A DNA stretch of 31,071 nucleotides from Cytophagales bacterium (GCA_038218385.1 JBBRKB010000001.1:1-31071), one strand, 5' to 3'. Counted from the first letter of the stretch, positions 1 through 31,071 are shown. Program-made: numbers and translations. The notes: a model not told the origin generated them from the sequence alone.

Positions 1-845
1 CCAGTTGGCAGTATGGCAATTCCTATAACTTTGGCCCTGCTGCCGAGGAGGGTTTGCAAAAAAGCCTGATTGAGGAGATAGGTATTTTCCCTGCAAGTAC
101 TTCCAAAATAGAAAACGCAATATCAACGGGCATCTATAACCTTAACGATTTTAATCGTGATGCCCGCGGACTTGTGGCCATAGAATATCTCATTTTCAAT
201 TTGAATGATGATAATGCAACAGTTGTAAATTCATTCCAGTCGCAAAACAGAAAAAAATATTTAATCGATCTGATCGCAAATATAAAATCACGAACAGACG
301 CGGTAGCTTCTGCGTGGAATGGTGGTTACAAAAATGAATTCATTAATAATGATGGAACAGACGCGGGTTCAAGCACCTCTCACCTGTATAATGAATTTGT
401 ACGAAGCTATGAATTCATTAAAACTTTTAAGATCGGATTGCCACTTGGCAAACTCTCCGGACAAACACAGCCTGAGCCTACCAAGGTTGAAGCATACTAC
501 AGCGGCAAGTCAATAAAAATGTTTAAGACCCATTTCAAATCCATTGAAGACATTTGGTATGGACGCAAAACAGATGGCACTGATGGAATTGGATTCAAGG
601 AATATCTGGAATCAGTTGAAGGCGGTTCCGCTTTGGTGGCAGCTACCGAGGCACAGCTTGCTTCCATTAATATTGCACTTAATGCCGTTTCAGAAACACC
701 AAGGTTTTCTGATCAGCTTCTCACATCACCATTACCAATTGATGCACTCCATATTGAACTCCAAAAGAACACAAGATATTTTAAAAGTGATATGTCATCA
801 TTGCTAGGAATTGCCATTACATTCAGCAGCGGAGACGGAGATTAA
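1..845 (+). CDS. Imelysin-family (IrpA/EfeO-like, peptidase M75 fold) protein, 5' end outside the window
   Basis: The frame is open from position 3 (SWQYGNSYNFGPAAEEGLQK...), so the TTG at 54 is not the true start. The WQ...FGP, FPA...KIE, GLVAIEYLIF, GKLSG and GDGD C-terminal motifs fit imelysin-like proteins. It lies in an operon with a TonB-dependent receptor. Confidence 0.8.
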   Translation, partial: SWQYGNSYNFGPAAEEGLQKSLIEEIGIFPASTSKIENAISTGIYNLNDFNRDARGLVAIEYLIFNLNDDNATVVNSFQSQNRKKYLIDLIANIKSRTDAVASAWNGGYKNEFINNDGTDAGSSTSHLYNEFVRSYEFIKTFKIGLPLGKLSGQTQPEPTKVEAYYSGKSIKMFKTHFKSIEDIWYGRKTDGTDGIGFKEYLESVEGGSALVAATEAQLASINIALNAVSETPRFSDQLLTSPLPIDALHIELQKNTRYFKSDMSSLLGIAITFSSGDGD

Positions 846-854
846 ATAAGCGCT

Positions 855-2231
855 GTGAACAAAATCGATTTTCATCTTAATAGATCTGTAGCTATTGAAC
901 CGTTGGTTACCTTTCGCATCGTCTTTGGTGCGATGATGGTATTCGGTACTGTTCGCTTCATGGCATTGGGATGGATCGATGATCATTACCTCAAGCCAAT
1001 TTTTCATTTTAAATATTTCGGTTTTGAGTGGGTGGATGTTCTACCCGCGTTCTGGATGTATACTTTGCATTTCGTGATGATCGTGGCTGCGATAGGTGTA
1101 ATGTTTGGTTTTTTCTACCGCCTTTGTGCCATTTTACTTTTCGTTATATTCACCTATACCGAACTGATTGATCTAACCTATTATCTCAATCATTATTATT
1201 TCGTCAGCATTGCCTGCGCCATAATGATCATCGTTCCGGCAAACCGTTATTTTTCTTTGGATGTATTACGAAAACCGGAGTTGGTTTCTAAAACGGTTCC
1301 TGCCTGGACAATCCTTCTGTTCAAATTCCAGCTGGTGATAGTGTATACCTATGCAGGTCTGGCGAAGATGAATTATGAGTGGCTAATTAACGCAATGCCA
1401 TTAAAGATCTGGCTGCCCGCCAATGATAAATTACCGCTCATAGGTTGGATACTTGCATTGCCTTTCATGCCTTATGTGTTTAGCTGGATCGGAATGATGT
1501 ATGATTCAACAATCATATTCTGGCTGTCAAATAAGAAAACAAGATTGTGGGCTTATGTGTTAGTCATACTTTTTCACATCCTTACGGGAATGATGTTTCA
1601 GATCGGAGTTTTTCCGCTGGTGATGATCGGCGCTACGCTTATTTTCTTTTCAGAAGAATGGCACAAAAGACTTATTACTTATTTGCGTTTGATTTTCCAG
1701 AAACTATTTGGCCGTGCAGACGAACCTGTGATGCAACACAGTATAGAATCATTTAACGCTGAGTCATTAAAGCTTTACACTCATCCGGCGATAAAATATG
1801 TGCTAGCCGTTTATATAGCTTTTCAAATTCTTTTCCCGTTACGCTATGTATTGTATCCCGGCAATCTGTTTTGGGGAGAGGAGGGTTACCGCTTTTCATG
1901 GAGGGTAATGTTAATGGAAAAGGCAGGCACCGCTACTTTTTATGTAAGAGATACGAATACCAACAGGGAAGGCATGGTAGTAAATAGTGAATTTTTAAAC
2001 CCACATCAGGAAAAGCAAATGGCCATGCAACCTGATATGATCTTACAGTTCGCGCACTTTTTAAAGAACTTTTATAAAGAACATGGTGTGCATGATCCGG
2101 AGGTACGAGCCGCAGTGTATGTCACCTTAAATGCCAGGCCTAGTGAACTGCTCATTGATCCCAACGTCAATCTGGTAAGCTTACAAGATGATTGGAAACC
2201 TAAAGACTGGATTTTTCCCTATCAAGAATGA
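855..2231 (+). CDS. HTTM-domain / vitamin K-dependent gamma-carboxylase-like membrane protein
   Basis: Multi-TM protein of 458 aa with FRIVFG, YLNHYY, YTYAGLAKMNYEWL, GYRFSWRVML and QPDMILQFAHFL motifs. GTG start 9 nt after the imelysin stop. Confidence 0.88.
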   Translation: MNKIDFHLNRSVAIEPLVTFRIVFGAMMVFGTVRFMALGWIDDHYLKPIFHFKYFGFEWVDVLPAFWMYTLHFVMIVAAIGVMFGFFYRLCAILLFVIFTYTELIDLTYYLNHYYFVSIACAIMIIVPANRYFSLDVLRKPELVSKTVPAWTILLFKFQLVIVYTYAGLAKMNYEWLINAMPLKIWLPANDKLPLIGWILALPFMPYVFSWIGMMYDSTIIFWLSNKKTRLWAYVLVILFHILTGMMFQIGVFPLVMIGATLIFFSEEWHKRLITYLRLIFQKLFGRADEPVMQHSIESFNAESLKLYTHPAIKYVLAVYIAFQILFPLRYVLYPGNLFWGEEGYRFSWRVMLMEKAGTATFYVRDTNTNREGMVVNSEFLNPHQEKQMAMQPDMILQFAHFLKNFYKEHGVHDPEVRAAVYVTLNARPSELLIDPNVNLVSLQDDWKPKDWIFPYQE

Positions 2232-4654
2232 ATGTACTTAAAACGATATTTATTTTTTTTCTCATGCTGCATTGCATTGTTGTTTTCAGTCAGCGCGCAA
2301 TGATTAAAGGTGTTGTTAACGATGACAAAGGAATGCCAATTCCTATGGCTACGGTTGCCTTGAAGAATACTACCTATGTAACTGAAACTTCTGAAAAAGG
2401 TGAGTATGAGTTAAAAGGAATCCCGGAAGGAAATTATACCATCGTGGCTTTATCTTTAGATAGAGCATTGACCCAACAGGAAATAATTGTTGATGAGAAT
2501 ATTGTGATTATCAATTTTACATTGCGTGAAGCAAGTAAAGTTTTGGATGAAATTGTAGTGGAAGCTACTGAAGAGAAGACACTCGGAATTTCACGACTGA
2601 ATGCAATTGATAATTTTGGTGTATATGAAGGAAAGAAAACCGAGGTTATAGTGCTTCGGGATATTACAGCAAACACCGCAACCAATAACGCGCGCCAGAT
2701 ATATTCAAAAATTACTGGCTTAAATATTTGGGGGAGTGATGGCGCAGGCATACAACTGGGAATAGGTGGAAGAGGACTGAGCCCAAACAGGACTTCTAAT
2801 TTCAATACACGCCAAAATGGTTACGACATAAGCGCAGATGCTTTAGGCTATCCGGAAAGTTATTACACGCCTCCCGCTGAGGCGTTAGAAAAAATTGAGA
2901 TCATTCGCGGAGCGGCTTCTTTGCAATATGGAACACAGTTTGGAGGTCTTCTAAATTTCAAATTAAAAAAGGGACCATCAACGAAGAAAGTTGAATTGAC
3001 CTCAAGACAAACAATAGGTTCATGGGGATTTTATGGCACCTTCAATAGTCTGGGCGGTACGGTAGCAAAAGGAAAACTGAATTATTACACTTGTTATAAT
3101 TATAAAACGGGTAACGGCTATCGCAAAAATTCTGAGTTTGATTATCACAATGCTTATGCCTCTGTCAATTATCAAATTACCCCTGATTTACTAGTGAATG
3201 TTGACGTTACAAAAATGTATTACCTGGCACATCAGCCGGGTGGTTTGACAGACCGGTTATTTGATCAGGATCCGAAACAATCTTTAAGAAACAGGAATTG
3301 GTTTAAAGTAGACTGGAATCTTTTCGCGGTCAATCTGACCTATAAGTTTTCTAGCGCAACGCAGATTAACATCCGTAATTTCGGATTAGTTGCCAGCCGT
3401 CAATCGCTTGGAAATCTTGAGCGGATTACTGTTGCTGATTTTGGCGAAGACCGCACACTGATCGGTGGTAAGTTTCAGAATTTCGGTCATGAAACAAGAC
3501 TGGTGCATCGTTACAATCTTTTCAAAAAGCAACATGCATTTGTTGCTGGGTTCAGAATATACAGAGGCACTTCCTATGCAAAACAAGGGAACGGAAATAA
3601 TGGAACTGGCCCTGACTTCTATTTTCTACATCCCGAAGATCTGGAAAATTCTGATTATAAATTTCCGAATGAAAACTATGCTGGTTTTATTGAAAATATT
3701 TTTCATCTCAGTAGGAAGCTTAGCATTACCCCGGGATTGAGGTTTGAAAGTATTAGAACTTATTCAACGGGCTATTACAAACAAGTAGTGTATGATCAGG
3801 CTGGCAATGTTGTGGTAAGTAATACCGTGCCCGAAGAGCAATCACGAAAAAGAAGTTTTTTATTTGGTGGCATAGGCGCTAGCTATAAGCACTCTGAAAA
3901 CACAGAAATGTATGCTAACATTTCGCAGAATTATCGAGCCATAAATTTTACTGATCTGAGGATCGCGAATCCGAACTTTGTTGTCGATCCAAATATTCAG
4001 GATGAAAAAGGATACACAGCGGATTTGGGTATCAGGGGAAACATAAAGGATGTACTCAAGTATGAAGCGACTTTATTTTATCTGGCTTACAAGGGAAGGA
4101 TTGGCCAAGTGTTGAGAACCGATACAATTTTATATAATGATTATCGTTTTCGTGGAAATATTTCTGATGCCCGAAATATAGGAATTGAGTCGTTTGGCGA
4201 ATTAGTCATTAGTAAATTATTGAACCCATCCTATGAATGGACATGGTCGTTATTCGTTAATGCAGCAATTATTGATGCAAAATATGTTAATTCACAAGAT
4301 GCTTCCATTAGAAACAAGAAAGTTGAAATGGTGCCTCCTTTGATGTTAAGAACAGGATCGACATTTCGATATAAAAGTTTTTCGTCAACTCTACAGTTCT
4401 CTCACATAGCAAAGCATTTTTCAGACGCCTCCAATGCGAAGCGGACCGCCACAGCGGTTGAAGGACTTATCCCTTCCTACAACGTAGTAGATCTTTCCTT
4501 ACGTTATCAGTGGAAAATTCTCACCCTTGAAGCAAGTTGCAATAATCTGTTGAATGAAAAATATTTTACCAGACGCGCTGAAAGCTATCCGGGCCCGGGA
4601 ATTATTCCTTCTGATGGAAGAGGCTTTTATGTAACACTTCAGTTAAAATTGTAA
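2228..4654 (+). CDS. TonB-dependent receptor (FecA-like) with N-terminal carboxypeptidase-regulatory-like domain
   Basis: Signal peptide (VVFS|Q); IKGVVNDDKGMPIPMATV N-domain; plug motifs RQNGYDI and IEIIRGAASLQYG; beta-barrel end CNNLLNEKY...GRGFYVTLQLKL. ATGA overlap with the HTTM gene. Confidence 0.92.
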   Translation: MNVLKTIFIFFLMLHCIVVFSQRAMIKGVVNDDKGMPIPMATVALKNTTYVTETSEKGEYELKGIPEGNYTIVALSLDRALTQQEIIVDENIVIINFTLREASKVLDEIVVEATEEKTLGISRLNAIDNFGVYEGKKTEVIVLRDITANTATNNARQIYSKITGLNIWGSDGAGIQLGIGGRGLSPNRTSNFNTRQNGYDISADALGYPESYYTPPAEALEKIEIIRGAASLQYGTQFGGLLNFKLKKGPSTKKVELTSRQTIGSWGFYGTFNSLGGTVAKGKLNYYTCYNYKTGNGYRKNSEFDYHNAYASVNYQITPDLLVNVDVTKMYYLAHQPGGLTDRLFDQDPKQSLRNRNWFKVDWNLFAVNLTYKFSSATQINIRNFGLVASRQSLGNLERITVADFGEDRTLIGGKFQNFGHETRLVHRYNLFKKQHAFVAGFRIYRGTSYAKQGNGNNGTGPDFYFLHPEDLENSDYKFPNENYAGFIENIFHLSRKLSITPGLRFESIRTYSTGYYKQVVYDQAGNVVVSNTVPEEQSRKRSFLFGGIGASYKHSENTEMYANISQNYRAINFTDLRIANPNFVVDPNIQDEKGYTADLGIRGNIKDVLKYEATLFYLAYKGRIGQVLRTDTILYNDYRFRGNISDARNIGIESFGELVISKLLNPSYEWTWSLFVNAAIIDAKYVNSQDASIRNKKVEMVPPLMLRTGSTFRYKSFSSTLQFSHIAKHFSDASNAKRTATAVEGLIPSYNVVDLSLRYQWKILTLEASCNNLLNEKYFTRRAESYPGPGIIPSDGRGFYVTLQLKL

Positions 4655-4673
4655 ACTCACTGTCTTGCTTTCA

Positions 4674-5300
4674 TCAAACCAAATACTCACGCACTTTCAA
4701 CCTTATAAAATCCTGAACACCTTTCCATGTTTGCTTTTTTAAGCTAATAGGATCTTCACTTTCATCAGCATCGGCAAAGTATGTGATGGCCTGGGGTACC
4801 GTTACAAATAAATTTTGACTGCTGTACTTTTCTTTATGAAATTTTATAAAATCAGAAACCGGATAATGGTTTAACAATTCGGCTACATCCCAGAAGTCTT
4901 TCTTTCTTCCCCTACCCAAAATGGCCTGAACCTTCATGGCAACAATGTCTTCAGTTGAAAACATTCGGATTCCTTCCATGTTCTTCTCTTGTCTGATAAG
5001 CGGATGTGGATGTTTCACCAAATCAACTTTTACATCATCGAGAAAACAAAATATACCAAAATGTGGAGGCTTATCTTCCATGATGAATTTATCTCCAAAT
5101 TCGCTCCTTAATGTATCCGTAATCATCTCATTCTTGAAGGGCTTATTCGAAAATAAATCCAGGTCAATTGATTTTCTGTGGCCATACAATAGGGACAACG
5201 CAGTGCCGCCAACTAAAGAAAATTCCTTTAGCTCTGGCATGGCCATAAGTTTTTCTAGTACGGAAAAAGTGTTGGGTTCGACTGTCTCAATGTGTAGCAT
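4674..5300 (-). CDS. AbiEii/AbiGii-family nucleotidyltransferase (type IV TA toxin-like)
   Basis: LVGGTALSLLYGHRKSIDLDLF nucleotidyltransferase motif and K-x-x-A...R...KDFWD C-terminal motif. Confidence 0.9.
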   Translation of the reverse strand: MLHIETVEPNTFSVLEKLMAMPELKEFSLVGGTALSLLYGHRKSIDLDLFSNKPFKNEMITDTLRSEFGDKFIMEDKPPHFGIFCFLDDVKVDLVKHPHPLIRQEKNMEGIRMFSTEDIVAMKVQAILGRGRKKDFWDVAELLNHYPVSDFIKFHKEKYSSQNLFVTVPQAITYFADADESEDPISLKKQTWKGVQDFIRLKVREYLV

Positions 5301-5557
5301 CTGAAGTCTTTTAAAGGTCTGTCAATAACGGCACTTGCTAAATACATTCTGGTCTCGGGTAAAAATTTAGCATTCAGCAAAACTTCCCTTACTTTCTCAT
5401 CACCGTAATACCTTCGGCAATTACGAATATCATCTACATCACCGCGTTCAAATACCCGTTCGATGACAAAGTTCGCCTTTGCATCGTAGTCAATATTTTC
5501 AAAGACCACATCCCAGAAAATACGTTTATGAAAAATTGGTTTTGGCTTATCTGACAT
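5255..5557 (-). CDS. DUF6922-like protein, putative antitoxin partner of the AbiEii gene
   Basis: IFWDV...FVIERVFERGD...YYG pattern, 100 aa. It sits directly upstream of the AbiEii gene and overlaps it by 46 nt. Confidence 0.8.
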   Translation of the reverse strand: MSDKPKPIFHKRIFWDVVFENIDYDAKANFVIERVFERGDVDDIRNCRRYYGDEKVREVLLNAKFLPETRMYLASAVIDRPLKDFRCYTLRQSNPTLFPY

Positions 5558-5561
5558 ACAA

Positions 5562-5569
5562 CAAAGATA
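5562..5569 (-). promoter_or_regulatory. Bacteroidota -7 promoter element (TATCTTTG) for the DUF6922-AbiEii pair
   Basis: Exact TAnnTTTG match on the minus strand, ending 4 nt before the ATG at 5557. No well-spaced -33 TTTG seen. Confidence 0.55.
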
Positions 5570-5615
5570 CAGGAACCAATTTCGTTTTACCGCTAATCAA
5601 CAAACAAATACGTTT

Positions 5616-5682
5616 CCCCTCTCCTTTTTTTTGGAGAGGGGCGCACACATTTTCAACTAGCAGACAAGTGGCCGGGGTGAGG
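5616..5682. repeat. REP-like GC-rich palindromic element (CCCCTCTCC-T8-GGAGAGGGG ... GCCGGGGTGAGG)
   Basis: Perfect 9-bp inverted repeat at 5616-5624/5633-5641 with a T8 loop, followed by GGGGTGAGG at 5674-5682. It is GC-rich within an AT-rich intergenic region. Confidence 0.6.
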
Positions 5683-5728
5683 CTTAAGACAAGCAACCCT
5701 CCTTTACAACTTTTGCCCGTGTATTTGT

Positions 5729-5736
5729 TATCTTGC
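5729..5736 (+). promoter_or_regulatory. Possible -7 variant (TATCTTGC) upstream of the acyl-CoA dehydrogenase
   Basis: TAnnTTGC variant 28 nt before the ATG at 5765. A similar variant precedes the second TA pair. Confidence 0.35.
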
Positions 5737-5764
5737 ATTTACCTAAACGTTTTAAAATATTCAC

Positions 5765-6904
5765 ATGAACTTTCAACTGACCGAAGAACAACTGGCAGTG
5801 CAGCAAGCAGCGAGGGATTTTGCCCAAGCTGAATTATTGCCCGGCGTAATTGAGCGTGACACTCATCAGAAATTTCCCAAAGAACAAATCAAAAAGATGG
5901 GAGAACTTGGTTTCATGGGGATGATGGTCGATCCGAAATATAATGGTGGCGGAATGGATACCATTTCGTATGTGCTGGCCATGGAAGAAATTTCCAAGAT
6001 TGATGCCTCTGCATCGGTGTGTATGTCGGTTAATAATTCACTTGTCTGTTGGGGTCTGGAGAAACATGGCAGTGAAGAACAGAAAGAAAAATATTTAAAG
6101 CGCCTGGCCACCGGTGAAATCATCGGTGCGTTTTGTCTCTCTGAACCGGAGGCGGGCTCCGATGCCACTAGTCAACATACAACTGCTGAAGATAAAGGCG
6201 ATTACTATTTATTGAACGGCACAAAAAACTGGATAACCAATGGCAACAGCGCAAGTGTATATTTGGTGATTGCACAAACAGACGCATCAAAAAAACATAA
6301 AGGCATAAATGCATTGATTGTAGAAAAGGAAATGCCGGGTTTTGTTGTTGGGAAGAAAGAAGACAAGATGGGCATTCGCGGGTCAGACACACACTCGTTA
6401 ATGTTCACCGATGTAAAAGTTCCGAAGGCCAACCGCATAGGTGAAGACGGCTTCGGTTTTACGTTTGCCATGAACACATTAAATGGCGGCCGTATTGGTA
6501 TTGCCTCACAAGCGTTGGGAATTTCTGCCGGTGCCTACGAGTTGGCCTTGAAATATGCGAAAGAAAGAAAAGCCTTCGGGAAAACTTTGTCGGAACATCA
6601 GGCGATACAATTCAAGCTTGCCGAGATGGCCACACAGATTGATGCTGCAAGACTTTTAGTCTGGCAAGCCGCTTCATTAAAAGATCAGAACAAAGACTTC
6701 GTAAAAGCAGCAGCGATGGCAAAATTATTTGCTTCTGAAATTGCCCAATCCGTAACAACGGAGGCGGTGCAAATTCACGGAGGCTATGGTTATGTAAAAG
6801 AGTACCATGTTGAACGACTCATGCGCGATGCTAAAATTACGCAGATCTATGAAGGCACTTCGGAGATCCAGCGGATGGTAATCTCTCGGGAAATAATCAG
6901 GTAA
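5765..6904 (+). CDS. Acyl-CoA dehydrogenase (short/branched-chain, butyryl-CoA dehydrogenase-like)
   Basis: GAFCLSEPEAGSDA, LNGTKNWITN, GGRIGIASQALG, QIHGGYGY and IYEGTSEIQ (catalytic Glu) motifs. Confidence 0.96.
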   Translation: MNFQLTEEQLAVQQAARDFAQAELLPGVIERDTHQKFPKEQIKKMGELGFMGMMVDPKYNGGGMDTISYVLAMEEISKIDASASVCMSVNNSLVCWGLEKHGSEEQKEKYLKRLATGEIIGAFCLSEPEAGSDATSQHTTAEDKGDYYLLNGTKNWITNGNSASVYLVIAQTDASKKHKGINALIVEKEMPGFVVGKKEDKMGIRGSDTHSLMFTDVKVPKANRIGEDGFGFTFAMNTLNGGRIGIASQALGISAGAYELALKYAKERKAFGKTLSEHQAIQFKLAEMATQIDAARLLVWQAASLKDQNKDFVKAAAMAKLFASEIAQSVTTEAVQIHGGYGYVKEYHVERLMRDAKITQIYEGTSEIQRMVISREIIR

Positions 6905-6910
6905 CAATAA

Positions 6911-6960
6911 AAAATGACGAAGGCAAAATGACGCCTGCCTGCCGCAGGCAGGAATGACAA
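6911..6960. repeat. Palindrome CCTGCCTGCCGCAGGCAGG embedded in AATGAC repeats; may act as a bidirectional terminator between convergent genes
   Basis: 9-bp inverted repeat around a single central C at 6934-6952. AATGAC occurs at 6913, 6927 and 6953. Confidence 0.65.
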
Positions 6961-7008
6961 ATTAATGGTAGCTCTATAATTCATTATGTAAACTTTGAAA
7001 GGTTGCTA

Positions 7009-7767
7009 TTACTTCGAAACGTTTTGGTTCCACTCGTAAAGTTTCTCTGAAACTTCAATTAAAAACTCCGGTGTTTTCTCAAGGGCATTGCCAATCACGA
7101 TCATATCAGCTCCCGCTTCAAGTGCGGCTATGGCTTTGCGTGAAGTGTTTAATCCTCCACCAACTATAAGGGGAACTTTCACTGCTTTACGAACAGCACT
7201 GATCATCTTCTGACTAATGGCCACATCTGCACCACTGCCAGCGTCCATGTAAATAGATTGCAAGCCTAGCATCTCACCAGCCATGGCGGTACAAGCAGCA
7301 AGCGAATACTTATCGTCTGGAATAGGAGTAGTGTTACTAATGTAAGCAACTGATGTGGTGCGACCCGAATTAATCAACATGTATCCCGTTGGGATAACTT
7401 CAAGTCGTGTATTTCTAATGATGGGTGCAGCGATTACATGTTGACCTATCAACAATTCAGGATTTCTTCCTGAGATCAAAGACAAGAACAATAACGCATC
7501 TGCACTGGAATCAATTTGAATGGAATTGCCAGGGAACAACACAACTGGTATAGAAACATTTTCCTTAATGTATTTGACAACCTCAGAAAGATTTGTGGTG
7601 GTCACCAAACTTCCGCCTACAAAAAAGAAGTCAACACAATTTTCGTTCGCCAAATTAATCAGCTGATGAAGCTTGGGGACATCATCAATCTTATCCGGAT
7701 CAACCAATACGGCAATCGATTTTTTCCCCGCCTGTCTTCGCTGTTGTAAGGTTTCAAGAATGGTCAT
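7009..7767 (-). CDS. Geranylgeranylglyceryl/heptaprenylglyceryl phosphate synthase (group II, PcrB/GGGPS family)
   Basis: VLVDPDK, FFVGGS, LFPG, SLISGRNPELLIGQH, IPTGYMLI, YMDAGSGA and VGGG TIM-barrel motifs; 252 aa. Confidence 0.93.
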   Translation of the reverse strand: MTILETLQQRRQAGKKSIAVLVDPDKIDDVPKLHQLINLANENCVDFFFVGGSLVTTTNLSEVVKYIKENVSIPVVLFPGNSIQIDSSADALLFLSLISGRNPELLIGQHVIAAPIIRNTRLEVIPTGYMLINSGRTTSVAYISNTTPIPDDKYSLAACTAMAGEMLGLQSIYMDAGSGADVAISQKMISAVRKAVKVPLIVGGGLNTSRKAIAALEAGADMIVIGNALEKTPEFLIEVSEKLYEWNQNVSK

Positions 7768-8158
7768 CCGTTCGCGTTTGCGTTGCTTGTTGTTCGAGGT
7801 ACTCCATCAATTTTTCTTTTGCCAAACTTAAAAGAAATGTTGTTGCCTGGCTTATCACCATGGCACCAATACCCGCGAAGGCTTCTGAAAAAAGTGATAC
7901 GTGTTGTTCATCAGACGGTTCTTCCGAAACATACGATGCTTTTGTATTTCTCTTTTTGTTCTTTCCTTTTGATTTCTTTCCAAGTTGCGTTACCAATAGA
8001 TACGTTACCACTAACGCACCGCCAATGATGGCCGTGTTGGTTAAGATTTTCTCTGTTCTTTTTGAGAACAGCTCGACCTCATCCTCAAGGGCAGCCCGCT
8101 GAGCAGCTGATCGCTTGAGTAATTTTCCTTTCGGGTCTTCTGATTCCAGTAGTTCCAT
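7754..8158 (-). CDS. Conserved hypothetical membrane-anchored protein (YqjK-like position in the operon)
   Basis: 134 aa with an N-terminal helical region, one hydrophobic segment (TAIIGGALVVTYLLV) and a basic tail. It abuts the upstream gene (1 nt gap) and overlaps the GGGPS gene by 14 nt. Confidence 0.7.
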   Translation of the reverse strand: MELLESEDPKGKLLKRSAAQRAALEDEVELFSKRTEKILTNTAIIGGALVVTYLLVTQLGKKSKGKNKKRNTKASYVSEEPSDEQHVSLFSEAFAGIGAMVISQATTFLLSLAKEKLMEYLEQQATQTRTDDHS

Positions 8159-8159
8159 G

Positions 8160-8516
8160 CTACTTTGGTTTTGACTTCGTTAATTCTGTTAATTGTTTTT
8201 CTATATATGCCGTAATGTCTCCTTTAAAAAGGAATACCCCTAACCCTATCAGTACATATAAAAACGATACTATTAAAAAACCACTGACATCGCCAACCCA
8301 ATGGCCTAAATAAAAGGCGAGGGCAAAGCTTGAAAGCATAAGCACAAAGAAAAGCATAAAGGCAAGTAACACCCCCACCACAGTTTTAGACAAAATTTTT
8401 GCTACGTCTTGCTTAACCTCCATCTTAAGAAGTTCAGCACGCGTCTCAATGTAACCCGTCAGGTTAGAGATCAATCCTTCGATCTTAAGAAATTTTACGA
8501 TTAGGTCTTTAAACAT
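8160..8516 (-). CDS. 'Phage holin family' (YqjE/holin-X-like) two-TM membrane protein
   Basis: GYIETRAELLKMEV pattern followed by two TM helices; 118 aa. Confidence 0.75.
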   Translation of the reverse strand: MFKDLIVKFLKIEGLISNLTGYIETRAELLKMEVKQDVAKILSKTVVGVLLAFMLFFVLMLSSFALAFYLGHWVGDVSGFLIVSFLYVLIGLGVFLFKGDITAYIEKQLTELTKSKPK

Positions 8517-8671
8517 TTGTTCTTAATCTAGTGGAATTTAAAACTTTTTTACACGGCATCATTATCTCACTAAGTTAGCATCTTCTGTTGTTCATTTGCT
8601 CATGTGCCACTGGAAAATATAACACGTTAACCAACAAACTTGTTTCAATCACTCAAATATGAAAAGGGATG

Positions 8672-9859
8672 TTAACTCTGGAGCTCTGCAATAGCCATCC
8701 ACGCCATCAGGCCTGTGCTTATAGCCAACGCATCTTCATCAATATCAAAAGTGGGAGTGTGCACATAGGAGCTAATCCCTTTAGCATCGTTGCGCGTACC
8801 CAGTCGATAAAAGGAAGCTGGAATAATTTGTGAATAAAAAGCAAAATCTTCAGCACCTAACGTGATGTCGATGTCAACCACATTATCCTCACCCACATAT
8901 TCAGTAGCGGCCTGCTTAATTCTTCTGGTGAGCTCAGGATTGTTTTCGAGATATGGATATCCCCTTGAAATTTCTACTTCACATCTACCTCCCATTCCTT
9001 CGGCAAGACTCTCTGCCATCTTTTTTATTTTATCCAATGCAGCATTTCGCCATTCTTCATTCATGGCACGAAATGTACCTGCAATGTTTACTTCATTGGG
9101 AATGATATTGGTAGCGCCATGTCCGATAATGTTTCCAAACGTAAGAACGGTGGGTTGCCTTGGATTGGCATTACGGCTTATGATCTGCTGAAGCGCAATG
9201 ATAATGTGTGATGCAATAACGATGGGATCAATTGCTAAATCGGGAGCAGCACCATGTCCACCTTTACCAATTACTTTTAAATAAATTTCGTCAGCGCTTG
9301 CCATGTACATTCCTTCTCGAAAACCGATTTTTCCTGCTGGCAATAATGGAAACACATGTTGCCCAATGATGGACGCGGGGCGCGGATTTTCAAGCGCGCC
9401 ATCGCGGATCATGTAGGAAGCACCTCCAGGATTTTTTTCTTCTCCAGGTTGAAATAAAAAACGAACGGTTCCTTCAAAATCATTTTTAATCGTTTGTAAT
9501 ATGTGCGCTGTACCAAGCAACGATGAGGTATGAACATCATGACCACACGCATGCATCACACCTTCATTTATAGATTTGTAAGAAACCTGGTTTGCCTCCA
9601 CTATTGGCAATGCATCCATATCTGCACGTAAAGCAATTATTTTCTTATCCGGATTTTTACCCGTCACTTCGGCAATCAATCCGGTTGTTGCTATGCCCGT
9701 TGGCTCAATTCCGAATGAGCGAAGTTGCTCAGCTACGTATTTAACCGTGTTGAATTCTTTATAGGATAATTCAGGATTGGCGTGAAGATGTCTTCTCTGT
9801 TCTACCGTTTGGCTATGGTAGGTATGGGATAAAGATTTTATACGATCGAGAAGACTCAT
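8672..9859 (-). CDS. M20D-family amidohydrolase (N-acyl-amino-acid amidohydrolase/HipO-like)
   Basis: RRHLHANPELS, RADMDALP, HACGHDVH, FQPGEE, GAEDF and HTP motifs. Confidence 0.93.
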   Translation of the reverse strand: MSLLDRIKSLSHTYHSQTVEQRRHLHANPELSYKEFNTVKYVAEQLRSFGIEPTGIATTGLIAEVTGKNPDKKIIALRADMDALPIVEANQVSYKSINEGVMHACGHDVHTSSLLGTAHILQTIKNDFEGTVRFLFQPGEEKNPGGASYMIRDGALENPRPASIIGQHVFPLLPAGKIGFREGMYMASADEIYLKVIGKGGHGAAPDLAIDPIVIASHIIIALQQIISRNANPRQPTVLTFGNIIGHGATNIIPNEVNIAGTFRAMNEEWRNAALDKIKKMAESLAEGMGGRCEVEISRGYPYLENNPELTRRIKQAATEYVGEDNVVDIDITLGAEDFAFYSQIIPASFYRLGTRNDAKGISSYVHTPTFDIDEDALAISTGLMAWMAIAELQS

Positions 9860-9914
9860 ATGTACATGTAATTATTTATCACCTAAGAAATTCACCTCGT
9901 TTGAAATAAAAGAT

Positions 9915-10427
9915 TTAATTGATTTCAATTTTATCAGGCACCAAGATGGCGCTTGGAAAGCGTTTTTTAATAGACTGAAAATCCTTTTGGGCATCCAATC
10001 GTGAATAATATTTGCCTGCCTTCACCCTGAAATTAGGTTGAGTGTATTGAACCTCTGATTCGATATCGGGTAAGGCAACAGTGAGATCCTTTCGTGTTGC
10101 CAACGCCGCCTCGCGGTCAAGACCTGAATAAATTTGAATGGTAAACCCATCAATGAACCGCGTGTTCAGATTGAATCTATCAATGCTATCCAAAATATTA
10201 TTCAACGGCTTGTTGATGGTGTATTTTGGTTCAACATATTTTGCTTTGTGCGTATTGACATTCGTCTCCATCGGATTGGATTGCCTCGTTGGCATTTCAA
10301 TAGCTGGCCTCAACACAGAAAGATCTTCAGAATATTTTGTACCCTGTGTAGAAGATGTTTTCTTCGGTGTAGCACAACCGGCTAGAAATAGTAGCAGGTA
10401 GATGGATGGGTGTCTATAAGTTCTCAT
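9915..10427 (-). CDS. SPOR-domain lipoprotein
   Basis: Lipobox LAGC at residues 15-18; C-terminal GFTIQIYSG...YTQPNFRVKAGKY...FPSAILV SPOR pattern. Confidence 0.82.
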   Translation of the reverse strand: MRTYRHPSIYLLLFLAGCATPKKTSSTQGTKYSEDLSVLRPAIEMPTRQSNPMETNVNTHKAKYVEPKYTINKPLNNILDSIDRFNLNTRFIDGFTIQIYSGLDREAALATRKDLTVALPDIESEVQYTQPNFRVKAGKYYSRLDAQKDFQSIKKRFPSAILVPDKIEIN

Positions 10428-10492
10428 ATATCTCCATTGTGTATGTTGCAGCTGCTAGCTTCTAGCGGTGTGAGCATGGGCTTTGTGTGCGC

Positions 10493-13400
10493 TTATTCAA
10501 TAATGATACACTTGTTGCTTCGAATGTCTTCTTCTACTTTTTTGAATTTTACATCCTTCAATACACGCCCATCGGTGTATTGCACCGTTACTTTATCATT
10601 TCGATTAGCCACTTTTTCAGATTTGACGGGCATCACCTTTTCTTGCGGTGGACGATCTTGTTGCTGCTGGCCGCCTCCATTTAGCAACGAACGCGATTCT
10701 TCTTTCTGCTCACTTAGCTTTACCCTCCGTTGTGACCGTGCTTCCTGAACCTGATCGGGAGCCTGAACCGGAATATCCGCCTTCATTAGGAAGGCAGTAG
10801 TATCCTCATTTACCTTGGCAATGAATCGTTTGAACAATTCAAACCCTTCAAACTTATAAATCAGCAAGGGGTCCTTTTGTTCATACACGGCGTTCTGCAC
10901 GGACTGCTTTAGATCGTCCATCTCACGCAAATGTTCTTTCCATTGCTGATCAATGATGGCGAGGGTCAACATTTTTTCCATCGCCTTCACAAGCTCTGTG
11001 TTATTTGTATCCACACACTTCTGAAGGTTTGCAGCAACACCTATCTGCTTATTTCCATCTGTGAACGGAACCAAGATGTTCTCTACTGTTGCTCCACGTG
11101 TTTTATAAATTTCGGAAATAACAGGCATTGCTTTCTCGGCAATGTGTTTGTTCTTTTTGTGATAATGATCCAGCGCCTTGTGGTAAAGATCATCTGTAAT
11201 AAAATTCTGATCTTTTGCTTCGAATTCATCTTTTGATAATTCATAATCAAGACCCAAAACACTCAACGCATTTAACCTGAGGCTTTCATAATCGTTCGAT
11301 GCTTTTGCATTGGTAACGGTATCTTCACATGTATCATAAAGCATGGTGAGAATATCAAGTTCTAATCGTTCTCCAAACAACGCATTTCTTCTTCGCTTAT
11401 AAATTACTTCACGCTGGGAGTTCATTACGTTATCATACTCCAGCAATCGCTTACGAATGCCGAAGTTATTCTCTTCAACTTTTTTCTGCGCGCGCTCAAT
11501 TGAACTCGTCACCATACTGTGTTGAATCACTTCGCCTTCTTTCAAGCCAAGCTTATCCATGATGCGGGCAATGCGCTCAGGCATAAAGAGGCGCATCAAA
11601 TTGTCTTCGAGCGAAACGTAAAATTGAGAAGTACCCGGATCACCCTGACGTCCGGAACGTCCGCGCAACTGTCTGTCTACACGGCGTGACTCGTGGCGCT
11701 CGGTACCAATGATAGCAAGGCCTCCGGCTGCTTTTGATTCTGGTGTCAGCTTGATATCCGTTCCACGACCCGCCATGTTTGTGGCAATGGTTACGGTACC
11801 CGATTGGCCCGCTTCAGCTACAATCTCGGCTTCGCGTTGATGTTGCTTTGCATTCAGTACGTTGTGTTTGATTTTTTTCATTTGCAACATGCGGCTGATC
11901 AACTCTGAAATTTCAACCGATGTGGTACCTACCAGAACAGGTCTTCCTTTTTCTGTAAGTTTCACGATCTCTTCAATGGCTGCATTGAATTTTTCACGCA
12001 CCGTTTTGAAAACAAGGTCGTCCGTATCGTTCCTGGTGATGGGGCGATTGGTAGGAATCACAACAACATCCAATTTATAGATGTCCCACAATTCACCGGC
12101 TTCTGTTTCTGCTGTACCTGTCATGCCCGCAAGCTTGTGGTACATGCGGAAATAATTTTGAAGGGTAATGGTGGCATAGGTCTGTGTTGCATCCTCCACC
12201 TTCACATTTTCTTTCGCTTCTATCGCCTGGTGTAACCCATCAGAGTAACGCCTTCCATCCATAACACGACCCGTCTGCTCATCGACAATCTTAATCTTGC
12301 CATCAACGATAATGTATTCTGTATCTTTTTCGAAAAGGGTGTATGCTTTTAGCAGTTGGTTCACGCTGTGGATACGCTGTGTCTTTATCTGATAGTCACG
12401 AATAAGGTCTTCTTTCTTTTCAAATTGCTCCTTCTCGTTTAACGATGAATCCCTCTCAATTTTTGTTAACTCTGTACCGATCTCCGGAAGGATGAAAAAA
12501 TTTGAATCTTCCCCTTCGCCCGTGATCAGGTCTATACCTTTCTCGGTTAAATCAACGCTGTTGTCTTTTTCATCAATAATAAAATAAAGCGGGCTATCTG
12601 CCTCAGGCATCATTTTCTTATTGTCCTGCAAGTAGAAGTTTTCTGTCTTTTGTAGAATAGACTTCATGCCTGTTTCACTCAAATATTTTATTAACGGCTT
12701 ATGCTTCGGCATACCGCGAAAGGCACGGAACAAGGGAAGCCCGGCTTCTTTTTCATGGCCATCGCCCATTAATTTTTTGGCATCAGTCAGGTATTGCATA
12801 ATCACTTTCTTCTGCGCTTCCACCAACTTAAAGATGCGTGGCTTGAGGTCATAGAATTCGTGTTCATCTCCTTTTGGAATAGGGCCGGAAATAATGAGCG
12901 GTGTACGCGCTTCATCTATCAACACCGAATCAACCTCATCCACCATGGCATAATGATGGCCACGTTGCACCAATTCATTGGTTTCGCGTGACATGTTATC
13001 GCGCAGGTAATCAAAACCAAACTCATTGTTGGTTCCATAAATAATATCTGCCTGGTATGCGTTGCGTCTTTCGGTGGAGTTGGGCTCATGCCTGTCAATG
13101 CAATCAACCTTTAAGCCGTGGAACATGAACAACGGTGCCATCCACTCGCTGTCACGCTTGGCGAGGTAATCGTTTACCGTTACAATGTGTACCGATCGCT
13201 TTGCGAGCGCATTTAAAAATGCAGGTAAAGAAGCTACTAAAGTTTTTCCTTCACCTGTTGCCATCTCAGCAACTTTACCTTCATGCAAAACGACACCACC
13301 GATCAATTGCACATCATAATGCACCATGTCCCATGTCGTCATGCTGCCGGCGGCTAACCATTTGTTTGCCCATCGGGCTTTATCGCCTTCGATCGTTATG

Positions 13401-13834
13401 TTCTCACGTGTTGCTGAAAATTCGCGGTCGTAATCTTGCGCAGTTACTTCAAGAAACTCGTTGTTTTTAAATCGTATCGCTGTCTCTTTTACAACAGCAA
13501 ACGCTTTTGGCAAGACGTTCAACAATACCTTTTCCAGATCTTTATTACGGTCTTCTTCCAGCTTATCTATTTCAATGAAGATGTTTTCTTTTTCGCCCAG
13601 ATCGAGGTCCGGCTGATCAGCAATTCGTTTGTGAAGGGCTGCTATCTTATCATCAATCGCTTTCAACTCTTGATTGATGGTTTCCTGAATTTCGTTTGTC
13701 TTCTTTCTCAGCTCATCGTTGCTGATGCTGGTGAGTGCTTCGCCTTCTTTTTTTGTTTGTTCAACAAGCGGCATTGCGCGCTTAATATCTTTATCTGACT
13801 TGGTGCCAAATAACTTTGAAATGAATTTGAGCAT
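10493..13834 (-). CDS. secA: Preprotein translocase subunit SecA
   Basis: MATGEGKT Walker A, VDEVDSVLIDEARTPLIISG, TNMAGRGTDI and QLRGRSGRQGDPG motifs; 1113 aa with Bacteroidota-type insertions. Confidence 0.99.
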   Translation of the reverse strand: MLKFISKLFGTKSDKDIKRAMPLVEQTKKEGEALTSISNDELRKKTNEIQETINQELKAIDDKIAALHKRIADQPDLDLGEKENIFIEIDKLEEDRNKDLEKVLLNVLPKAFAVVKETAIRFKNNEFLEVTAQDYDREFSATRENITIEGDKARWANKWLAAGSMTTWDMVHYDVQLIGGVVLHEGKVAEMATGEGKTLVASLPAFLNALAKRSVHIVTVNDYLAKRDSEWMAPLFMFHGLKVDCIDRHEPNSTERRNAYQADIIYGTNNEFGFDYLRDNMSRETNELVQRGHHYAMVDEVDSVLIDEARTPLIISGPIPKGDEHEFYDLKPRIFKLVEAQKKVIMQYLTDAKKLMGDGHEKEAGLPLFRAFRGMPKHKPLIKYLSETGMKSILQKTENFYLQDNKKMMPEADSPLYFIIDEKDNSVDLTEKGIDLITGEGEDSNFFILPEIGTELTKIERDSSLNEKEQFEKKEDLIRDYQIKTQRIHSVNQLLKAYTLFEKDTEYIIVDGKIKIVDEQTGRVMDGRRYSDGLHQAIEAKENVKVEDATQTYATITLQNYFRMYHKLAGMTGTAETEAGELWDIYKLDVVVIPTNRPITRNDTDDLVFKTVREKFNAAIEEIVKLTEKGRPVLVGTTSVEISELISRMLQMKKIKHNVLNAKQHQREAEIVAEAGQSGTVTIATNMAGRGTDIKLTPESKAAGGLAIIGTERHESRRVDRQLRGRSGRQGDPGTSQFYVSLEDNLMRLFMPERIARIMDKLGLKEGEVIQHSMVTSSIERAQKKVEENNFGIRKRLLEYDNVMNSQREVIYKRRRNALFGERLELDILTMLYDTCEDTVTNAKASNDYESLRLNALSVLGLDYELSKDEFEAKDQNFITDDLYHKALDHYHKKNKHIAEKAMPVISEIYKTRGATVENILVPFTDGNKQIGVAANLQKCVDTNNTELVKAMEKMLTLAIIDQQWKEHLREMDDLKQSVQNAVYEQKDPLLIYKFEGFELFKRFIAKVNEDTTAFLMKADIPVQAPDQVQEARSQRRVKLSEQKEESRSLLNGGGQQQQDRPPQEKVMPVKSEKVANRNDKVTVQYTDGRVLKDVKFKKVEEDIRSNKCIIIE

Positions 13835-13957
13835 ATCTTAAAAATCGTTACGGTAAAAATGGAACAAATCGCGCTATTTGCGAGCCAATCCCATTATTTT
13901 CGTTAAAAACTAACAGGGCATAAAGGTAATTTGTTTTTTGGAATTAGGGCGGTACAA

Positions 13958-14731
13958 TTACAGTTCCAAGTCGCCTTCGAACACCATTTTGGCAGGCCCA
14001 ATTAGGAATATCTCTTCAAATGTGCCGGACTGGCTGACTTTAAATTCAACGGAAAGTTCTCCGCCTAATGCATTAATCTTTACGGGCGAACTGATATTCT
14101 CAAAGGATGTAGCCAATGCAGCGGCTGTTACACCTGTGCCACACGAAAGGGTTTCGTTTTCAACACCCCGTTCATACGTGCGCACAAAAATGGAACCGTC
14201 TGGTTGAATCTCAACGAAGTTAACATTCACACCTTTCTCTTTATAGGCATCGCTATAGCGAATGGACTTGCCTTCTTCAAACACAGGGAAGTTCTTAATA
14301 TCTTTTACAAAACGGATGTAATGTGGCGATCCGGTGTTGACCAGAAAATCATTTCCAATTCTTTCAACCGTATCAACATTGCCCATACGCAACCTCACAA
14401 TCCCGGTAGGTAATATTTCCGCATCGTGTGAACCATCGTAGGCTGTGAAATTTGCCTTGCCATTCACAACACCGAGATAGGATGCAAACTGAACAGCAGC
14501 GCGACTTCCATTGCCACACAGGCTTTGCGAGCCATCGCTGTTGTAGTAATTAACTTTGAAATTTGCTACGTTGTCTTCTTCAATAAGAATAAGTCCGTCT
14601 GCTCCAATACCAAACCTGCGGTCACAAATTTTTGATATCTGATCACTATCCAATGAAATATCACCTGTTCGATTGTCGATCAGCACAAAATCATTGCCCG
14701 TTGCCTGATATTTATAGAAATGAAATTTCAT
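13958..14731 (-). CDS. dapF: Diaminopimelate epimerase
   Basis: KYQATGNDF, GIGADG, SLCGNG, NTGSPH, NVNF and RTYERGVENETLSCGTG; both catalytic Cys residues are present. Confidence 0.98.
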   Translation of the reverse strand: MKFHFYKYQATGNDFVLIDNRTGDISLDSDQISKICDRRFGIGADGLILIEEDNVANFKVNYYNSDGSQSLCGNGSRAAVQFASYLGVVNGKANFTAYDGSHDAEILPTGIVRLRMGNVDTVERIGNDFLVNTGSPHYIRFVKDIKNFPVFEEGKSIRYSDAYKEKGVNVNFVEIQPDGSIFVRTYERGVENETLSCGTGVTAAALATSFENISSPVKINALGGELSVEFKVSQSGTFEEIFLIGPAKMVFEGDLEL

Positions 14732-14758
14732 TTTTTGTTATTCCCCTTATCAGGGGAA

Positions 14759-14971
14759 TTATTTTACCTCTTCATAATCAACATATTCACCCCCTTTGAA
14801 GTCGCTTTTCTTCTTTGGTGTTTGCTTGGTGGGGTCAATGTTAATATTGCCATTAGGAGGCCGTCTGTTAAAATTTTGGTGAGGAGGATGTTGGTTCACC
14901 TGAAATCGGAACAAACCAAATTTATAAAGCACATATCCAACAAGTGATATAATAAGTAAGATTCGCAGCAT
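14759..14971 (-). CDS. Small membrane protein, DUF4834-like
   Basis: N-terminal TM (MLRILLIISLVGYVLYKF) and C-terminal GGEYVDYEEVK. I prefer the ATG at 14971 over the TTG at 14980. Confidence 0.75.
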   Translation of the reverse strand: MLRILLIISLVGYVLYKFGLFRFQVNQHPPHQNFNRRPPNGNINIDPTKQTPKKKSDFKGGEYVDYEEVK

Positions 14972-15012
14972 GTCTGACAAGTTTTGTTTTTAATACACTT
15001 AAAACTGTTATC

Positions 15013-15020
15013 CAAAGATA
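15013..15020 (-). promoter_or_regulatory. Bacteroidota -7 element (TATCTTTG) for the DUF4834-dapF unit
   Basis: Exact TAnnTTTG match 41 nt upstream of the ATG at 14971. It overlaps one arm of an 11-bp inverted repeat. Confidence 0.55.
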
Positions 15021-15093
15021 TTGGTTTCATACGTGACTTAAAACCAATATCGCAAAGGACTTAGGCAGCTTACCCTAATGTCGTTTGCCTAAG
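15017..15093. repeat. Two inverted repeats downstream of carB (11-bp and 8-bp stems)
   Basis: GATATTGGTTT 15017-15027 pairs with AAACCAATATC 15041-15051; CTTAGGCA 15060-15067 pairs with TGCCTAAG 15086-15093. Confidence 0.55.
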
Positions 15094-15155
15094 CAATTTG
15101 TTTTATCCTCACCTTAGCCTCTGAGAGTGATATTACAGAGCAAACAACATGATAC

Positions 15156-17972
15156 CTACTTGCTCAAATACAAGTTCCTTTCGGAATATATATTGAGGAA
15201 ATAGTCGTCCATCAAATCATCAATAAAGTAAATCGACTCACCGGTTGATTTCATCTCGGGGCCGAGTTCCTTATTTACCTCTGGGAATTTACTGAACGAG
15301 AAGACCGGCTCTTTGATGGCATATCCTTTTTTCGTAGGATTAAAATTGAAATCGGTCACTTTCTTTTCGCCCAACATTACCTTGGTGGCATAGTTTACAT
15401 ACGGTTCATCATACGCTTTGCAAATGAATGGAACGGTACGTGATGCACGCGGGTTCGCTTCGATAATGTACACTTTATCATGCTTGATGGCAAACTGAAT
15501 GTTGATCAACCCTACCACGCCAAGCGCTTGGGCAATCTTAATGGTATACGTTTCAATTTGTTTAATGATAAAATCACCCAGGTTGTAAGGTGGCAGCACG
15601 GCGTATGAATCTCCCGAATGAATACCAGCCGGTTCAATATGCTGCATGATGCCGATGATGTAAACATTTTCACCATCACAAATTGCATCTGCTTCGGCTT
15701 CTATAGCATTGTCCAGATAATGATCGAGCAATACTTTGTTGTCAGGCAAATGTTTCCAGATGTCGATGATATGTTCTTCGAGTTCCTTCTCGTTGATTAC
15801 GATTTTCATGCTTTGACCACCCAATACATACGATGGCCTTACCAAAAGAGGAAAACCAATTTGCTTAGATACTTCAAGCGCTTCGTCCGGATCGGTGGCA
15901 ACGCCAAATTCAGGATACGGTATTCCCTGGTCTTTTAATAAGGTTGAGAACCTTCCTCGATCTTCTGCAAGGTCAAGTGAGTTGTATGATGTGCCAATGA
16001 TTTTGATGCCATGCTTCTCTAACTTTTCAGCAAGTTTCAAAGCTGTCTGGCCTCCTAGTTGCACAATAACACCTTCCGGTTTTTCATGTTGGATAATATC
16101 GTACAGGTGTTCCCAGAACACGGGTTCAAAATATAATTTATCTGCAATGTCAAAGTCTGTTGAAACCGTTTCAGGATTGCAGTTCACCATAATGGTTTCA
16201 TAGCCACATTCCTTTGCGGCCAGCACACCGTGTACACATGAATAGTCAAATTCAATTCCCTGGCCAATGCGGTTTGGCCCAGAGCCCAGCACCACTACTT
16301 TTTTCTTATCAGAAGGTATAGATTCGTTTTCACTGGCAAAAGTTGAATAATAATATGGCGTCTTCGCTTCAAACTCAGCAGCGCATGTATCCACGAGCTT
16401 GTAGACTCGGTTGATGCCGAGTTCCTTTCGCTTATCGTTCACTTCGCTTTCATAGCAGTGAAGCAAGTAGGCAATCTGCCTGTCGCCAAAACCTTTCTCT
16501 TTTGCTTTTCTTAACAACTCAGGTGAAATCGAGTTGAGATCTTGCTCTTCGATTTCATCTTCCAGCTCAATCAATTCTTCAATTTGGTTGAGAAACCATC
16601 GATCGATCTTGGTAATTTTTTGAATCGTCTTGAGCGGAACACCCACTTTAATGGCATCATGAATATGGAACAAGCGGTTCCAGCTAGGGTTGGCCAGGCT
16701 GTACATCAACTCATCCTGATTGCGTAACTCTTTTCCATCAGCGCCCAATCCGTTTCTTCTTATCTCCAACGACTGACACGCTTTCTGTAAGGCTTCCTGG
16801 AAATTTCTTCCTATCCCCATTACTTCACCCACCGATTTCATTTGAAGACCGAGGCGCTTGTCTGCACCATGGAACTTATCAAAATTCCAACGTGGGATTT
16901 TTACAATCACATAGTCAAGCGCAGGCTCAAAGTACGCGGAGGTAGTGCCTGTGATGGCATTCTTTAGTTCATCTAAATTATATCCAATGGCAAGCTTGGC
17001 TGCAATCTTAGCGATGGGGTAACCCGTAGCCTTTGATGCAAGTGCAGAAGAGCGTGATACGCGAGGGTTTATTTCAATACCTATGATATCATCGTCATCG
17101 GCCGGGTTCAATGAAAATTGAACATTACATCCTCCGGCAAAAGAGCCGATGCCATTCATCATCAGGATGGCGAGGTCACGCATCTTTTGATACACGGTAT
17201 CGGGTAAAGTCATGGCTGGTGCCACCGTTATTGAATCACCGGTGTGAATTCCCATCGGATCAAAGTTCTCGATTGAACAGATGATGATCACATTGCCAGC
17301 ACTATCGCGTAGAAGTTCAAGTTCATATTCCTTCCAGCCCATGATGCTTTTCTCTACCAACACTTCATGGATGGGCGAAGCGTGCAGACCTCTGTTGAGT
17401 GCCTCATCAAATTCTTCGGGTGTGTTTACAAAACCGCCACCTGTTCCACCCAATGTATAAGAAGGACGGATAACCAGAGGAAATCCTATTTCTTGTGCAA
17501 TCTCTTTTCCCTGAAGAAATGATGTTGCCGTAGCTCCTTGACATACACCTACCCCGAGCTCCATCATTTTCAATCTAAACTTCTCACGATCTTCTGTAGT
17601 CTCAATCGCTTTAATGTCTACACCAATAATGCGCACACCAAAATTTTCCCATATACCGGCGTTTTCACAATCAATGCATAGGTTCAGCGCAGTTTGGCCG
17701 CCCATGGTTGGTAACACCGCGTCAATGTGATGCTTCTCCAGAATATGTTTGATCGATTTTTTTGTCAGAGGCAGGAGGTACACATGATCCGCTGTCACCT
17801 TGTCCGTCATGATGGTGGCAGGATTTGAGTTGATCAAGACTACCTCAATACCTTCTTCACGCAACGAACGGGATGCCTGGGAACCTGCATAATCGAATTC
17901 ACAAGCCTGACCGATAACAATGGGACCACTTCCGATGATGAGTATGGAGCGGATACTTCTGTCTCTTGGCAT
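15156..17972 (-). CDS. carB: Carbamoyl-phosphate synthase large subunit (short form without the MGS domain)
   Basis: IGSGPIVIGQACEFDYAG, two ATP-grasp halves (RPSYTLGG, RPSYVLGG), GIHTGDS/GIHSGDS and ELGPEMKSTGE; 938 aa. Confidence 0.98.
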   Translation of the reverse strand: MPRDRSIRSILIIGSGPIVIGQACEFDYAGSQASRSLREEGIEVVLINSNPATIMTDKVTADHVYLLPLTKKSIKHILEKHHIDAVLPTMGGQTALNLCIDCENAGIWENFGVRIIGVDIKAIETTEDREKFRLKMMELGVGVCQGATATSFLQGKEIAQEIGFPLVIRPSYTLGGTGGGFVNTPEEFDEALNRGLHASPIHEVLVEKSIMGWKEYELELLRDSAGNVIIICSIENFDPMGIHTGDSITVAPAMTLPDTVYQKMRDLAILMMNGIGSFAGGCNVQFSLNPADDDDIIGIEINPRVSRSSALASKATGYPIAKIAAKLAIGYNLDELKNAITGTTSAYFEPALDYVIVKIPRWNFDKFHGADKRLGLQMKSVGEVMGIGRNFQEALQKACQSLEIRRNGLGADGKELRNQDELMYSLANPSWNRLFHIHDAIKVGVPLKTIQKITKIDRWFLNQIEELIELEDEIEEQDLNSISPELLRKAKEKGFGDRQIAYLLHCYESEVNDKRKELGINRVYKLVDTCAAEFEAKTPYYYSTFASENESIPSDKKKVVVLGSGPNRIGQGIEFDYSCVHGVLAAKECGYETIMVNCNPETVSTDFDIADKLYFEPVFWEHLYDIIQHEKPEGVIVQLGGQTALKLAEKLEKHGIKIIGTSYNSLDLAEDRGRFSTLLKDQGIPYPEFGVATDPDEALEVSKQIGFPLLVRPSYVLGGQSMKIVINEKELEEHIIDIWKHLPDNKVLLDHYLDNAIEAEADAICDGENVYIIGIMQHIEPAGIHSGDSYAVLPPYNLGDFIIKQIETYTIKIAQALGVVGLINIQFAIKHDKVYIIEANPRASRTVPFICKAYDEPYVNYATKVMLGEKKVTDFNFNPTKKGYAIKEPVFSFSKFPEVNKELGPEMKSTGESIYFIDDLMDDYFLNIYSERNLYLSK

Positions 17973-18004
17973 TAACTAGGGTTTAAGGGTGGACAAATTG
18001 GGGG

Positions 18005-18036
18005 CAAAAATAAACACAGATTTAGAATACGATCAA
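18005..18036 (-). promoter_or_regulatory. Putative sigma-A promoter for carB: TTG-N21-TATTTTTG
   Basis: On the minus strand, TTG (18036-18034) is followed by a 21-nt spacer and TATTTTTG (18012-18005). This matches the Bacteroidota -33/-7 consensus. Confidence 0.6.
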
Positions 18037-18205
18037 CATTCGCAGAATTAATTATCCATTTTAATCCCGGGCAGAGAAGTCCATTCAATTGACCAGCCTA
18101 AAGGCGAAAAATGGGTGCATCACTTTTCTTAAAAAAGAAGAAATTTCAACCGTTTAAGGAAAAGGTGGGTGCATGGACTTGCAATTTGACTGATTTTTAA
18201 ATTCC

Positions 18206-18225
18206 TTGTGCATTCGATTGCACAA
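18206..18225. promoter_or_regulatory. LacI-type operator-like palindrome TTGTGCATTCGATTGCACAA
   Basis: 20-bp palindrome with a central CG and 9 of 10 pairs matching. It ends 3 nt before the ATG of the GMC gene. Confidence 0.6.
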
Positions 18226-18228
18226 AAC

Positions 18229-19923
18229 ATGAACCTGACTATAGATGCCGCCAAAAAAATGACCTACGATGCTATCGTTGTGGGCTCCGGCATAAGTGGC
18301 GGATGGGCGGCTAAAGAACTGTGTGAGAAGGGTTTGAAAGTTTTAATGCTGGAACGTGGACGCAATGTTGAGCATCCCAACTACCTAACCACTACCTGGG
18401 ATCCCTGGCAATTTGAACACCGTGGGCAACTTACTATGGAGGATAGGAAGAAATTTCATGTTCAAACCCGACACTATTCCATCAGTGAAGAAAATAAGCA
18501 CTTCTATATTAATGACCTTGAAAATCCCTACGAGGAAACCAAACGTTACGATTGGATAAGGGCAGATGTACTCGGTGGTCGATCCCTTCTTTGGGCACGC
18601 CAATGTTATCGCTTGAGTGATTTGGATTTTGAGGCTAACCTAAAAGATGGTATCGCTATCGATTGGCCCATTCGCTATAAAGAAATTGAACCGTGGTATA
18701 ATTATGTAGAACCCTTTGTTGGCATCTCGGGCCAGGCTGAAAACATACCCCACCTTCCTGACAGCAAATTCCTTCCGCCGATGGAGTACAACTGTGTGGA
18801 AAAGGATTTCAAAAGTAAGCTTGAGAAAAATATTCCGGGAAGAAAAGTCACCATAGGCCGGGTGGCAAACCTCACGCAACCTGTAAAAGGCAGAGGTCAA
18901 TGTCAATATAGAAATTTATGTTATCGCGGTTGTCCTTATGGAGCGTACTTTAGTACAAATGCAAGCACCATTCCCGCAGCCTACGCTACCAACAACCTTA
19001 CGGTGTTATCAAATTCGTTGGTGAATAAGGTAATCTATGATGAGAAAAAGAAAAGGGCAACAGGCGTTGAAGTAATCAACACCGAGACCAACGAAGTGAC
19101 CGAATATTTTTCACGCATTCTTTTCTTAAATGCTTCTACTTTAGGTACCACATTTATTCTTCTCAACTCAACATCCTCACGATTTCAAAATGGATTAGGA
19201 AATGAAAGTGACCAGGTGGGAAGAAATTTGATGGATCATCATAAAGGAAGCAGTGCTTCTGCAGTTGTAGAAGGCTTTGAAGATAGCTATTACTTCGGAA
19301 GAAGACCAAACGGAATTTATATTCCCCGGTTCAGAAACCTTCACGAAAAGCAAACGAATTTTATTCGAGGATTTGGTTTTCAGGGAAGTGCTGGGCGAAG
19401 TGGCTGGAGCGCACATCTTAATACAACTTCTTTAGGTAGTGATTTAAAAGAAAAGGCGACAGAGCCAGGTTCCTGGAGCATGGGGCTTGGAGGCTTTGGC
19501 GAGTGTCTTCCGTATGCCGATAACAGAGCAACGTTGGATGGATCCAAGACCGACAAATGGAGCCGTCCTGTTCTTAATGTGGATTGTGAGTTTAGAGAAA
19601 ATGAAAAAGCCATGAGCGTTGACATTGCAGACTCTGCAGTAGAAATGCTGGAGGCAGTCGGCTATAAAAATGTAATAAGAAACCATTCCATGTCCTTTCC
19701 GGGAAACGCCAATCATGAAATGGGTACCGCACGAATGGGAAAGGATCCCAAGACTTCTGTGCTGAACAAGTTTAACCAAATGCATGAGGTGCCCAATGTA
19801 TTTATTACGGATGGTTCCTTCATGGTCTCATCCTCTTGTGTTAATCCTTCCCTCACGTACATGGCGATGACGGCTCGCGCATGCGATTATGCGGTGAACG
19901 AAATGAAAAAACATAATCTCTAA
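18229..19923 (+). CDS. GMC-family FAD oxidoreductase (glucoside 3-dehydrogenase/LacA-like large subunit)
   Basis: YDAIVVGSGISGG FAD motif, LGGRSLLWAR, Cys cluster CQYRNLCYRGC, NHEMGTARMG and DGSF...VNPSLT. The ATG at 18229 is preferred over the GTG at 18208. Confidence 0.92.
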   Translation: MNLTIDAAKKMTYDAIVVGSGISGGWAAKELCEKGLKVLMLERGRNVEHPNYLTTTWDPWQFEHRGQLTMEDRKKFHVQTRHYSISEENKHFYINDLENPYEETKRYDWIRADVLGGRSLLWARQCYRLSDLDFEANLKDGIAIDWPIRYKEIEPWYNYVEPFVGISGQAENIPHLPDSKFLPPMEYNCVEKDFKSKLEKNIPGRKVTIGRVANLTQPVKGRGQCQYRNLCYRGCPYGAYFSTNASTIPAAYATNNLTVLSNSLVNKVIYDEKKKRATGVEVINTETNEVTEYFSRILFLNASTLGTTFILLNSTSSRFQNGLGNESDQVGRNLMDHHKGSSASAVVEGFEDSYYFGRRPNGIYIPRFRNLHEKQTNFIRGFGFQGSAGRSGWSAHLNTTSLGSDLKEKATEPGSWSMGLGGFGECLPYADNRATLDGSKTDKWSRPVLNVDCEFRENEKAMSVDIADSAVEMLEAVGYKNVIRNHSMSFPGNANHEMGTARMGKDPKTSVLNKFNQMHEVPNVFITDGSFMVSSSCVNPSLTYMAMTARACDYAVNEMKKHNL

Positions 19924-19946
19924 AATTTAAATACCAAACCAACGAT

Positions 19947-21299
19947 ATGAAAAAATACATTTTACTTTTTTTACTTCTGCCTACACTCGCCTTTGCTCAA
20001 AAAAAATCAACCGGGTGGCGCGAACTCTTCAATGGAAAAGATTTGAAAGGTTGGAAGCAACTGAATGGCCAAGCGAAATATGAATTCAAAAATGGAGAAC
20101 TGATTGGTACAACCGTGGCAGGTACACCCAATTCATTTTTGGTTACCGAAGAAACATTTGGTGATTTCATCCTTGAGCTTGAATTTAAAAATGATGGTAA
20201 AACAAATTCAGGCATTCAATTTCGCAGCGAGAGCACGCCAGATTATATGAATGGAAGAGTGCATGGATATCAAATGGAAATTGATCCATCAGAACGTCAA
20301 TGGACAGGTGGGATTTATGATGAAGCAAGAAGGCAATGGCTTTACCCACTTGAGTATAATCCGGAAGGAAAAAAAGCGTTTAACCCTGAAGGTTGGAACA
20401 CCGTTCGCATTGAGTGCATCGGCAACATCATGCGCACATGGATCAATGGCAAACCAGTGGCCCATCTGGTAGACAACATGACTCCCAAAGGTTTTATCGC
20501 TCTGCAAGTACACTCCATCAAAGACAAAACAGACGAAGGCAAGCAGGTGCGTTTTCGAAATGTACGAATCAAAACAACAGACCTTACACCGTCACCGTGG
20601 GATACCATTTTTGTGATGAACCTTGTGCCCAATGAATTGACCGCACAGGAAAGTAAAAATGGGGTGAAACTTTTGTGGGATGGCAAAACAAAAACCGGAT
20701 GGAGAGGAGCTTACAAAACTGAATTCCCGGCAAAGGGTTGGGAAATTGAAAACGGAGAGTTGTCTGTTTTAAAATCAACTGGAGCGGAGTCTGAAAATGG
20801 TGGCGACATCATCACAACAGAAGAGTTCGCTGCCTTTGATCTCCAGTTTGAATTCAAACTAACCGAAGGCGCAAACAGCGGTGTAAAATATTTTGTAACG
20901 GAGAATGAAGGCAACAAAGGTTCTGCCATTGGCCCTGAGTATCAAATTTTGGATGATGAAAAACATCCCGATGCAAAATTGGGAGCGGTTGGCAACCGTA
21001 CGCTAGCCTCGCTTTATGATCTCATTCCATCTATAAAAAATCCCAGAGGACTTCATAAAATTGGTGAGTGGAATAATGGCCGGGTAATTGTTTATCCTGA
21101 CAACCGTGTTGAACATTGGCTGAATGGTAACAAGGTTGTTGAATATCAAAGAGGCACACCTATTTATTATGCACTTGTGGCACGAAGCAAGTATGCCAAG
21201 TGGGAAGGTTTTGGTATGGCTGAAAAAGGCCACATCCTCATTCAAGATCATGGCGACAATGTTTCCTTTAGAAGTATTAAAATCAAAACATTAAAATAA
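19947..21299 (+). CDS. Exported tandem DUF1080 (3-keto-disaccharide hydrolase family) protein
   Basis: Sec signal (LAFA|Q). Two repeats: LFNGKDLKGW...NSGIQFRS...GFIALQVH...FRNVRIK and LWDGKTKTGW...NSGVKYF...GHILIQDHG...FRSIKIK. Confidence 0.9.
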   Translation: MKKYILLFLLLPTLAFAQKKSTGWRELFNGKDLKGWKQLNGQAKYEFKNGELIGTTVAGTPNSFLVTEETFGDFILELEFKNDGKTNSGIQFRSESTPDYMNGRVHGYQMEIDPSERQWTGGIYDEARRQWLYPLEYNPEGKKAFNPEGWNTVRIECIGNIMRTWINGKPVAHLVDNMTPKGFIALQVHSIKDKTDEGKQVRFRNVRIKTTDLTPSPWDTIFVMNLVPNELTAQESKNGVKLLWDGKTKTGWRGAYKTEFPAKGWEIENGELSVLKSTGAESENGGDIITTEEFAAFDLQFEFKLTEGANSGVKYFVTENEGNKGSAIGPEYQILDDEKHPDAKLGAVGNRTLASLYDLIPSIKNPRGLHKIGEWNNGRVIVYPDNRVEHWLNGNKVVEYQRGTPIYYALVARSKYAKWEGFGMAEKGHILIQDHGDNVSFRSIKIKTLK

Positions 21300-21347
21300 A
21301 CGAAATCAATTTATCCAATCAATACGTACATAAACACACATACTAAA

Positions 21348-22694
21348 ATGAAAAAATCAAGAAGGGATTTTATTAAGACATCCAGTGCCGCTACCATGGG
21401 CGCGCTTGCCTTTAGTGCCTCAAGTTATGGGCGCATCATAGGTTCCAACGACAGGGTCAATGTAGGCGTGGTCGGATTTTCAGACCGTTTTAAAAGTTCA
21501 TTGCTTCCGAGTTTTTTGGGTCATCACAAAGAACTTAACTACGACATGATTGCTGTGTCTGACATTTGGAAATATAAAAGAGAAACAGGTCAGTCCGTAC
21601 TGAAAGAGAAACTCGGTCATGACATTAAAGCATGTAGGAACAACGATGAGTTGTATGCCATGAAAGACATTGATGCCGTGATCATCAGCACTGCCGATTT
21701 CCAACATGCATTGCATTGTGCCGAAGCTGTTAACAACGGTAAAGACGCGTATTGTGAAAAGCCCTTTGCAGAAACCATGGAAGATGCGCGCATTGCATTG
21801 AAAGCTGTTCGCGACAATAAAAAAATTGTACAGATTGGATCACAACGGAGAAGCGGAGCGAACTATCATGCTGCAAATGAATTTGTGAAGTCTGGAAAAT
21901 TCGGACCTATCACTATGGTAGAATTAACATGGAATGTCAACCAGCCCGGCCGTTGGAGAAGACCCGACATGGTAGCGAAGATGCGAGAGCAAGACACCGA
22001 TTGGACACGCTTTTTGATGAACCGCCCCAAGGAAGCATTCGATGCGCGCAAACATCTTGAGTTTAGATTATTCTGGCCGTATTCATCAGGTCTTCCCGGC
22101 CAATGGATGTGCCATCAAATTGATACAGTACATTGGTTCAGTGGCTTGAGCCATCCACGTAGCGCCGTTGCCAATGGGGGAATTTACGTTTGGAAAGACG
22201 GACGTAGAAATTGGGATACCTTAACAGCTGTGTTTGACTATGGGCCACAAGATGATTTGACGAAAGGATTTCAGGTAACCTTCGCATCGCGTATGCACAA
22301 TGGTGATGAAAAACCTGCCGAAATTTATTATTCAAATGGTGGTGAAATGAACTTGATCACCGATAAGGTTTCGCCCACAGGTGGCCTTTCAGAGCGCCAT
22401 GCAAAAGCGATGGGAATGCAGGCCAACCTACTCCCCAATGTTGACCTTAGTGCCAATGCAGAGAAAGTTGTAGCATCTGCAGACACAGGAGCTGATAACT
22501 TAACCTCAAGTCATATGCGTAACTGGATGGAGTGTGTAAAGAGCCGCAAGGAACCTAATGCACCGGTTGAAGCAGGTTACTCGCATGCTATTGCAAGCAT
22601 CATGTCTACTGCCGCCGCTCATACCGGCTTGAAAGCAACCTTTGATGAAAAAACGCAGGAAGTAATGGTCGGTGGAAAAGCATTTAAATATTGA
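21348..22694 (+). CDS. Tat-exported Gfo/Idh/MocA-family NAD(P)-dependent oxidoreductase
   Basis: SRRDFIK twin-arginine signal, DAVIISTADFQH, YCEKP, VQIGSQRRS and QWMCHQID motifs. Confidence 0.92.
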   Translation: MKKSRRDFIKTSSAATMGALAFSASSYGRIIGSNDRVNVGVVGFSDRFKSSLLPSFLGHHKELNYDMIAVSDIWKYKRETGQSVLKEKLGHDIKACRNNDELYAMKDIDAVIISTADFQHALHCAEAVNNGKDAYCEKPFAETMEDARIALKAVRDNKKIVQIGSQRRSGANYHAANEFVKSGKFGPITMVELTWNVNQPGRWRRPDMVAKMREQDTDWTRFLMNRPKEAFDARKHLEFRLFWPYSSGLPGQWMCHQIDTVHWFSGLSHPRSAVANGGIYVWKDGRRNWDTLTAVFDYGPQDDLTKGFQVTFASRMHNGDEKPAEIYYSNGGEMNLITDKVSPTGGLSERHAKAMGMQANLLPNVDLSANAEKVVASADTGADNLTSSHMRNWMECVKSRKEPNAPVEAGYSHAIASIMSTAAAHTGLKATFDEKTQEVMVGGKAFKY

Positions 22695-22704
22695 TTACTA
22701 AAGA

Positions 22705-23745
22705 ATGAGAAGATTTATAACTATGTGGGTAGCTGTACTAACGGCTACCTGCTCATTTGCTCAGAAACAAGAAGGGTTTAGTCTTAAAGAAGATGCCGCC
22801 AAAAAACAAGTGGATGTGCTTTACAATGGCAAGCTCCTTACAGCGTATTGCCATTATGATTCCGTGATGAAGCCTGTATTGTTCCCGATCAATACGTTAT
22901 CTGGGATCACGATAACACGTGGATATCCATTGGCACCGCGCGCTGGAGAACGTGTTGACCACCCTCATCATATTGGTCTTTGGTTAAACTATGAATACGT
23001 TAATGGCCTCGACTTTTGGAATAATTCAACCGCCATTCCGTATGACAAGCGTTCACATTATGGAACCATCTATCACGACAGGATAGTTAAAAGCAATGCA
23101 ACGAAGAAGGATGCAACGCTGGAAGTTTCGGCACAATGGAAAAACCATGCTAACATGCCGTTGCTGCTTGAGACTACACAGTATCATTTTACTGTAGCTG
23201 ATGGAAGCTTCATCATTGACAGGACAACAACCCTTCGATCACTAAATGAAGATGTTTTTTTAAAAGATGTTAAAGACGGGTTCCTTGGATTGCGTGTCAC
23301 AAAAGAACTTGAAATGCCATCGAATGAATCAGTAAAATATGTTGATGATAAAGGGAATGTAACCGAAGTGCCTGCCGTGAACAACGCCAATGTTACGGGT
23401 GACTATCTCAACAGTGAAGGAATCAAAGGTGATGCCGTGTGGGCAACACGCGGTGTGTGGGCAACTTTGTTTGGAAAGAAAGATGGCAAAGATGTTTCCG
23501 TAACCATCATTGATCATCCGAGCAATATGGGTTACCCTACCTATTGGCATGCACGCGGCTATGGTTTGTTTGCCGCCAATCCAATTGGACAAGCAGCCTT
23601 TAGCAAAGGAAAGGACACCCTCAATTTAATCATTAAAAAAGGTGAGTCTGTAACGTTTCGTTTTCGCGTAGTTATTCATGAAGGTGCAAACCTTACCCCT
23701 GAACAGATCAATCAATTAGCAAAAGAGTTTGGCAAGACGAAGTAG
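22705..23745 (+). CDS. Exported DUF6807 / 'PmoA family' beta-sandwich protein, function unknown
   Basis: Sec signal (CSFA|Q); KPVLFPI, DHPHHIGLW, DHPSN...YPTYWHARGYGLFAANP motifs. Confidence 0.82.
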   Translation: MRRFITMWVAVLTATCSFAQKQEGFSLKEDAAKKQVDVLYNGKLLTAYCHYDSVMKPVLFPINTLSGITITRGYPLAPRAGERVDHPHHIGLWLNYEYVNGLDFWNNSTAIPYDKRSHYGTIYHDRIVKSNATKKDATLEVSAQWKNHANMPLLLETTQYHFTVADGSFIIDRTTTLRSLNEDVFLKDVKDGFLGLRVTKELEMPSNESVKYVDDKGNVTEVPAVNNANVTGDYLNSEGIKGDAVWATRGVWATLFGKKDGKDVSVTIIDHPSNMGYPTYWHARGYGLFAANPIGQAAFSKGKDTLNLIIKKGESVTFRFRVVIHEGANLTPEQINQLAKEFGKTK

Positions 23746-23751
23746 TCTAGG

Positions 23752-26700
23752 CTAACGCGCTACAACAACCTTTTTAATTATGGATTGAGTAGCAAAGTTT
23801 AATCGCACCAAATACATCCCGTTAGGAAAATTCCCTAACGGGATTTTTATTTTATTACCCAATACATTTCCGTCAACATTGACCTGAGTCATTGTCTGGC
23901 CAAGTCCATTTTGAATGGCTATAGATTTCGGCATTGTATTTCCATAGTCAATTGTCAGATCATTTTCATGCACGGGATTGGGATAGACCATGATTTGATT
24001 AATCAAATCATCTTCCGTTGACGTCACCACATCTTGAACGTGAAGCTTGTCAATTGCCCAGCCCCATGCATGTATGGATGCATCGCTAAACAGTCGAAAC
24101 CGTAACACAATATTATCGCCATCACTGAAGCTTCCATTATCCAATAGATTAATAGTGTGTCTCTTGTACTTTGCTGATGAAACTACAGAACTTTGTGGCA
24201 AAACATTCAACCATGCATTTTCTCTTTTGGCATCATACCCATCTTCCAACGCTAACCATGAAAGCCCCTCATCTTTTGATGCTTCCACAACAACATAATC
24301 TTTAAAGGCAGGTGTACCGAAAATAGCTTCGGCAGGATGATCTTCCACAATGGCAATTTCATCAAACTGAACGTAAGGGTTTTCTTCTCTAATATTAATT
24401 TTTTTCTTTAAGGTGAAAGTGAACTCCGTTTCGTTTTCAAAACCAAACCCAATGGGATAGGGATGAATGGTGTGAATGGCGTTGTTTGAAAATCGATCTG
24501 GTTTTGTTAGTGTAAAAAAGTTTCCAACAAAATCTGTAGCAGAAATAGTAAAATCATTCGCATACGAATCTACAACGGTATTAAAATCAATTACTTCAAC
24601 ATTAAAATAGGGCAAGTTCGCTGGCATCAACGATACATTACCAGCACTGTCAAGTACCTGGAAGCGATACGCCACACTATCTCCCGATTTCAGGTTTGCA
24701 AAATCCAATGCAAACTCCACGATGGCATCAGTGCCTGTTACATCAACTGTTTGGGATGGTTGAAGTTGCCCATTTATTTTATGATCGAAGATTACCTTTT
24801 GAAGTTTTCGTTCATCATGCAACTTTACCGGAATGGAAACCGGCATTGTATTTTCCATAACATAATCAATGTGGTTGTGCAGGATGGTAGGGGCTGCATC
24901 ATCAACTTGTATTTTTACATTATCAATCGCCCATCCCCATCCGTTTCCAAAAGGGTCGGAATGTAGGCGAAAACGAAAAACAACTTCATCGCCCACATTA
25001 AATGTATGTAGAATATTGATGTCTCTTCTCCTGAATAAAAGAGGATCGCCATCTGAGAAAGTTGCGTTTTCATACCGTGCCTGCCACGGTGCATAGTCGC
25101 GTGAGTCATAGCCATCTTGCAAAGGCAGCCATGTAGCGCCACCATCATTGGAACCTTCTACAATTACGTAATCATAAAAATCTTCGCTGCCAAAAGGTGA
25201 GCCGGGTTCACCAGGTTCTACTAAAACAATTTCATCAAAACTTATTTCGGAAATCTTACTAAGCGAAATAGGGACGCGAAGTTGGTATGTAAAGTCCAGC
25301 GAATTATTTGCACCTGCCTCTGGGTAAGGATGAACCGAATGTATGGCGGGGTTACTAAATCCACTGGGTGTGGTGACGGAAAAATTATTCCCAATAAAAT
25401 CAGCCGAAGGCGTGTTAAAATTATTTAGATAATACACTTGTGTGGGGGCCAAACCAATCACCGGTATCCTGTAATAATCAGTAACTGGATCTATGGCTAC
25501 ATTTTTAGCCGCCGCATTATCCTTCGCCATAATTTTATATTTTATTTCATCCCCATCCTGAAGTTGGCCAGCTCCAAACGAAATTATCTTTCTGTATTGA
25601 TACGTTGTGGAACCTGTGAACACATCGTTACTGGAACCAATCAACTCCAACGGTGCCACCTGGCTTGATCCGTTATTAATAGAATATTCAACACTCACTT
25701 CAGCTAAGCCACTACTTTCTATAATCTCTGCATCAATACTAAAATCATTGTCGAGGTATGATAAAAAAGTTTTGGGTGTATGTACAATAAGCGGCGCTAC
25801 ATTATCCGCCCCTACTGAAAATGAATACGTTGTATTTTGCGGTCCCTTGTTAGGTACTAGCTGAGTGGGCTGATAAATTTCTCCCGGACTTTTTACCACC
25901 CGTCCAAAGCTGTCCGTTATTTTAATGGTATACGAATATATTTTTGGAGCATTGGGCGCTGGCAACGTGAAAGCATATTCATCTGGAGTTCCTGTGGCCA
26001 TCATGATCGCTTCCACAGCAGCGCTACCATTAACGGAATAAGTCAACACCACATTGTTGTTTGCAAACGTGTATCCATCCGACCCGTCTGTTTTAATCAC
26101 CGCTTTAAATTCAATTGGAAGGGACACATTTTCCCGGTCTTTTAAATGATCGTGATCAATGTATGTGGTAAAAACCCAACCCATACTGGCGAAAACATTT
26201 TTTACGATTAGGCCAGGGTCGTGATTCACTTCACGTGTATTGATAAAAGGCCGCATCAAAGAATTAGGCGAGCCCTGTGGAAAGGCAGAAGCATCTAAAT
26301 GTGCAATGCTGGAGCCATCATTAAAAACATTGGGCGCATATAGCTTTGCCAATGTATTGCCGAAAGTCGTCCTTATAAATAAATTGCCACTGACAAGTTG
26401 ATTGCCCATCTCAGTAGATGGTGAGTTAAAATTCTGATAAAGATTTTGTGTTGAGCCATTCTCAATCATGAGATCGAAAGGAAAAGGAATACCATTTGTA
26501 AATTCACCATACGCACCCATAGCATTGTTCATTTCAAATGTGCTGGTGAAGCCAAGGCCATGACCCAGCTCATGAAGCACAACCGTGATAAAATCATGCT
26601 GCCCGACTGCGGGTGTTCCTGTAGTTTGAAAATACCAATTCGTAGAGCTGTTGAATTGGGTCACAATTTCATATTCATTGGACCCATTTAGTTCTTGGTC

Positions 26701-27129
26701 GGCCAACTTCTCAGCCAATGCCCCTGGGTAGTACACATTATAATTCGGGGCACCTTTAAAATTGGATGACCAAAATGAGGGGCCGGCGGATCCCAATACA
26801 CCTGTTGGCAAATTTGTCCAAACCGCTGCAACACGAATGGGTCTTGGTGATGAAATTAAACTCTCCCAAATGGATACGGCATGATCGAATGCCGCTTGGG
26901 CTTCGGGTGTAAAACCGATGTATTCTACTATGAATGTCGAAGTCTTAATCCTGCCACTACTTTTTCTATTCCTAAATGCGGCCGGTTCGTGATTGTGTGT
27001 ATGGTTGCCTTCAATATAGTCAGCGTAACAAACTATGGGAAGTTTGGTGCCTGTGAGCTTAACAATGTTTTGCGCGGAACAGAACGTTGTGAGGATTGAA
27101 AAACAAAAGAAAGGTATTTTTGAATTCAT
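23752..27129 (-). CDS. T9SS-secreted multidomain zinc metalloprotease-like protein
   Basis: Signal peptide (FCSA|Q); HELGHGLGF zinc motif; repeated Ig-like and beta-sandwich modules; T9SS type A CTD (MVYPNPV...GMYLVRL...KKVVV). Confidence 0.88.
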   Translation of the reverse strand: MNSKIPFFCFSILTTFCSAQNIVKLTGTKLPIVCYADYIEGNHTHNHEPAAFRNRKSSGRIKTSTFIVEYIGFTPEAQAAFDHAVSIWESLISSPRPIRVAAVWTNLPTGVLGSAGPSFWSSNFKGAPNYNVYYPGALAEKLADQELNGSNEYEIVTQFNSSTNWYFQTTGTPAVGQHDFITVVLHELGHGLGFTSTFEMNNAMGAYGEFTNGIPFPFDLMIENGSTQNLYQNFNSPSTEMGNQLVSGNLFIRTTFGNTLAKLYAPNVFNDGSSIAHLDASAFPQGSPNSLMRPFINTREVNHDPGLIVKNVFASMGWVFTTYIDHDHLKDRENVSLPIEFKAVIKTDGSDGYTFANNNVVLTYSVNGSAAVEAIMMATGTPDEYAFTLPAPNAPKIYSYTIKITDSFGRVVKSPGEIYQPTQLVPNKGPQNTTYSFSVGADNVAPLIVHTPKTFLSYLDNDFSIDAEIIESSGLAEVSVEYSINNGSSQVAPLELIGSSNDVFTGSTTYQYRKIISFGAGQLQDGDEIKYKIMAKDNAAAKNVAIDPVTDYYRIPVIGLAPTQVYYLNNFNTPSADFIGNNFSVTTPSGFSNPAIHSVHPYPEAGANNSLDFTYQLRVPISLSKISEISFDEIVLVEPGEPGSPFGSEDFYDYVIVEGSNDGGATWLPLQDGYDSRDYAPWQARYENATFSDGDPLLFRRRDINILHTFNVGDEVVFRFRLHSDPFGNGWGWAIDNVKIQVDDAAPTILHNHIDYVMENTMPVSIPVKLHDERKLQKVIFDHKINGQLQPSQTVDVTGTDAIVEFALDFANLKSGDSVAYRFQVLDSAGNVSLMPANLPYFNVEVIDFNTVVDSYANDFTISATDFVGNFFTLTKPDRFSNNAIHTIHPYPIGFGFENETEFTFTLKKKINIREENPYVQFDEIAIVEDHPAEAIFGTPAFKDYVVVEASKDEGLSWLALEDGYDAKRENAWLNVLPQSSVVSSAKYKRHTINLLDNGSFSDGDNIVLRFRLFSDASIHAWGWAIDKLHVQDVVTSTEDDLINQIMVYPNPVHENDLTIDYGNTMPKSIAIQNGLGQTMTQVNVDGNVLGNKIKIPLGNFPNGMYLVRLNFATQSIIKKVVVAR

Positions 27130-27220
27130 TTTTGGAGAGTAGATGTTTGTCAGGATTTAATATAGTAGCTCTCAAAGTAAAATTGGTATTTGCTAGGAAG
27201 GAGAAAGGTTAACTATCAGA

Positions 27221-27475
27221 CTAGTCATAAATATCCTTACGATGACCAACAATTCGAATATCAATAACTCATATTACATCATCAATACTATAAATTACGC
27301 GATAATCACCAATTCGAATTCTCCAGGTATCCTGGTGTCCTTTTAGTTTCTTGCAGCCAACCGGACGTGGATTCGTGCTTAGACCTTTGATTTCAGGAAG
27401 AACTCGGTTTACAACTTCCTTTGGTAAACCAAACAATTCTTTCGATGCAGTTTTACAGACATCGATCCTATACAT
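27221..27475 (-). pseudogene. RelE/ParE-family toxin interrupted by an in-frame TGA at codon 69
   Basis: MYRIDVCKTASKEL...NPRPVGCKKLKG...WRIRIGDYRVIYSIDDVI*VIDIRIVGHRKDIYD*. The conserved GHRKDIY tail continues in frame after the TGA at 27269-27271 to a TAG at 27221-27223. Confidence 0.85.
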
Positions 27476-27665
27476 CTTCCGACAACTTGCCCCTTTTCTT
27501 GAGTTCAAGAATCACATCCTCCAAAGGAATCTTTTCATCGTCCTTTCGAATCTCCGCAATCAGGCTATCGTAGAAATCTTCCCATAACTCACCATACTTC
27601 TTTAAGTCAATTTGAACAGCAACCTTTTCGTTTTTGTCGTCCGTCACATAATTAATTCCTTCCAT
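27468..27665 (-). CDS. Putative antitoxin of the RelE-type pair
   Basis: Acidic 65-aa protein (MEGINYVTDDKNEKVAVQIDLKKYGELWEDFYD...). Its stop overlaps the toxin ATG (ATGTATAG). The ATG at 27665 is preferred. Confidence 0.78.
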   Translation of the reverse strand: MEGINYVTDDKNEKVAVQIDLKKYGELWEDFYDSLIAEIRKDDEKIPLEDVILELKKRGKLSEDV

Positions 27666-27685
27666 CTGATTTTTTTTGATTGTAT

Positions 27686-27716
27686 GCAAGTTAACATTTT
27701 TGACACTGAATTCAGT
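27686..27716 (-). promoter_or_regulatory. Putative TA promoter/operator: TAACTTGC -7 variant plus 12-bp palindrome ACTGAATTCAGT
   Basis: TAACTTGC lies at 27693-27686 on the minus strand. A perfect palindrome lies at 27705-27716, just upstream of it. Confidence 0.4.
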
Positions 27717-27770
27717 TCACGTAGGGAGCAAAATTAATATGTCAACATAGCAGGAAAGATTTAAACGCAT

Positions 27771-29102
27771 CTAAATCATCCCCCGCGCCTTCAGCTCCAA
27801 ATATTTATTGATTGTTGATACGGTTAAATGTTCCGGACTTGTTAGCAAGGTTTGAATGCCATTTTTATGAAGTTCTTTTACAATCAACTTTTTCTCATTG
27901 CTGAATTTTTCTGCTACTGCCTTGTAATAAATTTCCTTTAAATCAGCAGCAGGTTTTTGGATCAACTTGGTCATCTCGGTATTTTCAAAAAAAATAACCA
28001 CCACCAAATGTTGACGTGATAGACTTTTTAGATACGGCAACTGGCGCTGCATTCCATAGATGGTCTCGAAATTGGTGAACAGCAACAACAGGCTTCGTTG
28101 TGTAATTTTTCGTCTTACATGGCTGTACAACACTGAAAAATCAGATTCACGATAAGCCGTCTTCTGATTGTAAAGCACCTCCATAATCTGCGCCATCTGA
28201 TGGTTTCGCTTACTGGCAGCAAGTGTTGCATTTATTTTCTCCTGAAAAGTAATGAGACCTGCCCTGTCCGATTTTTTTATAGCAATGTTCGAGATAACAA
28301 GACATGCATTAATGGCATAATCGAGTAAACTCATTCCATTAAAGGGCATCTGCATTACTCGTCCTTTATCAATAAGACAGTACATCTGTTGAGATCGCTC
28401 ATCTTGATAATGATTGACCATGATGGAAGAACGTCGCGCAGTTGCTTTCCAATTGATAGTGCGGAAGTCGTCTCCAGGAACATATTCCTTTATTAATTCA
28501 AACTCCAGATTATGACCAATGCGTCTGATTTTTTTTATTCCCGCTTCAGTCAATTTATTCGAGATGGCAAGCAATTCATATTTGCGCATTTGAATGTATG
28601 ACGGATAAACAGGCACCACTACATTTTCAGAAAACCGTACTCTCCTATCAATCAATCCTATAAAGGTGCTCACATATATGTTAAGCGCACCAAATGAATA
28701 CTCCCCTCGCTTTACGGGTCGCAAATTATAGCGAATCATTTTCAACTCTCGTGGCTTTGCCTCCATTTCAAAATGAAAATCCCGCTTCTGAAACTGATGT
28801 GGAATCTCATCGATAACCGTGAGGTGCACGGGCAAGCGATACAAACTTTCTATCGTGATAGAGATTGGGTTGTCATCACCATTCGATAGACGCTCTGCTG
28901 ATGTTCGGTCTGCCACAATAGCGTTACGCAATGAAAAGAGAAAAATAATATCAACCAGCAACAACATTATCAGCACATAAAACAACAACGTCCCAATTGA
29001 AATGAGAAACGGGAAAAAAAATCCAAGCAGAAACAAAGCAATAAGGATTCCTCCTGCCTGAAAAAACCGTGCTCTGAAATATAGTGCTTTGAAAAAATTC
29101 AT
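27771..29102 (-). CDS. DUF58-domain (vWA-like) MoxR partner protein
   Basis: N-terminal TM pair, EFELIKEYVPGDDFRTINWKATAR and IDKGRVM motifs. It abuts the MoxR stop (TAAATG). Confidence 0.92.
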   Translation of the reverse strand: MNFFKALYFRARFFQAGGILIALFLLGFFFPFLISIGTLLFYVLIMLLLVDIIFLFSLRNAIVADRTSAERLSNGDDNPISITIESLYRLPVHLTVIDEIPHQFQKRDFHFEMEAKPRELKMIRYNLRPVKRGEYSFGALNIYVSTFIGLIDRRVRFSENVVVPVYPSYIQMRKYELLAISNKLTEAGIKKIRRIGHNLEFELIKEYVPGDDFRTINWKATARRSSIMVNHYQDERSQQMYCLIDKGRVMQMPFNGMSLLDYAINACLVISNIAIKKSDRAGLITFQEKINATLAASKRNHQMAQIMEVLYNQKTAYRESDFSVLYSHVRRKITQRSLLLLFTNFETIYGMQRQLPYLKSLSRQHLVVVIFFENTEMTKLIQKPAADLKEIYYKAVAEKFSNEKKLIVKELHKNGIQTLLTSPEHLTVSTINKYLELKARGMI

Positions 29103-30080
29103 TTACCGCGGAACCTCAATCTTGTCAATGATTTGCTTGATCACCTCATCAATTTCAATACCTTCCATTTCACGATCAGGAGTCAACATTAAACGATGGC
29201 GCAAAATGGGAACTGCAATGCTTTTGATATCTTCTGGCGTCACAAAATCCCTTCCGCGAATGGCGGCCATCGCTTTGGAAGCTACCAACACGCCAATGGA
29301 AGCGCGTGGCGATGCGCCCAAAAATAAAGATGCATTCCCGCGCGTTTCCTGACTTAATTGTGCGATGTAGTTTAATATTTTATCTTCTACATGTATCCTT
29401 TTTATAAGTTCACGAAAGGCAACTATCTGATCTCCGGTTATCACGGGCTTCACATGACTCAACTGCTCAACCAGATCTTCTGACTGATGTCCTTTCAAAA
29501 TCAAAATTTCCTCCTCAAGTTTTGGATACATTACTTCAATCTTAAAGAGAAAGCGATCGAGTTGCGCTTCTGGCAGCCGATAGGTTCCTTCTTGTTCAAT
29601 GGGATTTTGTGTTGCCAATACAATGTATGGCTCACGCATGGGGTAGGTAGTTCCATCCACGGTTACCTGGCGTTCTTCCATTACCTCAAAAAGTGCAGCT
29701 TGTGTTTTTGCAGGAGCTCGGTTGATCTCATCAATCAACACAATATTGGAGAACACTGGCCCCGAACGAAATTCAAAATTAGTTGTCTTGGGATTGAATA
29801 TGGACGTACCTAACACATCTGACGGCATTAAGTCCGGTGTAAATTGAATGCGCGAAAACTTCGAATCAATAGTTTTAGCAATAAGCTTTGCCGTTAATGT
29901 TTTAGCAACACCGGGCACACCTTCAATTAGCACATGCCCTTTGGCAAAGATGGCTACCAATAGTAAGTCCACCATTTCATCTTGCCCAACAATTACTTTT
30001 TTAATTTCTCCTCGTATGGCTGCGCTATATTCTTGGAGGCTACTTAAGTCCAATCGGTTTTTAAAAATTTCCTGATCCAT
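29103..30080 (-). CDS. MoxR-family AAA+ ATPase
   Basis: GHVLIEGVPGVAKT, RIQFTPDLMPSDVLG, LIDEINRAPAKTQAALFEVMEE and YRLPEAQLDRF. Confidence 0.96.
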   Translation of the reverse strand: MDQEIFKNRLDLSSLQEYSAAIRGEIKKVIVGQDEMVDLLLVAIFAKGHVLIEGVPGVAKTLTAKLIAKTIDSKFSRIQFTPDLMPSDVLGTSIFNPKTTNFEFRSGPVFSNIVLIDEINRAPAKTQAALFEVMEERQVTVDGTTYPMREPYIVLATQNPIEQEGTYRLPEAQLDRFLFKIEVMYPKLEEEILILKGHQSEDLVEQLSHVKPVITGDQIVAFRELIKRIHVEDKILNYIAQLSQETRGNASLFLGASPRASIGVLVASKAMAAIRGRDFVTPEDIKSIAVPILRHRLMLTPDREMEGIEIDEVIKQIIDKIEVPR

Positions 30081-30157
30081 AATATTTTTTCTTTTTTTGA
30101 ATTATAACTATTTTCCAAAACGATTAAGACGCGCTTCCAGATATTTCAATCCATTCG

Positions 30158-31071
30158 TCATTTGTCATTCTGAAATTGTAATTTCCCTTTAAGGTGATTG
30201 AACTGTTCCATTTTTTTATTCAGATCTTGCAACATCTGTGACGAAATTGATTTCGAATGTTGGATAACATTGATCAGCGTCATCAAAGCTTGTGTATCTT
30301 CTTTTGTGTTCCCAGATTTTCGAGCGAGTAATTCAATAAAAGCCTGGTTGTGCTCACCGGGTAAAAAATAATTGACTCGTACATAATCAATGAAGTACGT
30401 TATCTTTTTTTCCGCAATAGATTTATGGTCTCCTGCCTCAATATACATGGTGCCAATCGTCCTCACGAATTGTAATGTTGAGTTGGAAGGAGGTTTTACA
30501 ATGGGGATAATGCGTTGCTTCCTTTTCGATTTAAAAACTATAAATAACAAGAGAGAAAAAATAGTTATATAATAAGCCCACGCCAATGCTTCATCGTTAA
30601 GTATGACACGCAAAGGTGATCCAGATTCCCTTCTGCCTAACTGATAGAACTCCGTCCACCACACAGGTTTTACCGGAAGATAGGACAGCGATTTTTCAAT
30701 GTATTGTTCATTGTGATACAACAAATAATTATTGGTGAATGCGAGTGGGGTAGAGTTAAGAATCAACTGGCCTTGACCCCAGGGTATTCTTAATGTTGTT
30801 GCTTCTTTGTATTCATTTCGCGAAACCACATAAGCACTCGACTTTAGCGAATCGAGGTTTTTAAAATAAGTATAAATGTCTTCCAGTTTAAAAGGATACT
30901 TCTTCTGCACATCATGCGTAAAATAAACGAAAGAAGAGTCTTGCAATTTCTCCGGCTCGAATAGTTTTATTTTGGTAATAACATTTTCCATCTCTATCCC
31001 TAAGGTATCGGCCAATTTGCCTGAAAAATAATTTGCCGACAAAAAAGCATGTGCCCCCTTTGCTACAGCAT
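30158..31071 (-). CDS. DUF4350-domain membrane protein, 5' end outside the window
   Basis: The frame stays open to the window edge (AVAKGAHAFLSANYF...). It has STPLAFTNNYLL, a TM helix, KRKQRIIPIV and FVRTIGTMY, and lies upstream of MoxR and DUF58. Confidence 0.8.
   Translation of the reverse strand, partial: AVAKGAHAFLSANYFSGKLADTLGIEMENVITKIKLFEPEKLQDSSFVYFTHDVQKKYPFKLEDIYTYFKNLDSLKSSAYVVSRNEYKEATTLRIPWGQGQLILNSTPLAFTNNYLLYHNEQYIEKSLSYLPVKPVWWTEFYQLGRRESGSPLRVILNDEALAWAYYITIFSLLLFIVFKSKRKQRIIPIVKPPSNSTLQFVRTIGTMYIEAGDHKSIAEKKITYFIDYVRVNYFLPGEHNQAFIELLARKSGNTKEDTQALMTLINVIQHSKSISSQMLQDLNKKMEQFNHLKGKLQFQNDK

What the first reader, a model, noticed from the sequence alone, without database searches (positions are those of the whole stretch)
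1..4654. Imelysin-carboxylase homologue-TonB receptor operon: a candidate metal-uptake system with a post-translational modification step
Seen: three co-directional genes with a 9-nt gap (845/855) and an ATGA overlap (2228-2231), which suggests translational coupling of the HTTM gene to the receptor. Established: imelysin/IrpA/EfeO-like proteins and FecA-like TonB receptors act in iron uptake, and Gla residues chelate metal ions. Inference: the HTTM protein may carboxylate Glu residues of the imelysin, the receptor or an upstream protein to make metal-binding sites. Alternatively it may act as a quinone-linked redox or permease partner replacing the usual di-haem peroxidase or FTR1 component. 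I recall similar gene groupings in other Bacteroidota, but not a mechanism.
Basis: partly seen in the sequence, partly recalled or inferred. Interest (0 to 1): 0.7.

Follow-up and report, generated by a model that had tools for sequence, protein, structure and literature searches.

The report
Iron-starvation operon with vitamin-K-carboxylase homologue
These genes are part of a widespread, probably iron-starvation-controlled outer-membrane uptake operon of aerobic Bacteroidota; its inner-membrane component is a relative of the human vitamin-K-dependent carboxylase with an intact active site, always found together with a lipoprotein that ends in the same acidic tail, which gives this enzyme family a testable protein partner in bacteria.

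Summary
Three co-directional genes encode an imelysin-like protein (3-845, cut by the contig start), an HTTM/VKGC-lumenal protein (855-2231) and a TonB-dependent receptor (2228-4654). The 9-nt gap and the ATGA overlap are both present.

A fourth gene, a DUF4856 lipoprotein, lies upstream on another contig behind a Fur-box-like palindrome. The order DUF4856-imelysin-HTTM-receptor recurs in 53 of 67 assessable loci. A Riemerella paper reports all four genes induced by iron restriction.

The HTTM protein keeps the deprotonation and CO2-pocket residues of human GGCX. It lacks the second propeptide clamp and the C-terminal domain.

The linked imelysins have lost the motif histidine and end invariably in ...SGDGD. 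In 200 genomes this tail type occurs only where HTTM occurs (38 of 38). A complex model docks an orthologous pair (0.76; controls 0.00).

Best reading: an iron-uptake operon in which a menaquinol- and O2-dependent enzyme acts on the imelysin, possibly carboxylating its tail. The chemistry is not shown. The candidate target is Asp rather than Glu, and HTTM does not simply replace the di-haem peroxidase.

This scan has reported the same operon, tail and docking on other genomes.

The parts
3..845 (+). 3' part (280 codons) of an imelysin-like lipoprotein gene of the His-less GxxxxE type. The 5' end is cut off by the contig start.
   Evidence: Pfam PF09375 scores 85.7 bits. It is 58% identical to the full-length L001 orthologue over residues 90-370. 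The motif reads GLVAIEYLIF. The orthologue model has the imelysin fold, TM 0.70 to 4ECG, 3PF0 and 7XRX.
828..842 (+). Codons for the C-terminal tail S-G-D-G-D, followed by TAA at 843-845.
   Evidence: 67 of 68 HTTM-linked imelysins end in DGD. In alignment A2, D370 is invariant and D368 and G369 are present in 65 of 66. A classical imelysin in the same locus (L027, gene B) lacks the tail.
855..2231 (+). [quoted passage not shown]
   Evidence: Pfam PF05090 scores 256.9 bits and PF22777 188.3 bits. phmmer against human GGCX gives E 7e-42, with query 8-454 matching human 55-503. Active-site codons are H113 (1191-1193), K171 (1365-1367), D217 (1503-1505) and F253 (1611-1613), all invariant in 54 diverse relatives.
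2228..2231 (+). ATGA start/stop overlap between the HTTM gene and the receptor gene.
   Evidence: Read directly from the sequence. The same 4-nt overlap is possible in 28 of 71 related loci.
2228..4654 (+). TonB-dependent outer-membrane receptor (808 aa) with an N-terminal CarboxypepD_reg domain, plug and barrel. Its ligand is unknown.
   Evidence: Pfam PF13715, PF07715 and PF00593. It scores below the cut-off of every NCBIfam receptor model. The closest solved chains, YncD and PqqU, reach only E 1e-8.

Best explanation
The window holds the last three genes of a four-gene iron-starvation operon: DUF4856 lipoprotein, tail-bearing imelysin lipoprotein, HTTM enzyme and TonB-dependent receptor.

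Shown here:
- The gene order is conserved across Bacteroidota and neighbouring phyla.
- A palindrome matching the Riemerella Fur box precedes the first gene.
- The HTTM protein keeps the GGCX residues for quinol deprotonation and CO2 trapping.
- The organism has menB, so it can make the naphthoquinol cofactor.
- The HTTM gene and the DGD-tailed imelysin gene occur together or not at all.

Inferred mechanism:
1. Under low iron, Fur releases the operon.
2. Both lipoproteins are exported and lipidated.
3. At the periplasmic face of the inner membrane, the imelysin docks on the lumenal-type domain and cap loop of HTTM.
4. HTTM uses menaquinol and O2, and probably CO2, to modify the imelysin. The most likely reaction is carboxylation of its invariant C-terminal Asp-Gly-Asp tail into a stronger metal chelator.
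5. The lipoproteins then act with the receptor in capturing and importing an iron species.

My odds: iron-regulated uptake operon about 0.85; HTTM and imelysin as a direct functional pair about 0.75; carboxylation as the chemistry about 0.35.
For: Operon and linkage:
- Two metagenomic or MAG loci (L001, L002) show the order DUF4856-imelysin-HTTM-receptor.
- 53 of 67 assessable species loci show the same order.
- The own genome carries the DUF4856 5' half at the end of contig C436.

Iron control:
- The 19-mer ATTTGGATTAATTCTAAAC lies 69 nt upstream of the own DUF4856 start. It matches the Riemerella Fur box at 15 of 19 positions, and only 23 such sites occur in 3.79 Mb.
- The motif with 4 or fewer mismatches is found upstream in 43 of 57 loci, against 4 of 1140 shuffles and 2 of 62 downstream controls.
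- RAYM_09779-09794 (receptor, 'vitamin K-dependent gamma-carboxylase', imelysin lipoprotein, hypothetical protein) are all up under iron restriction. Fur bound four other promoters carrying this box in EMSA (PMC5609570).

Enzyme:
- The equivalents of human H160, K218, D263, F299, W390 and W399 are invariant in 54 relatives of 32-48% identity.
- The roles of these residues are taken from PMC12647623 and the giant-virus VKOR paper.
- The segment equivalent to human 374-418 is present.
- menB scores above its cut-off in the own genome.
- In the named control genomes, Bacteroides thetaiotaomicron matches the imelysin and menB families but not HTTM. From my own knowledge it is an anaerobe, which fits an O2-dependent enzyme.

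Partner:
- The tail ...KSDMSSLLGIxIT[FY]xSGDGD is almost invariant.
- In 21 relatives, the same 10 genomes have both genes.
- In 200 high-quality Bacteroidota genomes, all 38 with a tail-type imelysin have HTTM, and none of 159 HTTM-negative genomes has one.
- 4 of 5 genomes with an unlinked HTTM gene keep the tail-type imelysin elsewhere; two of them have it next to DUF4856.
- A 34%-identical HTTM (L094) lies next to an imelysin ending ...TFSDNDGDG, with no receptor gene.
- Complex model of the L001 pair: score 0.76 with best control 0.00. This mark was reached by 58 of 80 solved complexes and 2 of 110 mismatched pairs. The runs share at least 89% of contacts and the partner pLDDT is at least 87.
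- The interface includes HTTM residue 113 (next to the N114/H115 pair), the loop 183-194 (approximately the human cap) and 350-354 (the human R406 region). On the imelysin side it includes 351-362 and tail residue 369.

Precedent: the bacterial homologue MloH carboxylates an aspartyl residue (cited in PMC12647623 and in the DUF preprint).
Against: - No modified residue has been observed in any of these proteins.
- The enzyme ends at about human residue 503, so it lacks clamp B and the C-terminal domain that form half of the propeptide cleft.
- The Glu-stacking Y395 equivalent is not conserved in the family. R406 is Lys and H440 is Gln.
- VKOR, needed to recycle an epoxide in animals, was not found in the own genome (85% complete) or in 3 of 5 closed HTTM-positive genomes.
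- The Leptospira homologue was reported to epoxidise vitamin K without carboxylating Glu peptides (Rishavy et al. 2005; from my own knowledge, not read here).
- The acidic tail could simply be a metal ligand of the imelysin, since [D/E]150 and E253 are also conserved.
- Both lipoproteins carry Asp/Glu-rich stretches after the lipid-anchored Cys. These resemble the Bacteroidota surface-export signal, so a stable inner-membrane complex is doubtful; a contact would have to occur in transit.
- The Fur box in this genome has 4 mismatches and has not been tested.
- That contigs C436 and C1 abut is inferred.
Confidence: 0.45

Rival explanations
1. HTTM is a quinol-driven redox partner, not a protein-modifying enzyme. 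It uses menaquinol and O2 to change the redox state of iron held by the imelysin (a reductase, ferroxidase or oxidant generator, analogous to EfeB or the di-haem peroxidase). The DGD tail is a metal ligand that presents the metal at the HTTM active site.
For: Imelysin operons normally contain a redox enzyme (Xu et al. 2011, PMC3143127), whereas the common four-gene form has none other than HTTM. The imelysin keeps [D/E]150 and E253 besides the tail. Some loci insert a YceI-type domain gene between the imelysin and HTTM genes (L016); from my own knowledge YceI proteins bind isoprenoid chains. VKOR is often not found. The docking model fits this reading as well.
Against: The CO2-stacking Phe (human F299) and His (H160) are invariant, which a pure redox role would not require. 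Loci L027, L038 and L094 carry a di-haem oxidoreductase as well as HTTM, so HTTM is not its substitute. No HTTM-family member is known to act on a metal.
Confidence: 0.25
2. The operon imports something other than iron, for example another metal, haem or a quinone-type cofactor, and iron regulation is indirect.
For: The receptor matches no defined siderophore, haem or FecA model above its cut-off. Its nearest solved relatives are YncD (no ligand is named in its PDB title) and the PQQ transporter PqqU. No inner-membrane iron permease is encoded in the operon.
Against: A Fur-type operator is conserved upstream in most loci. Induction by iron restriction is reported in Riemerella. Imelysin-family proteins are tied to iron systems. 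Di-haem oxidoreductase and haem-binding cofactor genes lie nearby in variant loci.
Confidence: 0.12
3. HTTM is catalytically idle here. It serves only as an inner-membrane anchor or conduit for the imelysin, or acts as a permease.
For: It is the only polytopic inner-membrane protein in the operon. It lacks half of the GGCX substrate-binding apparatus.
Against: Six catalytic or pocket residues are invariant over relatives down to 32% identity, which argues for retained chemistry. No transport function is known for the fold.
Confidence: 0.08

Closest known systems
Riemerella anatipestifer RAYM_09779-RAYM_09794 (Guo et al. 2017, PMC5609570)
   Same: The same four annotated products in the same order: TonB-dependent receptor, 'vitamin K-dependent gamma-carboxylase', imelysin lipoprotein and a hypothetical protein. 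All are listed as induced by iron restriction and placed in the Fur regulon. The same type of Fur box is proposed.
   Different: The genes appear only in a transcriptome table. No function, partner or mechanism was studied. EMSA was done on other promoters, not this one. I did not align those proteins with the window's.
[quoted passage not shown]
   Same: Homologous over human residues 55-503 (E 7e-42). The H160, K218, D263 and F299 equivalents are invariant. The 390-402 segment is recognisably kept: WGEEGYRFSWRVM against WTNGLYGYSWDMM.
   Different: About 250 C-terminal residues are missing (clamp B jelly-roll and C-terminal domain). N290 is Thr, R406 is Lys, H440 is Gln, and the Y395 equivalent is not conserved in the family. 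There is no propeptide-bearing Gla substrate; the candidate partner is a lipoprotein with an Asp-Gly-Asp C-terminus. VKOR is often not found.
Fur-regulated imelysin operons such as P. aeruginosa PA4370-PA4373, and EfeUOB (Xu et al. 2011, PMC3143127)
   Same: An imelysin-fold lipoprotein in an iron-regulated envelope operon. The window's imelysin is of the His-less GxxxxE type described there for IPPA/PA4372. Variant loci keep the imelysin, di-haem oxidoreductase, imelysin order in front of HTTM.
   Different: In the common form, DUF4856 stands where the first imelysin and the di-haem enzyme would be. An HTTM enzyme and a TonB-dependent receptor are added. There is no EfeU/FTR1 permease, and the imelysin carries an invariant DGD C-terminus.
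MloH, the HTTM-family carboxylase of malonomycin biosynthesis (Law et al. 2018, as cited)
   Same: A bacterial HTTM-family enzyme shown to carboxylate an aspartyl residue. It is a precedent for Asp rather than Glu as the target.
   Different: MloH acts on a carrier-bound polyketide-peptide intermediate in a biosynthetic cluster, not on a lipoprotein in an uptake operon. I made no sequence comparison with MloH here.

Membership tests
Vitamin-K-dependent carboxylase family (Pfam HTTM PF05090 + VKGC_lumenal_dom PF22777) | Both Pfam domains score above their gathering cut-offs. | tested here: met
   256.9 bits and 188.3 bits against cut-offs of 27.7.
Vitamin-K-dependent carboxylase family (Pfam HTTM PF05090 + VKGC_lumenal_dom PF22777) | Quinol-deprotonating Lys (K218) with its Asp partner (D263), and the CO2-pocket His (H160) and Phe (F299). 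| tested here: met
   K171, D217, H113 and F253 align to these residues. They are invariant in 54 relatives.
Vitamin-K-dependent carboxylase family (Pfam HTTM PF05090 + VKGC_lumenal_dom PF22777) | Glu and Gla handling residues Y395, R406 and H440. | tested here: not met
   Y345 is present in this protein, but the column is not conserved in the family. R406 aligns to K356 and H440 to Q392.
Vitamin-K-dependent carboxylase family (Pfam HTTM PF05090 + VKGC_lumenal_dom PF22777) | Two-clamp propeptide cleft and C-terminal domain. | tested here: not met
   The protein ends at the equivalent of human residue 503 of 758.
Vitamin-K-dependent carboxylase family (Pfam HTTM PF05090 + VKGC_lumenal_dom PF22777) | Quinol- and O2-dependent carboxylation activity. 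| not testable with these tools
   Needs biochemistry. The cofactor pathway gene menB is present.
Imelysin-like proteins (Peptidase_M75, PF09375) | Pfam match above the cut-off, and the two-bundle imelysin fold. | tested here: met
   85.7 bits against a cut-off of 23.5. The model of the L001 orthologue has pLDDT 92.6 and TM 0.70 to 4ECG, 0.68 to 3PF0 and 0.70 to 7XRX.
Imelysin-like proteins (Peptidase_M75, PF09375) | GxHxxE motif. | tested here: not met
   The window reads GLVAIE. In 66 linked orthologues the His position is mostly Pro, Leu or Tyr (none of the five commonest residues is His), and the acidic position is D or E in 60. This is the GxxxxE variant of the IPPA/PA4372 group.
Imelysin / di-haem peroxidase iron operons (PA4370-4373 type, EfeUOB) | An EfeB or di-haem oxidoreductase gene, or an EfeU permease gene, in the operon. 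| tested here: inconclusive
   None lies in the window or on C436, but about 0.85 kb between the contigs is unseen. Close relatives L001 and L002 have none. L027, L038 and L094 do.
TonB-dependent receptors | Plug domain plus 22-strand barrel domain. | tested here: met
   PF07715 scores 33.8 bits and PF00593 115 bits.
FecA / siderophore receptor subfamilies | Score above the NCBIfam curated cut-off. | tested here: not met
   FecA 82 bits against 1100; TIGR01783 122.9 against 223.5; haem and transferrin models are also below their cut-offs.
Fur regulon | A Fur operator in the promoter and iron-dependent expression. | tested here: inconclusive
   The own site matches 15 of 19 positions, 69 nt upstream of the first gene. 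The motif is enriched upstream of orthologous operons. Expression data exist only for Riemerella.
DUF4856 (PF16148) | Pfam match. | tested here: inconclusive
   The own 209-residue fragment gave no Pfam hit at E 0.001. It is 61% identical to the L001 protein, which carries a weak precomputed PF16148 hit; the L002 protein carries an unmarked one.

The most novel reading that the evidence does not exclude
This would be a bacterial vitamin-K-dependent protein modification system. HTTM would carboxylate the C-terminal Asp-Gly-Asp of the imelysin lipoprotein as it passes the inner membrane, much as GGCX modifies secretory proteins in the ER. That would create a beta-carboxy-aspartate-type chelator that the outer-membrane machinery uses to seize iron.
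Probability: 0.3. Interest if true: 0.9.

Novelty: new variant of a known kind. Interest (0 to 1): 0.62.

Why it matters
Outside animals, the HTTM/VKGC family has one demonstrated reaction that I know of (MloH). I know of no protein substrate in bacteria, and two literature searches here found none linking HTTM to imelysin or DUF4856.

This operon is carried by about a fifth of sampled Bacteroidota genomes (41 of 200; 30 of 109 genera). It pairs an apparently active enzyme with one specific lipoprotein that has one specific invariant tail, so the question can be answered by mass spectrometry and point mutants in a tractable, harmless flavobacterium.

It would also explain the role of the His-less imelysins, which is open since 2011. 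It may reveal an unrecognised step in iron acquisition by abundant aerobic marine and soil bacteria.

Tried and rejected
- Literature. Searches for 'HTTM' with 'imelysin' and for 'DUF4856' found no paper. 'HTTM domain' with 'TonB-dependent' found only a preprint on a different HTTM partner, DUF5819.
- DUF4856 as a hidden imelysin. The profile-profile comparison matched only the signal peptides. Its confident all-helical model (pLDDT 95) had no Foldseek PDB match at E 0.001 or better. The wide VIA-align search gave at best Z 6.7 to generic helical bundles. The fold therefore remains unassigned, which does not show that it is new.
- VKOR as an obligatory companion. It was not found in the own genome and was found in only 2 of 5 closed HTTM-positive genomes.
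- HTTM as a replacement for the di-haem oxidoreductase. Rejected because both occur together in L027, L038 and L094.
- FecA identity of the receptor. Rejected on NCBIfam scores.
- Validating the Fur motif within this genome. The two best sites lie upstream of a multihaem cytochrome c gene and hemA. This is suggestive but too few sites to count.
- Start codon of the HTTM gene. No in-frame ATG precedes the conserved N-terminal segment, so GTG 855 was kept.
- Docking geometry. I could not inspect the coordinates of the complex model, so whether the tail actually enters the active site is not known.
Full report
**1. What is in the window**

The window is one whole contig (C1) of a 511-contig, 85%-complete assembly. 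Its first 4.65 kb carry three co-directional ORFs:
- 3-845, open at the 5' end.
- 855-2231, starting with GTG.
- 2228-4654, starting with ATG.

The imelysin stop (TAA 843-845) is 9 nt from the GTG. ATGA at 2228-2231 overlaps the HTTM stop with the receptor start.

Pfam assigns Peptidase_M75 (imelysin) to the first ORF. It assigns HTTM plus the VKGC lumenal domain to the second, and CarboxypepD_reg, Plug and the TonB-dependent receptor barrel to the third.

The next gene, an AbiEii toxin homologue at 4674-5300, is convergent, so the operon ends with the receptor.

**2. The missing upstream part**

Two long metagenomic or MAG contigs carrying close HTTM homologues show a four-gene unit: a DUF4856 lipoprotein, imelysin, HTTM and the receptor.

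A tblastn search of the own genome with these proteins found the first 209 residues of the DUF4856 orthologue running off the end of contig C436. About 0.85 kb would be missing between C436 and C1. That the two contigs abut is an inference.

The DUF4856 gene starts at C436:2775 with a lipoprotein signal (…LVFTAC). It is preceded by a 270-nt intergenic region next to a divergent amino-acid permease gene.

**3. Is the linkage conserved?**

A pattern-plus-tblastn scan of one genome per species returned 80 loci. They come from Saprospiraceae, Chitinophagales, Flavobacteriales and Cytophagales. They also include Kapaibacteria, Balneolaceae, Chloroherpetonaceae and one Verrucomicrobiota MAG.

Of 67 loci with enough flank on both sides, 59 have imelysin-HTTM-receptor on one strand, and 53 also have a detectable DUF4856. 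The receptor start lies within -53 to +29 nt of the HTTM stop in 69 of 71 loci, and a 4-nt overlap is possible in 28.

Variants are informative:
- L027 and L038 have imelysin, imelysin, di-haem oxidoreductase (PF06537), HTTM and the receptor.
- L016 inserts a YceI-domain gene between imelysin and HTTM; L011, L012, L015 and L033 show a gap of similar size that I did not examine.
- Five loci have HTTM alone.

**4. Iron control**

Guo et al. 2017 list RAYM_09779 to 09794 of Riemerella anatipestifer among genes raised by iron restriction and assigned to Fur. These are a TonB-dependent receptor, a 'vitamin K-dependent gamma-carboxylase', an imelysin lipoprotein and a hypothetical protein. The authors derive a Fur box, ATTTAGAATTATTCTAAAT, and show Fur binding to four other promoters that contain it (PMC5609570).

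In the own genome, ATTTGGATTAATTCTAAAC (15 of 19 matches) lies 69 nt before the DUF4856 start. Only 23 sites this good exist in 3.79 Mb. The two best sites precede a multihaem cytochrome c gene and hemA.

Across orthologous operons, a site with 4 or fewer mismatches lies within 250 nt upstream of the first gene in 43 of 57 cases. The controls gave 4 of 1140 shuffles and 2 of 62 regions downstream of the receptor. Iron regulation through Fur is thus well supported for the operon family and likely, though untested, here.

**5. The HTTM protein**

It aligns with human GGCX over residues 55-503 (E 7e-42). I took residue roles from the recent structure papers and compared them with an alignment of 54 relatives sharing 32-48% identity.

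| Human GGCX | Role | Window protein | Conservation in relatives |
|---|---|---|---|
| H160 | CO2 pocket | H113 | invariant |
| K218 | deprotonates the quinol | K171 | invariant |
| D263 | partner of K218 | D217 | invariant |
| F299 | stacks on CO2 | F253 | invariant |
| W390 | in the conserved 374-418 segment | W340 | invariant |
| W399 | in the conserved 374-418 segment | W349 | invariant |
| N290 | H-bonds the quinol | T244 | conserved as Thr |
| Y395 | stacks on the Glu substrate | Y345 | column not conserved |
| R406 | binds Gla | K356 | nearly invariant Lys |
| H440 | binds Gla | Q392 | conserved as Gln |

The segment equivalent to human 374-418, which is absent from the giant-virus epoxidases, is present here.

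The protein stops where the human clamp B and C-terminal domain would begin, so it has at most half of the propeptide cleft. The family is large: 4627 clusters at 50% identity with E up to 0.001.

The own genome has menB above its cut-off, so a naphthoquinol cofactor is available. VKOR was not found in it and was found in only 2 of 5 closed HTTM-positive genomes.

HTTM occurs in 41 of 200 sampled high-quality Bacteroidota genomes and is missing from whole families, one at 0 of 39. Among the named control genomes, B. thetaiotaomicron matches the imelysin and menB families but not HTTM. From my own knowledge it is an anaerobe, which would fit an O2-requiring enzyme.

**6. The imelysin partner**

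The linked imelysins are lipoproteins; the lipobox Cys is invariant. A model of the L001 orthologue has the imelysin fold, with pLDDT 92.6 and TM about 0.7 to 4ECG, 3PF0 and 7XRX.

They have lost the His of the GxHxxE motif but keep the acidic residue (D or E in 60 of 66) and E253. This places them with the GxxxxE group of Xu et al. 2011.

Their most conserved stretch is the C-terminus, …K-S-D-M-S-S-L-L-G-I-x-I-T-[FY]-x-S-G-D-G-D. Of 68 sequences, 67 end in DGD. The classical imelysin encoded in the same L027 locus lacks this tail. In the model the last 12 residues are coil, and the mean pLDDT of the last ten is 79 against 97 for the blocks before.

**7. Phyletic coupling**

- Among 21 relatives, the ten genomes with HTTM are exactly the ten with this imelysin.
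- In the 200-genome phylum sample, 38 genomes have an imelysin that matches through the tail, and all 38 have HTTM.
- The three other HTTM-positive genomes carry only divergent HTTM copies, with E between 1e-85 and 1e-131.
- None of the 159 HTTM-negative genomes has a tail-type imelysin.
- In four of the five genomes whose HTTM gene stands alone, a tail-type imelysin is encoded elsewhere. In two of these it sits next to DUF4856.
- A 34%-identical HTTM from another lineage sits beside a di-haem oxidoreductase and an imelysin ending …TFSDNDGDG, with no receptor gene.

Related genomes are not independent. Even so, the patchy distribution across genera means that the pair has been gained or lost together many times.

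**8. Complex prediction**

I folded the HTTM and mature imelysin of locus L001, which are 65% and 58% identical to the window's proteins, each with its alignment.
- The score was 0.76 (three runs: 0.76, 0.78, 0.76), with the best of three controls at 0.00.
- This mark was reached by 58 of 80 solved complexes and 2 of 110 mismatched pairs.
- The runs share at least 89% of their contacts, and the partner pLDDT is at least 87.
- Because my own alignments were used, those counts hold only roughly. The model supports binding but does not show it.

The interface on HTTM comprises three elements:
- residue 113, next to the catalytic N114/H115;
- the loop 183-194, approximately the human cap over the vitamin K site;
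- residues 350-425 of the periplasmic domain, including the R406-equivalent region.

On the imelysin it includes the conserved 351-362 segment and tail residue 369. I could not inspect coordinates, so entry of the tail into the active site is an inference.

**9. The other two components**

DUF4856 is a lipoprotein with invariant C20, P32, G179, Y203, E289 and F293. D172, E252 and H285 are nearly invariant. Its model is confident and all-helical. It has no detectable relation to imelysin and no clear solved structural relative.

Both lipoproteins are rich in Asp and Glu at positions +2 to +4 after the lipid-anchored Cys. This resembles the Bacteroidota surface-export signal, which I recall from Lauber et al. 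2016 and did not check here. If so, the imelysin would meet HTTM in transit, as secretory proteins meet GGCX in the ER.

The receptor falls below the cut-off of every NCBIfam receptor model. It resembles solved YncD and PqqU only weakly. Its ligand is unknown.

**10. Reading and rivals**

My best reading has three layers with separate odds:
- Iron-regulated uptake operon: about 0.85.
- HTTM and the tail-type imelysin as a direct functional pair: about 0.75.
- Carboxylation of the tail as the chemistry: about 0.35. The retained CO2 pocket and the MloH precedent for aspartyl carboxylation favour it.

The main rival is that HTTM is a quinol-driven redox partner and the tail is a metal ligand. Less likely rivals are a non-iron cargo and a non-catalytic anchor role.

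The Glu-carboxylation detail and the 'replaces the peroxidase' alternative are not.

**11. Novelty**

The genes are annotated in public databases, and one transcriptome paper lists the cluster. I found no study of its mechanism.

This scan has reported the same operon on at least 27 other genomes, including the acidic tail and the predicted docking. My results were obtained independently before reading those notes and agree with them.

I class it as a new variant of a known kind: a Fur-regulated imelysin and TonB-receptor uptake system with an added vitamin-K-carboxylase-type enzyme.

Noticed in passing
window 4674-5300 (-), with a 100-aa ORF at 5255-5557 (-): An AbiEii nucleotidyltransferase toxin homologue (PF08843) lies convergent to the receptor gene, 19 nt after its stop. 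The small overlapping upstream ORF could be the AbiEi antitoxin; I did not check it.
   Followed up: partly
window 18208-23745 (+): Four co-directional genes: a GMC oxidoreductase, a 3-keto-disaccharide hydrolase with two domains, a GFO/IDH/MocA oxidoreductase and DUF6807. This looks like a 3-keto-glycoside sugar-oxidation cluster.
   Followed up: no
window 23752-27129 (-): A 1125-aa protein with a T9SS C-terminal sorting domain and a weak Reelin subrepeat-B match. The rest has no Pfam family.
   Followed up: no
window 27771-30080 (-): A MoxR-type AAA ATPase followed by a DUF58 protein, the usual start of a Bat/aerotolerance-like operon. The 294-aa ORF at 30158-31042 has no Pfam match.
   Followed up: no
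window 843-857: The imelysin and HTTM ORFs are in the same reading frame, separated only by TAA and three codons (ATA AGC GCT) before the GTG start. Other loci overlap or differ, so this is probably incidental.
   Followed up: partly
own genome, C10:17340 and C130:2400: The identical 19-mer ATTTAGAATCATTTTAAAT, two mismatches from the Riemerella Fur box, lies upstream of a multihaem cytochrome c gene and of hemA (glutamyl-tRNA reductase). These are candidate members of an iron or haem regulon in this organism.
   Followed up: partly
L016:6247-6954 (similar 0.7-1.1 kb gaps in L011, L012, L015, L033): In L016 a YceI-like domain gene (PF04264) is inserted between the imelysin and HTTM genes. From my own knowledge YceI proteins bind polyisoprenoids, so this may bear on quinone supply to HTTM. 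The other four loci have a gap of similar size that I did not examine.
   Followed up: partly
G159, G187, G001 and others: Several genomes carry two or three HTTM paralogues (E 1e-107 to 1e-150 against the profile) besides the operon copy. Their neighbourhoods and partners were not examined.
   Followed up: no
window 7009-8516 (-): A PcrB-family (prenylglyceryl phosphate synthase-like) gene, followed by two small ORFs. One matches the holin-X family PF07332.
   Followed up: no

Follow-up and report, generated by a model that had tools for sequence, protein, structure and literature searches.

A four-gene operon from a Cytophagales-like bacterium (GCA_038218385.1, JBBRKB010000001.1:1-31071; this whole analyzed stretch of 31,071 nt is referred to as the window) most likely splits sugars off glycosides by an oxidize-then-eliminate route, and the evidence supports its being a variant of the 3-keto-glycoside pathway. 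The conserved core is a tandem DUF1080 protein together with a Tat-exported Gfo/Idh/MocA dehydrogenase (Tat-Gfo). DUF6807 often joins this core as an optional third gene, and a GMC flavoprotein gene is a lineage-specific addition. We put at about one half (0.5) the probability that these genes act together in the periplasm to detach sugars from glycosides via keto-sugar intermediates, with DUF6807 as an optional accessory enzyme. Gene content, export signals, family membership, linkage counts, and fold class are observed here; the position of oxidation, all substrates, and the parts played by DUF6807 and GMC are inferred.

Architecture of the operon

Open reading frames and Pfam matches bear out the initial annotation in its description of four co-directional genes in the order GMC, tandem DUF1080, Tat-Gfo, and exported DUF6807, separated by 23, 48, and 10 nt (Table 1). 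As it also stated, the window contains no TIM-barrel gene; there are no PF01261 matches on contig C1, and about 22 such TIM barrels are found on other contigs of the same genome, which is 85% complete. The start of the GMC gene at the ATG at 18229 agrees with the starts of its orthologues (MNLN...), the longest open reading frame beginning with a GTG at 18208. The Tat-Gfo protein carries a twin-arginine signal, SRRDFIK followed by a hydrophobic stretch, and the Sec-type N termini of the DUF1080 and DUF6807 proteins were called by eye and by hydrophobicity.

Table 1. Features of the operon and its flanks, numbered from the first nucleotide of the window
Feature	Position (nt)	Strand	Basis
Intergenic region between divergent carB gene and operon	17973-18228	+	ORF map
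GMC dehydrogenase gene	18229-19923	+	Pfam GMC_oxred_N and GMC_oxred_C
Exported tandem DUF1080 gene	19947-21299	+	PF06439, two matched stretches, 3e-88
DUF1080 domain 1	~20013-20573	+	Pfam domain coordinates
DUF1080 domain 2	~20667-21287	+	Pfam domain coordinates
Tat-signal Gfo/Idh/MocA dehydrogenase gene	21348-22694	+	Pfam GFO_IDH_MocA
Exported DUF6807 gene	22705-23745	+	PF14100, 248.4 bits
DUF6807 DHPHH motif	22957-22971	+	Sequence
DUF6807 DHP motif	23512-23520	+	Sequence
DUF6807 WHAR motif	23545-23556	+	Sequence
Terminator-like hairpin followed by T run	23816-23844	+	Consensus match

The DUF1080 and Tat-Gfo core

The closest known systems are BT2156-BT2160 of Bacteroides thetaiotaomicron and AL1-AL5 of Alistipes, which cleave glycosides by stepwise oxidation, elimination, and hydration (Liu 2021, PMC8121099; Nasseri 2024, bioRxiv 10.1101/2024.03.25.586180). 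Common to these and the operon described here are a periplasmic location and a Tat-Gfo gene beside the gene of an exported DUF1080 protein that has the same conserved site residues. In contrast, our operon has no second cytosolic Gfo, no SusR-type regulator, and no TIM-barrel lyase, the counterpart of the 3-keto-beta-glycoside lyase AL1/BT1 (PF01261); its DUF1080 protein combines two dissimilar domains in tandem, its Gfo belongs to a distant subfamily, and DUF6807 and GMC genes are added. A further likeness is to ThuAB of Agrobacterium and Sinorhizobium (cited in Liu 2021, PMC8121099), a 3-keto-disaccharide dehydrogenase of Gfo type with a partner of unknown role; the window is without ThuA.

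DUF1080 enzymes include 3-keto-glycoside lyases (alpha-lyase) and hydratases (Nasseri 2024). Over residues 23-450, the tandem protein matches 4JQT (4e-159), a structural genomics entry with the same two-domain architecture and no assigned function. The two domains share 29% identity. Domain 2 matches the BT2157 structures 8tda/3osd (about 7e-39 to 8e-39), with which its GGD, NSG, PEYQ, SLYD, and QDH motifs align, and it contains the BT2 channel residues (Asp/Glu, Asn, Glu-x-Gln, Tyr, and Gln-x-His). Domain 1 passes the Pfam cut-off yet is divergent, having Gly in place of the Glu of EYQ in a pairwise alignment.

For the Tat-Gfo protein, the best NCBIfam match is NF058561 (BT_2158 glycoside 3-dehydrogenase; residues 4-413), whose cut-off it misses (95.7 bits versus 750), and the best solved relatives are 8tdf/8tdh (8e-17). 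Although AL3 is not named in their PDB titles, we take the latter to be AL3 of Nasseri 2024, as adding 29 to the chain index gives all five AL3 residues named there: Gln161, Arg192, Trp195, Asp248, and His252. In a HMMER alignment to 8tdf, the Gln and His are kept, whereas Asn196, Gln199, and a Gln stand opposite the sugar-binding Arg192, Trp195, and Asp248; the loop alignment may be shifted, since an Arg-Trp pair follows 6 residues further on. The low family score and these three apparent replacements count against our preferred reading. The likenesses to BT2157, 8tdf/8tdh, and BT_2158, together with the strong linkage of DUF6807 to this Gfo clade (below), uphold the initial annotation in so far as it called this a variant 3-ketoglycoside operon.

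DUF6807 is a frequent and dispensable partner of Tat-Gfo

DUF6807 is firmly tied to the Tat-Gfo dehydrogenase, probably as a frequent yet dispensable helper. Linkage is strong in 80 orthologous DUF6807 loci; as their genomes are related, these loci are not independent of one another, which counts against our preferred reading. Gfo lies directly upstream of DUF6807 in 42 of these loci and within the operon in 47, with a median gap of 12 nt; other operon partners include DUF1080 (20 loci), TIM-barrel (4), and GMC (3) genes. A twin-arginine motif is present in 40 of 44 upstream Gfo proteins, and 77 of the 80 DUF6807 proteins have a hydrophobic N terminus. The Gfo protein studied here falls in a clade of 47 (SH-aLRT 100), every member of which is linked to DUF6807.

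Seen from the other side, among 10 Gfo orthologues, the tandem DUF1080 gene adjoins in 7 and is one gene off in an eighth, DUF6807 adjoins in 4 and is unlinked in 3, and GMC occurs in none. DUF6807 was not found in three of the 10 Gfo-orthologue genomes, two of which are complete and keep the orthologous DUF1080-Gfo pair. Among 151 Bacteroidota genomes, 8 have both the Gfo orthologue and DUF6807, 3 the Gfo orthologue alone, 1 DUF6807 alone, and 139 neither.

These distributions bear on whether DUF6807 could itself be the pathway lyase (or hydratase), doing the job of the xylose-isomerase-like TIM barrel of Bacteroides and Alistipes, for instance in beta-anomer elimination. The lack of a TIM barrel in the window points that way, as does the enzyme-like number of Asp, His, Arg, Lys, Asn, and Tyr positions at which DUF6807 hardly varies. 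Neither DUF1080 nor a TIM barrel is present in 26 of the 47 Gfo-DUF6807 operons, which fits DUF6807 as the processing enzyme itself and counts against the accessory role that we prefer. However, elimination and hydration are activities that DUF1080 enzymes already supply, the two complete genomes retain the DUF1080-Gfo pair with no DUF6807 at all, and the source genome has its TIM barrels elsewhere. The Atlas, moreover, holds a cluster of 88 TIM-DUF6807 fusion proteins, and three operons carry TIM-barrel, Gfo, and DUF6807 genes together; TIM barrels and DUF6807 therefore coexist rather than substitute for each other. Given these genomes and fusions, and with lyase and hydratase activity on 3-keto-glycosides known among DUF1080 enzymes, the proposal that DUF6807 stands in place of the usual lyase is unsupported, and we regard such a role as improbable.

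Fusions of DUF6807 extend to DUF1080, Gfo, and ThuA, as well as to GH88, BNR sialidase-like, two kinds of lactonase, and metallo-beta-lactamase-fold domains. Three Atlas clusters (58-100 members each) join it to cytochrome c, the source genome encodes a 1280-aa protein with DUF6807, DUF7133, HEAT, and cytochrome c domains, and in one Bacteroidota genome a DUF6807-ThuA fusion adjoins a Gfo gene. Along with the natural Gfo-DUF6807 fusions and the occurrence of GMC and Tat-Gfo genes together twice in the source genome, these would suit a redox or docking partner that re-oxidizes the non-exchangeable cofactor of Gfo, or couples Gfo to a cytochrome c or an FeS flavoprotein (here, GMC). Nasseri 2024 likewise left open that "specialized proteins such as cytochromes" carry out the re-oxidation, and the cytochrome c fusions, in pointing to a redox role, count against our preferred reading. 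Most DUF6807 loci, however, have no nearby cytochrome, the sandwich is of a sugar-binding type with no recognizable cofactor motif, and the GH88, BNR sialidase-like, lactonase, and DUF1080 partners are non-redox sugar enzymes, making a redox partner quite unlikely.

Predicted fold and candidate active site of DUF6807

PF14100 is the sole Pfam match of the DUF6807 protein (248.4 bits versus a cut-off of 27; model positions 1-269 of 270), with no PF01263; PDB sequence searches gave no match, and no published functional study of DUF6807 was found in the literature. The AlphaFold2 model (pLDDT 96.2) is a soluble beta-sandwich in which the signal sequence forms the single N-terminal helix. PF14100 was formerly named after PmoA of particulate methane monooxygenase, an integral membrane protein encoded in a pmoCAB setting; that identity was rejected given this soluble sandwich and the sugar-metabolism gene context.

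A Foldseek search with the model returned galactose-mutarotase-like sandwich folds (E down to 3e-6, probability 1.0), among them more than 10 mutarotases (E 5e-6 to 1e-3; TM 0.3-0.4). The predicted fold is a divergent galactose-mutarotase-like sandwich, a class common to mutarotase/aldose 1-epimerase (1l7k, 1snz, 1z45), the GH36 N-domain, OpgD, and the YidC periplasmic domain; outside DUF6807 itself, the Atlas clusters closest to it are DUF4380 and YidC_periplas. TM-scores to mutarotase-like folds are only 0.3-0.45, a fold-level resemblance, and DUF6807 differs from galactose mutarotase in having neither Pfam nor profile-profile homology to it (76-sequence alignment versus 30 GalM proteins; hhalign probability 0.8%). 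That the likeness is confined to the fold counts against the preferred reading.

Among 76 homologues, R72 and W105 are invariant, and conservation is high at D85 (73/76), D270 (70), H86, H88, H271, and R284 (69 each), and W281 (66), with H282 (54) and H89 (52) weaker. The near-invariant charged residues are R72, D85, H86, H88, D188, K190, R197, D270, H271, and R284; the conserved histidines may bind a metal, as the initial annotation suggested. Accessory domains, from YidC and from enzymes of families GH2, GH36, GH38, and GH94, make up most of the Foldseek matches, and others are OpgD and the sandwich domains of polysaccharide lyases (PL17, PL26). Whereas the lyase and OpgD matches favor the lyase role considered above, the accessory domains are what would be expected of a non-catalytic carbohydrate-binding or scaffolding protein, like many mutarotase-like domains of glycoside hydrolases, as are the dispensability of DUF6807 in related genomes and its many different fusion partners. 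Yet DUF6807 here is a stand-alone protein whose near-invariant charged residues look like an active site, and a purely non-catalytic function appears highly improbable.

The fold would also suit an aldose C1-oxidation unit, in which a mutarotase-like protein feeds the right anomer to an exported aldose 1-dehydrogenase of the glucose-fructose oxidoreductase type, with a lactone as product. Other solved relatives of the Gfo protein are indeed exported C1-oxidizing enzymes with bound NADP (1h6a, 5a02), the sugar-binding residues of AL3 do not appear to be kept, and the fusions to lactonases and a metallo-beta-lactamase-fold domain agree with C1 chemistry; the lactonase fusions count against our preferred reading. 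However, those relatives match at 4e-7 or weaker, and the nearest characterized ones, at 8e-17, are 3-dehydrogenases. The partner conserved best is a DUF1080 protein whose BT2157-type site is intact, DUF6807 is fused to DUF1080 and ThuA too, and the operon has no lactonase. We consider C1 oxidation very unlikely.

Proposed route of glycoside cleavage

In the 3-keto-glycoside route that we infer, Tat-exported Gfo, its nicotinamide tightly bound, would first oxidize the glycoside, with C3 as the likeliest position. Elimination of the aglycone and rehydration of the resulting glycal, both known activities of BT2157/AL2 (Nasseri 2024), would then fall to the tandem DUF1080 protein, and the reduced Gfo would be recycled through reduction of the released keto-sugar. 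In the AL3 Tat-Gfo enzyme, NAD is non-exchanging and recycling is limited by furanose isomerization of 3-ketoglucose (Nasseri 2024). DUF6807 would serve as an optional accessory to the Gfo dehydrogenase, acting on the keto-sugar intermediate or product. Our first choice for its chemistry, made tentatively, is isomerization (of anomer, ring form, or epimer), which could, for example, turn furanose 3-ketoglucose back into the dehydrogenase-reducible form; our second choice, a weaker possibility, is that it eliminates or hydrates, acting on another range of substrates. DUF6807 could conceivably be the missing component for turnover of an exported Gfo with non-exchangeable NAD(P), either by restoring a reducible keto-sugar from the trapped furanose or wrong anomer or, in its cytochrome c- and ThuA-fused relatives, by coupling the reduced enzyme to the respiratory chain. 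If true, a turnover role by either route would explain the company that DUF6807 keeps with sugar dehydrogenases of unrelated families in several phyla.

GMC flavoprotein and flanking sequences

Among solved structures, the GMC protein comes closest to members of heterotrimeric dehydrogenases, the fructose dehydrogenase large subunit 7w2j and FAD-glucose dehydrogenase 6a2u (~1e-37 to 1e-34), whose partner subunits are missing from the operon. Its C-x5-C-x3-C motif (nt 18901-18933), kept also in 4 orthologues, sits where, presumably, FAD-glucose dehydrogenase carries its 3Fe-4S cysteines, and at the sequence level it resembles the motif of 3Fe-4S flavoprotein dehydrogenases. The protein has no N-terminal signal peptide, and neither a small Tat-signal subunit (PF13618) nor a cytochrome c subunit is found by Pfam in the window; the sole PF13618 gene of the genome adjoins a paralogous GMC gene on contig C199. 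The want of an export signal and partner subunit counts against the preferred reading. In Caulobacter and Pedobacter, LacABC with DUF1080 likewise sets a GMC flavoprotein gene beside DUF1080 genes in a context of glycoside use (Price 2022, PMC9007349), whereas the operon here has no LacB-type Tat small subunit or LacC-type cytochrome c. The earlier label of a LacA-type GMC thus fits the GMC N and C domains and the Cys motif and fails for the accompanying subunits. The flavoprotein may be a lineage-specific extra dehydrogenase that could supply oxidized sugar.

Downstream, the hairpin lies 70 nt past the DUF6807 stop, inside the 3' end of a convergent T9SS gene; it is a consensus match only, terminator-like sites in the region being no more numerous than in shuffles. 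Upstream, GGGTGCAT occurs at 18113-18120 and 18167-18174, its only two copies in the whole window. The count alone is not significant, as 24 of 100 shuffles reach two copies; the noteworthy point is that both copies lie in the carB-operon intergenic region, where, speculatively, the pair might act as an operator.

The operon and the known keto-sugar route

The initial annotation described a co-directional operon encoding a GMC oxidoreductase, a tandem DUF1080 protein, a twin-arginine (Tat)-signal Gfo/Idh/MocA protein (Gfo), and a DUF6807 protein, and the open reading frames, gaps (23, 48, and 10 nt), and Pfam families all bear this out. Its remark that no TIM-barrel gene lies nearby also holds for the whole of contig C1, which belongs to a metagenome-assembled genome (G000) from Bacteroidota, 85% complete and placed in the Cytophagales by the closest DUF6807 loci; elsewhere this genome encodes about 22 TIM barrels, a second DUF6807, and 8 DUF1080 domains. 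By Pfam, the neighbors of the operon are unrelated to it: upstream, carB points away from it, and downstream, the gene of a T9SS-sorted protein points toward it. The Gfo N terminus bears a Tat signal (SRRDFIK) and the DUF1080 and DUF6807 proteins have predicted Sec-type N termini; no export signal was found at the N terminus of GMC.

Features of the window, and other loci mentioned in the text
Feature	Location	Strand	Basis
GMC_oxred_N + GMC_oxred_C gene	18229-19923	+	Pfam
Tandem DUF1080 gene (PF06439, two stretches, 3e-88)	19947-21299	+	Pfam
GFO_IDH_MocA gene	21348-22694	+	Pfam
DUF6807 gene (PF14100, 248 bits)	22705-23745	+	Pfam
T9SS-sorted protein, 1,125 aa	23752-27129	-	Pfam
GGGTGCAT, first copy	18113-18120		
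GGGTGCAT, second copy	18167-18174		
Second GMC operon (G000 contig C199)	1763-5706	-	
DUF6807-DUF7133-HEAT-cytochrome c fusion, 1,280 aa (L031, G000 contig C246)	894-4736	-	
DUF6807-ThuA fusion, 699 aa (L179, G146:C5)	757-2853	-	
SusC-SusD-DUF6807 loci (L096, L113)	about 4850-12360		

The T9SS-sorted protein gives weak metalloprotease-like (NF038122) and Reelin-subrepeat matches, and its convergent position is kept in the closest relatives. The 31-kb window has only two copies of GGGTGCAT, 54 nt apart and both within the 235 nt that precede the operon; they may be a regulator-binding repeat. A sigma-70 promoter scan returned fewer sites than in shuffles and is ill-suited to Bacteroidota.

Besides classical glycosidases, there is a route of oxidation, elimination, and hydration that was described only recently and that cleaves alpha-, beta-, thio-, and pseudo-glycosides. 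Among the Alistipes (AL) and Bacteroides (BT) enzymes of this route, both elimination and hydration are provided by DUF1080 enzymes, whereas beta-anomers are eliminated by the TIM barrels AL1/BT1; the Tat-Gfo enzymes AL3/BT3 do not exchange their NAD, and recycling is rate-limiting (Nasseri 2024, bioRxiv 10.1101/2024.03.25.586180). The tandem DUF1080 protein of the window is a near copy (4e-159) of the solved 4JQT, which has no assigned function. Domain 2 aligns to the BT2157 structures 3osd/8tda (about 7e-39) and retains their GGD, NSG, PEYQ, SLYD, and QDH positions; domain 1, only 29% identical to it, has Gly in place of the Glu of domain 2's E-x-Q.

The closest solved relative of Gfo is 8tdf/8tdh (8e-17), taken to be AL3 because chain index plus 29 reproduces the published residue numbering. 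As its top NCBIfam match, the BT_2158 family, scores 95.7 bits against a cutoff of 750, and the alignment appears to keep two of the five residues of the AL3 site but not the other three, sequence places Gfo in a distant subfamily, with putative regiochemistry. Tandem DUF1080 and Tat-Gfo are a conserved unit, probably a form of the known keto-sugar route; the kind of pathway is already known, and the tandem architecture already has a solved structure.

GMC, by comparison, is a local addition to this unit. Matches at about 1e-37 relate it to the catalytic subunits of FAD-glucose dehydrogenase and fructose dehydrogenase, and it retains a C-x5-C-x3-C motif. Enzymes of that type use a small Tat subunit and a cytochrome, both of which the operon lacks. 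A second operon, on contig C199, joins a paralogous GMC (35% identity to that of the window) to a small subunit (PF13618) and a 491-aa Gfo protein, both with Tat signals, so that G000 has two pairings of GMC with Tat-Gfo.

DUF6807 is a frequent, dispensable partner of Gfo

The DUF6807-Gfo pairing was tested from both sides, with the orthologues of the Gfo and of the DUF6807 protein of the window. For a noncircular count, 150 Bacteroidota genomes were drawn evenly, of which 10 have a Gfo orthologue at 60 to 73% identity. Tandem DUF1080 directly adjoins it in seven genomes and is one gene off in an eighth, while GMC is beside it in none of the 10. DUF6807 follows the Gfo orthologue in four, lies elsewhere in the genome in three, and was not found in three (G083, G141, and G047); G141, from the window's own family, and G047 are 100%-complete genomes. 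Genome-level counts (both, 8; Gfo orthologue alone, 3; DUF6807 alone, 1; neither, 139) are descriptive, because related genomes are not independent. In an even sample of Bacteroidota, divergent DUF6807 paralogues also adjoin Gfo genes of other subfamilies, and 8 of its 15 DUF6807 genes in total have a Gfo neighbor.

From the other side, we collected 80 orthologous DUF6807 loci at 45 to 61% identity (75 from 17 families of Bacteroidota and 3 from Acidobacteriota), the nearest being in Roseivirgaceae, Cyclobacteriaceae, and Chryseolinea; Planctomycetota and Verrucomicrobiota were covered solely through Atlas protein cluster labels. In 42 loci, Gfo is the gene just upstream, in the same orientation, and 47 loci have it in one operon with DUF6807; the median gap is 12 nt, an approximate figure, as starts and gaps at fetched loci come from a simple ORF caller. 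Of the 80 loci, 20 have DUF1080 in the operon, 4 have a TIM barrel there, and 3 have GMC, with labels assigned by best E-value because the ad hoc TIM-barrel profile weakly cross-matches Gfo proteins (1e-8 to 1e-13); the TIM call at L061 was confirmed by Pfam. Other neighbors vary, among them transporters, SusC/SusD, LacI regulators, and esterases. A twin-arginine motif is present in 40 of 44 Gfo proteins upstream of DUF6807. A tree was built of 78 Gfo proteins, drawn from these loci and G000; 47 of them form a clade (SH-aLRT 100) that is entirely DUF6807 linked and contains none of the other Gfo paralogues of G000.

DUF6807 is a frequent, tightly coupled, and dispensable third component, and the most regular unexplained neighbor of these dehydrogenases in environmental Bacteroidota. 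With four genes and a conserved core, the operon of the window is a clean example of the arrangement, and the same order and flanks recur in two close relatives (L037 and L038). GMC-Gfo-DUF6807 without DUF1080 occurs at L036 and at L039, the latter in Chryseolinea serpens (DSM 24574), a cultured relative suited to tests of DUF6807.

Other contexts were also seen. In the Algoriphagus-type loci L061, L064, and L053, one operon holds a TIM barrel, Tat-Gfo, DUF6807, and FAD_oxidored (PF12831), a variant in which DUF6807 is accompanied by a TIM barrel and the flavoprotein is of another kind. In seven loci of Prolixibacteraceae-type genomes, the gene right after DUF6807 is nucleoside-recognition (Gate) transporter-like; at two of these, from Mariniphaga metagenome-assembled genomes (L096 and L113), SusC and SusD come directly before DUF6807 and there is no Gfo nearby, a different context for the family. 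Of the contigs of three divergent DUF6807 representatives, two are <2 kb and one has an uninformative context.

Fold, fusions, and possible roles of DUF6807

DUF6807 has 2,989 matches at E ≤ 0.001 among cluster representatives. Its AlphaFold2 model is confident (pLDDT, 96.2; pTM, 0.92), and Foldseek groups it with sandwich folds of the galactose-mutarotase-like class (mutarotases, GH36 N-domains, OpgD, PL17/PL26, and YidC). The fold class is supported by E values down to 3e-6, yet TM-scores reach only 0.3 to 0.45. The nearest non-DUF6807 Atlas clusters, DUF4380 and YidC_periplas, are weak leads; single-sequence and profile searches against the PDB gave chance matches only, and hhalign detected no homology to GalM proteins. 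R72 and W105 are invariant, and D85, H86, H88, D188, K190, R197, D270, H271, N274, R284, Y286, and N292 are ≥90% conserved, a pattern that looks like an active site. Fold and gene context rule out the methane monooxygenase identity implied by the old Pfam name of PF14100.

DUF6807 is fused to DUF1080 in both orders, to a Gfo domain, to two kinds of lactonase, to a metallo-beta-lactamase fold domain, and to an S51 domain; Atlas adds fusions to TIM barrels (a cluster of 88 members), to GH88 and BNR domains, and to cytochrome c (three clusters). These fusions bear on the initial proposal that DUF6807 takes the place of the absent TIM-barrel lyase, which fits poorly: DUF1080 already supplies elimination and hydration, complete genomes carry the orthologous module without DUF6807, and lyases of both kinds occur alongside DUF6807 as well as fused to it. 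The window contributes a negative result on this point. Substitution for the lyase, while improbable, is retained as the main rival because, in 26 of the 47 operons that pair Gfo with DUF6807, no lyase is encoded close by.

Our first choice is instead that DUF6807 would serve as an isomerase-type helper of the exported dehydrogenase, given its fold, its dispensability, and a published bottleneck, namely, the escape of 3-ketoglucose to a furanose form unusable by the dehydrogenase (Nasseri 2024, bioRxiv 10.1101/2024.03.25.586180). The fusions keep two further readings alive: a part in redox coupling, because of those to cytochrome c and ThuA, and C1 oxidation by Gfo-DUF6807, because of those to lactonases. 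More broadly, DUF6807 may bear on how the exported dehydrogenase of the route is recycled and on which further enzymes the route has beyond gut Bacteroides; an activity, once assigned, would give thousands of genes an annotation and might fill the last gap in the pathway.

ThuA ("trehalose utilisation") is the partner of ThuB, a 3-keto-disaccharide dehydrogenase, and a Gfo gene is adjacent to the DUF6807-ThuA fusion at L179. The lipoprotein-like fusion at L031, whose DUF7133-HEAT-cytochrome c part is dehydrogenase-like and has the cytochrome c at the C terminus, is followed by a gene for a Sde182 nucleoside-hydrolase-like protein.

The literature searched held no functional study of DUF6807/PF14100, and the sole suggestive paper found describes an operon in which a PF14100 gene accompanies two claimed "novel beta-galactosidases" (Cheng 2017, PMC5342196). 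On that cosmid, Lac161, these are a DUF377 protein and a dehydrogenase-HEAT-cytochrome c protein, which flank the gene. L031 and Lac161_ORF7 share the DUF7133-HEAT-cytochrome c architecture, although PF14100 is a separate gene in Lac161 and fused in L031. Lactose cleavage by Lac161 might follow an oxidative route rather than hydrolysis.
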